Positions 1 to 45,507 are shown, counted from the first letter of the stretch. The stretch: 45,507 bases of DNA from a bacterium UBP13_UBA5359 (GCA_002410925.1 DHPR01000033.1:454397-499903), one strand, 5' to 3'. The notes: generated by a model from the letters alone, not told the origin. Made by a program: numbers and translations.

Positions 1-863
1 TAATCTGCATCCGAGCATTCGATATAGCCGCCTTGGTAGCCTCCGAATGTACCTGATGCCGTGCCGAACACCTTATCGGACGTTATGATCTTCGCCTGAC
101 CGCTTGCTCCGTCATGTGGTGTCCATATACGGCTGCGTTCATCCGTAAAGGCAGTGCTCTGATCCTCTCCATCAAAATGGAGTAAGGATACCCAATTCAA
201 TGTAAACGGTGAACCGATAACGTCGAACGCTACTCCGACAATCATATCCCGGGCAATATTGGCGATTGTGTAATGATCATCCGTTACCGGTATAGGTTCG
301 CCGGCAACATACAGCCCTTGAACCTCATATCCCTCACCCGGAGCAAATTGCAGAAGCAGACTTCCGCCTGCTTCCACCTGTATGGCACCGGACGGAGTAA
401 CGGTTCCCTGTCCCAGGGATACGGCGATCGTGACGGTGCGATAGAGGACCTCTCCTTCGTATAACTTCAATGACGCTGTATCCGTATAGGTATCATTATC
501 GTAATAAGTATCCGTCCCGATGAATCCGCCCCAGAGACTATACCTGGCAGTGCCGTTCTCCTTGATGTCAGTGCTCTCATCCACCATGTTGTATTCCGGA
601 TGCAGCGGGTATTCCATATGAGTACCAGTGTAGGCTATAGTCCATTCAGGGGTATAGACGTGAGCATATACCTTGGTCTCCGTCCATGTATGCATCTCAT
701 ACTCTGTGCCCTCATCATAGATAACAGGCTCGGTAGCATCAGAGCTTTGCAGCACATACGGGCCGTTTGCATAGGGATAGAGGTTGGCTCCATAAAACCA
801 GAGATCCGGTATTATTGCCGGCACACTGCCCTGTTTCTTGGGTATATAGATAATCCGTCCCAC
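1..863 (-). CDS. Virion adhesin/receptor-binding protein with InlB-B-like repeat and LamG/ConA-like domain (3' truncated by window; not in ORF track)
   Basis: Manual translation from GTG at 863 is open to the window edge: MGRIIYIPKK...TVTIAVSLGQGTVTPSGAIQVEAGGSLLLQFAPGEGYEV...VSLLHFDGEDQSTAFTDE...KVFGTASGTFGG. Confidence 0.75.
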   Translation of the reverse strand, partial: MGRIIYIPKKQGSVPAIIPDLWFYGANLYPYANGPYVLQSSDATEPVIYDEGTEYEMHTWTETKVYAHVYTPEWTIAYTGTHMEYPLHPEYNMVDESTDIKENGTARYSLWGGFIGTDTYYDNDTYTDTASLKLYEGEVLYRTVTIAVSLGQGTVTPSGAIQVEAGGSLLLQFAPGEGYEVQGLYVAGEPIPVTDDHYTIANIARDMIVGVAFDVIGSPFTLNWVSLLHFDGEDQSTAFTDERSRIWTPHDGASGQAKIITSDKVFGTASGTFGGYQGGYIECSDAD

Positions 864-864
864 G

Positions 865-1740
865 TTACACCTGCCTGTAATGGGCTGTAAGCTCCAGATC
901 GGCGCAATCCACCACATCGCTGATGACAACCGTCACCCGGTCGCCGTCGGCAAAGCCGGTGTCCAGGGCGGCGGATGCTATCACCTGCCCTACCTCCAGC
1001 GCACTATCAGGGACATCCACGCCGCCGATCTGCAATTTGACTGAGCAACTGCCGGCAGAGCAGGCCGCCGCGATCCTGGTCAGATGACCGGCTCCGTTGG
1101 CCCTGGTGGTCAGAGGCACAGTCTGCCCATCTGCAGCAGGCTCCTCGATGACCAGCTCCCATTCCAATTTTTGCTCGATCACCACTATGCCCTGCTGTCC
1201 ATTGACGGATAGGACATAATTGGAGTTTATGGACCGCTGCCAGATGGCGCCGTTGCAGATGATCCAGTCACCAACCTGGAATTCAATGTCGCCGCTGCCC
1301 AGGTTCCTGGTCCCGGCAACATTCACCAGGTATATGTCGCCCGTATCACCTATGCCGTCGGCAAGCTCCGGAGCATTTGTCGAGACATCCCAAGTGCCCT
1401 TGAACTCCATGATTGTGCTGGGCAGCCTACTGGCAGGAACCTTCTGTCCTATATCCAAATCGCATGTGCCGCCAGCGGCGCCCTTCTCGCTGGCCGGTAT
1501 TGCTCCCGTCTGGGCCGCCGTCACCTGGTGAGGATTATCCGTCCGGACATCATGAGCACCGTCTGTCAATTTGTCCAGCTCCGCCTTGTTGTCATGGCCG
1601 TGACGGGCGGCAGTGTTTTCCGCTATATCGGCATGGGTAAACTCGGTTTCATGCGCCGTCACCGCGCCATCCACATATATTTTGGTTGCCCCTGGGATGC
1701 GGTTCTCCTTGCCTGCCCCTATGATCTTATCTCCCATCAT
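865..1740 (-). CDS. Tail/whisker fibre-like protein
   Basis: Fibre motifs NPHQVTAAQTGA, KGAAGG..LD..KVP..LP, FKGTWDVSTNAP, VLSVNGQQG; start moved to MMGDK after GAGG. Confidence 0.7.
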   Translation of the reverse strand: MMGDKIIGAGKENRIPGATKIYVDGAVTAHETEFTHADIAENTAARHGHDNKAELDKLTDGAHDVRTDNPHQVTAAQTGAIPASEKGAAGGTCDLDIGQKVPASRLPSTIMEFKGTWDVSTNAPELADGIGDTGDIYLVNVAGTRNLGSGDIEFQVGDWIICNGAIWQRSINSNYVLSVNGQQGIVVIEQKLEWELVIEEPAADGQTVPLTTRANGAGHLTRIAAACSAGSCSVKLQIGGVDVPDSALEVGQVIASAALDTGFADGDRVTVVISDVVDCADLELTAHYRQV

Positions 1741-1741
1741 C

Positions 1742-2110
1742 TCACCTCGCCAGTTCTGTATAGCCTTTTTCGGCATACACCAGCATACGATCGTTGGCCC
1801 CGCCGTTGGCAGCCACACCGGCCGCATCGGTCAGCGCCAGGTAGATACGCGGCAACGCTGTCTCCGTCTTGATCCAGGGATCCAGGTTGATCACGGCCGT
1901 GCCGCCGTCTGTTATATAGCCCTCGGCGTTGGCCGGGCTGCAATCATCCTTGTCCTCTCCGTAATCGGCCCGGAAATACACCCGGCCGTTGGGGCTGGAC
2001 AGCAGATCCGCCTGCAGGACCATCCTGTTGAGTCCGGAGCAGTCCAATTCAGCCGTATCCACGCCTACCAACGCTATGGGCGCCGTAGGCCCTTTGTGTG
2101 CCTGTATCAT
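1742..2110 (-). CDS. Hypothetical virion-associated protein
   Basis: 122-aa ORF with strong RBS (AGGAGG), in operon between tape measure and fibre genes. Confidence 0.65.
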   Translation of the reverse strand: MIQAHKGPTAPIALVGVDTAELDCSGLNRMVLQADLLSSPNGRVYFRADYGEDKDDCSPANAEGYITDGGTAVINLDPWIKTETALPRIYLALTDAAGVAANGGANDRMLVYAEKGYTELAR

Positions 2111-2141
2111 AATGCTTTACCTCCTGGTAAAATTGCCGATA

Positions 2142-2169
2142 AATATTCCAGAAACATTCCTGGAATATT
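2142..2169. repeat. 10-bp inverted repeat (hairpin) downstream of tape measure gene
   Basis: AATATTCCAG-N8-CTGGAATATT. Confidence 0.6.
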
Positions 2170-2183
2170 CCATGTGAAATAAT

Positions 2184-3890
2184 CTAAGCAAAGGACCGCC
2201 GGCGCTCCTGGTCCTGCAGGCCCATGATGACCCGCTTAACTTCGGCGGCGATATCAGACGCCGCAGACCGCAGGCCCTCCGGGCTCTGACCCGCTCCGGC
2301 GTTGACGTTGACGTTGATGGTATAGCTGGCGCCCGCTCCGGCGCCGATGGCCGCCCCTGTCTGTCGCCACAGGGACACAGCCCTGTCGCGGTTGTTGGCC
2401 AGGGGTATGATAGCCTCCGGACCGGTTTCGCCGGCCCAGGTCAGAGTAGGCCGCCTGATGATGCCGCCCAGGGCATGCTTGGCCGGAGGCGTGCCTCCTC
2501 CACCAAAGGGCCAGAGTTTAGGCGGCTTAACCAGTTTCACCTTGTCAATGAGGCGACCGATCCAGCCAAAGGCCCGTTTGACGGCACCTGTTATTTTGTC
2601 CCAGTTTTTGGCTATCAGGGCGATGATGGCTACTATGGGAATGAAGCGCCCGGCACCCTGAGAACCAAAGCGGACGAACCACGCCCAGGCCCTACCAAGA
2701 GCGGCCACCACCTTATCCCAGTTCTTTACAAGGGCGTAGATAACCCCGATGAGGATCCCTATTCCCAACACCAGCAAAAATACCGGATTGGCAGTCATAG
2801 CCGCATTAAGCAGCCACTGTTGCGCAGCCAATATCTTCTGTGCAGCAGCAGTGGCCAGCATCCAGCCATACCAGAAGGCCATGGCGCCGGCCACTCCCAG
2901 AATAATCGGCCCCAGCCAGGACCAGTTCTTCTTCAGGAAATTGAATGTCTTGCTGCCGCCATTCCAGATGCCCAAAAATATGGGCGCGATCTTCCGGGCG
3001 ACGGCAACCATCTTGTCCAGCGCCTTAACGCCGCCGGCCATCTGTCCCGGCAGCTTCGGCCCCAGCCAGTTCAGCACCTTGGTCACCGCCGGCAGTACAC
3101 GCAGGCCAATCTCTTCCTGGAAGTCTCCCCAGGCATTCTTCAGCTGGATGACACGGCCCTCCGGTGTGTTGGCCATCTGCTTTGCCAGGTTGCCGTAGTT
3201 CTGCCCGATGACCTTTGTCATCATAGCCACCTTCTGCTCCTGGGTGCCAGTCTTTAAGATTTTCTCCTGATGCTTGTCAAAGGAAATGCCTACTCGCCGC
3301 AGCACCCCCACCTGGCCGGTGAAGACCTTGCCAAGCATGTTGGCGCTTTGCTGCATCTGTTCATTGCTGACATTGACGCCGTAGGTGCCGACAGCAAGGT
3401 CCGCCAGTGATGGCATCAGCTTCTGGATGCTTTTACTCTGCAGCTGATATGTCGCCAGCTGAGAGGCCCCGTGTACGGCAGTATCGTCACCCACGGTGCT
3501 GTAGTTCTGAATGGCCCCGGCCAAGCGCTTTACCTGCTCAATGTCCTTGGGGGTCGTGCCCCGGACGTTGTTCATGAGTGTCTGTAGGCGCTTCTCGGCG
3601 GCCAGGCGCTCATTGGTGTTTTGCGTGACAGACTTTATGGCAGCACCCATCTGCTGCACACCCACATAAGTAGCGGCAAAGCCTACCATTCCCTTGAATA
3701 CAGCCTTGGACATGGAACCGGAAGAGGCGGACGCCCTGGCGCTGGACTTGGCCAGGCTATCATTGGCGGCGTTAACCCGAAAGACATTCTTGCGGTATGT
3801 CTCAAGGTTTCTGGCCGCCTTGCCAAATGTGCCGGTATAGGACGGGTCCAGAACGCCCTTGAGCCTGGTTACCCAATCACGCGTCGCCAT
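2184..3890 (-). CDS. Tail tape measure protein
   Basis: Ala-rich helical protein with hydrophobic segments, NWDK repeats and C-terminal HALGGI..AGETGPEAIIPL; follows chaperone gene. Confidence 0.92.
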   Translation of the reverse strand: MATRDWVTRLKGVLDPSYTGTFGKAARNLETYRKNVFRVNAANDSLAKSSARASASSGSMSKAVFKGMVGFAATYVGVQQMGAAIKSVTQNTNERLAAEKRLQTLMNNVRGTTPKDIEQVKRLAGAIQNYSTVGDDTAVHGASQLATYQLQSKSIQKLMPSLADLAVGTYGVNVSNEQMQQSANMLGKVFTGQVGVLRRVGISFDKHQEKILKTGTQEQKVAMMTKVIGQNYGNLAKQMANTPEGRVIQLKNAWGDFQEEIGLRVLPAVTKVLNWLGPKLPGQMAGGVKALDKMVAVARKIAPIFLGIWNGGSKTFNFLKKNWSWLGPIILGVAGAMAFWYGWMLATAAAQKILAAQQWLLNAAMTANPVFLLVLGIGILIGVIYALVKNWDKVVAALGRAWAWFVRFGSQGAGRFIPIVAIIALIAKNWDKITGAVKRAFGWIGRLIDKVKLVKPPKLWPFGGGGTPPAKHALGGIIRRPTLTWAGETGPEAIIPLANNRDRAVSLWRQTGAAIGAGAGASYTINVNVNAGAGQSPEGLRSAASDIAAEVKRVIMGLQDQERRRSFA

Positions 3891-4047
3891 GGTTAGCCTC
3901 CTCTCCCAATTCGCTGTAGATCGCCATCCAGTAGAACAGGTCCATTATAGGCATCCCCTCTGCCTCCGGCAGGGATGTATACGTGCCCCGGCAGAAGACC
4001 AGTATGGCCCTGTCCAGGTCATGCAGGCTGCCTATGAGCCGAAAAAA
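3877..4047 (-). CDS. -1 frameshift extension of tail assembly chaperone (P2 gpE' / lambda gpT-like)
   Basis: Slippery T TTT TTC at 4047-4041; -1 frame reads FRLIGSLHDLDRAILVFCRGTYTSLPEAEGMPIMDLFYWMAIYSELGEEANHGDA*. Confidence 0.8.
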   Translation of the reverse strand, partial: FFRLIGSLHDLDRAILVFCRGTYTSLPEAEGMPIMDLFYWMAIYSELGEEANHGDA

Positions 4048-4397
4048 CCTACGGCCAGCCCCAGGGCCTGCGTGTAATCCCTGACGTCAAAGGAATCCAG
4101 CATCTCCGCGGGGATACCGGCCGCTTTGCAGAAGATCATCTCCTGCCCGTCAAGGTCCAACACCACGCTGGTCACCATGCCGGGCCTCTGCTTAGCCCAG
4201 TCACGGATATCCCGCCTGGTTATACGGCCAAAGTCATAAGGGATATCCTTATGTTCCTGACCCTCGAATGTGAAAGGGGCTCTCAGCTCGAGAACCCCCT
4301 TTGCCTCTATGCCCTGCGTCCTAGCCTCTGCCGCCTGCACATCCGCTGTTGCCGGCTGAACTTCCGCAGTTTCGTATCTCTCCATTTCCTCACTCAC
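4032..4397 (-). CDS. Tail assembly chaperone
   Basis: Between tube and tape measure; L..P...G motif and D.RDY...GFF C-terminus typical of Mu gp41/P2 E-like chaperones. Confidence 0.85.
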   Translation of the reverse strand: MSEEMERYETAEVQPATADVQAAEARTQGIEAKGVLELRAPFTFEGQEHKDIPYDFGRITRRDIRDWAKQRPGMVTSVVLDLDGQEMIFCKAAGIPAEMLDSFDVRDYTQALGLAVGFFGS

Positions 4398-4428
4398 GAC
4401 ATACCACCTTCCCCTTCCTGCTATGCCT

Positions 4429-4950
4429 CTACAGGCCCATGTCCGTTCTGACGCCTGCCAGGTAGTCCACGCCGTTCACCCGGTAGATCATGTTCAGCTT
4501 GTCCACCTCAATGGCCTCCTTGTTGTCCACAAAGAGCTTGAGGGCCGTGACCTCGAAGGTCAGCTGCGTATCCATGCCGGCGCCAGGCTCCAGCTTGCCC
4601 AGGTTGGTGCCCTTGGGCACGGCCGTCATATAGACCGCCAGCGGCTTGCTGGAGTATGTCCCCAAGCCCGTGTCCTGCACCTGTATGGCTGCCCGCACCA
4701 CCAGCTGGTGCGACCTGGGTTCAGAGAGCGTCGATATGTCTCCCTGCACCACGGTAAAGTCCAGCTGGCAGGTCATGGAGCCGAAATGCCCCAGGATGGG
4801 CACGTCCATTTCCCCGGCTATGCCCAGGCCCTTGAGGCCGTCCGTCAGCGGCTCCAGGTTGGGCAGCGTGACATTGGCTATGCCCAGCACCCTGGCGTTA
4901 TCCTCATAGACATGGGCGTTTATAAGTTTCTGTTTCAGTTCGTTGGCCAT
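4429..4950 (-). CDS. Major tail tube protein (P2 FII-like)
   Basis: 173 aa; VTLP, G.GIAGE.D.P..G and EVDKLN...VNGVD motifs; follows sheath. Confidence 0.92.
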   Translation of the reverse strand: MANELKQKLINAHVYEDNARVLGIANVTLPNLEPLTDGLKGLGIAGEMDVPILGHFGSMTCQLDFTVVQGDISTLSEPRSHQLVVRAAIQVQDTGLGTYSSKPLAVYMTAVPKGTNLGKLEPGAGMDTQLTFEVTALKLFVDNKEAIEVDKLNMIYRVNGVDYLAGVRTDMGL

Positions 4951-4963
4951 TTATCATCACCCC

Positions 4964-6439
4964 CTAAAATACGCCTTCATAGTAGGACGGGTCGAACTCC
5001 AGGCGCTCCACGATCTCCTCGGCGGGGCTGCTCAGTCCCACGTAGAGATGCAGGACCACCTTGCCGTCTATCATGTCGGCAATGGGGTTCTCCGTATCGC
5101 TGAAGACCACGCGGCCGCCCAGGATGGCTTCCGCTCCCTGCAGGCTGTTGAGCCAGGAGTTCTGGCTTTCCACGATGGTCTGTATCGTCCGCTTCCGGAT
5201 GGGATAATCCACCATCTGCAGCCAGGAGACGATAACCGTGTTGCCGATGTAATCCATCATCCTGCGGTTGGGGATGAAAGCGTCCTTGGGATCGGTGGAT
5301 GTCGGATAGACCGACGTCCTGTTGCCCCATACCTTCCACTGCCCCTGCAGGTTGATGGCAGTTACTACCCCGATACCGTTCAGGTCGTTGGCCTCATCAC
5401 GGCTCAGTATCACCTCGCCGCCGGCGGCATCCACCAGGCCGTTGCACTGCATACGGTTATTGGACGGGCTCCAGTAGGGTATGCCTCCGCCCTTCTCCGC
5501 ATCGGTGCGGGCGATAGCCCCGGCAACGTGCGAGGACATCCAGTAGGTGACGGCGGAGGTCCCGGATCCCAGCACCACCTTCGGCCAGCAGGGTATCAGG
5601 TGGGCGTCGCTATAGTTGTTGGTGCTCTTCCAGGATGTGACCTCTCCAGCGATATCCGCTCCTGCGGAAGTGCTGTCGATATCCGCTATGGCCACCGCCT
5701 TGAAGCCTCCGCCGTATCCGCCTGCCTTGGCCACCATGGCCGCCATGACGGTAGCATCGTGGCTCCAGCCGGGGGCAAGGATAAGCGTGGGGATCTTGGC
5801 ATAGAGAGGGTAAACATTCTCTATGGCCTCAAGGCCCGTCCGCACGTTGCTGGTGTCGCCGCCTATGATATCCGCCGCGGCCGTCTCGTCGCCCTCGATG
5901 GTCTTGTAGGCGATGCTGACGGTGGAGTCGGCGGCCGGTATGGTGCCGTCTGCCACACGAGTGATGACGATCTGACCGTCGTCATCGTAGGCGGCGGTAT
6001 AGTCGTCGCCCAGGACGAAAGCGTCACCCGCTCCACCCTCGGCCTTTACCACCAGGCTCTGCAGGACGGCGTCCTCATCGTCTATGGTGTAGGCTCCGGC
6101 CACCAGGTCCACGTCGGCAGCCGGCACAGCCGTGCCGTTGGTCACCGGGTCCAGCACATTGAGGATGACCACCGGCCCCACGTTATACAGGCCGAAGTAA
6201 ACTTTGGCGAACTCGCACAGGCTGAACTTGCTCCAGTCGGCACTGTAGCCGAAGGCGGCCACGAACTGATCGTAGCTGTAGCATACAACCGGCCGGTTGA
6301 TCTTATCCGACAGGTCCGCCTCCTCCGTCAGATGTATTGGCGCCGTGCCCACTACAAAGGGCAGGGCACTCTCCACCTGCACGGCTGGCAGAATACCCGT
6401 CGGCAGCTCATCTATGTAAATACCGTGTCTGTAACTCAT
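4964..6439 (-). CDS. Tail sheath protein (P2 FI-like)
   Basis: YRHGI start, VGTAP, TGLEA, SPSN, WGNRT, RR motifs. Confidence 0.95.
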   Translation of the reverse strand: MSYRHGIYIDELPTGILPAVQVESALPFVVGTAPIHLTEEADLSDKINRPVVCYSYDQFVAAFGYSADWSKFSLCEFAKVYFGLYNVGPVVILNVLDPVTNGTAVPAADVDLVAGAYTIDDEDAVLQSLVVKAEGGAGDAFVLGDDYTAAYDDDGQIVITRVADGTIPAADSTVSIAYKTIEGDETAAADIIGGDTSNVRTGLEAIENVYPLYAKIPTLILAPGWSHDATVMAAMVAKAGGYGGGFKAVAIADIDSTSAGADIAGEVTSWKSTNNYSDAHLIPCWPKVVLGSGTSAVTYWMSSHVAGAIARTDAEKGGGIPYWSPSNNRMQCNGLVDAAGGEVILSRDEANDLNGIGVVTAINLQGQWKVWGNRTSVYPTSTDPKDAFIPNRRMMDYIGNTVIVSWLQMVDYPIRKRTIQTIVESQNSWLNSLQGAEAILGGRVVFSDTENPIADMIDGKVVLHLYVGLSSPAEEIVERLEFDPSYYEGVF

Positions 6440-6720
6440 CAGACACTACCTCCTCTCGCATATTCACTCACCCTGCGGGCCGCCACGTTATAGGTGGTGC
6501 CGCGCTCTCCCATCAGGCGCCTGGCTTCCATATACTCTGCTATGGGTATCAGCAGGGTCCTGACGAACGGGCAGCCATCCTCACAGGGCAGCTTCTCCGG
6601 CATCGATGAATAGATGCGCGAACATGCCAGCCCCGGCAGGCTCGGCCCGATATAGATAAACGGCCCTCGCGGAGCCGCCTTACCACTTGTTGTCGTTATA
6701 CGTCTGGCCATGTTCGTCAT
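6439..6720 (-). CDS. Small conserved phage protein upstream of sheath
   Basis: IYIGPSLPG motif; overlaps both neighbours. Confidence 0.65.
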   Translation of the reverse strand: MTNMARRITTTSGKAAPRGPFIYIGPSLPGLACSRIYSSMPEKLPCEDGCPFVRTLLIPIAEYMEARRLMGERGTTYNVAARRVSEYARGGSV

Positions 6721-7285
6721 ATTCCTCCGTAATGCTGGGCGCTTCCAGCGTAATCTCCGCCGCTATGAAGTAGTGCGGCCAGCTCTCGGCCGGGTTCTCC
6801 GAGCTTCTCCAGGCAAATGGCGGCTTGATCCGGAAGTGGCCACCGTCCAGGAAGCGCTGCTGCAGAAAGCTGCGGCGCAGGATAGCGACCAAATCCGTAG
6901 CCTGCTGATAATCCTCCGCCTCCTCCATATAGACAGCAATCACGATATCCAGCTTGAGATCGTAACTCGGACCGCTCTCCGTATCCTCCTCCGTCCGATC
7001 GTTACCGTCCGTCAGACGCACCAGGATACAGGGTATATCCTGTTGATCCTCCTCCCGGTTGACGCTGGGATCCAAAAAGCCCTTCCTGATGCGCTCCGTA
7101 TCCAGCGGCACCAGAAGAGCCGGGCCGCCCTCGGGGTTGGCCGCCTTGAGCATCGGCCAGGCCGTACTCCCGCCTTCCAGCAGCACCCGGACAGCGGTCT
7201 CGATGCGTCGCAAAACCGCTTCCACCGCCAGGTTTTCATGTGCTCCGGCATAGTGCGGTCCGGGATATGTCGTAAGATTGTTCAA
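6680..7285 (-). CDS. Tail completion/terminator-like protein
   Basis: Position; PCILVR...G and WPHYF motifs. Confidence 0.65.
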   Translation of the reverse strand: MNNLTTYPGPHYAGAHENLAVEAVLRRIETAVRVLLEGGSTAWPMLKAANPEGGPALLVPLDTERIRKGFLDPSVNREEDQQDIPCILVRLTDGNDRTEEDTESGPSYDLKLDIVIAVYMEEAEDYQQATDLVAILRRSFLQQRFLDGGHFRIKPPFAWRSSENPAESWPHYFIAAEITLEAPSITEEYDEHGQTYNDNKW

Positions 7286-7875
7286 AATATGCTCACCTTT
7301 CCGCGGCCGGAGCCGTGACCCTGCAGGATACGGTCGATCTCATGCGCCATGTTTTTATTGAGCCGCTCCTGTGCCTGGCGTTGAATCTTGGCATCCACTT
7401 CATCGCTGGCCAGCATCTGCACCACCGCCGGACCGAAGTGTTTCTTAATGGGCAGGCGGTCCTTGCCTTTACGTGTAAAGACCTGCACTCCCCCGCCAAC
7501 GGTGGCGATAAAGCCGTGCTGCATTCGTCCGCCTTCATTCTTTTTGACAGTGACCTTCAGACCCTTCTTGGGCCTGACCCCGATGGTGCGCTTGGGCGTA
7601 ACCCGAAACTTTGACAGGGATATCTTGTCGTAAGTCCCTTTGAGTTCGGCCACCAGCTTTGTCTTGGTGGCTTTGGTGGTTTTCAGCACACGCAGGACAT
7701 CTTTGTGCTGGATGATATAGCTATTGCGAACCTCTTTTGCGGCATCGCTCTTTAATCCTGTAAGCGTCCTGTTCAATGCGGATGCCATGGCTCTGCCGGC
7801 CCCGTTCTTGATATGCGACAGTTCACTCAAAGCCCGTCGCATTTGCCGTTCATCAGCAACTATGCTTATCTTCAC
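7282..7875 (-). CDS. Minor tail protein Z-like
   Basis: Basic protein; ALNRT, FIA, VF.R.GK.RLPI..GPAV.QM motifs. Confidence 0.85.
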   Translation of the reverse strand: MKISIVADERQMRRALSELSHIKNGAGRAMASALNRTLTGLKSDAAKEVRNSYIIQHKDVLRVLKTTKATKTKLVAELKGTYDKISLSKFRVTPKRTIGVRPKKGLKVTVKKNEGGRMQHGFIATVGGGVQVFTRKGKDRLPIKKHFGPAVVQMLASDEVDAKIQRQAQERLNKNMAHEIDRILQGHGSGRGKVSIF

Positions 7876-8198
7876 GAAGATACCTTCTCCAGAGTCAGCA
7901 CCAGCATGCCCGCCTCGAGGGCCGTATCCAGCACCCGGTAAGACACACCATTGACGGAGATCTCCTTGCCGGCCTTTGGCCGGAACGGAATATCCGCCTG
8001 CGCCAGGTAGAGCTTGGAGGTATAGACCACCGTCCCGTCCGGGAAGGACAGCGCCTGTTTGTCGCTGCTGTCCTCATCCAGAACGGCCGGCACGGTGACC
8101 GGGGCTTCCCCGGCCACCGATATCAGCATATCCTCGGCAAACTCCTGAACGTTCAGAAACACTCCGGCGTCTGCCGCTACCTGATCCTTGAAGCCCAT
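7872..8198 (-). CDS. Head-tail joining protein (gpFII-like)
   Basis: FKDQVAAD...FLN..EFAE start; beta-rich 108 aa. Confidence 0.75.
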   Translation of the reverse strand: MGFKDQVAADAGVFLNVQEFAEDMLISVAGEAPVTVPAVLDEDSSDKQALSFPDGTVVYTSKLYLAQADIPFRPKAGKEISVNGVSYRVLDTALEAGMLVLTLEKVSS

Positions 8199-8199
8199 G

Positions 8200-8571
8200 T
8201 CACTCCTCCGCCGTGCCGCCTACCAGAGAAGGATCGATGCCCTCGGGCAGATCGATGTCCGCTCCCTTGGGGACAGGCTTCGGCGCCGTCTTTGTTTTGC
8301 TCTTGCCGGCAGGCTTCTTTGCAGCAGGTTTCTTCTTCCCCGGCGCCGCCTTCTCTACAGGAGCCGCTTTCCTTTCAGTCACCGCAGCCTCAGCCTTTAC
8401 AGTCTCCGCCACAGTGCCCTCCGGATCAGCACCGCTCTCTTCGCTCATCCTCAGGATGGCCCCTTTGCGCAGCAGATAATCCTCATGCCAGTCCGCGGGC
8501 AATCTCTCCAGGATGGTTCCGGGGTGGATTATCTCCACCCCGGACCGTATCTTGGTCAGCACCTTATACAT
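8200..8571 (-). CDS. Hypothetical head-associated protein with Lys/Ala/Pro-rich tail
   Basis: Follows capsid gene; start MYKV after GGGGGTG; low-complexity KKPAAKKP. Confidence 0.6.
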   Translation of the reverse strand: MYKVLTKIRSGVEIIHPGTILERLPADWHEDYLLRKGAILRMSEESGADPEGTVAETVKAEAAVTERKAAPVEKAAPGKKKPAAKKPAGKSKTKTAPKPVPKGADIDLPEGIDPSLVGGTAEE

Positions 8572-8581
8572 GGCACACCCC

Positions 8582-9598
8582 CTATTCCAGGACGGTGGCG
8601 ACGCCCCAGGAGTCGACATCCCTCAGGATCGGCAGCGGCCGGCTCTGCAGCTCGAAGTATTCTGCGTTGGATTTGGGATCCTCGAAGAAGCGAGGATAAC
8701 GGTCCACGCGGAAGCTGGCCTTCTTGACGGCGTCGTAGCAGGCGCCGTAATACATCTGGTAGCTGTTGCGCTCGGCACTGGGGAAGATGACCAGCTTCTT
8801 GGCCGGCACGTAAGCCGTGGCCGTGCCGTTCAGGTCATAAGTGGCGCTGTAGACGTAGAGCCACATATCGATGCGCGGGATATATCCCACGGATACGACT
8901 TCCCCGTTGGCGGTCATCTGCGGCTGCAGAGTGCCGGGCAGGATGTTGCGCTTGTCATACTCCGCCTGCACGGATGCACTGGCCATAAAGGCAGCATAGA
9001 CGTCGGCAGGCATAACGCAGGTATCGGGCATAACGCCATGAGATCCCACGTCCAGCTTCCAGGCGGCCAGATCATCGATCGGCTTGGCGGTGGCATCCGC
9101 CCAGTCGGGGTCGGCCGTATAGGTGTTGGTGAAGGAGAGGTCCAGCTCGTCGGCATAGCCATCGCCGGTCAGCGTCAGCTTGCCGGTAAAGAGCTGCTGG
9201 GCTACCATATACTCCTCCAGGCGGTCATGCATCTGGGTGAACTCATCCACCTTCAGCGCCAGATAAGCAGCCCGCCTGTCCTGGATGCCCATGCCGTTGT
9301 AATCCGGCTCCCCGGGCAGCCTCTTCTCCAGGTCTTCCTCGGTGACGATGTCACGCGGGGCCACCAGGGGAGTGGTGAAGTCCGTGCTGTCCCAGGCGGT
9401 CTTCTCCACCACCTTGCCGCCGATGCGCCGGGCCACTATGGGGGCCAGCTTGCGGCCACCCTTGTACATATCCACAGTGCACTTGGCAGTGTCGCTGAAG
9501 ATAGCCGAGCGGCCGCCAAAGAGCAAATTCCTCAGGAACCTGGGAGCCCTGGGGATGATCCTCACCGCCGCCAACATCATCTTGGTATATTCGTCCAT
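8582..9598 (-). CDS. Major capsid protein (lambda gpE family)
   Basis: 338 aa; FLRNLLF, KLAPIV, R.E...Q.L..GK, DW, QSRPLP motifs. Confidence 0.93.
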   Translation of the reverse strand: MDEYTKMMLAAVRIIPRAPRFLRNLLFGGRSAIFSDTAKCTVDMYKGGRKLAPIVARRIGGKVVEKTAWDSTDFTTPLVAPRDIVTEEDLEKRLPGEPDYNGMGIQDRRAAYLALKVDEFTQMHDRLEEYMVAQQLFTGKLTLTGDGYADELDLSFTNTYTADPDWADATAKPIDDLAAWKLDVGSHGVMPDTCVMPADVYAAFMASASVQAEYDKRNILPGTLQPQMTANGEVVSVGYIPRIDMWLYVYSATYDLNGTATAYVPAKKLVIFPSAERNSYQMYYGACYDAVKKASFRVDRYPRFFEDPKSNAEYFELQSRPLPILRDVDSWGVATVLE

Positions 9599-9641
9599 AT
9601 TACACCTCGCTTAAAATATAGATACTCCGGTATCTACCGGG

Positions 9642-10295
9642 TTACGCCAGGGTCTTGGGATAGATGCCTACAGCCTCAAGGGCCGCCTGCACGTCAGCCA
9701 GGACGGTGCCGGCATCGTAGCTGAAGGCGCCGCTGTTGGGCTCGCCGTGCACCAGGGCCACGCCGGTGGCATTGGCATCGTTGGCCACTGTTACGGCAGC
9801 CGCCAGAACGGCACAGGCAACGGCCCCACCATCAATGTCGGTCTTGTTGACGCGCTTGTAGTAGCCGCTGCCGGCCGCTACGGTGATGGTGAACGTATCA
9901 TCCACAGCGCTGGGGGTAAGCCCTGCCGTCAGGGTAAAGATCACCGGTCCGGCATAGGCAGTGCCCTCGGCTGCGTTGGGCAGCGCCAGGCCGTCAGGGT
10001 CTATCACCCTGTAAACAGCCGCGGCAACCGGATCGGCCGTGGCGGCCGTAATGCAGGTGACCGTGTAGACGCCCACCTTGCCGGCCGCACCGCGGCTGAC
10101 AGTGCCGATGGTGGCATTGCCGGTATTGGTGGCCGTACGGGCCCCGGTGGCCGCACCCTTGGTCACCTTGGCCAGAACGGCACCCTTGGCCAGGGCGCCC
10201 TCACCGGCCAGCAAGGTTACCGGCCTGTAAACCTGCGGATGCTCCCCGGCCAGAAACTTATCCGGGGTATAGCTGGTAGTAGAAGCCAAACTCAT
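9642..10295 (-). CDS. Head decoration protein (lambda gpD-like, with insertion)
   Basis: Between protease and capsid; GAVLA, DG...A.AVL and L...GI motifs. Confidence 0.85.
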   Translation of the reverse strand: MSLASTTSYTPDKFLAGEHPQVYRPVTLLAGEGALAKGAVLAKVTKGAATGARTATNTGNATIGTVSRGAAGKVGVYTVTCITAATADPVAAAVYRVIDPDGLALPNAAEGTAYAGPVIFTLTAGLTPSAVDDTFTITVAAGSGYYKRVNKTDIDGGAVACAVLAAAVTVANDANATGVALVHGEPNSGAFSYDAGTVLADVQAALEAVGIYPKTLA

Positions 10296-10352
10296 GAAAA
10301 ACACCTCTCTTTATTTATCGGTCTGATTATTCCACGTGGAATAACGCTGTTC

Positions 10353-11558
10353 TTAATCCTTCTCGTTGACGGCACTGCGCCCGGCAACCAGAGCCTTGGC
10401 ATAGCCGGCCACGCTGGCCAGGAAGCCGGAGGTCTCCGCTCCGCCTGCAACACCTGCCGACGCTTCGACGCTGCCAAGGGCAGCAGCATCCTGACGCCTG
10501 GCAGTCAGCGCATCATGGCTGCGCACGTCCTTACTGTTCAGGATCTGCAGAGCCGTATCGGCCGGGCTCTGGCCGCTCTCGATGGCCGCGGCTATGACGG
10601 CCTCCGCTCCCGGACGGGCCAGCGACTGTATCTCTTTGATGCGCAGCCTCTCCGCCTTGACGGCATCCTGGACGGGATCCCCGGCAGGAGTATCCTCCGG
10701 ATGCTCTGCTGCAGGCCCTGCAGCCGGTTCTTCCGCGGCAGCCTCAACCGGCGCTTCTTCCGCCGCAGCCGCTGTGCCTTCGGCGGCAGCCGCTTCCGGC
10801 TCCTCCTCCACAGCGGCCCCTTCATCCTGAAGGGCTGCTACCACTTCGCTGGTGGCATTGTTCTCAGGTGTCATTTCATTCACCTCCTCGCTGACGGCAA
10901 ACAATGCCGCCGGAATACTCCGTATCTTCGACAAATCAAAGCTGGTCCCGTTGACGACGAGAGACCCGCCGCCTATGCTGGCGGCCACTCTGACGGCCCC
11001 CTCAACCTCATCGGCAAAGCCCTTCTCCACCGCCTCGGCAGCCATCATCCAGGTCTCGTCGTCCATCAGGTCGGAGAGTTCATCACGGCTTAAGCCGCTG
11101 CGCGTCATATAGGCGGCTATAATGGTCTCCTTCACCTGGTCCAGCATCTCCGCCGTCTTGCGCATGTCCTCCGAGTTACCCGCCGCCATGGTCCAGGGAT
11201 TGTGGATCATCATCATGGCATTGGATGGCATGACGATCCGGTCCCCTGCCATGGCCACGATAGTGGCCGCGCTGGCCGCTATGCCGTCTATGCGAACCAC
11301 TATCTCAGCCGCATGCTGCTTCAGGATATTGAAAATGGCATGAGCCGCAAAGACATCTCCGCCATAACTGTTGATGCGCACCGTTACCCGGGAGACGTTC
11401 CCCAGGGCCTTCAGGTCGTTCATCAGCGTCTTGGGCGACACCTCATCATCCCAGTAGGCGGAATCGGCTATGTAGCCGTAGAACATGATCTCCCCTTCGG
11501 GATCCCCGCTTGCGTTCTTGACCGCCTTCACATTCCAGAATCTTTTCATATCATCCAT
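10353..11558 (-). CDS. ClpP-like head maturation protease with scaffold extension
   Basis: INSYGGDV, GIAASAA, MIHNP, ETWM.A.EAVEKGFAD; acidic Ala-rich C-terminus; start after GGAGG. Confidence 0.95.
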   Translation of the reverse strand: MDDMKRFWNVKAVKNASGDPEGEIMFYGYIADSAYWDDEVSPKTLMNDLKALGNVSRVTVRINSYGGDVFAAHAIFNILKQHAAEIVVRIDGIAASAATIVAMAGDRIVMPSNAMMMIHNPWTMAAGNSEDMRKTAEMLDQVKETIIAAYMTRSGLSRDELSDLMDDETWMMAAEAVEKGFADEVEGAVRVAASIGGGSLVVNGTSFDLSKIRSIPAALFAVSEEVNEMTPENNATSEVVAALQDEGAAVEEEPEAAAAEGTAAAAEEAPVEAAAEEPAAGPAAEHPEDTPAGDPVQDAVKAERLRIKEIQSLARPGAEAVIAAAIESGQSPADTALQILNSKDVRSHDALTARRQDAAALGSVEASAGVAGGAETSGFLASVAGYAKALVAGRSAVNEKD

Positions 11559-13125
11559 TACCTGCACCTCCCGCAGCCGGCGTTCTTGCCGACAGATCGT
11601 TCGTGCGCCGCTCCTCAGCAAAGCGCCTGTCCATATTGCTGTCCCAGTCCATGCCGGTAAGCTCGGCCGTCTCACGCTCCCTGGTGGAAAAGCCTTCCTC
11701 AACCCTTACCTTGGCCGCCGTAACTTCCTTCACCGGGTCCACCTGGCCGGCGCTCGGCCCATGCCAGTCGGCCCTCTGCCAGGCCGCCCGGATAACAGGA
11801 TCGTCAAAGTATCCGGGGGCATCGATGCGACCCATCAGTATGGCATCGGTCAGCCACTCGCAGTAGACAGGGTTGGCAAAATCATCGGCCGTCCAACGGC
11901 GCCACATCCGAAAGTAAGCCCACGCCTGCAGCAGGGCCGCCCGGCTGGCGGAATAGCTGGAATTGTAGCTGTTTACCATCACCTCATAGGGTATGTTCAA
12001 GGCCGCGCCGATGCTCTGCAGCACCGCCCGCACGAAGCCCTCAAAGGCCGTGTTGGGCCTGCCGGGATTGGCGACGCTTATATCCTCGTTCTCTCCAAGG
12101 CCAATAACCGCCCCGCCGCCCAGCTCATAGGTGTTGGGGTTGTCCTCGTCTACCTGGTGCTCTATGGGGACCGTCTCGCCCAATGGGTTGTCCGGAGTAG
12201 TAGACTTAACAAAGACGGTAAACATGCCGGCGACTACCGCGGCCAGCAGCTCCGCCTCGTTGTAGCGGTCCAGCTGCTTTAGCATCTCCACCACCGGGGC
12301 CAGGAAGGGCACGCCGTGATACTGCTCGGCCCGCTCATGCACCACCAGGTGCAGGATATTGCGCCGGCCGGTATCACCGATAGGAGCAATCCTTGCCCAT
12401 ACGTTACGGCTCTTGCCGATTGGCGCCATGCTGGCCGGGTGCCACCTGGCCACATGATAGGCCAGCACCTGCCCGTCATCCCCTATCTCGATACCACGGT
12501 CAAGGATACGGCCATTGAAAGTTGCGCCACCCAGAGCCAGATTCTGAACTCCTGCCGTATTGGGATCGCATACCCTGTCTGCCTCCAGCAGCCGCACCTT
12601 CATGGGATACAGCTCCCCGGGCCGGTCGATATACGGCAGCAGGGCGAATGCCTCACCGTTTTGCAGCCAGGACAACAGCGCCACCTGCTGCAGCTCGGCA
12701 AAGGTATTCAACCCTGCGGCATCGCAACTGGTCGTTCCCGCCCATAGCGCCCATTCCCTGTTGACCCGCCGTGTCCAGTCCGATACCGTCTTGCGGTCCA
12801 GCCCCAGCAGATCGGCGTCAGGGTTTGGCCGCAGCACCAGACCGGTGCCGATGGCGTTGATCATAATGCGGCTGATCGGCGCCCGACCAAGGGGCGCGTT
12901 CATGTAGAGGTCGCGACACCGCTGGCGCAGGGTATAGAGATTATCGCTTATATCTTCCCTGGCGCTGCCGCTGGAGGACCTCCACCCCTTGCTCCATTGC
13001 TTGCTGGTATTGGCCCCGCCTCCGGAGTAGCCGGAGTTGAGGATCTGAATCCTCCTGCGGTCCACCAGCCGCCGAAAGCCGGCCTTGGGAGACATGGCCG
13101 ATATGGCTCTGTCAATCACATTCAT
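11551..13125 (-). CDS. Portal protein (lambda family)
   Basis: LR.R.RDL..N, LEADR, Q..GVP.LAP, SYSASRAAL, VDPVKE motifs. Confidence 0.95.
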   Translation of the reverse strand: MNVIDRAISAMSPKAGFRRLVDRRRIQILNSGYSGGGANTSKQWSKGWRSSSGSAREDISDNLYTLRQRCRDLYMNAPLGRAPISRIMINAIGTGLVLRPNPDADLLGLDRKTVSDWTRRVNREWALWAGTTSCDAAGLNTFAELQQVALLSWLQNGEAFALLPYIDRPGELYPMKVRLLEADRVCDPNTAGVQNLALGGATFNGRILDRGIEIGDDGQVLAYHVARWHPASMAPIGKSRNVWARIAPIGDTGRRNILHLVVHERAEQYHGVPFLAPVVEMLKQLDRYNEAELLAAVVAGMFTVFVKSTTPDNPLGETVPIEHQVDEDNPNTYELGGGAVIGLGENEDISVANPGRPNTAFEGFVRAVLQSIGAALNIPYEVMVNSYNSSYSASRAALLQAWAYFRMWRRWTADDFANPVYCEWLTDAILMGRIDAPGYFDDPVIRAAWQRADWHGPSAGQVDPVKEVTAAKVRVEEGFSTRERETAELTGMDWDSNMDRRFAEERRTNDLSARTPAAGGAGNG

Positions 13126-13367
13126 TACAGATCCCTCGGAATGACGCGCATCACTCTGGCGCCACGTCTGTTGATGCCGGAAGCCGCAGCCGCCAGCTCC
13201 TCCACGCGACGCTCCCAATAGGCGATCATATTCCTGATCTCGGTAGCGTTCTCGCGAGTAAGCTGCCTGGTGCCGATGCGGTAGCTGTTGCCGCTGGCCG
13301 CTGCCTCGCTGGCCGCTATCCAGGCATCGAGGTTTCTCTGTGCTATATCAAGAGTAACTCCGCTCAC
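13125..13367 (-). CDS. Head completion protein (gpW-like)
   Basis: 80 aa, SYRIGTRQLTR; between terL and portal. Confidence 0.85.
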   Translation of the reverse strand: MSGVTLDIAQRNLDAWIAASEAAASGNSYRIGTRQLTRENATEIRNMIAYWERRVEELAAAASGINRRGARVMRVIPRDL

Positions 13368-15241
13368 ACCTTCACCCCTTTACTCAGCACCCGGCGGCGC
13401 TTCGGTGCATCCGGCGTCTGTCCGCCGTTCGTCCCGGCCGCCATCCGGGTATTGGCCGCCGCCCGCTTCATCCAGTCAGGCCCCAGTATCTTCAGCGCCG
13501 CCAGCGAATACACCCGGCAATCAAGCGCCTCGTTCCTGGCATGGCTGGTTTTTTTCAGCCACACATGATAAAGCTGGCCCCCGCGCTTGCGCTCGACGCG
13601 CTTCTCGGAGGTCAGCCCCTTGAAGTAATCCGTGCCATAGCCCCGCATCCTGCCGTCAGCCATCTCCGTATCCCGGGGCCAATGGCAGTAAAGCGGCCCT
13701 TCATGCTCCGTCGACAGGCAGGATAACAGGGCATCCTTCGCTTGGTCAGCCCCCACCGGGAAGACAGGAACGTTCCGGGCCTTACCCTGGCGCCTGGCGG
13801 CATCCACTATGGGGTGCCCCGGACCGCCCATGCCCTTGATGGCAAATATATACCGCGGCGTCCTTGGCCGCGTAAAAGCGTAAACCTCGCTGGTGGCAAA
13901 GCCTGAGTCCACCGCCGTGCAGGAGATCGGCAGCACCCTGCCGTCCTCGCGCTTGAAAGTGCCGGACAGGAACTCATCCAGGCTGCGCCACACCGCCGCC
14001 CTGTAAGGATCCCCATGCAGCACCGCATACATAATGCCCCAGCTCTGTGTGCCCTCTCCCCAGCCGACCACCTCAACTTCAAGGCGATCAGCCTGCACAT
14101 CAACACCGGCCGTCAGCAGCAGGACATCGGCAGGAACGTCGGCATCGTAGTAATGGCGCCGCTGCTCCAGGACCTCCTCGCCCAGCTCCTCGCCTTCCTC
14201 TTTCCAGACCTCGGCAAGGCGGGTGTTTATAAAGACCTTCAGGTTCTCAGGATCACCCTGAGCATCCTTCCACTCCTTAATGAGCGTCTCCCAGGGGATC
14301 CAGGGCGATGCCATAGCGTTCAGGTGATAGCCTTTTACATCGGCGACATCGGCCTCCGCAACCCAGCGGCCTTCCCTGGCCTTCCACGCCAGTTCACTGT
14401 GCAGCGTGCCGCAGGCCTCGCAGGCCATTGACACCGTCTCAAAATCCAGCCGGCCCCACTCGTAAGTGTTCAGCTCACCGCATGACGGGCAGGGCACCAT
14501 CCAGCGTTCCTTCGACGAGCGCTCATACTCTGCCGCCACAGTGCTGGTATCGTCCGTAGGCGTTGAGGTCAGCACCGTTTTTCTGTTCCAGAAGTTGCTC
14601 TGGCGCTTCTCCGCCAGTCCCAGCGGAGATCCTTCCTTGCCGGCCGTCTCCGGGTATCTGTCTATCTCATCGGCCAGCAGTGCCCTGGCCGGCCTCGCCG
14701 CCAGACCTACAGGAGAATTTGCCCCCACCATAACGACAAATCCTCCGGGGAAGTATTTCCGGAGGATTGTATTCTCGCTATCCTTGGCCTTTGCCGGCGG
14801 CATGATCTCCGCCAGCACCGGCACATCCCGCAGCATGGGATCCAAACGTTCCTTGCTATAGTCCCTGGCAAGCTGATCCGTCGGCTCCAGCACGATAATC
14901 GTCGAAGGGTCGTTATGGACCACATAGCCGATGATGTTCAAGATCATCTCCGTCTTGCCCACCTGGGCTGAGAACATCAGGACAATCTTCCGCACCAGCG
15001 GGTCCGTATAAGCATCCATCGGCTCCCGAAGGTATGGCGTCCTGTCCGTACTCCACGGCCCGGGCTCGACGGACGTATCCGGCAGGATCCTGTAGCGGTC
15101 CGCCCATTCCGATACCGTCAGCATCGGCGGCGGCGCCACCATGGCTGCCAGAGTATGGACCAGCTCCCGTGTATTCTCCGGGGCAGGCCCCTTATTTACC
15201 GATCCGCTGTCTGCGGGCAGATTTGATTTTCGCTCCATCAT
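13364..15241 (-). CDS. Terminase large subunit (lambda GpA family)
   Basis: SAQVGKTE Walker A, DEIDRYP, STPT, CP.CG, GVDVQ, NEALDC. Confidence 0.97.
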   Translation of the reverse strand: MMERKSNLPADSGSVNKGPAPENTRELVHTLAAMVAPPPMLTVSEWADRYRILPDTSVEPGPWSTDRTPYLREPMDAYTDPLVRKIVLMFSAQVGKTEMILNIIGYVVHNDPSTIIVLEPTDQLARDYSKERLDPMLRDVPVLAEIMPPAKAKDSENTILRKYFPGGFVVMVGANSPVGLAARPARALLADEIDRYPETAGKEGSPLGLAEKRQSNFWNRKTVLTSTPTDDTSTVAAEYERSSKERWMVPCPSCGELNTYEWGRLDFETVSMACEACGTLHSELAWKAREGRWVAEADVADVKGYHLNAMASPWIPWETLIKEWKDAQGDPENLKVFINTRLAEVWKEEGEELGEEVLEQRRHYYDADVPADVLLLTAGVDVQADRLEVEVVGWGEGTQSWGIMYAVLHGDPYRAAVWRSLDEFLSGTFKREDGRVLPISCTAVDSGFATSEVYAFTRPRTPRYIFAIKGMGGPGHPIVDAARRQGKARNVPVFPVGADQAKDALLSCLSTEHEGPLYCHWPRDTEMADGRMRGYGTDYFKGLTSEKRVERKRGGQLYHVWLKKTSHARNEALDCRVYSLAALKILGPDWMKRAAANTRMAAGTNGGQTPDAPKRRRVLSKGVKV

Positions 15242-16022
15242 ACTTGGCCATCTCCGCCAGGGCCGCCGTCGTCTCCCCCTCGATCATCTTCAGGATATCC
15301 CCCGGCTTATCGTAGCCGGTCATATCAGCCAGGCGTTTCGCCAGCTTGGTTCCCACCGCCAGAATGCGGTTACGGAAAGCGATCTGCATATCCCCCAAGG
15401 CCCGGATGATATCCTCCCGGTGGTGCAGCTCCCCTTCACGCTCCAGCCGTTCCAGTTCCGCCAGCTTGGCCTTCTCCTTCTTCTCCAGCGCCTGATACTT
15501 GGAAAAGAGCATCGGCCAGGGCAACGCCATATCCGCTTCGGTAAACTCGGCGCAGATGTTGTCCTTGCCGGCTAACATCTGCTTCAGCCGCAGGGCCGTT
15601 TCCTCGTCAGTCAGATCCTCAGGCCGTTCCCCCGGCAACTCGCCCAGGCGGTTGTTATTATGGGCCGTCCTGGTCATTAAAAAAGCGTCCCGGGCCTCCG
15701 GCCAACGCACCTTATTCTGCGTCACACCGATGCGTCCAGAATCGATCGCCCTGCGAACCGCAGTTTCACTGATATCCATACGCTTGGCAAACTCGCGACG
15801 GCTGATCAATTCAGGCGTTTCGGAGATTTCCGGCAGGCCGCTTTTTTCTCCAGGTGCGAACTGCGAACCAGAAAAACTTTCCACGCCTGCAGAGATTTTG
15901 CGCCTCGCCGCACCCGCCCGCCGGCTTGCCCCGGAAGGACCCGCGGCCTCTGCCTCACTCCCTGGCCGTTTCAGCCCCCGCTTCTGTATCTCCCGATCCA
16001 GTTGTTCCTTCAGGTCCGCCAT
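15192..16022 (-). CDS. Terminase small subunit (Nu1-like wHTH); true start uncertain
   Basis: ISRREFAKRMDISETAVRRAI..GRI HTH, coiled coil AKLAELE...GEL; overlaps terL start. Confidence 0.8.
   Translation of the reverse strand: MADLKEQLDREIQKRGLKRPGSEAEAAGPSGASRRAGAARRKISAGVESFSGSQFAPGEKSGLPEISETPELISRREFAKRMDISETAVRRAIDSGRIGVTQNKVRWPEARDAFLMTRTAHNNNRLGELPGERPEDLTDEETALRLKQMLAGKDNICAEFTEADMALPWPMLFSKYQALEKKEKAKLAELERLEREGELHHREDIIRALGDMQIAFRNRILAVGTKLAKRLADMTGYDKPGDILKMIEGETTAALAEMAKYDGAKIKSARRQRIGK
15900..15942 (-). other. Candidate cos site (cosQ-like GGGTCCT plus cosN-like GTGCGGCGAGGC)
   Basis: Minus strand GGGTCCTTCCGG...GGGTGCGGCGAGGCGC mirrors the lambda cosQ/cosN arrangement just upstream of the TerS HTH. 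Confidence 0.65.
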
Positions 16023-16284
16023 CTACCACATCCAACATCTCCCGCATGGACAGCAATTCATCGTTAGTAAAAGAGGACAGGTCTTCCCCGTCCTCATCGT
16101 TCTCTCCTGGGTTTATATCGGAGAGATAGTGCCATAGTATTTTAAGAGCCGTCGCATTGCCTTTCATTGCCAGCAGGATAGTCGCTTGAACTACAAGTTC
16201 GCCCCAGGTGCGTCCTTCCCGGTCCTTGGGGCTGGCCTTGCCTATCTCATTACGAAGCAGGTCCGCAAGGGACGTCACTCTCAA
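15955..16284 (-). CDS. Small helical protein resembling DUF5681-type terminase small subunit C-terminal part
   Basis: A.KGN..A.K.L and DLSSFTNDEL motifs; TTG start. Confidence 0.5.
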   Translation of the reverse strand: MRVTSLADLLRNEIGKASPKDREGRTWGELVVQATILLAMKGNATALKILWHYLSDINPGENDEDGEDLSSFTNDELLSMREMLDVVDGGPEGTTGSGDTEAGAETARE

Positions 16285-17581
16285 TCACTGCTTTCTTCCC
16301 TGTAAACTGCTCCCAACGTTTTACTATGGCATCGCAATACTTTGGATCAAGCTCTATCGTATAGCAGGATCTTCCCATCTGCTCACAGGCCATGAGTGTG
16401 CTGCCGGATCCGCCAAAGGCATCCAGGACGATGTCGCCCTTCTCGGAATTCTTGCGCAGCGCCCGTTCCGCCAGGCGGACCGGTTTCTGCGTCGGATGAA
16501 TATACTGCGCGGTGTTATCTCGATGCTGATACCAGACGTCGAACAGCTCTTCGAACTGCTCCACAAACGAGGGATAATCCAGGTTGAAGACGTCCTTCAG
16601 ATTGCGTATCGTCGATGAACGGTAGTGCTTATGTCCATCTTTCCAGCCGACCATGCATGGCTCATACATGCGATGGTAATCCTGACCACGGCTGAAGATC
16701 ATATTCTCCTTCAGCCAGATGATAATCTGACTCATATACCAGCGGCTATTCTCCCACGCCTGCCGGTTTAAACTGTTATTCTTGTTGGCAAACCACCAGT
16801 AGATAGTTACATCGTCCGTGCTGTGCTCATACATATTCCATAGCACCCGGCTATAGAACTGCAGGCAGTCATCGTCAGATAGATTGTCGTTGAATATCTG
16901 GCCGCCTGTGCCGCCGTATTTCTCGGAATCGTAATCCAGACCGGCCGGACTACGGTAGTTCACGTTATACGGTGGATCGGTGAAGATCAGCCTGGCCAGT
17001 TGCCCCTGCATCAACCTGGCGTAATCCTCCGGATCTGTAGCATCTCCACAAAGCAACAGATGCTTGCCCAGGATATATAGATCACCAGGCTTCGTTACTG
17101 GCTCCTCGATGGCGGCAACCTCCGCATCGGCATCAAAGCCATCCTCCTGGACCTCCGGCTCATTCCGCATGCCCAGAAGCTCCTCGATCTCACCTTCGGT
17201 ATATCCGGCAATGCCAAGGTCCAGCCCACCGGACTGAAGCTCCTCCAGAACGTCAATCAAGCTACCGCGATCATCCTGCCCCTGCAGCTTGTTAGCGGCC
17301 AGCAGCCGTGCCAGGTGGGTCTCCTCATCGTAATCCACCACAGAAACGTCTGCTTCCTCATATCCTAGATCCAACAACACCTTTACCCGTAAGTGACCAG
17401 ATACCAGTAAGCCGTTCCGGCGGTTCCAGACGATAGGGTCAAAGTAGTCATGCTCGAGCGATAATGCCAGGGATTGCCACTCCGATGTTCCCGGATCCGG
17501 ATGCCGACGAGGGTTCCGTGGGTGCGCTTCTAACTCAGAGAGTCGCTTGCGCTCAATACAAATTGTTGCTGTCTTTGACAT
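16250..17581 (-). CDS. DNA N4/N6 methyltransferase with ParB-like N-terminus
   Basis: NPR...GH.R ParB-like domain; TDPPY, HPTQKP, DAFGGSGST. Confidence 0.95.
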   Translation of the reverse strand: MSKTATICIERKRLSELEAHPRNPRRHPDPGTSEWQSLALSLEHDYFDPIVWNRRNGLLVSGHLRVKVLLDLGYEEADVSVVDYDEETHLARLLAANKLQGQDDRGSLIDVLEELQSGGLDLGIAGYTEGEIEELLGMRNEPEVQEDGFDADAEVAAIEEPVTKPGDLYILGKHLLLCGDATDPEDYARLMQGQLARLIFTDPPYNVNYRSPAGLDYDSEKYGGTGGQIFNDNLSDDDCLQFYSRVLWNMYEHSTDDVTIYWWFANKNNSLNRQAWENSRWYMSQIIIWLKENMIFSRGQDYHRMYEPCMVGWKDGHKHYRSSTIRNLKDVFNLDYPSFVEQFEELFDVWYQHRDNTAQYIHPTQKPVRLAERALRKNSEKGDIVLDAFGGSGSTLMACEQMGRSCYTIELDPKYCDAIVKRWEQFTGKKAVIESDVPCGPAS

Positions 17582-17808
17582 ACGATCATCTCCAAAACAA
17601 GCCTACCAATCTGGCCGTTATGCACCTTTGCATGGCATTCAAAACATAAGTTTATGAGATTATCCTCTACATCACTCCCACGAGCTCCTCGGCTACGGAT
17701 ATGATGGACATGAAACGTCGTATTCACCCTCTGGCAGTGTTCACAGTAGTTACGCCGAGCAGCCTCTATGTTCTTTCTACTGCGATATGTTTTAGGTTTA
17801 GGTATCAT
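17530..17808 (-). CDS. HNH endonuclease (packaging-associated)
   Basis: CEHC...HHI..RG..G....NL..LC..CH..VH. Confidence 0.9.
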   Translation of the reverse strand: MIPKPKTYRSRKNIEAARRNYCEHCQRVNTTFHVHHIRSRGARGSDVEDNLINLCFECHAKVHNGQIGRLVLEMIVCQRQQQFVLSASDSLS

Positions 17809-17817
17809 TCATCCAAC

Positions 17818-17851
17818 CAAAACAAAACCGCCCGAGGTTTCCCCGGACGGC
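17818..17851 (-). terminator. Rho-independent terminator-like hairpin at the early/late boundary
   Basis: GCCGTCCGGGG-AAA-CCTCGGGCGGT followed by TTTGTTTT. Confidence 0.6.
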
Positions 17852-17909
17852 TTCAGACACTTCTTGTTTTAATTTTACGCTTGTCAAGTATTAACTTGTT
17901 TTCAAAATA

Positions 17910-18158
17910 TCACTTACCCTTAGGCTTGTCAAGCATTCGCCTGGCAGCTTCAAAGAATTCTTCTCTCCGACGCTGTAACCGTCGCAGTCTTGAGATATCA
18001 GTTGCTATTGCCCGTTGATTATCCAAATACTCTTCCCACTCTTTCCCGGTAGGCTGCTTATCGTCTCCCTTTAACGGGATGGGACATATAGCAGTGCCCT
18101 TACATCGAGCCCTATCATACCCACCACATCCGGAACAGTTGTCGCATGCCTTCCTCAC
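17910..18158 (-). CDS. Small Cys-rich hypothetical protein
   Basis: GTG start after GGAGG; CDNCSGC...C....C; basic C-terminal helix. Confidence 0.6.
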   Translation of the reverse strand: MRKACDNCSGCGGYDRARCKGTAICPIPLKGDDKQPTGKEWEEYLDNQRAIATDISRLRRLQRRREEFFEAARRMLDKPKGK

Positions 18159-18162
18159 AAAC

Positions 18163-18369
18163 CTACCTCCAACGCAATAATCCCCATATAGCCAAGAGCA
18201 GATATACTGCAAACAAAACAGCCTGAGCATAGAGCCCACGGCCGAAATCAATGATGCACCATATAGCATTTGTTACCAGCCAGATAACAAAGCAGATCCT
18301 CTTCTGGTAGATATTTAAAACAACTCCTGCGATCGATAAGCCGGTTACTGCCCAATGCCAGTTATCCAT
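18163..18369 (-). CDS. Half-size PnuC-like (nicotinamide riboside transporter-like) membrane protein
   Basis: 68 aa, three hydrophobic helices, W...N and Y....WG...W motifs. Confidence 0.7.
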   Translation of the reverse strand: MDNWHWAVTGLSIAGVVLNIYQKRICFVIWLVTNAIWCIIDFGRGLYAQAVLFAVYLLLAIWGLLRWR

Positions 18370-18372
18370 ACT

Positions 18373-18594
18373 TTACTCCTCTATCAAAGGGCAAAATTCG
18401 CACTTGTCGTGACCGGGCAATATATCGTCCGGGTTATATCCTAAGCCCTGGCAGATTTTAGAAGACACGCCAGAGCCATGAGCAAAGATATCTTTTACCG
18501 CAGACCAGCGCAACTGATCTTTGCCAGTTGTCACCGGATGCTTTACGACATGCTCAACGAGGTCACGGCAATCGAAACTCTCAATACCGTCTAT
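18373..18594 (-). CDS. Hypothetical protein, possible ATA start (not in ORF track)
   Basis: Open frame exactly fills the gap: IDGIESFDCRDLVEHVVKHPVTTGKDQLRWSAVKDIFAHGSGVSSKICQGLGYNPDD... Confidence 0.45.
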   Translation of the reverse strand: MDGIESFDCRDLVEHVVKHPVTTGKDQLRWSAVKDIFAHGSGVSSKICQGLGYNPDDILPGHDKCEFCPLIEE

Positions 18595-19424
18595 ACGTAG
18601 CCTCGCCCGTGCTCCTGCAAGCTCCTCCTCATGCTCTCACCGGAGATCTGCAGCAGACGTCCGCCCTCTCTCCAGCGATCTATGATCCGGCCGATGGTAT
18701 TGTCCTCCATCTGCTCTACTGTCAGATTGGCGGTTATGATCATGGGCTGCATGTTGGCATACTTGGCCTCTACCAGCTCCTCGAACCGGCTGAAAAGCCA
18801 GTCTGCCCGGTATTCCCGTCCGAAGTCGTCCAGCAGCAGCATATCCGCTTTTTCGTATTCGCTGATATCGTCCTTGTCATGGATCTTCCGGAAGAGCGTC
18901 GGCGAAAAAACATACTTGGTCCGCAGCCGCTGCCTATGCCCCCACCAGAGCCGCTGGTAAAGATAACTGAGCGTGAAGGTCTTGCCGACGCCAGGAGGGC
19001 CAACTATCACCAGGCCGCTGCCCCTCTCGAGGTTTGCATCCAGATCATCCAGATAGGCGTCGATCGTCTCTTTAAGCTGGAGCCTTGAAGGATCCACCTG
19101 GTGATATCGCTTCCGTATGCCGGATGCCAACAGACTGCGTGTCAGCATATGCAGGTTATACGGGCACTCTCGGCTGTCGCTGAAGTGACAAGGGTACCGA
19201 AAGACGTGGCCAGGCTCCTCATCCAGCGTCAGAAGTATCTCCGGATCCGTAAGGGCAGCTCCTCTACGTGCCGCTTTCAGGCACTGCCGGCACTGGATCT
19301 GAGCGTCCCCAATTTTTAACTTCTCCAGTAAACCCGAAAGCGTCCCGTGATGCCGGCGGTGAATACTTGCCCGAGCTGCCAAGTCCGCTTTTAACTGCTC
19401 CAGATCCCCGCTTATTCGTTCCAT
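18591..19424 (-). CDS. DnaC/IstB-like helicase loader ATPase
   Basis: GPPGVGKT, LLLDDFG, IITAN, RIIDR; N-terminal Cys pairs. Confidence 0.92.
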   Translation of the reverse strand: MERISGDLEQLKADLAARASIHRRHHGTLSGLLEKLKIGDAQIQCRQCLKAARRGAALTDPEILLTLDEEPGHVFRYPCHFSDSRECPYNLHMLTRSLLASGIRKRYHQVDPSRLQLKETIDAYLDDLDANLERGSGLVIVGPPGVGKTFTLSYLYQRLWWGHRQRLRTKYVFSPTLFRKIHDKDDISEYEKADMLLLDDFGREYRADWLFSRFEELVEAKYANMQPMIITANLTVEQMEDNTIGRIIDRWREGGRLLQISGESMRRSLQEHGRGYV

Positions 19425-20376
19425 TCTGCCCACCCCCGTTTACAATCGCCAGTAGCTTCGTTACCGTTGCCGATGAATAAAGCTTGTTCAGTGCATGACC
19501 TTCGTAAAATTTATCGTCATCGATGGCCAGGTAGGCATCCACCAATGCCTTGCACTTCTCCATCCCGTAGTTCTTGACCAGTCTGGCCAGGTGCACGAAA
19601 TCCTGCCCCCCTCCCGGAGGCCTGTCCTCGGTCTCGTAACGCCTCTGCCATCCAACGACAAAGTATTCGAACAGCTCTGCTTGTGGGGAAGACGGGACAG
19701 GCGTTAGCCTGGCCTTCTTGGGCGGCTTGCTGGGAAGAACTTCCGGTTCAAGAGATTCCGTTCCTGCTTCCCCTTCCCTTTCTTCTTCCCCTTCTACTTC
19801 TCTTTCTATTTGGTTCTCGTACGGTAACCCTACGGTATCAGTATCATCACCGTTCGATATTCGTACGGTAACCGTACGGTTGGCATACGGTTTTCCTTCG
19901 GTATCCGTAAGCTGTATATACGGTTCCAAATGCAGCAGAAACTCCTTGTATTCGTCGATGACAATAAGCTCATACCGTCCTGGACCAGGACGCTTACCCG
20001 GTTCACTCGGTGCAGGAGGAATCCATCTGATCCACGGCGGCAGCAAGGCGTCCTTAGGTGCAGACGGGCTTCGAAGCCGCTGATGCTTGAAGAAGTTCTT
20101 CAGGAAGAAAAACTTCTTGCCGCTTACCTCGTAGGGAATAATCTTGCCCAGGTTTATCAGCGCCTCGATATATCCTGATATGTCCGCCACGGCAATGTCA
20201 TTATCTGCCGGGAAAAGATGAATCTTGAACCCCATCGGATTATGCTCTACGCAGCCGGAATCCTCTGCCGCCTGAATCATCCCCAAATAGAACATCCTGC
20301 CAGGTAACGGTAGGGCGTCTATCAGATCAGTATCAGACCAAAATTCAGGAACTATCACCCGCTTATGAACGATCAT
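19264..20376 (-). CDS. Phage replication initiator / replisome organizer
   Basis: KR.I.PEFWSD, A.D.G, NFFKHQ N-terminus; upstream of DnaC-like gene; contains iterons. Confidence 0.85.
   Translation of the reverse strand: MIVHKRVIVPEFWSDTDLIDALPLPGRMFYLGMIQAAEDSGCVEHNPMGFKIHLFPADNDIAVADISGYIEALINLGKIIPYEVSGKKFFFLKNFFKHQRLRSPSAPKDALLPPWIRWIPPAPSEPGKRPGPGRYELIVIDEYKEFLLHLEPYIQLTDTEGKPYANRTVTVRISNGDDTDTVGLPYENQIEREVEGEEEREGEAGTESLEPEVLPSKPPKKARLTPVPSSPQAELFEYFVVGWQRRYETEDRPPGGGQDFVHLARLVKNYGMEKCKALVDAYLAIDDDKFYEGHALNKLYSSATVTKLLAIVNGGGQNGTNKRGSGAVKSGLGSSGKYSPPASRDAFGFTGEVKNWGRSDPVPAVPESGT
19817..19924. repeat. 11-bp-phased TACGGT iteron array (putative phage ori)
   Basis: TACGGT at 19820, 19831, 19864, 19875, 19886, 19919 and TTCGGT at 19897, all in 11-bp register. 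Confidence 0.75.
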
Positions 20377-20513
20377 CTATCAGCCTCACATACCGTCGTT
20401 ACCGTGTTACCTGCAGGCTTGATCCATGGAGGATCAGGAACAAATGTTCCAATCACGTAAAGGGCCACCATAACGCCGATAAAAAATAGAGTCCCCGCCA
20501 TTCGATCACTCAT
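20373..20513 (-). CDS. Small single-TM protein
   Basis: MSDRMAGTLFFIGVMVALYVIGTFV; overlaps initiator start. Confidence 0.5.
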   Translation of the reverse strand: MSDRMAGTLFFIGVMVALYVIGTFVPDPPWIKPAGNTVTTVCEADR

Positions 20514-20518
20514 TATAA

Positions 20519-20920
20519 TCACCGTCCCCCTCGCTTGAGTTGCTTCTCGACCGTCTCCTTGGCCGATGTCATGAACTTTGCGGCTGTGCAGATAGTGCAA
20601 TCATCTCGATACTTACGGCACATCCTCTCATAGCACCGACGTCTGTTTTTATCAAACTCATCTGCCATCTCATAGAGTGCTGCCTTGTATACCCTGATCC
20701 ATACCTTCAGGCGCTTGATCACCACGTCGCTCTCACAGCTTCGACACTTACCATCTGCCGGCATCGGCCGGTGACACTCAGGGCATTCCAGAAAGCGGAG
20801 TTCATCCAGGTCCTTACCCTGCTCCTCCAACAGCCGCTTATACTCATCCCTCTCCCGCGCTGCAGCCAACAAGCGCTTGTGCTCCAGGGCGGAAAGATTA
20901 ATCCTCCTCAATCTCAACAC
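20519..20920 (-). CDS. Hypothetical protein with zinc-ribbon motif
   Basis: CPEC...CRSC flanked by coiled coil. Confidence 0.6.
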   Translation of the reverse strand: MLRLRRINLSALEHKRLLAAARERDEYKRLLEEQGKDLDELRFLECPECHRPMPADGKCRSCESDVVIKRLKVWIRVYKAALYEMADEFDKNRRRCYERMCRKYRDDCTICTAAKFMTSAKETVEKQLKRGGR

Positions 20921-21161
20921 CCTTCTCTCGTAAGCCCTGAATCCACAACGCCTTCATCTCATCGCTACAGTGAGCCATGGCATCTTTCCACGTAGGGCAG
21001 CGCCCATGCTCCATATGGAACTTCATCTGGTAATACAGGCTCTGCTGGTTGTGAGGCATCGATGGATGATGGTCTGTTGCACACTCTTGACATACATCAG
21101 GGTGTGGCGGCAGTAATGTCATTGACTTGCATTCTATGACTTGAACTTCTCTCTTCGGCAT
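20898..21161 (-). CDS. Small Cys/His hypothetical protein
   Basis: CQECATDH...PH...PTW.DAMAHC; RBS GAGAGGAG. Confidence 0.7.
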   Translation of the reverse strand: MPKREVQVIECKSMTLLPPHPDVCQECATDHHPSMPHNQQSLYYQMKFHMEHGRCPTWKDAMAHCSDEMKALWIQGLREKGVEIEED

Positions 21162-21186
21162 AATAATATCTCCTCTCGTTTTGTAG

Positions 21187-21331
21187 GGTAAGGGAGCGGA
21201 CCGGACGCTACCCCGGCTTGCAATTAACTGCCCTACTACCCCTAGTCAGGCTTTGCCTACAGCAGCACGGAGGGGTCTTTCGGCCGTGCCCGGTGTCTGC
21301 GACTTTCCACACCGCCGCTCCCACGTTGGCC
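21187..21331 (-). ncRNA. Candidate structured RNA element A (tRNA-like fold)
   Basis: Closing stem GGGAGCGG/CCGCTCCC; arms CGGTGT/ACACCG, GCACGG/CCGTGC, GCCGG/CCGGT. Confidence 0.55.
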
Positions 21332-21333
21332 TC

Positions 21334-21600
21334 TTACCACCTGTGTTCGAATTTATCGTTCCAGGTAGGATTACGGTCCTCCAATTGAGGCTTGAATACC
21401 AGGTGTTTACAGGAAACATAACCGCTGATCCCCTGCACAAAAACGACGGGGTCTCCACTGCTGGCCATAAATGCTTCCGATTTCAACAGCGTACGCTTCC
21501 CGTCCTCATGTATACCGAGTATCGGGAAATAGGCGCACTCCTCGCCTACAGGATGGTCGTTGTTCCATGCAGTAATATCAAAGGTAGACCCTCTTCTCAT
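21334..21600 (-). CDS. Hypothetical protein flanked by the two structured elements
   Basis: MRRGSTFDITAWN...; RBS GAGAGGAG. Confidence 0.7.
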   Translation of the reverse strand: MRRGSTFDITAWNNDHPVGEECAYFPILGIHEDGKRTLLKSEAFMASSGDPVVFVQGISGYVSCKHLVFKPQLEDRNPTWNDKFEHRW

Positions 21601-21627
21601 ATCTGTAACTCCTCTCAAACTTAGTTG

Positions 21628-21733
21628 TGGTAAGGGAGCAGGGCGGCGATCACCATACCCAAGACTGTTTCCACCGCCATTCAGCCGTCCTCTTTAAGGG
21701 TGTGCTGCAATTCGTTCTGCTCCCATGTTGGCC
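21628..21733 (-). ncRNA. Candidate structured RNA element B
   Basis: Same flanks as A with compensatory change (GGGAGCAG/CTGCTCCC); ends TTACCA. Confidence 0.5.
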
Positions 21734-21887
21734 GCCGCCAGTAGCAGGGTTTTACCATTGGGGATGGTAGAGTTACGCTACTATGGTAAAGCGGCAGCCG
21801 TGCTACTTCTCCGGTCTCCCGGGAAGACTGTTGTTCTCAAGCTCCTCGATGTGCTAAAATAAGACTGTTGAGTTTCTGAGCCCCTTG

Positions 21888-22328
21888 CTATGCCTGGCAG
21901 GGGCTCGTTTCTTTTCCCGGCCTATTCTCCAGTATCCGGTTTCTGGTCCGCAGCTCCTCCACTTCCTGCAGCCCTTGCCTATGTGCCCTCTCAATGGCCA
22001 TGACCGCATCATATTTGAGCTGGTCATCACGCAGATCTGCATCATAGGCTTTCTTTAAGTTAGCTATATGGATCTCCAGGTTACGCCTATTCTCCGGATC
22101 CGTAGTTGTCTCCAGGTAATCTTCCAGAGACTTAATTACCAGTCTCTGCGGCTCGTTATCAGCCAGATCCATCTCCAGGTTGTGCCTGGAATACTTTTTC
22201 AGGGCTCCCAGCCTCTCGATCTCCTCCAACAACGTAGACTGCACCTCCATGTTCTCCCGGATATCAGCCGATCGCTGGCTCTCAGGACGCCCTCTCATTG
22301 GCAATGTCATCGTGTCCATCCGTATCAC
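21888..22328 (-). CDS. Hypothetical coiled-coil protein
   Basis: 146-aa ORF coupled to the clamp gene, RBS GGAGG. Confidence 0.65.
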   Translation of the reverse strand: MIRMDTMTLPMRGRPESQRSADIRENMEVQSTLLEEIERLGALKKYSRHNLEMDLADNEPQRLVIKSLEDYLETTTDPENRRNLEIHIANLKKAYDADLRDDQLKYDAVMAIERAHRQGLQEVEELRTRNRILENRPGKETSPCQA

Positions 22329-23422
22329 CTCCCTTCCTGCTGTCTAATTGGCATTACGAAACAGTATCCATAATCTCCATCCCGGAGCATGGCAACCTTA
22401 TTAGGTTCGCATAGACGAAAAACCACTTCTTTGGATTTAACGTGGCTTATTATGTCTGTCAGGTAACTGACGTTGAAATAAAAGGCCTCTTGTAGATCAT
22501 TAACAGGAGTGACAAGCGGTATTGCCTCTACCATCCTGCCAAAATCAACATCCGTAGTGGAGATTACAACCTCATCGGAGAATGTCAGGCGGACTACACG
22601 CGTATCCTGGTCGCATATTGCAGCAGCGCCAAGGAGAGCACGTAACAAAGGCCACCGTTTGACTGTAATATGCTGTTTGAATCCTTCTGCCGGCGCGATC
22701 CTCTGATAATCTGGATACCCACGGTCTATAGGATTACAGGCTATGCCTATGTTACCGGAGGTAAAGGTAACCTCCTTCAATGGATCATCACCAACGATAG
22801 CCCGTATAGTTGCCTGGCCTAAACTCGACACCTCCGTCAGCACATTGCGATGAATGGTAAATGCAACAGGAACGGAAAGAGGAAAATCATAGCATGCCAA
22901 GCGCTGCCCGTTTGTGGCTACTATCGCCTCCCCTGAGAACCTTATTCCCTGCAAAGCGATATTCTTTACTTCATCAGAAGCAGCGGCATATATTACACGT
23001 GAAATAATATCGGCGTTGATCTCTCCAATGGCCGGAGTTGCAAACCCCGGCATGAAATCATGCTGCATCTCGATATCTACATGCGGAAGAGCATATTCGC
23101 ACCCGTCAGAGGATAGGATAATCTCCTTAGCGTTGCTGTCGGTATCACATGGTCCTGAGATAGAGACCGTCTTTTCAAACGCCTTCAGGACATTATCCAT
23201 CTTTTTACCTGTGACGGTTACGAAACCTTCTTCTTCGATCGCTGCATCAGGTATCCTTACAACAGTCCTAAAATGCTTTCCCTCGGCATATACGGACACG
23301 CTGCCATAGCCGGCATGTATCACTATGCATTCATCGGCTGGTTTATCAGGATACACGGGCAAAGCTCTCCTTGCCTGTGATACTGCAGCACGTAACTTCC
23401 GTGGATTAACAGTGATCTTCAT
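22325..23422 (-). CDS. dnaN: Phage-encoded DNA polymerase III beta sliding clamp homologue
   Basis: 365 aa; L.GI, ATNGQRLA, YPDY.RI.P, FN..YL.D, VMPIR C-terminus. Confidence 0.9.
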   Translation of the reverse strand: MKITVNPRKLRAAVSQARRALPVYPDKPADECIVIHAGYGSVSVYAEGKHFRTVVRIPDAAIEEEGFVTVTGKKMDNVLKAFEKTVSISGPCDTDSNAKEIILSSDGCEYALPHVDIEMQHDFMPGFATPAIGEINADIISRVIYAAASDEVKNIALQGIRFSGEAIVATNGQRLACYDFPLSVPVAFTIHRNVLTEVSSLGQATIRAIVGDDPLKEVTFTSGNIGIACNPIDRGYPDYQRIAPAEGFKQHITVKRWPLLRALLGAAAICDQDTRVVRLTFSDEVVISTTDVDFGRMVEAIPLVTPVNDLQEAFYFNVSYLTDIISHVKSKEVVFRLCEPNKVAMLRDGDYGYCFVMPIRQQEGR

Positions 23423-23444
23423 ACGTTAACTTCCCCCCCTGGAT

Positions 23445-24071
23445 TTATATACTGGCCTGCCGGATCTGGCGGTTGATCTTTGAGATAGCCATATCTATAA
23501 CCCGTTGATCTTCCGGAAGATCGGCTGAATTCAGAACATTACGCTCGAACTTCTCCAACTCTCTCAACGTCACCCGGCCCGTACCGGCAGGATGCACATC
23601 CGGCGAAGGCATAGTCTCAGAGCGAATAAATGACACCACCAGGTTACCGCTCCGGACCGTATGCATCTCCAGACTATTCCTCTGCCGCAGAGCATCTCCA
23701 AGCTGCCGTCCGATACAAGCGTGAATGCACTCCTCGCAATGTGCTGCAAATGCCTGTGCTGCATGGGTAACTGCTGCCAAGGATCTCTCCCAACCGGCAT
23801 CCGTTTCCTGCTGCGTCAAAGACGTCGCCACCATCAGGGCTTCGTGAAGTGAGAACCCATCGATGCCATCTCCGGATGATAGGATCACCTCCATCCGCTG
23901 CCTCACATGATAGGCGGCAATCGTTTTCAGCTCCCTCTCGGTCCGGCATCGATTGTTAAAGGGGCATACCCCCTCCGTGTCACAATACCTGCTCCCGATG
24001 TTGGTATCCGTTCCCGGGCAATGCTGTGACTCTCTCTCCACCGCTGTTACCTGACAAGACATAATGATCAC
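23445..24071 (-). CDS. Hypothetical protein (Cys-rich N-terminus)
   Basis: 208-aa ORF in early operon with RBS GAGAGG. Confidence 0.6.
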   Translation of the reverse strand: MIIMSCQVTAVERESQHCPGTDTNIGSRYCDTEGVCPFNNRCRTERELKTIAAYHVRQRMEVILSSGDGIDGFSLHEALMVATSLTQQETDAGWERSLAAVTHAAQAFAAHCEECIHACIGRQLGDALRQRNSLEMHTVRSGNLVVSFIRSETMPSPDVHPAGTGRVTLRELEKFERNVLNSADLPEDQRVIDMAISKINRQIRQASI

Positions 24072-24084
24072 CTCTCTCAGTAAT

Positions 24085-24375
24085 CTATCTACGAGCCGCT
24101 GTCCTGGGTGCCCGCGGCCGAAGCATCGTAGTGCTATCAGTCATATATGCGCTGGGAACTTTGGTCTTATCGATGATGGATAGATTTATGCTCTGAGCGG
24201 TGCCTCTCCGGACGTTTGCTGCTACCCATTGCTCCAGATCGTATTGCCGGAAACGTAGCTGCTTTATCAGCCGGACAAACGGAAGGCCATGCTTTACCAG
24301 GCGACGCACAGTGCTGGGACTGGTCTGGAAGAATTCTGCAGCTTCTTCGATGGTGAGCAATCTCTCCTTAGGCAT
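24085..24375 (-). CDS. Excisionase-like HTH DNA-binding protein
   Basis: LLTIEEAAEFF..S.STVRRL...GLP..R....RF...DL..W; start after AGGAGG. Confidence 0.85.
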   Translation of the reverse strand: MPKERLLTIEEAAEFFQTSPSTVRRLVKHGLPFVRLIKQLRFRQYDLEQWVAANVRRGTAQSINLSIIDKTKVPSAYMTDSTTMLRPRAPRTAARR

Positions 24376-24598
24376 TGGATGCCTCCTTATCCTGTGCCGG
24401 TAGCGTCCAGCGTCGTGCCTCCAGTCCGAAGCGCATAAACCAGAGACACAGCGTTCCAACGTTCACTTCAAAGAGGTCTGCCAGTTGTTGCATGGTCATA
24501 CCGTCTTCGTAGTAGTAGCGCCGGATAAGCTCCTCAATCGGCTTACCGCCATACCGAGCTTCTATTGCTTTCATGGTCTTGGTCTTTTTCTTAATCAT
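24368..24598 (-). CDS. Cro-like HTH regulator
   Basis: GMTMQQLADLFEVNVGTL..W; divergent from cI. Confidence 0.75.
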   Translation of the reverse strand: MIKKKTKTMKAIEARYGGKPIEELIRRYYYEDGMTMQQLADLFEVNVGTLCLWFMRFGLEARRWTLPAQDKEASNA

Positions 24599-24616
24599 TA
24601 CTGTAAGACACCGCCC

Positions 24617-24752
24617 ACATTTCAATTTGGCACTATATAGATAAAAAAATAAGCGATTGCTTAATCGACACTTAGACAATAACAAATTGAAATGTAAAAG
24701 TCAAATGATTTTTAAAACATCTTTTCAAAATGTGTTAATATTTTAGTATAGT
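24617..24752. promoter_or_regulatory. Lysis/lysogeny switch: divergent promoters and operator-like repeats
   Basis: Leftward TTGACT-17-TATTGT (24704-24676); rightward TTCAAA-17-TATAGT (24724-24752); 13-bp inverted repeat at 24617-24629/24683-24695. Confidence 0.65.
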
Positions 24753-24781
24753 TAGTTACTTAGCGTAAGGTAGGGTTTGCG

Positions 24782-25573
24782 ATGACCGATAGTATGTATA
24801 AATTAATAGGCAGTAGAATCAGACAAGCTCGTGAAGAACGTGGACTGAGCCAGGCTGATCTCGCCGAAGCTATCGGTTTTTCTGCACCGTCTGTAACAAA
24901 CTTCGAAAATGCAAAACGGAGAATATCCATAGAAGACCTCCATAAAGTAGCAGAAGTACTTCGTAAACCTATAACCTATTTTCTATCCGAGAAACCTTTC
25001 GATGAAAAAGCACAAGCTGAACTTGAAAAGAAGGCCACCCTCGAAGAGATCAAGGATATGCTTAAAAAGATTGAGGTGGAAGAAGATCAGATCGAGGAAA
25101 AGGTCGAAGAGTGTGCCGAGAAAGAGTTTGACATCACCAAACACCCCGGCTATATCCCTCTCGATAAGTTCAAGCTCATACCAATCCTCGGCCGGATCCA
25201 TGCCGGCGAACTGCACGAAGCTATCCAGCACGCCGAAGAGATGTTGCCTATACCTGCTAGCGCTGATGCTGATTACGCATTAACGGTCCATGGTGACTCC
25301 ATGGAACCATATTACAACGATGGCGATGTCGTAGTTGTTAAAGAGACCCCAGAAGCCTACAACGGCGCTCACGTCGTTGCTAGTGTGGATGATGAAGTAA
25401 CCCTTAAAACCTATTACAAATATGACGGCGTCACCGTTCTGCGAGCCGCCAACCCTAAATACCAGGACATCTCCGGCAAGGAGATCGGCGTCATGGGCGT
25501 TATTAAAGGCGTTATGTATAGGGCGTTGATGCGGCCCTCTTCTGAGATAAACGGGAAACCCAAGAAGCATTAG
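24782..25573 (+). CDS. CI-like repressor (HTH plus S24 autopeptidase)
   Basis: HTH_3 N-terminus; Ala-Gly site (RIHAG), GDSM Ser, TLK Lys. Confidence 0.95.
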   Translation: MTDSMYKLIGSRIRQAREERGLSQADLAEAIGFSAPSVTNFENAKRRISIEDLHKVAEVLRKPITYFLSEKPFDEKAQAELEKKATLEEIKDMLKKIEVEEDQIEEKVEECAEKEFDITKHPGYIPLDKFKLIPILGRIHAGELHEAIQHAEEMLPIPASADADYALTVHGDSMEPYYNDGDVVVVKETPEAYNGAHVVASVDDEVTLKTYYKYDGVTVLRAANPKYQDISGKEIGVMGVIKGVMYRALMRPSSEINGKPKKH

Positions 25574-25582
25574 GAGAGTGAT

Positions 25583-26869
25583 ATGTTTGAATTCCTTATA
25601 GTAGATTGCCTTGGTATCATGTTCGGCCTTTCTCTTATCTGCATCATAATTGGAAATAAAAACCCAGATGTCATTAGCACATGGTTTGAAAAAGGATTCC
25701 AACAAACACTTACTAGAGGCGAGATCCTTTTTATACACATTTGCTTAGGCTCCATCTCCTTCTTTATCCTCTTTTTTAAGCTCGGGAACATCGGTAAGGT
25801 AATAGCTATAGTGATTTCAGCCGTAGTTATACCGCTATCATTAGCATTCAATAACAAAAAGAGAGCAAGAGTAGAACAAGAGCCATGCATCCCCCGTATC
25901 ACTGGTGACAATGTAATCGCCACCGATAAAGAAGCCATTGAGGCATACCTGCAGACTGCTGCCGAAAAGGGTAAAGCAGTCACGGTTCTATATTACGGAG
26001 GCAGCCAGCCCGGAACAAAACGACAACTAATTCCTACAACAGTAGTTAACCACTGGAGAATCCATGCCCGGGATTTAGCATCTGATATGGAGAAAACTTT
26101 CTTGATCGAGAGAATGCAAATTGTAACCGAAGATTACCCAGCGCCCGAGTATATTGCAGAGCCTGAGAACACAGGCAAAGCTGAAAATAATCTGAGATCA
26201 TATTTTAAAATTCAAGGTACCGGCCGGGACACCGGGCGAAAGCGTAAACATGTTTACACTGCATGGAACGAAGAACATGCTAGAGCTCTGGCTGATGCTG
26301 ACGGCACAATAGTTGATAGCATTACTCAAATACCTCATGATCCGCCTACAGAACGTCAACTTGCCTACGCCAGGCATCTCCGCATTAAAATACCGGAAGA
26401 CGCCATAAAGGAAGAAGTAACGGATCTGATATCTGTCCATGAGGATAAAGACGAACCTTCATCGGAGATAGAAAGGTCTTACGCGAAAAAACATGAAGCA
26501 AGATTTACCAGATTCACCGGTAAAAAATGGATTTATAATAATATTTTTTATGCTCTCTGCAGAGAAGGAAAAGAGCAGGATCTCGTTTCCTGGTTTGCAT
26601 ATCATGTGTGTATAGATATCGTGGGCCGCAAGAAAGAGAATCCCATTGATAACCCGGACCACCCCACAATCAGAGAGATTGCATCAGTGTTATCAGCAGA
26701 TCCTTCCGTTATAAAATCGATTTGCCGGTATTCCGGGGAAGATATTATTCGGTTTGGAGAATGGACTGATCGCGAAGGACGGACTCATACTGGAGGCAGC
26801 AGGAAGACTATTGCATATAAAACGATAGCCGAAGCACTTAAGGAAAGACTAAACAAAGTATACGCCTGA
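25583..26869 (+). CDS. Membrane protein with WYL-like domain (lysogeny-module accessory gene)
   Basis: Three N-terminal hydrophobic helices; V.V.YYGGSQPG.KR...P......A.D.....KTF..ERM; PTERQLAYA domain. Confidence 0.7.
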   Translation: MFEFLIVDCLGIMFGLSLICIIIGNKNPDVISTWFEKGFQQTLTRGEILFIHICLGSISFFILFFKLGNIGKVIAIVISAVVIPLSLAFNNKKRARVEQEPCIPRITGDNVIATDKEAIEAYLQTAAEKGKAVTVLYYGGSQPGTKRQLIPTTVVNHWRIHARDLASDMEKTFLIERMQIVTEDYPAPEYIAEPENTGKAENNLRSYFKIQGTGRDTGRKRKHVYTAWNEEHARALADADGTIVDSITQIPHDPPTERQLAYARHLRIKIPEDAIKEEVTDLISVHEDKDEPSSEIERSYAKKHEARFTRFTGKKWIYNNIFYALCREGKEQDLVSWFAYHVCIDIVGRKKENPIDNPDHPTIREIASVLSADPSVIKSICRYSGEDIIRFGEWTDREGRTHTGGSRKTIAYKTIAEALKERLNKVYA

Positions 26870-26908
26870 AAATGATCGTCTACGTATACCGAAGGACAGA
26901 AGATACCT

Positions 26909-28102
26909 ATGAGACGCAGAGACAATAACGAAGGCGGCCTGACCTATGATGACACTAGGAAACGATGGGTAATCACCGCAACAACACTCGACGGCCGCCG
27001 TATATATAAATACCGTAAAGACCGCGACAAGAAGGATCGTGATACAGCTAAGGAGATCCTGCGCCAGCTCCTCGATGCCGTCAACGCCAACGACACCTCC
27101 TCCGGACAAACGCTCCAGGAGTATATAAACTATTGGTTCAGTGAGATTGCATCAAAGAAGCTGCGTCCATTGACGCTACAGCGCTATAAAGGCGTAATTG
27201 AGATATACATTCTGCCGGCACTGGGCGATTTGCTGATCGATAAGGTCACACCGGATCAGGTCCAGACCATGCTCAATAATATAGACCAGGCTCCGGGAAC
27301 TGTGCGCTATGTCCGCGCCGTCCTCTCCTCTGCCCTTGCAGAAGCCGTTAAACGGGGCAAGCTGGACCGTAACGTCGCTCAGATGGTAACCGTGCCTCGT
27401 ATCCCCTTCAAAGAGACCACATACCTTGATGTGAGGCAATCACGACGCTTCATAAGGGCAGCACGCACCCATAGCCTGGACGCACTCTTCTGCCTTGGTA
27501 TTGGCGTAGGGCTGCGCTTGGGCGAAGCCCTGGGCCTGCGCTGGTGTGATGTGGATTTCCGATCCGGCACCATCAAGGTCGTGCAGACACTACAGAACAT
27601 CGGCAATGAACGCGTCATCGGAGAAACAAAAACAGGCCGCAGCCGGCGCACTCTTCCTCTACCAAAGTTCTGTAAAGAGGCGCTTCAACGTCGCCGCGAT
27701 AGCCTGGCTGTAAAGCCCGCAGATGATGACCTTGTGTTCCTGACCTCTGCCGGCACGTCATACAACGCCAACAACGTCCTGCGCGCGCTCAGGAGCGTTT
27801 TAAAGACCGCTAAGCTTCCCAAGATACGTTTCCACGATTTACGGCATTCCTGCGCCTCTCTGCTGCTTGCACTGGGTGAGAGCCAGCGGCTGATAATGGC
27901 TATACTCGGCCACAGCAGCATCGGTGTTTCCATGAATACTTACAGCCATGTTATGCCGGCATTAGAGAACGAGGCCATGAATAAACTGCATGATACACTA
28001 AGCAAAGAGCCGCTAAAATGCAGGCTTTTAAAGCGAACTGTTGTCCTAACTGTTGTCCCAAAACAAAAAACGGGCTCCGGTAAAACTCCGGAACCCGCAT
28101 AA
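26909..28102 (+). CDS. int: Tyrosine integrase
   Basis: GLRLGEALGLRW, KT, FHDLRHS, LGHS, YSH catalytic motifs. Confidence 0.97.
   Translation: MRRRDNNEGGLTYDDTRKRWVITATTLDGRRIYKYRKDRDKKDRDTAKEILRQLLDAVNANDTSSGQTLQEYINYWFSEIASKKLRPLTLQRYKGVIEIYILPALGDLLIDKVTPDQVQTMLNNIDQAPGTVRYVRAVLSSALAEAVKRGKLDRNVAQMVTVPRIPFKETTYLDVRQSRRFIRAARTHSLDALFCLGIGVGLRLGEALGLRWCDVDFRSGTIKVVQTLQNIGNERVIGETKTGRSRRTLPLPKFCKEALQRRRDSLAVKPADDDLVFLTSAGTSYNANNVLRALRSVLKTAKLPKIRFHDLRHSCASLLLALGESQRLIMAILGHSSIGVSMNTYSHVMPALENEAMNKLHDTLSKEPLKCRLLKRTVVLTVVPKQKTGSGKTPEPA
28036..28058. repeat. Tandem direct repeat, probable integrase arm-type sites
   Basis: AACTGTTGTCC x2 with 12-bp period, about 50 bp from the tRNA 3' end. Confidence 0.65.
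28060..28097 (-). terminator. Terminator downstream of tRNA-Thr (phage-supplied)
   Basis: CGGGTTCCGG/CCGGAGCCCG hairpin followed by TTTTTTGTTTT on minus strand. Confidence 0.75.
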
Positions 28103-28106
28103 ATAC

Positions 28107-28182
28107 TGGAGCCGACGAGCGGGATTGAACCGCTGACCTACGCATTACGAGTGCGTCGCTCTACCAGCTGAGCTACGTCGGC
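28107..28182 (-). tRNA. tRNA-Thr(CGT), prophage attachment site
   Basis: Full cloverleaf GCCGACG...ACGCA-CTCGTAA-TGCGT...GGTTCAATCC...CCA. Confidence 0.97.
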
Positions 28183-28202
28183 GAATCATTTTACGCTATC
28201 AG

Positions 28203-28232
28203 ATTCTATCATTACAAAGCCGTCGATGTCAA
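28203..28232 (-). promoter_or_regulatory. Sigma70 promoter of tRNA-Thr
   Basis: TTGACA-18-TAGAAT. Confidence 0.7.
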
Positions 28233-28275
28233 TTATTCGAATTATAAAATTATGACATTGCATATATAAAATAAC

Positions 28276-28773
28276 TTACTGGTAATTGCTGATATGTATG
28301 GCAGCATAATACCTGGAAGCTATCTTTTTATCATTGGTCAGGAGCCTGGCTCCGCTCAATTCCGCTTCCGCCAGATAAACGGTCTTACTCATCTCCAGAT
28401 CATCCGCCATAGCCATCTCCACTGCCCGGCAAGCGCTCTGGGCACGTAGAGGCATAATTATATGCATATCATACATAGTCTTCAAAGCAGCGGCTATATC
28501 CGTTCCGGTAAGCCCGCCATGTTTTTGCAGAAGATCGGCCAGGTGAAAAAGAATGCAATCCGGCACAGTCAAAGAGATATGGCCTCTGACATAATCCTCT
28601 CTTATCTTGAGAGCGGCTTCAGATGCCTCGTCACGAATAAACCAACGAGAAATCACGCTGGGATCCAGTATGTATATCGGCTTGATGAGGTAAATATAGC
28701 CTGGAGAATATTCTCCATTCTCCTTTGAGGCATTCTCACACAGAATATAATGCAGTAGCGCATCTTTGCTCAT
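28276..28773 (-). CDS. PIN-domain (VapC-like) protein with degenerate active site
   Basis: YILDPSV..W, VP, Y.A.A....L.TND; start after GAGGAGG. Confidence 0.8.
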   Translation of the reverse strand: MSKDALLHYILCENASKENGEYSPGYIYLIKPIYILDPSVISRWFIRDEASEAALKIREDYVRGHISLTVPDCILFHLADLLQKHGGLTGTDIAAALKTMYDMHIIMPLRAQSACRAVEMAMADDLEMSKTVYLAEAELSGARLLTNDKKIASRYYAAIHISNYQ

Positions 28774-28795
28774 GCGTATTACCTCCTCATCGCCC

Positions 28796-29020
28796 TTAGG
28801 CGATATATTCTGCCAGGCGCTCGGCCAAAGTGTCCTGCTCTGTGACAGCATCTTTCAAAGCCTGTATTCTCTCTTCCACCTTCTCCTCTAAATGCAGATA
28901 ACGAGCATACAGCTCTACCGAGCGGCGAATATACTCTGACCTGGTCAGGCCGTGCCGACGGGCATCTTCATCAAGGCGAACGATAACTTCATCAGGTAAA
29001 GAAACGTTTATTTTTGCCAT
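28796..29020 (-). CDS. Ribbon-helix-helix (CopG/VapB-like) antitoxin
   Basis: INVSLPD......LD..A...G.TRSEYIR. Confidence 0.88.
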   Translation of the reverse strand: MAKINVSLPDEVIVRLDEDARRHGLTRSEYIRRSVELYARYLHLEEKVEERIQALKDAVTEQDTLAERLAEYIA

Positions 29021-29038
29021 ATCAACACCTCCCATAGC

Positions 29039-29067
29039 AGAATAGCAAACGTTTGTTCTTTTGTCAA
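29039..29067 (-). promoter_or_regulatory. Promoter of the TA pair with a LexA-box-like site in its spacer
   Basis: TTGACA-17-TATTCT; spacer contains GAACAAACGTTT. Confidence 0.65.
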
Positions 29068-29268
29068 GCTCTTAAGAGGTAAAAATTTAACCCTGTTAAT
29101 ACCCCCTCGCCCATATAGTAAGCCTTCAGCTAAGAATATTCGAAGATCTTATGCCGGCAAGCGTAAAAACGATCCGGTGATAGTATTATAAAATACCAGG
29201 CCGAACATAAATTCTCTGTCTTTTAAATAATATTGCACAGGGCGGAAAGGATATCCGCCATACTCGAC

Positions 29269-29379
29269 ATGAAAGCCCGTGCGGTTGCCGGTCTCTCCAA
29301 TAGGTTTTTGGATAGTTCTGCTCTAACTTCTGCTCTAACTGCTACCAAAAAGAAAATGCGGCTCAAGCGTAAGTCTTGA
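29269..29379 (+). pseudogene. Possible integrase C-terminal remnant with arm-type repeats
   Basis: MKARAVAGLSNRFLDSSALTSALTATKKK; TTCTGCTCTAAC x2 at 29316-29339; same layout as the intact int end. Confidence 0.45.
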
Positions 29380-29388
29380 AAGCCGCAT
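29347..29388 (-). terminator. Terminator downstream of tRNA-Phe
   Basis: ATGCGGCT..CAAG/CTTG..AGCCGCAT hairpin plus T-rich tract on minus strand. Confidence 0.7.
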
Positions 29389-29403
29389 CACCACTTAAAA
29401 AAA

Positions 29404-29479
<76 letters not shown>

Positions 29480-29616
29480 ACACCCTCCCGTTTCAAAGGA
29501 AGCTTGATTATTTTAGCATCGGCATAGGCTTATGTCAATGCAAATCAGAAAAATCGGATTACCTGCAGGCAAGACGCATAGTTATACTTTATCCTTGCCT
29601 GCAGGCACATGCTTAA

Positions 29617-30957
29617 TTAGATTCTTATAGAAACTTTTGCCGGCTTGAACTGTGTCAGCCAATCAGCATTGGCGGTAAACATCTTATCCACCATCTCTCT
29701 GATCTCAGCCAGGCTGAGCACAGCGGAGGTCAGCGGATCAAAATATATCGCCTGATAGATCATTTCTCTGTCTCCTGCCAGGCTTCCTTCTACCGCCAAT
29801 TCTTCACATCTGGCGCTGATATTGTTCATCAAGGCCAGTTGCGGCGGCAATTTCCCAACATGTAAGGGATTCAGCCCCCGGCGTGAAGCCAGAACCGGAA
29901 CCTCCACGCAGCAGCCTTCAGGCAGATTGTCTATCAGGCCGAAATTACGTACGTTGCCGTTAAACTCATACAGGGTGCCATCGCCTATAACGGCATTGAA
30001 AATACTGGAAGCATACTCATGTCCTCTCTCCAAATCAATCGGCTTGTCCAGTTCTTCTTTGATATTATCCCGCCAGGTGTTAGCTGTTTCCATGTAATAA
30101 TCTCGGATATAAGCGTAAACCCCGGGGTTCCATCCCGTACCATGCGTGCAATATTTCTCTATCAGGTCGGGGCGTTTCCTGAACCAGGCATTGTATTCGG
30201 AGTTGTGCCCACTGGATTCGGTAACATAGTAGCCCAAATGAATGAACATTTCATTGCGAACCTGTTCTTCGTTATATATCTCAGTTTTTTTGACCGCCTC
30301 CCTGAGCAGAGGATAAGCATCCTGGCCGTTCCATTTGTAATCAAGATACCAGGCCTGATGATTTATACCGGCACAAAGATAGGTTACCTCTTCCATAGGT
30401 GCGCCTATCCATTTGGCAAGCATTTCAGCCGTCCCCTGTACACTGTGGCAAAGCCCGCTGATAGTCAATTCCGGGAATTTATCCTGCATGGCCCGACAGA
30501 GCATGGCCATAGGATTGGTGTAATTAAGAAAGACGGCTTGCGGGCAATAGCGTTCTATATCTTTACAGATATCCAGCATCACCGGAATAGTGCGCAATGC
30601 TCTAAAAATGCCGGCCGGCCCTCTGGTATCCCCTACGTTGATATCCACGCCATATTCTTTAGGAATCTCCACATCTTTACGGAAGACGTCCACTCCGCCC
30701 TGCAAAATGGTGCAGATTACACCATCAGCTCCGGTAAGAGCTTCAACCCTGTCCATGGTTGCCTCCACTCGGGCGGAATAATTGCCGGCCGTCACTATCT
30801 TATCTACCGCCGCCTTAATAAAAGAGAGCCGTTCGGCATCTATATCCATAAGGGTGATAACGGCATCAGAAAAAGCAGGATAGGTCAATATATCTTTGAT
30901 CAGCCGTCTGGTAAATCCAAAGCTTCCTGCTCCTACAAAGGCTATTTTTTTCGGCAT
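29617..30957 (-). CDS. melA: Alpha-galactosidase, glycoside hydrolase family 4
   Basis: [34 protein letters not shown]. Confidence 0.92.
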
Positions 30958-31080
30958 GTCTATCTTCCTCTCTTAATTTGCCATTTTACGTGCAATTATT
31001 AATGTTCTGCCTGTATTATATCAGATTGCATATCTTTAAAATATTCCATTATGTTGGCTCTTTATGGTAAAATGTGACTT

Positions 31081-31962
31081 ATGCATACTATTAAAAGCGC
31101 CGGCAACACACCGGGTAAGAGTCGTATATACAGAAGCATTGATCTTCATTTTCTCTTTTGCGGTATGGAGGCATGTGCTCCATCGCACTCCTTTGGTCCT
31201 GCAGTCAGGGGTAATTATCTTATCCATCTGATCATAAGCGGCAAAGGAAGATTCCGCCTTGGTGATCAGACATGGGAACTCCACCAGGGAGAAGGCTTTT
31301 TAATATATCCGGATGTCTTGACTTATTATGAGGCTGACGCTGCCGATCCCTGGACATATGCCTGGCTTGGCTTTGGCGGTATCATGGCAGCCGATTATCT
31401 GGCAGCTGCAGGATTGTCAAAAGAGCAGCCTATCGTTAATTTTGATACAAAGAGCCGAACACTTCAGCTTCTGCTGCAGATGCAGGGCGCCACGGCTATT
31501 AAACAGAGTGATATCCTCCATTTACAGGGTTTGCTCAATCTCTTCATTTCATCGTTAATGGATGAAGCGCCACAGGCACCCAGAGAGCAAAGTGGAAAAG
31601 GCAAAGAACGCCTTTACGTGGATTGGGCTAGAAACTTTATTGAGGCCAACTACTATAAGCGCTTGAGAATCGCCGATATTGCCGCTCAGGCCGGGCTGAA
31701 CCGCAGTTATTTCTGTCGTATCTTCAAGGAGGACACGGGGCTCCCCCCTATGTCATACCTGCTGAGCGTACGCATGCGCAGAGCCGCCAATCTGCTCAAA
31801 AACACTGAATTAACTGTGAACGAAGTAGCTGTATCGGTAGGATATGGCGATCAATTGGTCTTCTCCAAGGCCTTTCGTAAGTTTTACGGCTGCTCCCCTC
31901 TGGCTTACCGAGCCGGCCCTTTCAGGATTAACACCCAGGACAGCTGCTGCTACTCGGATTGA
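31081..31962 (+). CDS. AraC-family regulator (MsmR/MelR-like)
   Basis: Cupin CG.E.C.P.H.FGP...Y.AD..DPW; C-terminal double HTH; divergent from melA. Confidence 0.92.
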   Translation: MHTIKSAGNTPGKSRIYRSIDLHFLFCGMEACAPSHSFGPAVRGNYLIHLIISGKGRFRLGDQTWELHQGEGFLIYPDVLTYYEADAADPWTYAWLGFGGIMAADYLAAAGLSKEQPIVNFDTKSRTLQLLLQMQGATAIKQSDILHLQGLLNLFISSLMDEAPQAPREQSGKGKERLYVDWARNFIEANYYKRLRIADIAAQAGLNRSYFCRIFKEDTGLPPMSYLLSVRMRRAANLLKNTELTVNEVAVSVGYGDQLVFSKAFRKFYGCSPLAYRAGPFRINTQDSCCYSD

Positions 31963-33038
31963 AGGCTTACCAGAAGAAGTTCGACAGAAGAACGCTCATC
32001 GATAACGGTGCCGGATTTCAGATCTCTATCCAGTTGATGAAGCTTTACCAGCGCCTGTGCAGCTCGTTGCAAGCCGTAGTGTGCGGCCTGCAAAGTTATT
32101 TTGCGCTGGACAAAGGGATGCTGCGCGGCCAGCGATATTTTTTTATCCTCGGGCAAAAACCTGCCCTTCTCTTCTCCTTTCAAGGCTGCTCCCTGCAACA
32201 GAAAGCGAAAATGCCTGGCCAACATGGTAACGATATAGATAGCCTTGCCGCTATCCGGTATGGTCAGCATCTCCCATAGGCGTGAAAAGATCTTCAATGC
32301 CTGCGCTCGTTTTCCTTGTCCCAGGCCATCTATCATCTCAAAGATATCGGCTTCAGCGTTATAACAGCCGATAGCAACGATATCCGCTGGTTTTATCTCC
32401 TCTTTTGCACCGACATAGGCTATTGCTTTGTCGGCTTCGGAGAAGAGCAGCCCGGCGCTACCTCCGGCCATATCAATAAGCATTTGAGCAGCAGACCGGC
32501 TGAAACGCTTGTCGGCACGTCGTCCGCGTTCACCTATCAGCCGCAGCAGGCGCTCTGTTTCCTGTGCATCATGACCGTATTTCTTGCCGCTGGCAAAGGT
32601 AAGATTAATGTAAACTCCCCTCTCTTCCACCAGGCGAGCCAGAGCTGCCCTGAGCGCAGGGGTACGTCCGCCTTGTTCCTCTTCCCTATCATAAGTGAAG
32701 AGGATGACTATAACGGTGGCCGGATCGGGGCACTCTAAATATTGCTTCAGAAGCTTGATATCGGCATCACTGACAGCTTGCGGTGAGCGCAACAACAGTA
32801 CCTGTCCCCCGCCAAAGAGTGACAGCGTAGAGGCTTCGTCCAAAGCATCGGCCAGCCCGGACACGCTCAGATCCAAGCTTTTTATATCCTTGAGCCCCGC
32901 ATCCGAGCTGATGACACGGGATGCAATCATGCGCAACAATCCCTCATAAGGAAAATCTCCGGGGCCGGCCAACAAATATATGGGCATTACTGCCTCCCTT
33001 TTAAGAAAGGCAACCGCATTATAAGCATCAATCTTCAT
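31950..33038 (-). CDS. holA: DNA polymerase III delta subunit
   Basis: PIYLL.G, SLFGG, E.DK...Y, IF.M.D, D..LKSG; downstream of comEC. Confidence 0.88.
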   Translation of the reverse strand: MKIDAYNAVAFLKREAVMPIYLLAGPGDFPYEGLLRMIASRVISSDAGLKDIKSLDLSVSGLADALDEASTLSLFGGGQVLLLRSPQAVSDADIKLLKQYLECPDPATVIVILFTYDREEEQGGRTPALRAALARLVEERGVYINLTFASGKKYGHDAQETERLLRLIGERGRRADKRFSRSAAQMLIDMAGGSAGLLFSEADKAIAYVGAKEEIKPADIVAIGCYNAEADIFEMIDGLGQGKRAQALKIFSRLWEMLTIPDSGKAIYIVTMLARHFRFLLQGAALKGEEKGRFLPEDKKISLAAQHPFVQRKITLQAAHYGLQRAAQALVKLHQLDRDLKSGTVIDERSSVELLLVSLQSE

Positions 33039-33255
33039 TTGATGCTCCCAACTCCTTGAGAAGCTCCTGCACATCCTTCTTCCGCCTGTATCCGGTAACT
33101 TTATCCAGCCTTAAAAGGCAATAAACGGCATCCCCTTCCTCTGCCTCGGGCAGAAGAGTGCAAGCCATCGTTATTTCCGCACCTTTATTGGTGATGAGGA
33201 TGACTTTATCGCTTTCAATACGATCTACTATGGCGATGATGCTCTTCCCTTTCAT
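33028..33255 (-). CDS. DUF3006-like protein
   Basis: IVDRIE...LPEA.EGD motif; follows comEC. Confidence 0.8.
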   Translation of the reverse strand: MKGKSIIAIVDRIESDKVILITNKGAEITMACTLLPEAEEGDAVYCLLRLDKVTGYRRKKDVQELLKELGASNED

Positions 33256-35525
33256 CGTTTCCGCTCACCCCTTATCTTCAATCTCCGGCCATCTGTATCT
33301 ACAATTATACTGCCATGTTGGTCTGTACGATAAACCTCGACGCCCGCTTGCTGTAATCGCTGCAGAACCCCTCTGTCGGGATGCCCATAATCATTATCGC
33401 GACCTACGGAGATAATGGCTGCCATCGGCCTGACTGCTTTTAGAAATGATGTGCTACATGATATTCTACTACCGTGATGAGGCACTTTCAATACCCGAGC
33501 ATCAAGCCGGCATCCGAACAGGGCTTCTTCTCCGGCCCGTTCGATATCACCGGTAAAGAGAAAAGAGGCTTTGCCGTAATCCAGGCGGCAAACTACTGAG
33601 CTATTGTTAAGATTAAAATCCTTGCCTTGTAAGAGCTCCTTATCAGGGCTAAGTATCGTTATGACGGCTCCTCCTCCGGATATGACCAGTCCTCGTTTCG
33701 CCTGTCTAAACGGAATACGCCTTTTCTTTATCTCCAGAAGAAAGCTTTTGTAAGCCGATGAACTATGCGGCCGGCAGCTATCAAGAACCTCATCGATCTT
33801 TATTCCATTAACAACGGAGAGCAGCCCGCCCAGATGATCGTAATGCGGATGTGTCAGAATAACGGCTCTGAGCCGGCCGATGCCCATGCTTCTGAGCCGT
33901 GTTGCCAGTGGTGCCTGCCCGCCGTCAATAAGAACCTTTTCACCGTTTGGCAAGCGAATCAACACCGCGTCACCCTGTCCTACATCGAGAAAGGTTATCT
34001 GCAGACGACTGTCAAACCTGTCAGCATAGTATCCGGTCACAACTGTGGCTACAATAATCAGCAGCGCATATATGATCACCTTGTTCCTCTTACGATTCTT
34101 CCTCATATCAGAACCGTAGCGAGCCAGGGCAGCCAGGCAGAGATAATAGCATCCTATTATCCAGAGCGACGGTGAAGCTATAGTCAAGGACATAAGTGGC
34201 ACCTTGTCCAGCAACCGTATCAAGGCAGCCACCAACACCAGCAATCCCTGATTGACCAGGTTCACTCCCTGCGCCGGTGACAAACTGATCAGACCCAACA
34301 GATCCGCCGCCAGCCCCAGGGGAACTGCAGGCGAGATAAGTGGAACCACCAGCAGATTTGCCAGAGATGAAAGTGGTGATATTGTTCCAAAATGCCTGGC
34401 AATAATGGGTATTACGGCCAATTGCGCCCCAACAGAGGCTGCCAGCGCCAAAGCCATCCAACGAGGCATAAAATCGAGACAGCGCTCCAGAACAGGGGTC
34501 AGAGTTATCAAACCCAGAACGGCAGAGAAGGAGAGCTGAAAGCCCGGCTCGTAAAGAGACCAGGGGTTATAGAGCAAAATCAACAATGCCGCTCCGGCCA
34601 GGCTGTTCAGATTATTACCGCGACGTTCAAAAATTATTCCTGCCAGACCAATCAGCGCCATAACGGCAGCCCGAGTTATTGATGGCTGTCCGCCTACTAT
34701 TGTAGTATAAAGCAAAACAACGAGCGCCGCACCAGCAGCGGCAGTGCGTGTGGAGAACCTCAGCCATTTAAAACCGGCAATGACAGAGCCCAGAATAAAT
34801 GCCACATGAAGACCTGATACTACCAATGTATGGATTGTTCCTGTTCTACGAAAAGCATCTGACAGCTCTCTATCTATGGCTGAAGCATCCCCCAGCACCA
34901 GGGCGTTCATCAGAGCTGCCTGCTCTTGGCCCAGCGTACGCTTGTTAATATCCAGAAGATGCTGCCTTAGCCGGTACAATCCTCTGCTCCGGGCGCTGGA
35001 AGCGGCCTGCCCGATAATCTCCATATGATTGCCCAGTAAAAGATAACGGCCACGACCAGAGGAAACCAGACGTCCATTCACTCGCAGCAGATCGTTCCAG
35101 GCAGGCAATTCAGCTTCCCTGATTATCAAACGCAATGGAGCCTCCCAGACTTTCTCCCTGCCCTCATGCCAAAGTCTCAGCGCTCGGCCGGTGATATAGA
35201 GCTTTTCTTCCCTCTTTACCGGATTTTCCGTTACTTTAAAGAGAAGCTCAACCTCTCCATTCTGACCTGGCGGAGTAACTGCTCGGCCATGGCTCTCCGA
35301 GCGTGCAGCACCTATGGCAATAAAAAGCAATATTATGAAAAGCATGGGTAACCGATTGTTATTGAAAAGAGAAGCGATTTCTCCTTTGCCGCCCCATAGA
35401 TAGATAACCGCACCTGATAAGGCTAACAAAGCGATCGATATCCAGGCAGCAGCCGTCAAAGGCAAATAAGGCTGAATTATTATGCCTGAAGCAAAGGATA
35501 CAGCCGGCCATAACAGGGGATTCAT
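33252..35525 (-). CDS. comEC: Competence protein ComEC/Rec2
   Basis: H.LVVSGLHV, GFQLSF, DVGQGD, THPHYDH, FTGD, HHGS, YGHP. Confidence 0.96.
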   Translation of the reverse strand: MNPLLWPAVSFASGIIIQPYLPLTAAAWISIALLALSGAVIYLWGGKGEIASLFNNNRLPMLFIILLFIAIGAARSESHGRAVTPPGQNGEVELLFKVTENPVKREEKLYITGRALRLWHEGREKVWEAPLRLIIREAELPAWNDLLRVNGRLVSSGRGRYLLLGNHMEIIGQAASSARSRGLYRLRQHLLDINKRTLGQEQAALMNALVLGDASAIDRELSDAFRRTGTIHTLVVSGLHVAFILGSVIAGFKWLRFSTRTAAAGAALVVLLYTTIVGGQPSITRAAVMALIGLAGIIFERRGNNLNSLAGAALLILLYNPWSLYEPGFQLSFSAVLGLITLTPVLERCLDFMPRWMALALAASVGAQLAVIPIIARHFGTISPLSSLANLLVVPLISPAVPLGLAADLLGLISLSPAQGVNLVNQGLLVLVAALIRLLDKVPLMSLTIASPSLWIIGCYYLCLAALARYGSDMRKNRKRNKVIIYALLIIVATVVTGYYADRFDSRLQITFLDVGQGDAVLIRLPNGEKVLIDGGQAPLATRLRSMGIGRLRAVILTHPHYDHLGGLLSVVNGIKIDEVLDSCRPHSSSAYKSFLLEIKKRRIPFRQAKRGLVISGGGAVITILSPDKELLQGKDFNLNNSSVVCRLDYGKASFLFTGDIERAGEEALFGCRLDARVLKVPHHGSRISCSTSFLKAVRPMAAIISVGRDNDYGHPDRGVLQRLQQAGVEVYRTDQHGSIIVDTDGRRLKIRGERKR

Positions 35526-35532
35526 AAGAGCC

Positions 35533-36153
35533 TCAATTTATGCAAACGTGATCTTTAAGCTTATCGTATTTCTTACGGCCTATGCCGGGGATCTTCATCA
35601 GGTCATCGGTGTGGCGAAAGGAGCCGTTTTTATCTCTATATTCTATAATTTTCCTGGCTGTAGCCGGCCCTACTCCCGGCAGGGTATCGAGCTCTCCTTC
35701 ATCGGCAGTGTTCAAATTGACCGACCCATTTGATAATGCCCTCTTCCCGGTGGATTGAGCGGAAGCGGCGCTTCCGCTGACTGGAATCTCTATCTTCTGT
35801 CCATCATGCACCGGCGCAGCCATATTCAAGGCTGAAGTGTCTGCCCAACCGATAGCTCCCCCGGCCGCCTCAACAGCCTGATAAACCCGAGCACCTGAAG
35901 ATAGACGATAAACTCCCGGCCGCAGCACGGCGCCGCAAACATGTACCAGGCAGATAGTATTATCCTGCTCCGCGGTAATTTTATCAGTATTTGATACCGC
36001 AGAGGATGTCGCTTCCAGCGACAGAGCTTCACCGCTGCGCCTAATCAGCGTTCGGTGTCCGATGACAGCCAGAAACACCACTGCCACCACCACAAGCGCT
36101 ACCTGTTGTTGTCTGCTAAGATTACTTAACAAAAGATACCCCCAAGCCAGCAA
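35533..36153 (-). CDS. comEA: Competence protein ComEA (start uncertain)
   Basis: TM, SLBB (VHVCGAV..PGVY), HhH (NLNTA...LPGVGP, IPGIG). Confidence 0.95.
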   Translation of the reverse strand: MLAWGYLLLSNLSRQQQVALVVVAVVFLAVIGHRTLIRRSGEALSLEATSSAVSNTDKITAEQDNTICLVHVCGAVLRPGVYRLSSGARVYQAVEAAGGAIGWADTSALNMAAPVHDGQKIEIPVSGSAASAQSTGKRALSNGSVNLNTADEGELDTLPGVGPATARKIIEYRDKNGSFRHTDDLMKIPGIGRKKYDKLKDHVCIN

Positions 36154-36206
36154 GCAAGCTCTTATTAAGTATCATAAACAGGCTTCAATGCTTTCTCTCT
36201 TCCAAA

Positions 36207-38687
36207 TCAGGAAGCTACTATATTAATCAGCCTGCCGGGAACTACAACTACTTTTCGCACTGTCAATCCACTTAAGAACCTGGCCGTTTTCTCTGACGAC
36301 AGCGCTGCTTCCTTAAGTGCTTCTTCGCTGATATCGCTCTCCACCGTCAGCCTGTCACGCACCTTGCCGTTTACCTGGACAACAATGGTCATCTCTTCAC
36401 GATATAGATACTCTTTACACCACGTCGGCCAGGGCTGAAGATATGCCATAGTCTCATGCCCCAGCTTTTGCCAGAGCTCTTCAGAAATATGCGGCGTGAA
36501 GGGTACAAGCAGCGTCACTACGGTTTCCAGGCCATTACGATATTCGGCCGCATAATCTGCTGAATACAGACCGCTTTCCAGATACGGCATCTTGTCAGCC
36601 ATCACATTTACCAGCTCCATAATCGCGCTGATGGCAGTGTTGAAATGCAGTCTGATCTCGATATCTTCACTGACACGCTTTATGGTACTATGGATATGCC
36701 GTCGTAGCTTGCTGAGATCAGCCGCATCATTACCGGCGGCAGCCCCCTGATAGCGGTTGAACACATCCAATGCACTGTTGACCAATCGCCACACGCGACC
36801 GAGGAAACGGAAGGATCCTTCCACGCCACGGTCACTCCACTCCAGGTCACGTTCCGGCGGTGAAGCAAACAAGATAAAGAGGCGTGCGGTATCAGCACCA
36901 TAGCGCTCTATAATCTCATGGGGATCCACTACATTGCCCTTGGATTTAGACATTTTAGAACCATCCTTGATAACCATGCCCTGAGTAAGCAGATTGGCAA
37001 AGGGTTCCGGTACGCTCGTCAATCCCATATCGCGTATAGCCTTGGTGAAGAAACGGGCATAGAGCAGATGCATAACTGCATGCTCAATACCTCCGATGTA
37101 CTGATCGACAGGCAACCAGTGGTCAGCACAATCGCGGCCGAAGGGGCTTCTATCATTATGCGGATCTACATACCGCAAAAAATACCAGGAAGAATCGATA
37201 AACGTATCCATGGTATCGGTTTCTCTGTAGGCCGGGCCGCCGCAAACAGGGCAATCCACATCAATAAATTCACGCGCTTCGGCTAATGGTGATTGTCCGC
37301 CCGGAGAAAAAGCCACATTTTCCGGCAGTATCACCGGCAGGCTCTCCTCTGGCACTGCCTCCCAGCCGCATTTCTCGCAATATACCATGGGAATAGGTGC
37401 TCCCCAATAACGCTGGCGTGATATCAGCCAATCACGCAGCCGGTAATTGACAGTACGTTCGCCAAACCCCTGTGCGGCGATGTAATCGATGATATCGGAC
37501 ATGGCCTCTCGGTTATTACGTCCGTTAAAGCGTCCGGAATTCACCATAATGCCGTCATCCACATAGGCCTGGGCCATTTTTTCACCCCGGGCTTCATCCT
37601 GACCGGCAATGACGCGATACACCGCTAAACCATATTGCTGAGCAAATTCAAAGTCTCTCTGATCGTGTGCCGGCACAGCCATAACGGCTCCGGTGCCATA
37701 TTCCATCAATACATAATTAGCCACCCATATGGGAATCTTGTTACCATCGAGCGGATTTATCGCGTATGCACCGGTAAAAACGCCTTCCTTCTCAGCAGTA
37801 TCACTGCGTTGAGCAGTGGTCCGATGATGCATGCGCTCAACAAATGCCCTGACTTCTTCTTCCTGAGAGGTGCCTATGGAAAGCTCCTTTGCCAGCGAAT
37901 TTTCAGCTGCCAGGGCCAGATAGGTTACACCGTAGACGGTATCCGGACGAGTAGTGAATACGGGCAGCATTTGACCATCCGGTAAACGAAAATCTATACG
38001 TGCCCCCTCACTGCGTCCTATCCAGTTGGACTGCATAATACGAACGCGCTCCGGCCACCCCTCCAGCATATCCAGATCATTCAAAAGTTCTTCTGCATAA
38101 GCGGTAATCTTCAAATACCATTGCTCCAGTTCCTTCTGAATCACGGGAGTTCCACAGCGCCAGCACTCACCATTTACTACCTGCTCATTAGCCAGCACAG
38201 TGGCGCAAGCTTCGCACCAATTAACCTGACCCGAAGATCGGTAAACCAGATCCTTTTCCCAGAGCTTGGTAAAAAACCACTGTGTCCATTTGTAGTAATT
38301 CGGCAGACAGGTTGTCACTTCGCGATGCCAATCATAGCTATAGCCTAATGCTTTGAGCTGCTTGCGCATATTGGCTATGTTGCTTAGAGTCCATTCGGCC
38401 GGATGCACACCGCGCTGGATGGCAGCATTCTCCGCCGGTAATCCAAAGGCATCCCAACCCATAGGATGAAGCACGTTGTACCCACGCATATGACGATAAC
38501 GGGCCATCACATCACCGATGGAATAATTGCGGACATGCCCCATATGTATACGCCCGGAGGGATATGGAAACATTTCCAACAGATAGTATTTCGGCCGCTC
38601 AGGTTGCAACTCAACCTTGAAGGTATTCTCTTCCTCCCAGCGGCGCTGCCATTTCTCTTCAATAGCCTGAAAATCGTATTTTTTCAT
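36207..38687 (-). CDS. leuS: Leucine--tRNA ligase
   Basis: MFPYPSG..HMGH, KMSKS, VQVNGK. Confidence 0.99.
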   Translation of the reverse strand: MKKYDFQAIEEKWQRRWEEENTFKVELQPERPKYYLLEMFPYPSGRIHMGHVRNYSIGDVMARYRHMRGYNVLHPMGWDAFGLPAENAAIQRGVHPAEWTLSNIANMRKQLKALGYSYDWHREVTTCLPNYYKWTQWFFTKLWEKDLVYRSSGQVNWCEACATVLANEQVVNGECWRCGTPVIQKELEQWYLKITAYAEELLNDLDMLEGWPERVRIMQSNWIGRSEGARIDFRLPDGQMLPVFTTRPDTVYGVTYLALAAENSLAKELSIGTSQEEEVRAFVERMHHRTTAQRSDTAEKEGVFTGAYAINPLDGNKIPIWVANYVLMEYGTGAVMAVPAHDQRDFEFAQQYGLAVYRVIAGQDEARGEKMAQAYVDDGIMVNSGRFNGRNNREAMSDIIDYIAAQGFGERTVNYRLRDWLISRQRYWGAPIPMVYCEKCGWEAVPEESLPVILPENVAFSPGGQSPLAEAREFIDVDCPVCGGPAYRETDTMDTFIDSSWYFLRYVDPHNDRSPFGRDCADHWLPVDQYIGGIEHAVMHLLYARFFTKAIRDMGLTSVPEPFANLLTQGMVIKDGSKMSKSKGNVVDPHEIIERYGADTARLFILFASPPERDLEWSDRGVEGSFRFLGRVWRLVNSALDVFNRYQGAAAGNDAADLSKLRRHIHSTIKRVSEDIEIRLHFNTAISAIMELVNVMADKMPYLESGLYSADYAAEYRNGLETVVTLLVPFTPHISEELWQKLGHETMAYLQPWPTWCKEYLYREEMTIVVQVNGKVRDRLTVESDISEEALKEAALSSEKTARFLSGLTVRKVVVVPGRLINIVAS

Positions 38688-38734
38688 GACTTTCTCCTGC
38701 GAGTAATGTTTATCAGACTCAATCGATACTTACA

Positions 38735-38763
38735 AAAATAACTCAGGGAACCTGAGTTATTTT
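38735..38763. terminator. Perfect 13-bp hairpin between tRNA-Ala and leuS
   Basis: AAAATAACTCAGG-GAA-CCTGAGTTATTTT. Confidence 0.7.
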
Positions 38764-38888
38764 AATCGCTTATTAAATGACTATCTTTGCTTCTTGGACC
38801 GGCTTCATCCCGTCTTCAATATTGTCGTCTATAATTATATTCAAACTCTTCAACCTGTTCAATTCCTGCTTCACTTTGAAGCGAAGAA

Positions 38889-38964
38889 TGGTGGAGCTGA
38901 GGGGATTCGAACCCCTGGCCTCTTCCATGCCGAGGAAGCGCGCTCCCAGCTGCGCCACAGCCCC
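38889..38964 (-). tRNA. tRNA-Ala(GGC)
   Basis: GGGGCTG...CAGCTCCACCA with G3:U70; loop TCGGCAT; promoter TTGACA-16-TATAAT at 39007-38980. Confidence 0.95.
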
Positions 38965-39024
38965 ACGTGAATATCTAGTATTATATCAGGCAGACCGGAT
39001 TTGTCAATATAAATGGAGCAACCA

Positions 39025-40008
39025 TTAGGGCTTCTCCAGAGCGTTCAGATTAAATACCGGCACATCGTCCGGATCTATCTTATCGGCTATCAACAGAGGA
39101 GATGTCCGGTCTTCCTCCCTATTTATCCAGGAGATGATACATTGTAACGGCTGAGCAAGTCTTTCTCCTTGAAAGGTAAGCGGTGTAATCAAGGCTACTC
39201 TCTTCATATCGCCTGGCCTGATGGTAAATTCACCGCTAGCCTGACTGCTGCTCCTGCTGGAAGGCTGTTCAGGGTTATCTGCCTCCGGAACATCAGCCGG
39301 CATATCCATAGGCGGGCGCGATGCTTTTGTATCGCCCGGGCCTGCAGCATTCTCTCTGCCTTCCCGGCCTGGCTGCGCCGGTGTGGCTGGCAACGGCTCT
39401 CTATCCGCAGCCAACTGAGAAGTCTGTCCCAGTTCGATGGATATCCGGGCTGACTTGATAGTATAATCTGAAACATTCCTTACCCAGATTACCGGCTGCC
39501 ACATTACCGGCAGAGCTACCTTGACATCTGCCTCTTCAGGCATTTTGGGAATAATACGATTCATTCCTACAGCAATCACATCCAATGGCACTGCTGTAGG
39601 GAAATAATCAATACCCTTACTATTTGTCGGAAGAACCAATCGCATATTGGGCCTGTAATAACCCGAATCTATAAGCGCATCGTAGATAGCATCATTAAGC
39701 TCATTGCTTCTACCGGATAACAGAGATTTCAATCTATCGCGAGCTGGCGCATCATTCTTCTTGTCCATATCATTGATAGCAACTTTAAAACGAGCAATCT
39801 CCAATTTGAGATTTCCAGGGTAATTTCTCAAGCCATAATCCACCCAGGCCATGGCGTTAGCATAATCTTTATCCAGCAGATAGCTGTTAACATAATCAAG
39901 ACACTCCTCCGGGCTGCTCTCGGCTGCCATAGCCGGAAAAGCACAAAGGAGCAATACCATTAAAAATATAGCAAAGCGCAAAAGAACCACACCCTTTCTA
40001 AGCGACAA
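39025..40008 (-). CDS. Exported hypothetical protein with TPR-like N-terminal helices
   Basis: Signal peptide ending AMA; Y..A......GL..YP.N pattern. Confidence 0.7.
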   Translation of the reverse strand: MSLRKGVVLLRFAIFLMVLLLCAFPAMAAESSPEECLDYVNSYLLDKDYANAMAWVDYGLRNYPGNLKLEIARFKVAINDMDKKNDAPARDRLKSLLSGRSNELNDAIYDALIDSGYYRPNMRLVLPTNSKGIDYFPTAVPLDVIAVGMNRIIPKMPEEADVKVALPVMWQPVIWVRNVSDYTIKSARISIELGQTSQLAADREPLPATPAQPGREGRENAAGPGDTKASRPPMDMPADVPEADNPEQPSSRSSSQASGEFTIRPGDMKRVALITPLTFQGERLAQPLQCIISWINREEDRTSPLLIADKIDPDDVPVFNLNALEKP

Positions 40009-40507
40009 ATGAGCATCTTACGCTTATATCTCTTTCGCGGCTTTGTTAACGGCATTTCCCGCCGCTTCCAGAGTATACTCTATATCCTTTTCCGCGTGTG
40101 AGAAAGTGATAAAGAGTGGATAATGTTAGAAAACGTCCTCTCTGCAGAAGATATTTAATAAAAAGGTTTTTTAAATGCTTAGCCGCCGGATTTATTATCA
40201 TCGTCGAAGACAACCTCTTCACACTTAGAATTTCTCCGTTATTGCTGAATATCCTTCTCAGGCCATCCATAAGATCGACCTCTGCTATAAACCCTTCTAT
40301 TAATAATACCCGGCAAAATTATAGAGTAAACGAGGAAGTATTCTGTTTTAATAATGCGACCGTATGTCCATTCTGTACCATCTGGCAAGCATCTTTACCC
40401 GGAATGACTTAATCCTTGATCATTGCTTGCAACATCCTGTCTCGTTATACCTCTGTTTATATTTCTTGTGCAGAGGGAATAATTATACAAAAAATGACGG
40501 CGATATC

Positions 40508-41302
40508 ATGCGGCATAAATCGATAAATGAATTGGTTTCTCTAGAAGGGAAGACAGCACTGGTAACGGGTTGCTCTCAAGGCATTGGAGAAGCGATCGTT
40601 TCCAGGCTTGCTCAGGCCGGAGCCTCTTTGATACTGGTAGATATTAATCGAAAAAAGCTGGAAAGAGTAAGAAAGGAAAGATGCGCCTCGGCACATGCCC
40701 TCTGCATGGCGGCCGATCTATCCAAGAAAGAGGCTATAGATAAGCTATGGCGTGATTTTAAAGGGAATAAGCCGGATATACTTATCAACAATGCCGGGGT
40801 ATATCCCTTTTTGGACTACCTTGAGATGACGGCGGATGCCTACAAAAAAATACTCGATGTAAACTTGAACGCTTCCTTTTGGATGTGCAAAAATTTTATA
40901 AAGCGGCGTGGAAAAGAGGGTGGCATCATCATAAATATCTCTTCAATAGAAGCCATACTTCCCTTTAAAGAGAATATGGTTTCATATAGTATCAGCAAAG
41001 CAGGCATTATTGCTTTAAGCCGTTCTCTGGCTAGAGATTATGCCAGGGATGGCTTTCGTATCAATACCATACTGCCCGGAGCTATAAAAACTCCGACCAC
41101 CAAATCTTTGATGCTGGAAGCAATTTTTAAATTTAAGATAGGATTAGCAAAAACAGGTTATCTCTTTAATAATCGTCTGCCGATCGGGCATTGGGGGGAG
41201 CCGGATGACGTAGCCAGAGCGGTCATCTTCCTTGCCAGCGATTTATCCTGTTATATCCAAGGGGCATTACTCCCAGTGGATGGCGGCTTCCTCTCAGCAT
41301 AA
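40508..41302 (+). CDS. SDR-family oxidoreductase
   Basis: TGCSQGIG, NNAG, YSISK, VDGG. Confidence 0.95.
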   Translation: MRHKSINELVSLEGKTALVTGCSQGIGEAIVSRLAQAGASLILVDINRKKLERVRKERCASAHALCMAADLSKKEAIDKLWRDFKGNKPDILINNAGVYPFLDYLEMTADAYKKILDVNLNASFWMCKNFIKRRGKEGGIIINISSIEAILPFKENMVSYSISKAGIIALSRSLARDYARDGFRINTILPGAIKTPTTKSLMLEAIFKFKIGLAKTGYLFNNRLPIGHWGEPDDVARAVIFLASDLSCYIQGALLPVDGGFLSA

Positions 41303-41320
41303 GCGCCAAGCAGCAAAACA

Positions 41321-41347
41321 GACCCTCTCTTTTATCAAGAGAGGGTC
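41321..41347. terminator. Hairpin between convergent SDR and rex genes
   Basis: GACCCTCTCTT-TTATC-AAGAGAGGGTC. Confidence 0.7.
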
Positions 41348-41377
41348 CACTCTTTACATCTGACCGAATTCAAAATA

Positions 41378-42004
41378 TCAGCTCCGGCTTCTGGCCAGGA
41401 AGAAGGAGAGGCGCTCCATCTCTGCAGCCAGATCCACATTTATCAGTTGGATGCCTTCCGGAGAGGCAAGCCTAACGGGAGCAAAATTGAGTATGGCCTT
41501 AATGCCGGCGGCAACAGCTAGATTAAGGGCCTCTCGTGCCGCTTTGGCGGGCACGGACAGGATGCTCATTTGAATATCCTTCTCAGCGGCAGATTCCGGC
41601 AGCCGAGAAATATCTTCAATAACTATGCCTTCCCACTTCTTGCCAATTTTAGTGATATCATTATCGAAAGCAGCTATTATATTAAAACCGCGCTCACGGA
41701 AACCCTGATAAGCCAGCAAAGCTGAACCGAGATGACCTACCCCCACCAAAGCGACTTTCCAATCCTGATCTATACCCAGTATATGGCCGATGCGTTGTCT
41801 AAGTTCCGCCACTATATAGCCTCTGCCGGGAGTGCCGAACTGGCCGAAATAAGTAAGGTCCCGACGTATCTGCGCCGCTGTATAGCCGGTAAGATCAGAT
41901 ATCTCCTCAGAAGATATAACCCACTCGTCAGGCAGCGTAGATAAGGCTCTGTGGTAGACGGATAATCTCGACACCGTCAGCGCCGGAACTTTACGAAAAG
42001 GCAT
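41378..42004 (-). CDS. rex: Redox-sensing repressor Rex
   Basis: RL..Y, QIRRDL.YFG.FG..G.GY, VGVGHLG.AL..Y, ILNFAP. Confidence 0.97.
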   Translation of the reverse strand: MPFRKVPALTVSRLSVYHRALSTLPDEWVISSEEISDLTGYTAAQIRRDLTYFGQFGTPGRGYIVAELRQRIGHILGIDQDWKVALVGVGHLGSALLAYQGFRERGFNIIAAFDNDITKIGKKWEGIVIEDISRLPESAAEKDIQMSILSVPAKAAREALNLAVAAGIKAILNFAPVRLASPEGIQLINVDLAAEMERLSFFLARSRS

Positions 42005-42145
42005 ATACTACCTCGCTTTCAAGAAATTAGCCGAGAATAATTCCCCTGCTTTATTATACCTGCGAAGGGATGATCAGGCAATATAAGCAGCCTGGCCGGC
42101 CCTTGTCCTTAAACGAATGCCTGCGCCATGCTATACTGATAACAG

Positions 42146-43972
42146 GTGATAGATATGTTCAGATACAGAGCTCTTATCTTGCTTATACCGCTGCTTGCTT
42201 CGCTGCCTTCCGCTGCCGAAGCGGAGCGATATCGCTTTATACCAGCTGAACCGCAACAGGTAGAGAGGATTGCTCCCGTTACACTGGCGGAACCGACATA
42301 TAAGGTTGTTCCACCGGCATTACAGGCACGCCTTATCAGTATTTTAGGCCAACAGGAACCCTCCTCTGAAAAGAAGCGCAAAGATATCAAAACAACCGCA
42401 GTATTCGTGGGCCTGTCCGATACAATAGAAAGGGTTACCGGCTTGGATCTAAGCGGCCTGTCCAGGCTAGGCCAGGAGGCATGTACCATAAGCTTTATAG
42501 CGGGAAACCCTTCTCAGCTGGTAGTGGCGGCAAACTCTGATTACGGCCTATCCGTCGGTCTGCAAAGACTGGATGAATATGTCGGTAATAGCAATGGCAA
42601 TCGTACCATATCTATCTCCGGATTGCTCGATTATCCCTCCTTTCCGATTCGCGGCGTAATAGAGGGCTTTTACGGGCGTCCATGGAGCGAAGAGGAACGG
42701 ATAGAAATGTTGCGTTTTATGGGGCGTGCGCGTTTAAATTATTACTTCTGGGCACCTAAAGCCATTCCCTCACATAGAGATGAGTGGCGGCGTCCTCATT
42801 CCAACGAAGAGCTGGCTTCCTTCCGAATGCTACTGGCCGAAGCAAAATCACAAAAAATTCATCTGGTTTACGGCATTGCACCAGGAAAATCCATCTGCTA
42901 TAGCAGCCGGGAGGATTACAACGCTCTGCTGGCCAAGGTTAAATCGGTCATCCATCTGGGCTTCCTTGATATCGCTCTCCTGATGGATGATATCAGCCGG
43001 GAATTGAAGAATAAAAAGGATAAAAGCTCCTTCGGAACGCTGGGCAAAGCTCAGGTTGCGTTAATCCAACGCCTACATGCCGACTTAAAAAAATTGCACC
43101 CTGGCGTCAAAATCTTCTTCTGCCCAACAAAATATTTCGGTGCAGAACCGGAAAAATCCGATTATCTGCTTACCATCGGCAATGGCCTGCCGGCAGATAT
43201 AGAGATATTCTGGACGGGTACCCGTGTTTACTCTCCGTCCATAGCTCAGGCTGATGCCATCAGAGCAGGCAATGTTCTGAGAAGAAAACCTCTCTACTGG
43301 GATAATTTTCCCGTTAATGATTATATAAGCTCACGCCTCCATCTCGGTCCTCTGTTCAATCGCCAAAATGGATTGGAACGCTGTTCGACCGGTCTGGTGA
43401 TGAACGGCATGAATCAGGCGGAGGCCTCCAAAATAGCGCTCTATACTGCCGCATCATATCTCTGGAACAGCAAAGCCTATATCGCCGGCACTGCATGGCA
43501 AAGATCCCTGAAAGAGATCGGCGGTACTGAAGCACTGCCCTTTCTGGAAGAGATAGCTATCGGGTTATCGGGGTCAGCTCACTGGCCGGAAGGTTACAGC
43601 CATGATCTTGCAGCCAGGTTTGATCGATTGCGAAATGATTATAACGCCGGTAATGCTGAACAGGCAGTATTTGAGGCCGATGTTTGGCTCACCCGCCTGC
43701 TGCGAACCTCCGCCAGACTGCGGCAGAGCATTGATAATCGGCAGCTTATGGCTGAACTCTCCCCTTTGCTGGAGCGGCTGGATGATACAGCTGAACTCTG
43801 CCGGCAGATGTTGCCCTTATATCTATCGCCGAAGAAGATAGATAGGGAGTATCAAGCTCGGATAAAGGAGGCTTCTAATAATATATCGAATAGACAAAAA
43901 CTTACTTGCCCTGATATAAAAACTATGGAAAATTTTATCAAGGAGACCATCGTCCGGTTTGTTAGGCCGTAA
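42146..43972 (+). CDS. Secreted beta-N-acetylglucosaminidase, GH84
   Basis: Signal peptide; RGVIEGFYG.PWS, APK, catalytic DD (LLMDDI), WDNFPVND. Confidence 0.9.
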   Translation: MIDMFRYRALILLIPLLASLPSAAEAERYRFIPAEPQQVERIAPVTLAEPTYKVVPPALQARLISILGQQEPSSEKKRKDIKTTAVFVGLSDTIERVTGLDLSGLSRLGQEACTISFIAGNPSQLVVAANSDYGLSVGLQRLDEYVGNSNGNRTISISGLLDYPSFPIRGVIEGFYGRPWSEEERIEMLRFMGRARLNYYFWAPKAIPSHRDEWRRPHSNEELASFRMLLAEAKSQKIHLVYGIAPGKSICYSSREDYNALLAKVKSVIHLGFLDIALLMDDISRELKNKKDKSSFGTLGKAQVALIQRLHADLKKLHPGVKIFFCPTKYFGAEPEKSDYLLTIGNGLPADIEIFWTGTRVYSPSIAQADAIRAGNVLRRKPLYWDNFPVNDYISSRLHLGPLFNRQNGLERCSTGLVMNGMNQAEASKIALYTAASYLWNSKAYIAGTAWQRSLKEIGGTEALPFLEEIAIGLSGSAHWPEGYSHDLAARFDRLRNDYNAGNAEQAVFEADVWLTRLLRTSARLRQSIDNRQLMAELSPLLERLDDTAELCRQMLPLYLSPKKIDREYQARIKEASNNISNRQKLTCPDIKTMENFIKETIVRFVRP

Positions 43973-44642
43973 AACGAAAGCGCAGAAGCGTGATCACAGC
44001 TATAATACCATCTGCCCAGTTTAGCTTTTTGCCTTCCTGTCTGCTTCTTGGATGATAGGCAATGGGCACCTCGATTATGTTATATCCGGCTTTCAGCAGC
44101 TTCGCAGTTATCTCCGGGCAGATCTCAAAGCCATTACTGCGAAGTGGAATTGATGCTATAACCTCTCTTCGGAACACCTTGTAGGCCGTAGCCTCATCCG
44201 TAAGCCTGGCTCGGTAAAGCAAATTTGTCACTGCCGTCAGAGCTTTGTTGACCAGCAGATTGGACAGCGGTATGCGATTGTGCCGGCTTAGAAAGCGCGA
44301 ACCGTAAACTACTTCGGTATTTCCACTAACGATGGGTTCTACCAAGGCTGAATAATCATAAGGATCAAGCTCCAGATCTGCATCCTGAAAAATAATTATA
44401 TCACCCTTTGCTTCCGGCAACCCCTGCCTTAACGCCGCTCCTTTGCCCCGGTTTACCGGCTGTTCTATCAGTCGTATCTTCCCTTCGGCTGCCATGGCTC
44501 TAACCTTCTCCCTGGTGCCGTCGGTAGAACCATCATCAACAACAATTATCTCTTTTCGTAATGGCTGCCGCCTTATACAATTGACAACATCCACTATATA
44601 TTCCTGTTCATTAAAGACCGGAATAATGACCGAAAGGAGCAT
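43962..44642 (-). CDS. GT2 glycosyltransferase (DPM1-like)
   Basis: SVIIPVFNE, VDDGSTDGT, N.GKG, DADLE, GSRF. Confidence 0.95.
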   Translation of the reverse strand: MLLSVIIPVFNEQEYIVDVVNCIRRQPLRKEIIVVDDGSTDGTREKVRAMAAEGKIRLIEQPVNRGKGAALRQGLPEAKGDIIIFQDADLELDPYDYSALVEPIVSGNTEVVYGSRFLSRHNRIPLSNLLVNKALTAVTNLLYRARLTDEATAYKVFRREVIASIPLRSNGFEICPEITAKLLKAGYNIIEVPIAYHPRSRQEGKKLNWADGIIAVITLLRFRFTA

Positions 44643-45507
44643 CAGATCTTTCCCTCCTCCCGCAGCTTGAATATAGCCGCAATCACCTCTCCGTCAGCGG
44701 TGGTTTCCAGGTACACCTGTATCAAGTAATCCGACCTGCGCATCTTTTGATAGAGACCTTGCCTTAAAGGGCCATAAGCCTCCGGACGGCTGATAATGAT
44801 CCAATCAATTCTGTTTTTAACCAGGTATTCTCGCTTGATTTGCGGCAACGGCTGCTCAATATCCCACCAGCTCAAATCGGCAAAGTGTCTGTAGGGATAA
44901 TCGAGCAAGCAGGCCGTTTGCCTGGGATTAAAGGTTAACAGGCGCTCCTTGGGACGGGTGTTTTTGCGTAACCAGCTTGCAACCCCTGCCATCCCTTGCA
45001 GTTCACCATAATTACTCTTTATGCGTTCTTCTTTAGCTGCATCGCAGGAAAGAACTACGAATGAATTGGTTATGAATGCCACTATTACGATCGCAGCCAG
45101 AAAGTTGTGCAGAGCGATATTTCTGCTGTTTGGTTTTAAAGCCATATAAGATACGAGCGTTATCACCAGTCCCAAAGATAATAGAGATTCCAGCTTTCCC
45201 TGCATCGACCATGACCAGAGACTGAAAATGGTAGCCAGAAGTGAATAAGAGATTATAGGTGTCTCTCTGCTTATCTGGAAGAAGGCTAAAGAAATCATCA
45301 GCGCTAGTGAAGGCAAAGCCGGAAAAATCAGCCGGGAACCGTACTGATGCCCCATTAGACTGATATAGGTTAACAGACTAAGAGCAAGAACTGCATGAAA
45401 GATGTAAAGACTTCTACCAGAATCCTGATTGACCAAAGAGCCGGCTAAAGCTTTCAACTTACCGCTGAATGGCAAGGTAAAGACTAGGAGGCCAGTGCTA
45501 AACCTCC
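44642..45507 (-). CDS. Multi-TM membrane protein, probably GT-C/ArnT-like (5' truncated)
   Basis: Frame open to window end; several TM helices, R...P..P motif, soluble C-terminal domain; coupled to GT2. Confidence 0.65.
   Translation of the reverse strand, partial: RFSTGLLVFTLPFSGKLKALAGSLVNQDSGRSLYIFHAVLALSLLTYISLMGHQYGSRLIFPALPSLALMISLAFFQISRETPIISYSLLATIFSLWSWSMQGKLESLLSLGLVITLVSYMALKPNSRNIALHNFLAAIVIVAFITNSFVVLSCDAAKEERIKSNYGELQGMAGVASWLRKNTRPKERLLTFNPRQTACLLDYPYRHFADLSWWDIEQPLPQIKREYLVKNRIDWIIISRPEAYGPLRQGLYQKMRRSDYLIQVYLETTADGEVIAAIFKLREEGKI

Follow-up and report, generated by a model that had tools for sequence, protein, structure and literature searches.

A prophage early operon in the bacterium UBP13_UBA5359 (GCA_002410925.1) contains two non-coding elements, A and B, which lie on either side of a small gene. 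Their ends are alike and their interiors differ, raising the question of what kind of element they are and what they do for the genes beside them. An earlier note on this DNA had described them as covarying structured elements, one of them tRNA-like, and had proposed processed small RNAs, tRNA mimics or decoys, or a repeated leader that makes each unit of element, ribosome-binding site and gene an exchangeable cassette. We analyzed the elements in the whole stretch of 45,507 nt, hereafter called the window, and in public genomes, viral contigs and metagenome runs.

Two non-coding elements share a frame in a phage early operon

The window contains a prophage whose only integrase is a phage-type tyrosine integrase beside a tRNA, one of three tRNAs in the window (at 28107, 29404 and 38889; ARAGORN and Rfam). 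Its minus-strand early operon encodes, in order, an HTH protein, a 208-aa protein, the sliding clamp and a 146-aa protein, followed by B, an 88-aa protein, A, an 87-aa protein, two more small proteins, the replication initiator and a DnaC-like loader; a DNA methylase lies further on. A and B are the only long non-coding gaps confirmed in this otherwise tightly packed operon, and the stop codon of the 88-aa gene lies 2 nt before A. Any element of a tight operon sits between a stop codon and the next Shine-Dalgarno (SD) sequence, so this position alone says little. Scanning for promoters gave none on the minus strand from the 146-aa gene to A, and both elements are probably transcribed within the early operon.

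The frame common to A and B consists of a 9-nt 5' flank, an 8-bp closing stem (P1) and a 3' TTACC (Table 1). Its consensus is a 5' CAACRU, the closing helix GGGAGCRG/CYGCUCCC and a 3' UUACC, followed by an A-rich spacer and a strong SD. One pair of P1 is G-C in A and A-U in B. When all coordinates were re-read, the shared flank, the 8-bp stem, the TTACC and this compensatory change proved to be correct as first reported, as did the ribosome-binding site and small gene after each element; the SD, GAGAGGAG, lies 8 nt before the ATG in both units. In the window, the 15-nt 5' pattern with 0 mismatches and the 11-nt 3' block with up to 1 mismatch each occur at just these two places. With up to 3 mismatches, the 5' pattern had 9 matches against 2.83 expected, a number reached in 1 of 100 shuffles. 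No further copy beyond A and B was found in the whole 2.25-Mb genome.

The interiors of A and B are no more alike than shuffled sequences (local alignment score 14 against a shuffled mean of 13.98, equalled or exceeded in 253 of 500 shuffles). The motif AATTGCA, to which attention had been drawn, is indeed shared by both; it is at chance level and is missing from a third copy, C, described below. Because the two interiors are unrelated, the motif carries no weight, and we rejected it as a shared feature. Two coding explanations were also discarded. A leader peptide could start at the ATG or GTG found at the junction of flank and P1 in A, B and C, yet an SD-like run precedes this junction in A only, the peptides differ among the three copies, no conserved small ORF could be defined from these start codons, and by our own reading the flank letters of two related metagenome contigs (X7 and X9, see below) have no ATG. 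Read-through of the stop codon of the 88-aa gene, after which the frame stays open for ~42 codons, had no other support.

Table 1. Coordinates of the features discussed, in the window unless another contig is named.
Feature	Position	Strand	Remarks
Tyrosine integrase	26909-28102	+	Adjoins tRNA-Thr 28107-28182
CI-like S24 repressor	24782-25573	+	Faces the minus-strand promoter-like site
Promoter-like site, divergent	24704-24676	-	From promoter scan
Sliding clamp	22325-23422	-	
146-aa gene	21888-22328	-	Upstream of the 154-nt non-coding stretch preceding B
Closed domain U (predicted)	21730-21799	-	Directly upstream of B; closing stem GGCTGCC/GGCGGCC
Element B	21733-21628	-	5' flank, P1, 75-nt interior, 3' TTACCA; covariance model R1, 143 bits
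B 5' flank GGCCAACAT	21733-21725	-	
B P1 5' strand GGGAGCAG	21724-21717	-	SD-like; pairs with CTGCTCCC
B P2 (CAGC/GCTG) enclosing P2b (CCTT/GAGG) (predicted)	21682-21707	-	P2 pair A-U in B, G-C in C
B P3 hairpin (predicted)	21642-21678	-	Abuts P1 3' strand; 23-nt loop, two positions unlike C
B P1 3' strand CTGCTCCC	21641-21634	-	Anti-SD-like
B 3' TTACCA	21633-21628	-	
SD GAGAGGAG of 88-aa gene	21616-21609	-	12 nt after TTACC in B; ATG 21600
88-aa gene	21334-21600	-	Bracketed by B and A; phrog_19503, function not assigned to family
Element A	21331-21187	-	Same flanks and P1 as B; interior 115 nt
A 5' flank GGCCAACGT	21331-21323	-	
A P1 5' strand GGGAGCGG	21322-21315	-	Pairs with CCGCTCCC
A terminal hairpin (predicted)	21200-21217	-	Abuts P1 3' strand; same position as P3 of B and C
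A P1 3' strand CCGCTCCC	21199-21192	-	
A 3' TTACC	21191-21187	-	
SD GAGAGGAG of 87-aa gene	21177-21170	-	9 nt after TTACC in A; ATG 21161
87-aa Cys/His-rich gene	20898-21161	-	Downstream of A; without family match
Replication initiator	19264-20376	-	
Strong intrinsic terminator	about 17850-17819	-	Further down the operon, same direction
Copy C	L183 2036-2119		After SSB stop codon and a small hairpin, before SD of 115-aa gene

A mosaic third copy in a sister-species prophage

The host phylum is represented by three genomes in the collection that we searched. In a BLAST search of 60 other genomes plus the source genome, the sole match was copy C, in a prophage of the sister species. The gene upstream of C encodes an SSB (phrog_44, E 7e-48), and the 115-aa gene downstream has no assigned function. 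The interior of C is of the B type, with 81% identity over 73 nt (alignment score 63 against a shuffled mean of 13, as high in 0 of 500 shuffles), and its 3' leader, from P3 through the SD, is of the A type, with 91% identity over 35 nt. C is the sole DNA or tblastx similarity between the 7.5-kb contig L183 and the 45.5-kb window. Since it joins a B-like interior to an A-like leader in an unrelated gene context, C is a mosaic of the window copies, putatively produced by recombination. The genes that follow the three copies differ as well (88 aa after B, 87 aa after A and an unrelated 115 aa after C). The proposal of a repeated leader forming an exchangeable cassette thus gained support from the pairing of a B-type interior with an A-type leader and SD ahead of an unrelated gene, and also from the B core with differing flanks, broken off at the foot of P1, described in the next section.

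A covariance model built from B and C (R1) detected B at 143 bits and C at 115.5 bits in the three genomes of the phylum and nothing further; A scored 6.3 bits. A both-ends pattern in a collection of 185,579 species genomes returned 35 stretches, of which C was the one real copy, and a 3'-anchored pattern fitting A, B and C returned 10 stretches from JGI metagenomes, one of them real, on a contig of the same phage in an ENA fermentation metagenome; these patterns required the frame, and differently flanked copies would escape them. Four patterns searched in IMG/VR, one of them independent of the flanks, found the same phage (IMGVR_UViG_3300029822_001161) and two chance matches. A 14-mer from the P3 loop occurred in at least 119 stretches of viral contigs, and among the 80 examined the same phage was the only real case. 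BLAST of GenBank phages with B and A gave no real copy, the matches being 26-37 nt long (E 0.04-0.5) and nearly all inside protein genes, and searches for the locus anchored on the clamp and on the 88-aa protein retrieved the same phage only. All scans of the collections together thus yielded this phage and C, and the distribution of the module is narrow.

The B core recurs between different flanks

Public sequencing runs also contained the element. All of the stretch, or about half of it, is present in four runs of one study, of which two are flagged as a possible source of the assembly and the remaining two lack independence from it. The B core was further found in three other metagenome runs (X5, X7 and X9) with 0-2 differences over the 30-89 nt covered per contig, the parts of the stretch not covered there being uninformative. 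In X7, a DNA run from a bioreactor, a 493-nt contig carries 21635-21723, that is P1 to P1, with 1 difference, and both flanks are unlike the window. In X9, an RNA library of bioreactor sludge from another study, a 209-nt contig with a depth of 30.6 carries the same 89 nt in like manner; its origin in an RNA library does not prove transcription. X5, a landfill DNA run, contains the window's own junction of B with its gene, together with two further flank contexts for the 3' part of the core. The sequence shared with these contigs starts at 21635-21637 and stops at 21723, at the foot of P1.

The upstream flanks in X7 and X9 share the same 30 letters, which align with the T arm and acceptor 3' strand of the tRNAs of the source genome; the core starts 5 nt after this tRNA-like sequence. 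The 30 letters were not found in viral contigs, and a search of the three genomes of the phylum that allowed up to 3 mismatches did not find a 25-letter part of them; the source genome has 40 assembled tRNAs, without tRNA-Ile(GAT) and tRNA-Ala(TGC). On the 3' side, the X7 flank resembles the leader of A and C, with an A-rich run followed by a purine-rich SD-like run, and such SD-like runs occur in both X5 contexts as well. The 3' flank in X9 contains a 15-nt motif identical to the 5' region of the 23S rRNA of one reference genome, which may reflect a chimera of assembly or library, or else a genuine spacer of an rRNA operon; no 16S or 23S rRNA is assembled in any of the three genomes of the phylum. 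Two other similarities were set aside as weak, a 40-nt match with 5 differences in a deep X5 contig and a 60-nt match with 9 differences in X7 (22237-22296). Judged from these alignments, P1 delimits the B core as a discrete unit, which is nearly invariant across samples and occurs in at least four flank contexts.

Predicted folds of the interiors

In B, P1 is predicted to enclose an arm formed by P2 and P2b and the P3 hairpin, which abuts the 3' strand of P1, giving a three-way junction or a pseudoknot. In A, P1 is predicted to close around four hairpins, the last of which likewise abuts the P1 3' strand. The closing stem of domain U, upstream of B, uses the GGCC of B's 5' flank. A and B form closed, separate domains in the MFE and centroid structures of a 761-nt transcript, and folding is more favorable for the sense strand than for the antisense strand, by 1.3-6.3 kcal/mol. 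Folding z-scores were 0.04 (A) and -1.62 (B) with flanks, and -1.23 (A), -2.85 (B) and -1.41 (C) from P1 to P1; the computed folding-energy signal alone is weak.

In the alignment of B and C, 91% of the cells of 23 proposed pairs are paired, versus 40-58% when the partners were slid by 1-3 columns. Two changes on both sides of a pair were counted, one in P1 and one in P2, each from A-U to G-C. A third, in P3 (GGCGG/CCGCC versus GCCGG/CCGGC; G-C to C-G), was read by eye after one gap had been shifted. The differences between B and C lie mainly in loops or preserve pairing. The covariation in these two sequences is not above that of shuffles (136 of 500), and with so few copies it has no statistical support. 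The designation 'covarying' is therefore correct but thinly supported, A and B differing by one compensatory pair and B and C by the two that were counted.

RNAalifold offered an alternative, a long-range helix between a conserved CACACCC stretch and the P3-loop stretch GGGTATGGTG, with one both-sides change. By our own reading, this helix together with P3 would make a pseudoknot, and the data favour neither it nor the P2/P3 fold. Complementarity of GGTGATC in the P3 loop to the 16S 3' end was noticed post hoc and left unsupported. Pairing of a loop GGGTA with TACCC of the 3' flank, another post hoc observation, was rejected as sterically unlikely in A.

The two strands of P1 read GGGAG and CUCCC. 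When the 5' strand was removed, the predicted folds of all three copies paired the 3' strand with the SD, and the predicted probability that the SD is unpaired fell from 0.50 to 0.16 in A, from 0.68 to 0.13 in B and from 0.44 to 0.31 in C. In full context, P1 was predicted to form and the SD to be largely open. These models suggest that P1 and the SD compete for the CUCCC strand; because P1 is predicted to be stable, no switching is evident. The SD-like run in X7 has no GGAG by our own reading of the flank letters, so pairing with the anti-SD strand would be weaker there and may not be a conserved feature.

A portable structured leader as the favored reading

A and B are a real, undescribed structured module with one frame and two interiors, whose function is putative. 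We tentatively favor a portable cis-acting structured leader of the early transcript, which would insulate or process the downstream ribosome-binding site and double as a recombination joint; we regard this reading as quite possible, if short of probable. A and B would then be two copies of a non-coding module in which a fixed frame encloses a self-folding RNA domain, of two unrelated kinds, and which acts in cis at the RNA level. The closed domain would separate the downstream cistron from anything upstream, and the closing helix would lock the CUCCC strand away from the SD, leaving the ribosome-binding site open. The foot of P1 would be a likely processing point, so that the transcript of the small downstream gene would begin with a protected and structured 5' end. 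Being repeated, the frame could serve as a joint for recombining module and SD before different genes. The common frame, conserved helices, sharp borders and differing gene contexts all argue for a module, and its orientation is that of the neighboring genes wherever genes are readable (A, B and C).

Structures of comparable position are familiar. The early RNase III sites of phage T7 and the cggR-gapA site of Bacillus lie between cistrons, just upstream of the next ribosome-binding site, and the stability and translation of the cistron that follows are attributed to them. They are long irregular hairpins or simple stem-loops, whereas A and B are predicted to be multi-branched and closed by 8 bp.

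The B interior is so conserved (1 difference in 89 nt, and two changes in the P3 loop relative to C) that it suggests a specific task. A mere insulator would need no such conservation, which keeps alive the readings as small RNA, as sensor or ribozyme and as antitermination signal considered below.

Comparison with known RNA classes and a possible small RNA

The tRNA likeness ascribed to A, and with it a tRNA mimic, found no support from detectors. ARAGORN at its default predicted 0 genes in 21100-21900 and in copy C, and Rfam 15 at gathering thresholds matched three tRNAs elsewhere in the window and nothing on A or B. With ARAGORN thresholds at 80%, no call overlapped A or B; at 70%, they were spanned by implausible calls only (long introns or tmRNA-like models), and the loosest setting gave one weak call clipping the 3' end of A. 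We read these relaxed calls as noise. In an Rfam search of 20800-22000 at E up to 10, no family was found, the best overlapping match reaching 14.5 bits against a threshold of 50, and the riboswitch, ribozyme, C4, tmRNA and sRNA families had no match on A or B. The geometry also departs from that of a tRNA: P1 has 8 bp instead of 7 and is followed by two bases before ACC, and the hairpin beside P1, with 5-7 bp and a loop of 6 or 23 nt, shows no T-loop motif. No promoter-like or terminator-like minus-strand site was found inside A or B by scanning. Taken together, A and B are neither tRNAs nor members of any Rfam family.

Some hints of a tRNA mimic are left, and they bear on the reading of A and B as stable small RNAs that would be excised by tRNA-type processing and act in trans as regulators or decoys. 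RNase P would cut at the 5' foot of P1 and trimming would stop at the 3' ACC, so that the frame is a maturation signal and the interior the working part. All three copies have a hairpin directly against the 3' strand of P1, much as a T arm stacks on the acceptor stem, and a U before the first G of P1, as RNase P preferences would have it. An ACC lies 1-6 nt past P1 in six of seven contexts whose flanks otherwise differ (A, B, C, X7 and both of X5), X9 being the exception. The tRNA-like 3' end that immediately precedes the core in X7 and X9, the very strong conservation of the B interior and the depth of the RNA-library contig point the same way. Against these stand the silence of ARAGORN and of the Rfam tRNA, tmRNA and C4 models, the two extra bases between P1 and ACC, which make a coaxial stack of 13-15 bp rather than 12, and the missing T-loop motif. 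Moreover, the 3' leader and SD are conserved together with the domain in A, C and X7, which fits a cis leader better than a free RNA. We consider such a trans-acting RNA unlikely, though far from negligible.

Two known groups of phage RNA invite comparison here. P4 CI and P1/P7 C4 (Rfam RF01695) are small RNAs matured by RNase P from early or immunity transcripts, some with tRNA-like end traits; A and B differ in having no Rfam match and no identified antisense target, and in being tied to a downstream SD. The tRNA cluster of phage T4 includes the stable RNAs species 1 and 2, of unassigned function, which in placement resemble X7 and X9 as non-tRNA structured RNAs right after a tRNA-like gene; in the window, by contrast, A and B lie among protein genes and not in a tRNA cluster.

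A possible role at the DNA level

The module might instead work as DNA, as a recombination linker, as a miniature mobile element with 8-bp inverted ends that shuffles cassettes, or as a single-strand hairpin site in phage replication. The 8-bp terminal inverted repeat GGGAGCRG/CYGCTCCC around unrelated interiors would suit such an element, as would the sharp borders with differing flanks in other runs. C is the sole shared sequence of two otherwise unrelated replication modules, and in both prophages the copies lie among replication genes (SSB, clamp, initiator, helicase loader). A MITE, however, would be expected to show a target-site duplication and many host copies. None of the former is visible in the flanks, and the source genome has two copies, both in the prophage and none in the host chromosome, with none in the second genome of the phylum and one in the third. 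The orientation matches that of the flanking genes in A, B and C, interior helices are kept by compensatory changes, with G-U pairs that would be mismatches on the other strand, and at 13-17 nt the blocks in common are short for homologous recombination. A DNA-level role thus seems rather unlikely.

Integron attC sites likewise have conserved paired ends and a variable, sometimes branched interior, and lie between promoterless gene cassettes; their outer boxes read RYYYAAC and GTTRRRY. The outer boxes of A and B are not complementary, the 5' GGCCAAC having no GTTRRRY counterpart after the 3' strand, and the integrase of the prophage is of the phage tyrosine type. An insertion of the IS200/IS605 type beside TTAC was rejected for its wrong side and architecture. 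A TAGCGT motif, like that of plasmid single-strand origins, was noticed post hoc in A and U and is absent from B and C.

The nearest precedent for a DNA role, and for the recombination joint of the favored reading, is the promoter-early stem-loops (PeSL) of T4-type phages, which comprise a sigma-70 promoter and a terminator hairpin (Arbiol et al. 2010, PMC2839356). They are reported to be short repeated non-coding cassettes that flank small unassigned genes of the early region, and their copies recombine, shuffling genes (PMC2839356). The mosaic C and the differing flanks in other runs would fit such recombination joints, with no recombinant junction or mini-circle seen. Unlike PeSLs, A and B have no promoter or terminator match; what is repeated in them is a frame, which surrounds a large, branched and conserved interior and includes the SD of the gene that follows.

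Less probable explanations

The interiors could instead be sensors or catalysts, either two different ligand- or factor-binding domains on a shared SD/anti-SD switch or paired, undescribed self-cleaving ribozymes. The GGGAG/CUCCC strands and the predicted pairing of the 3' strand with the SD when the 5' strand is missing (A, B and C) would provide the switch. The junction and P3 loop are nearly identical in B and C, the alternative helix contains a both-sides change, and two different structured RNAs flank one small gene, just as known ribozymes often occur in pairs bracketing genes in phages. On the other hand, no riboswitch or ribozyme family matched at E up to 10, the GC-rich P1 is predicted to be constitutive, and the anti-SD complementarity is weaker in the X7 flank by our own reading. 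We find this proposal improbable.

Functionless relics, decayed from tRNA-linked sequence or from a local duplication and held similar through gene conversion, would account for the very narrow distribution in all collection scans (this phage and one sister-species prophage), for the weak thermodynamic signal and for the likeness between the 5' flank and the terminal part of the tRNA-like sequence that precedes the core in X7 and X9. They would not be expected to leave a B core nearly identical in contigs of three further studies with differing flanks, differences between B and C that are mainly in loops or pair-preserving, or the only confirmed long non-coding gaps in a tightly packed operon, and we hold them to be quite improbable.

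Processive antitermination signals of the put or nut/boxA kind, causing read-through of the downstream intrinsic terminator, are very improbable: two copies do lie in one early operon upstream of that terminator, a scan of 16 early-region proteins recognised none like N or Q, and 9 of 13 positions of the P1 3' strand and its flank agree with the rrn boxA consensus, from which that of the host may differ, but these boxA-like letters are buried inside P1, a distance of 3 kb separates the elements from the promoter, C follows an SSB gene in a different module, and the unrelated interiors of A and B are unlikely to bind one target.

Significance

A bolder view goes beyond the portable cis-acting leader that we favor, and we put it forward as a doubtful speculation. 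A and B might belong to undescribed 'framed' phage RNAs, in which a fixed processing-and-translation frame (a tRNA-like foot, a closing helix that mimics the SD and opposes it, an ACC tail and the SD) carries interchangeable domains as plug-in cassettes of the phages of a barely sampled phylum, the domains being new sensors, ribozymes or decoys released or switched beside tRNA-type processing sites.

The design is unusual, with one frame and interchangeable folded interiors, in phages of a phylum with three genomes in the collection. The 0-2 letter changes in the B core across several studies, between flanks that differ, suggest a specific molecular task. If the favored reading is true, the module, which may process, stabilize and insulate the RNA that follows it, would be a natural portable insulator and leader for phage accessory genes and a compact RNA part. 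It would also provide a new case for the ways in which phage early operons adjust the expression of small accessory genes and swap such genes.

Sequence features around the framed elements

Directly upstream of B, one of the two framed non-coding elements of the early operon, we found a third closed domain, designated U. Its closing stem pairs GGCTGCC with GGCGGCC and is followed by AACA. U is the size of a tRNA, yet ARAGORN made no call for it on the minus strand, and the domain was not seen in other sequencing runs.

Element A, the other framed element, is crossed by a GTG frame of 38 codons, which is preceded by an SD-like AAGAGG and lies in frame with the 88-aa gene between B and A. The corresponding frames in B and in C, the third copy of the framed element, from a sister-species prophage, comprise only 9–10 codons and have no SD.

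Overlapping the end of the 146-aa gene, at its stop codon, is a hairpin with a terminator-like score on the plus strand only; this hairpin may act as a stop for antisense transcription. Further down the early operon, a strong intrinsic terminator (a GC hairpin with a T run) lies among genes of its own direction; those beyond it would need read-through or a promoter of their own.

Features of the prophage region
Feature	Position	Strand	Remarks
428-aa gene	25583-26869	+	weak WYL-domain match; between repressor and integrase
U	21730-21799	-	about 70 nt
Hairpin	21875-21905		
GTG frame	21208-21324	-	
Intrinsic terminator	17819-17852	-	3' of gene ending near 17910; 5' of HNH-endonuclease-like gene and methylase

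Genomic context of the prophage

The host phylum is represented in the collection by three genomes (G000, to which the window belongs, G001 and G002), none of which has an assembled 16S or 23S rRNA. tRNA-Ile(GAT) and tRNA-Ala(TGC) are missing from the G000 assembly, as expected if both sit in an unassembled rRNA operon.

GC content is 57–63% in the presumed late prophage region (window 1-16000) versus 45–54% in the early region (16000-28000), and 41–53% in the flanking host DNA. By this measure, the phage looks like a mosaic. The 428-aa gene occupies the usual site of prophage cargo or defence genes.

In a groundwater sequencing run (X6), a 252-nt contig matches the 146-aa gene at window positions 22022-22273 with 7 differences, indicating that a relative of the prophage exists in another habitat.
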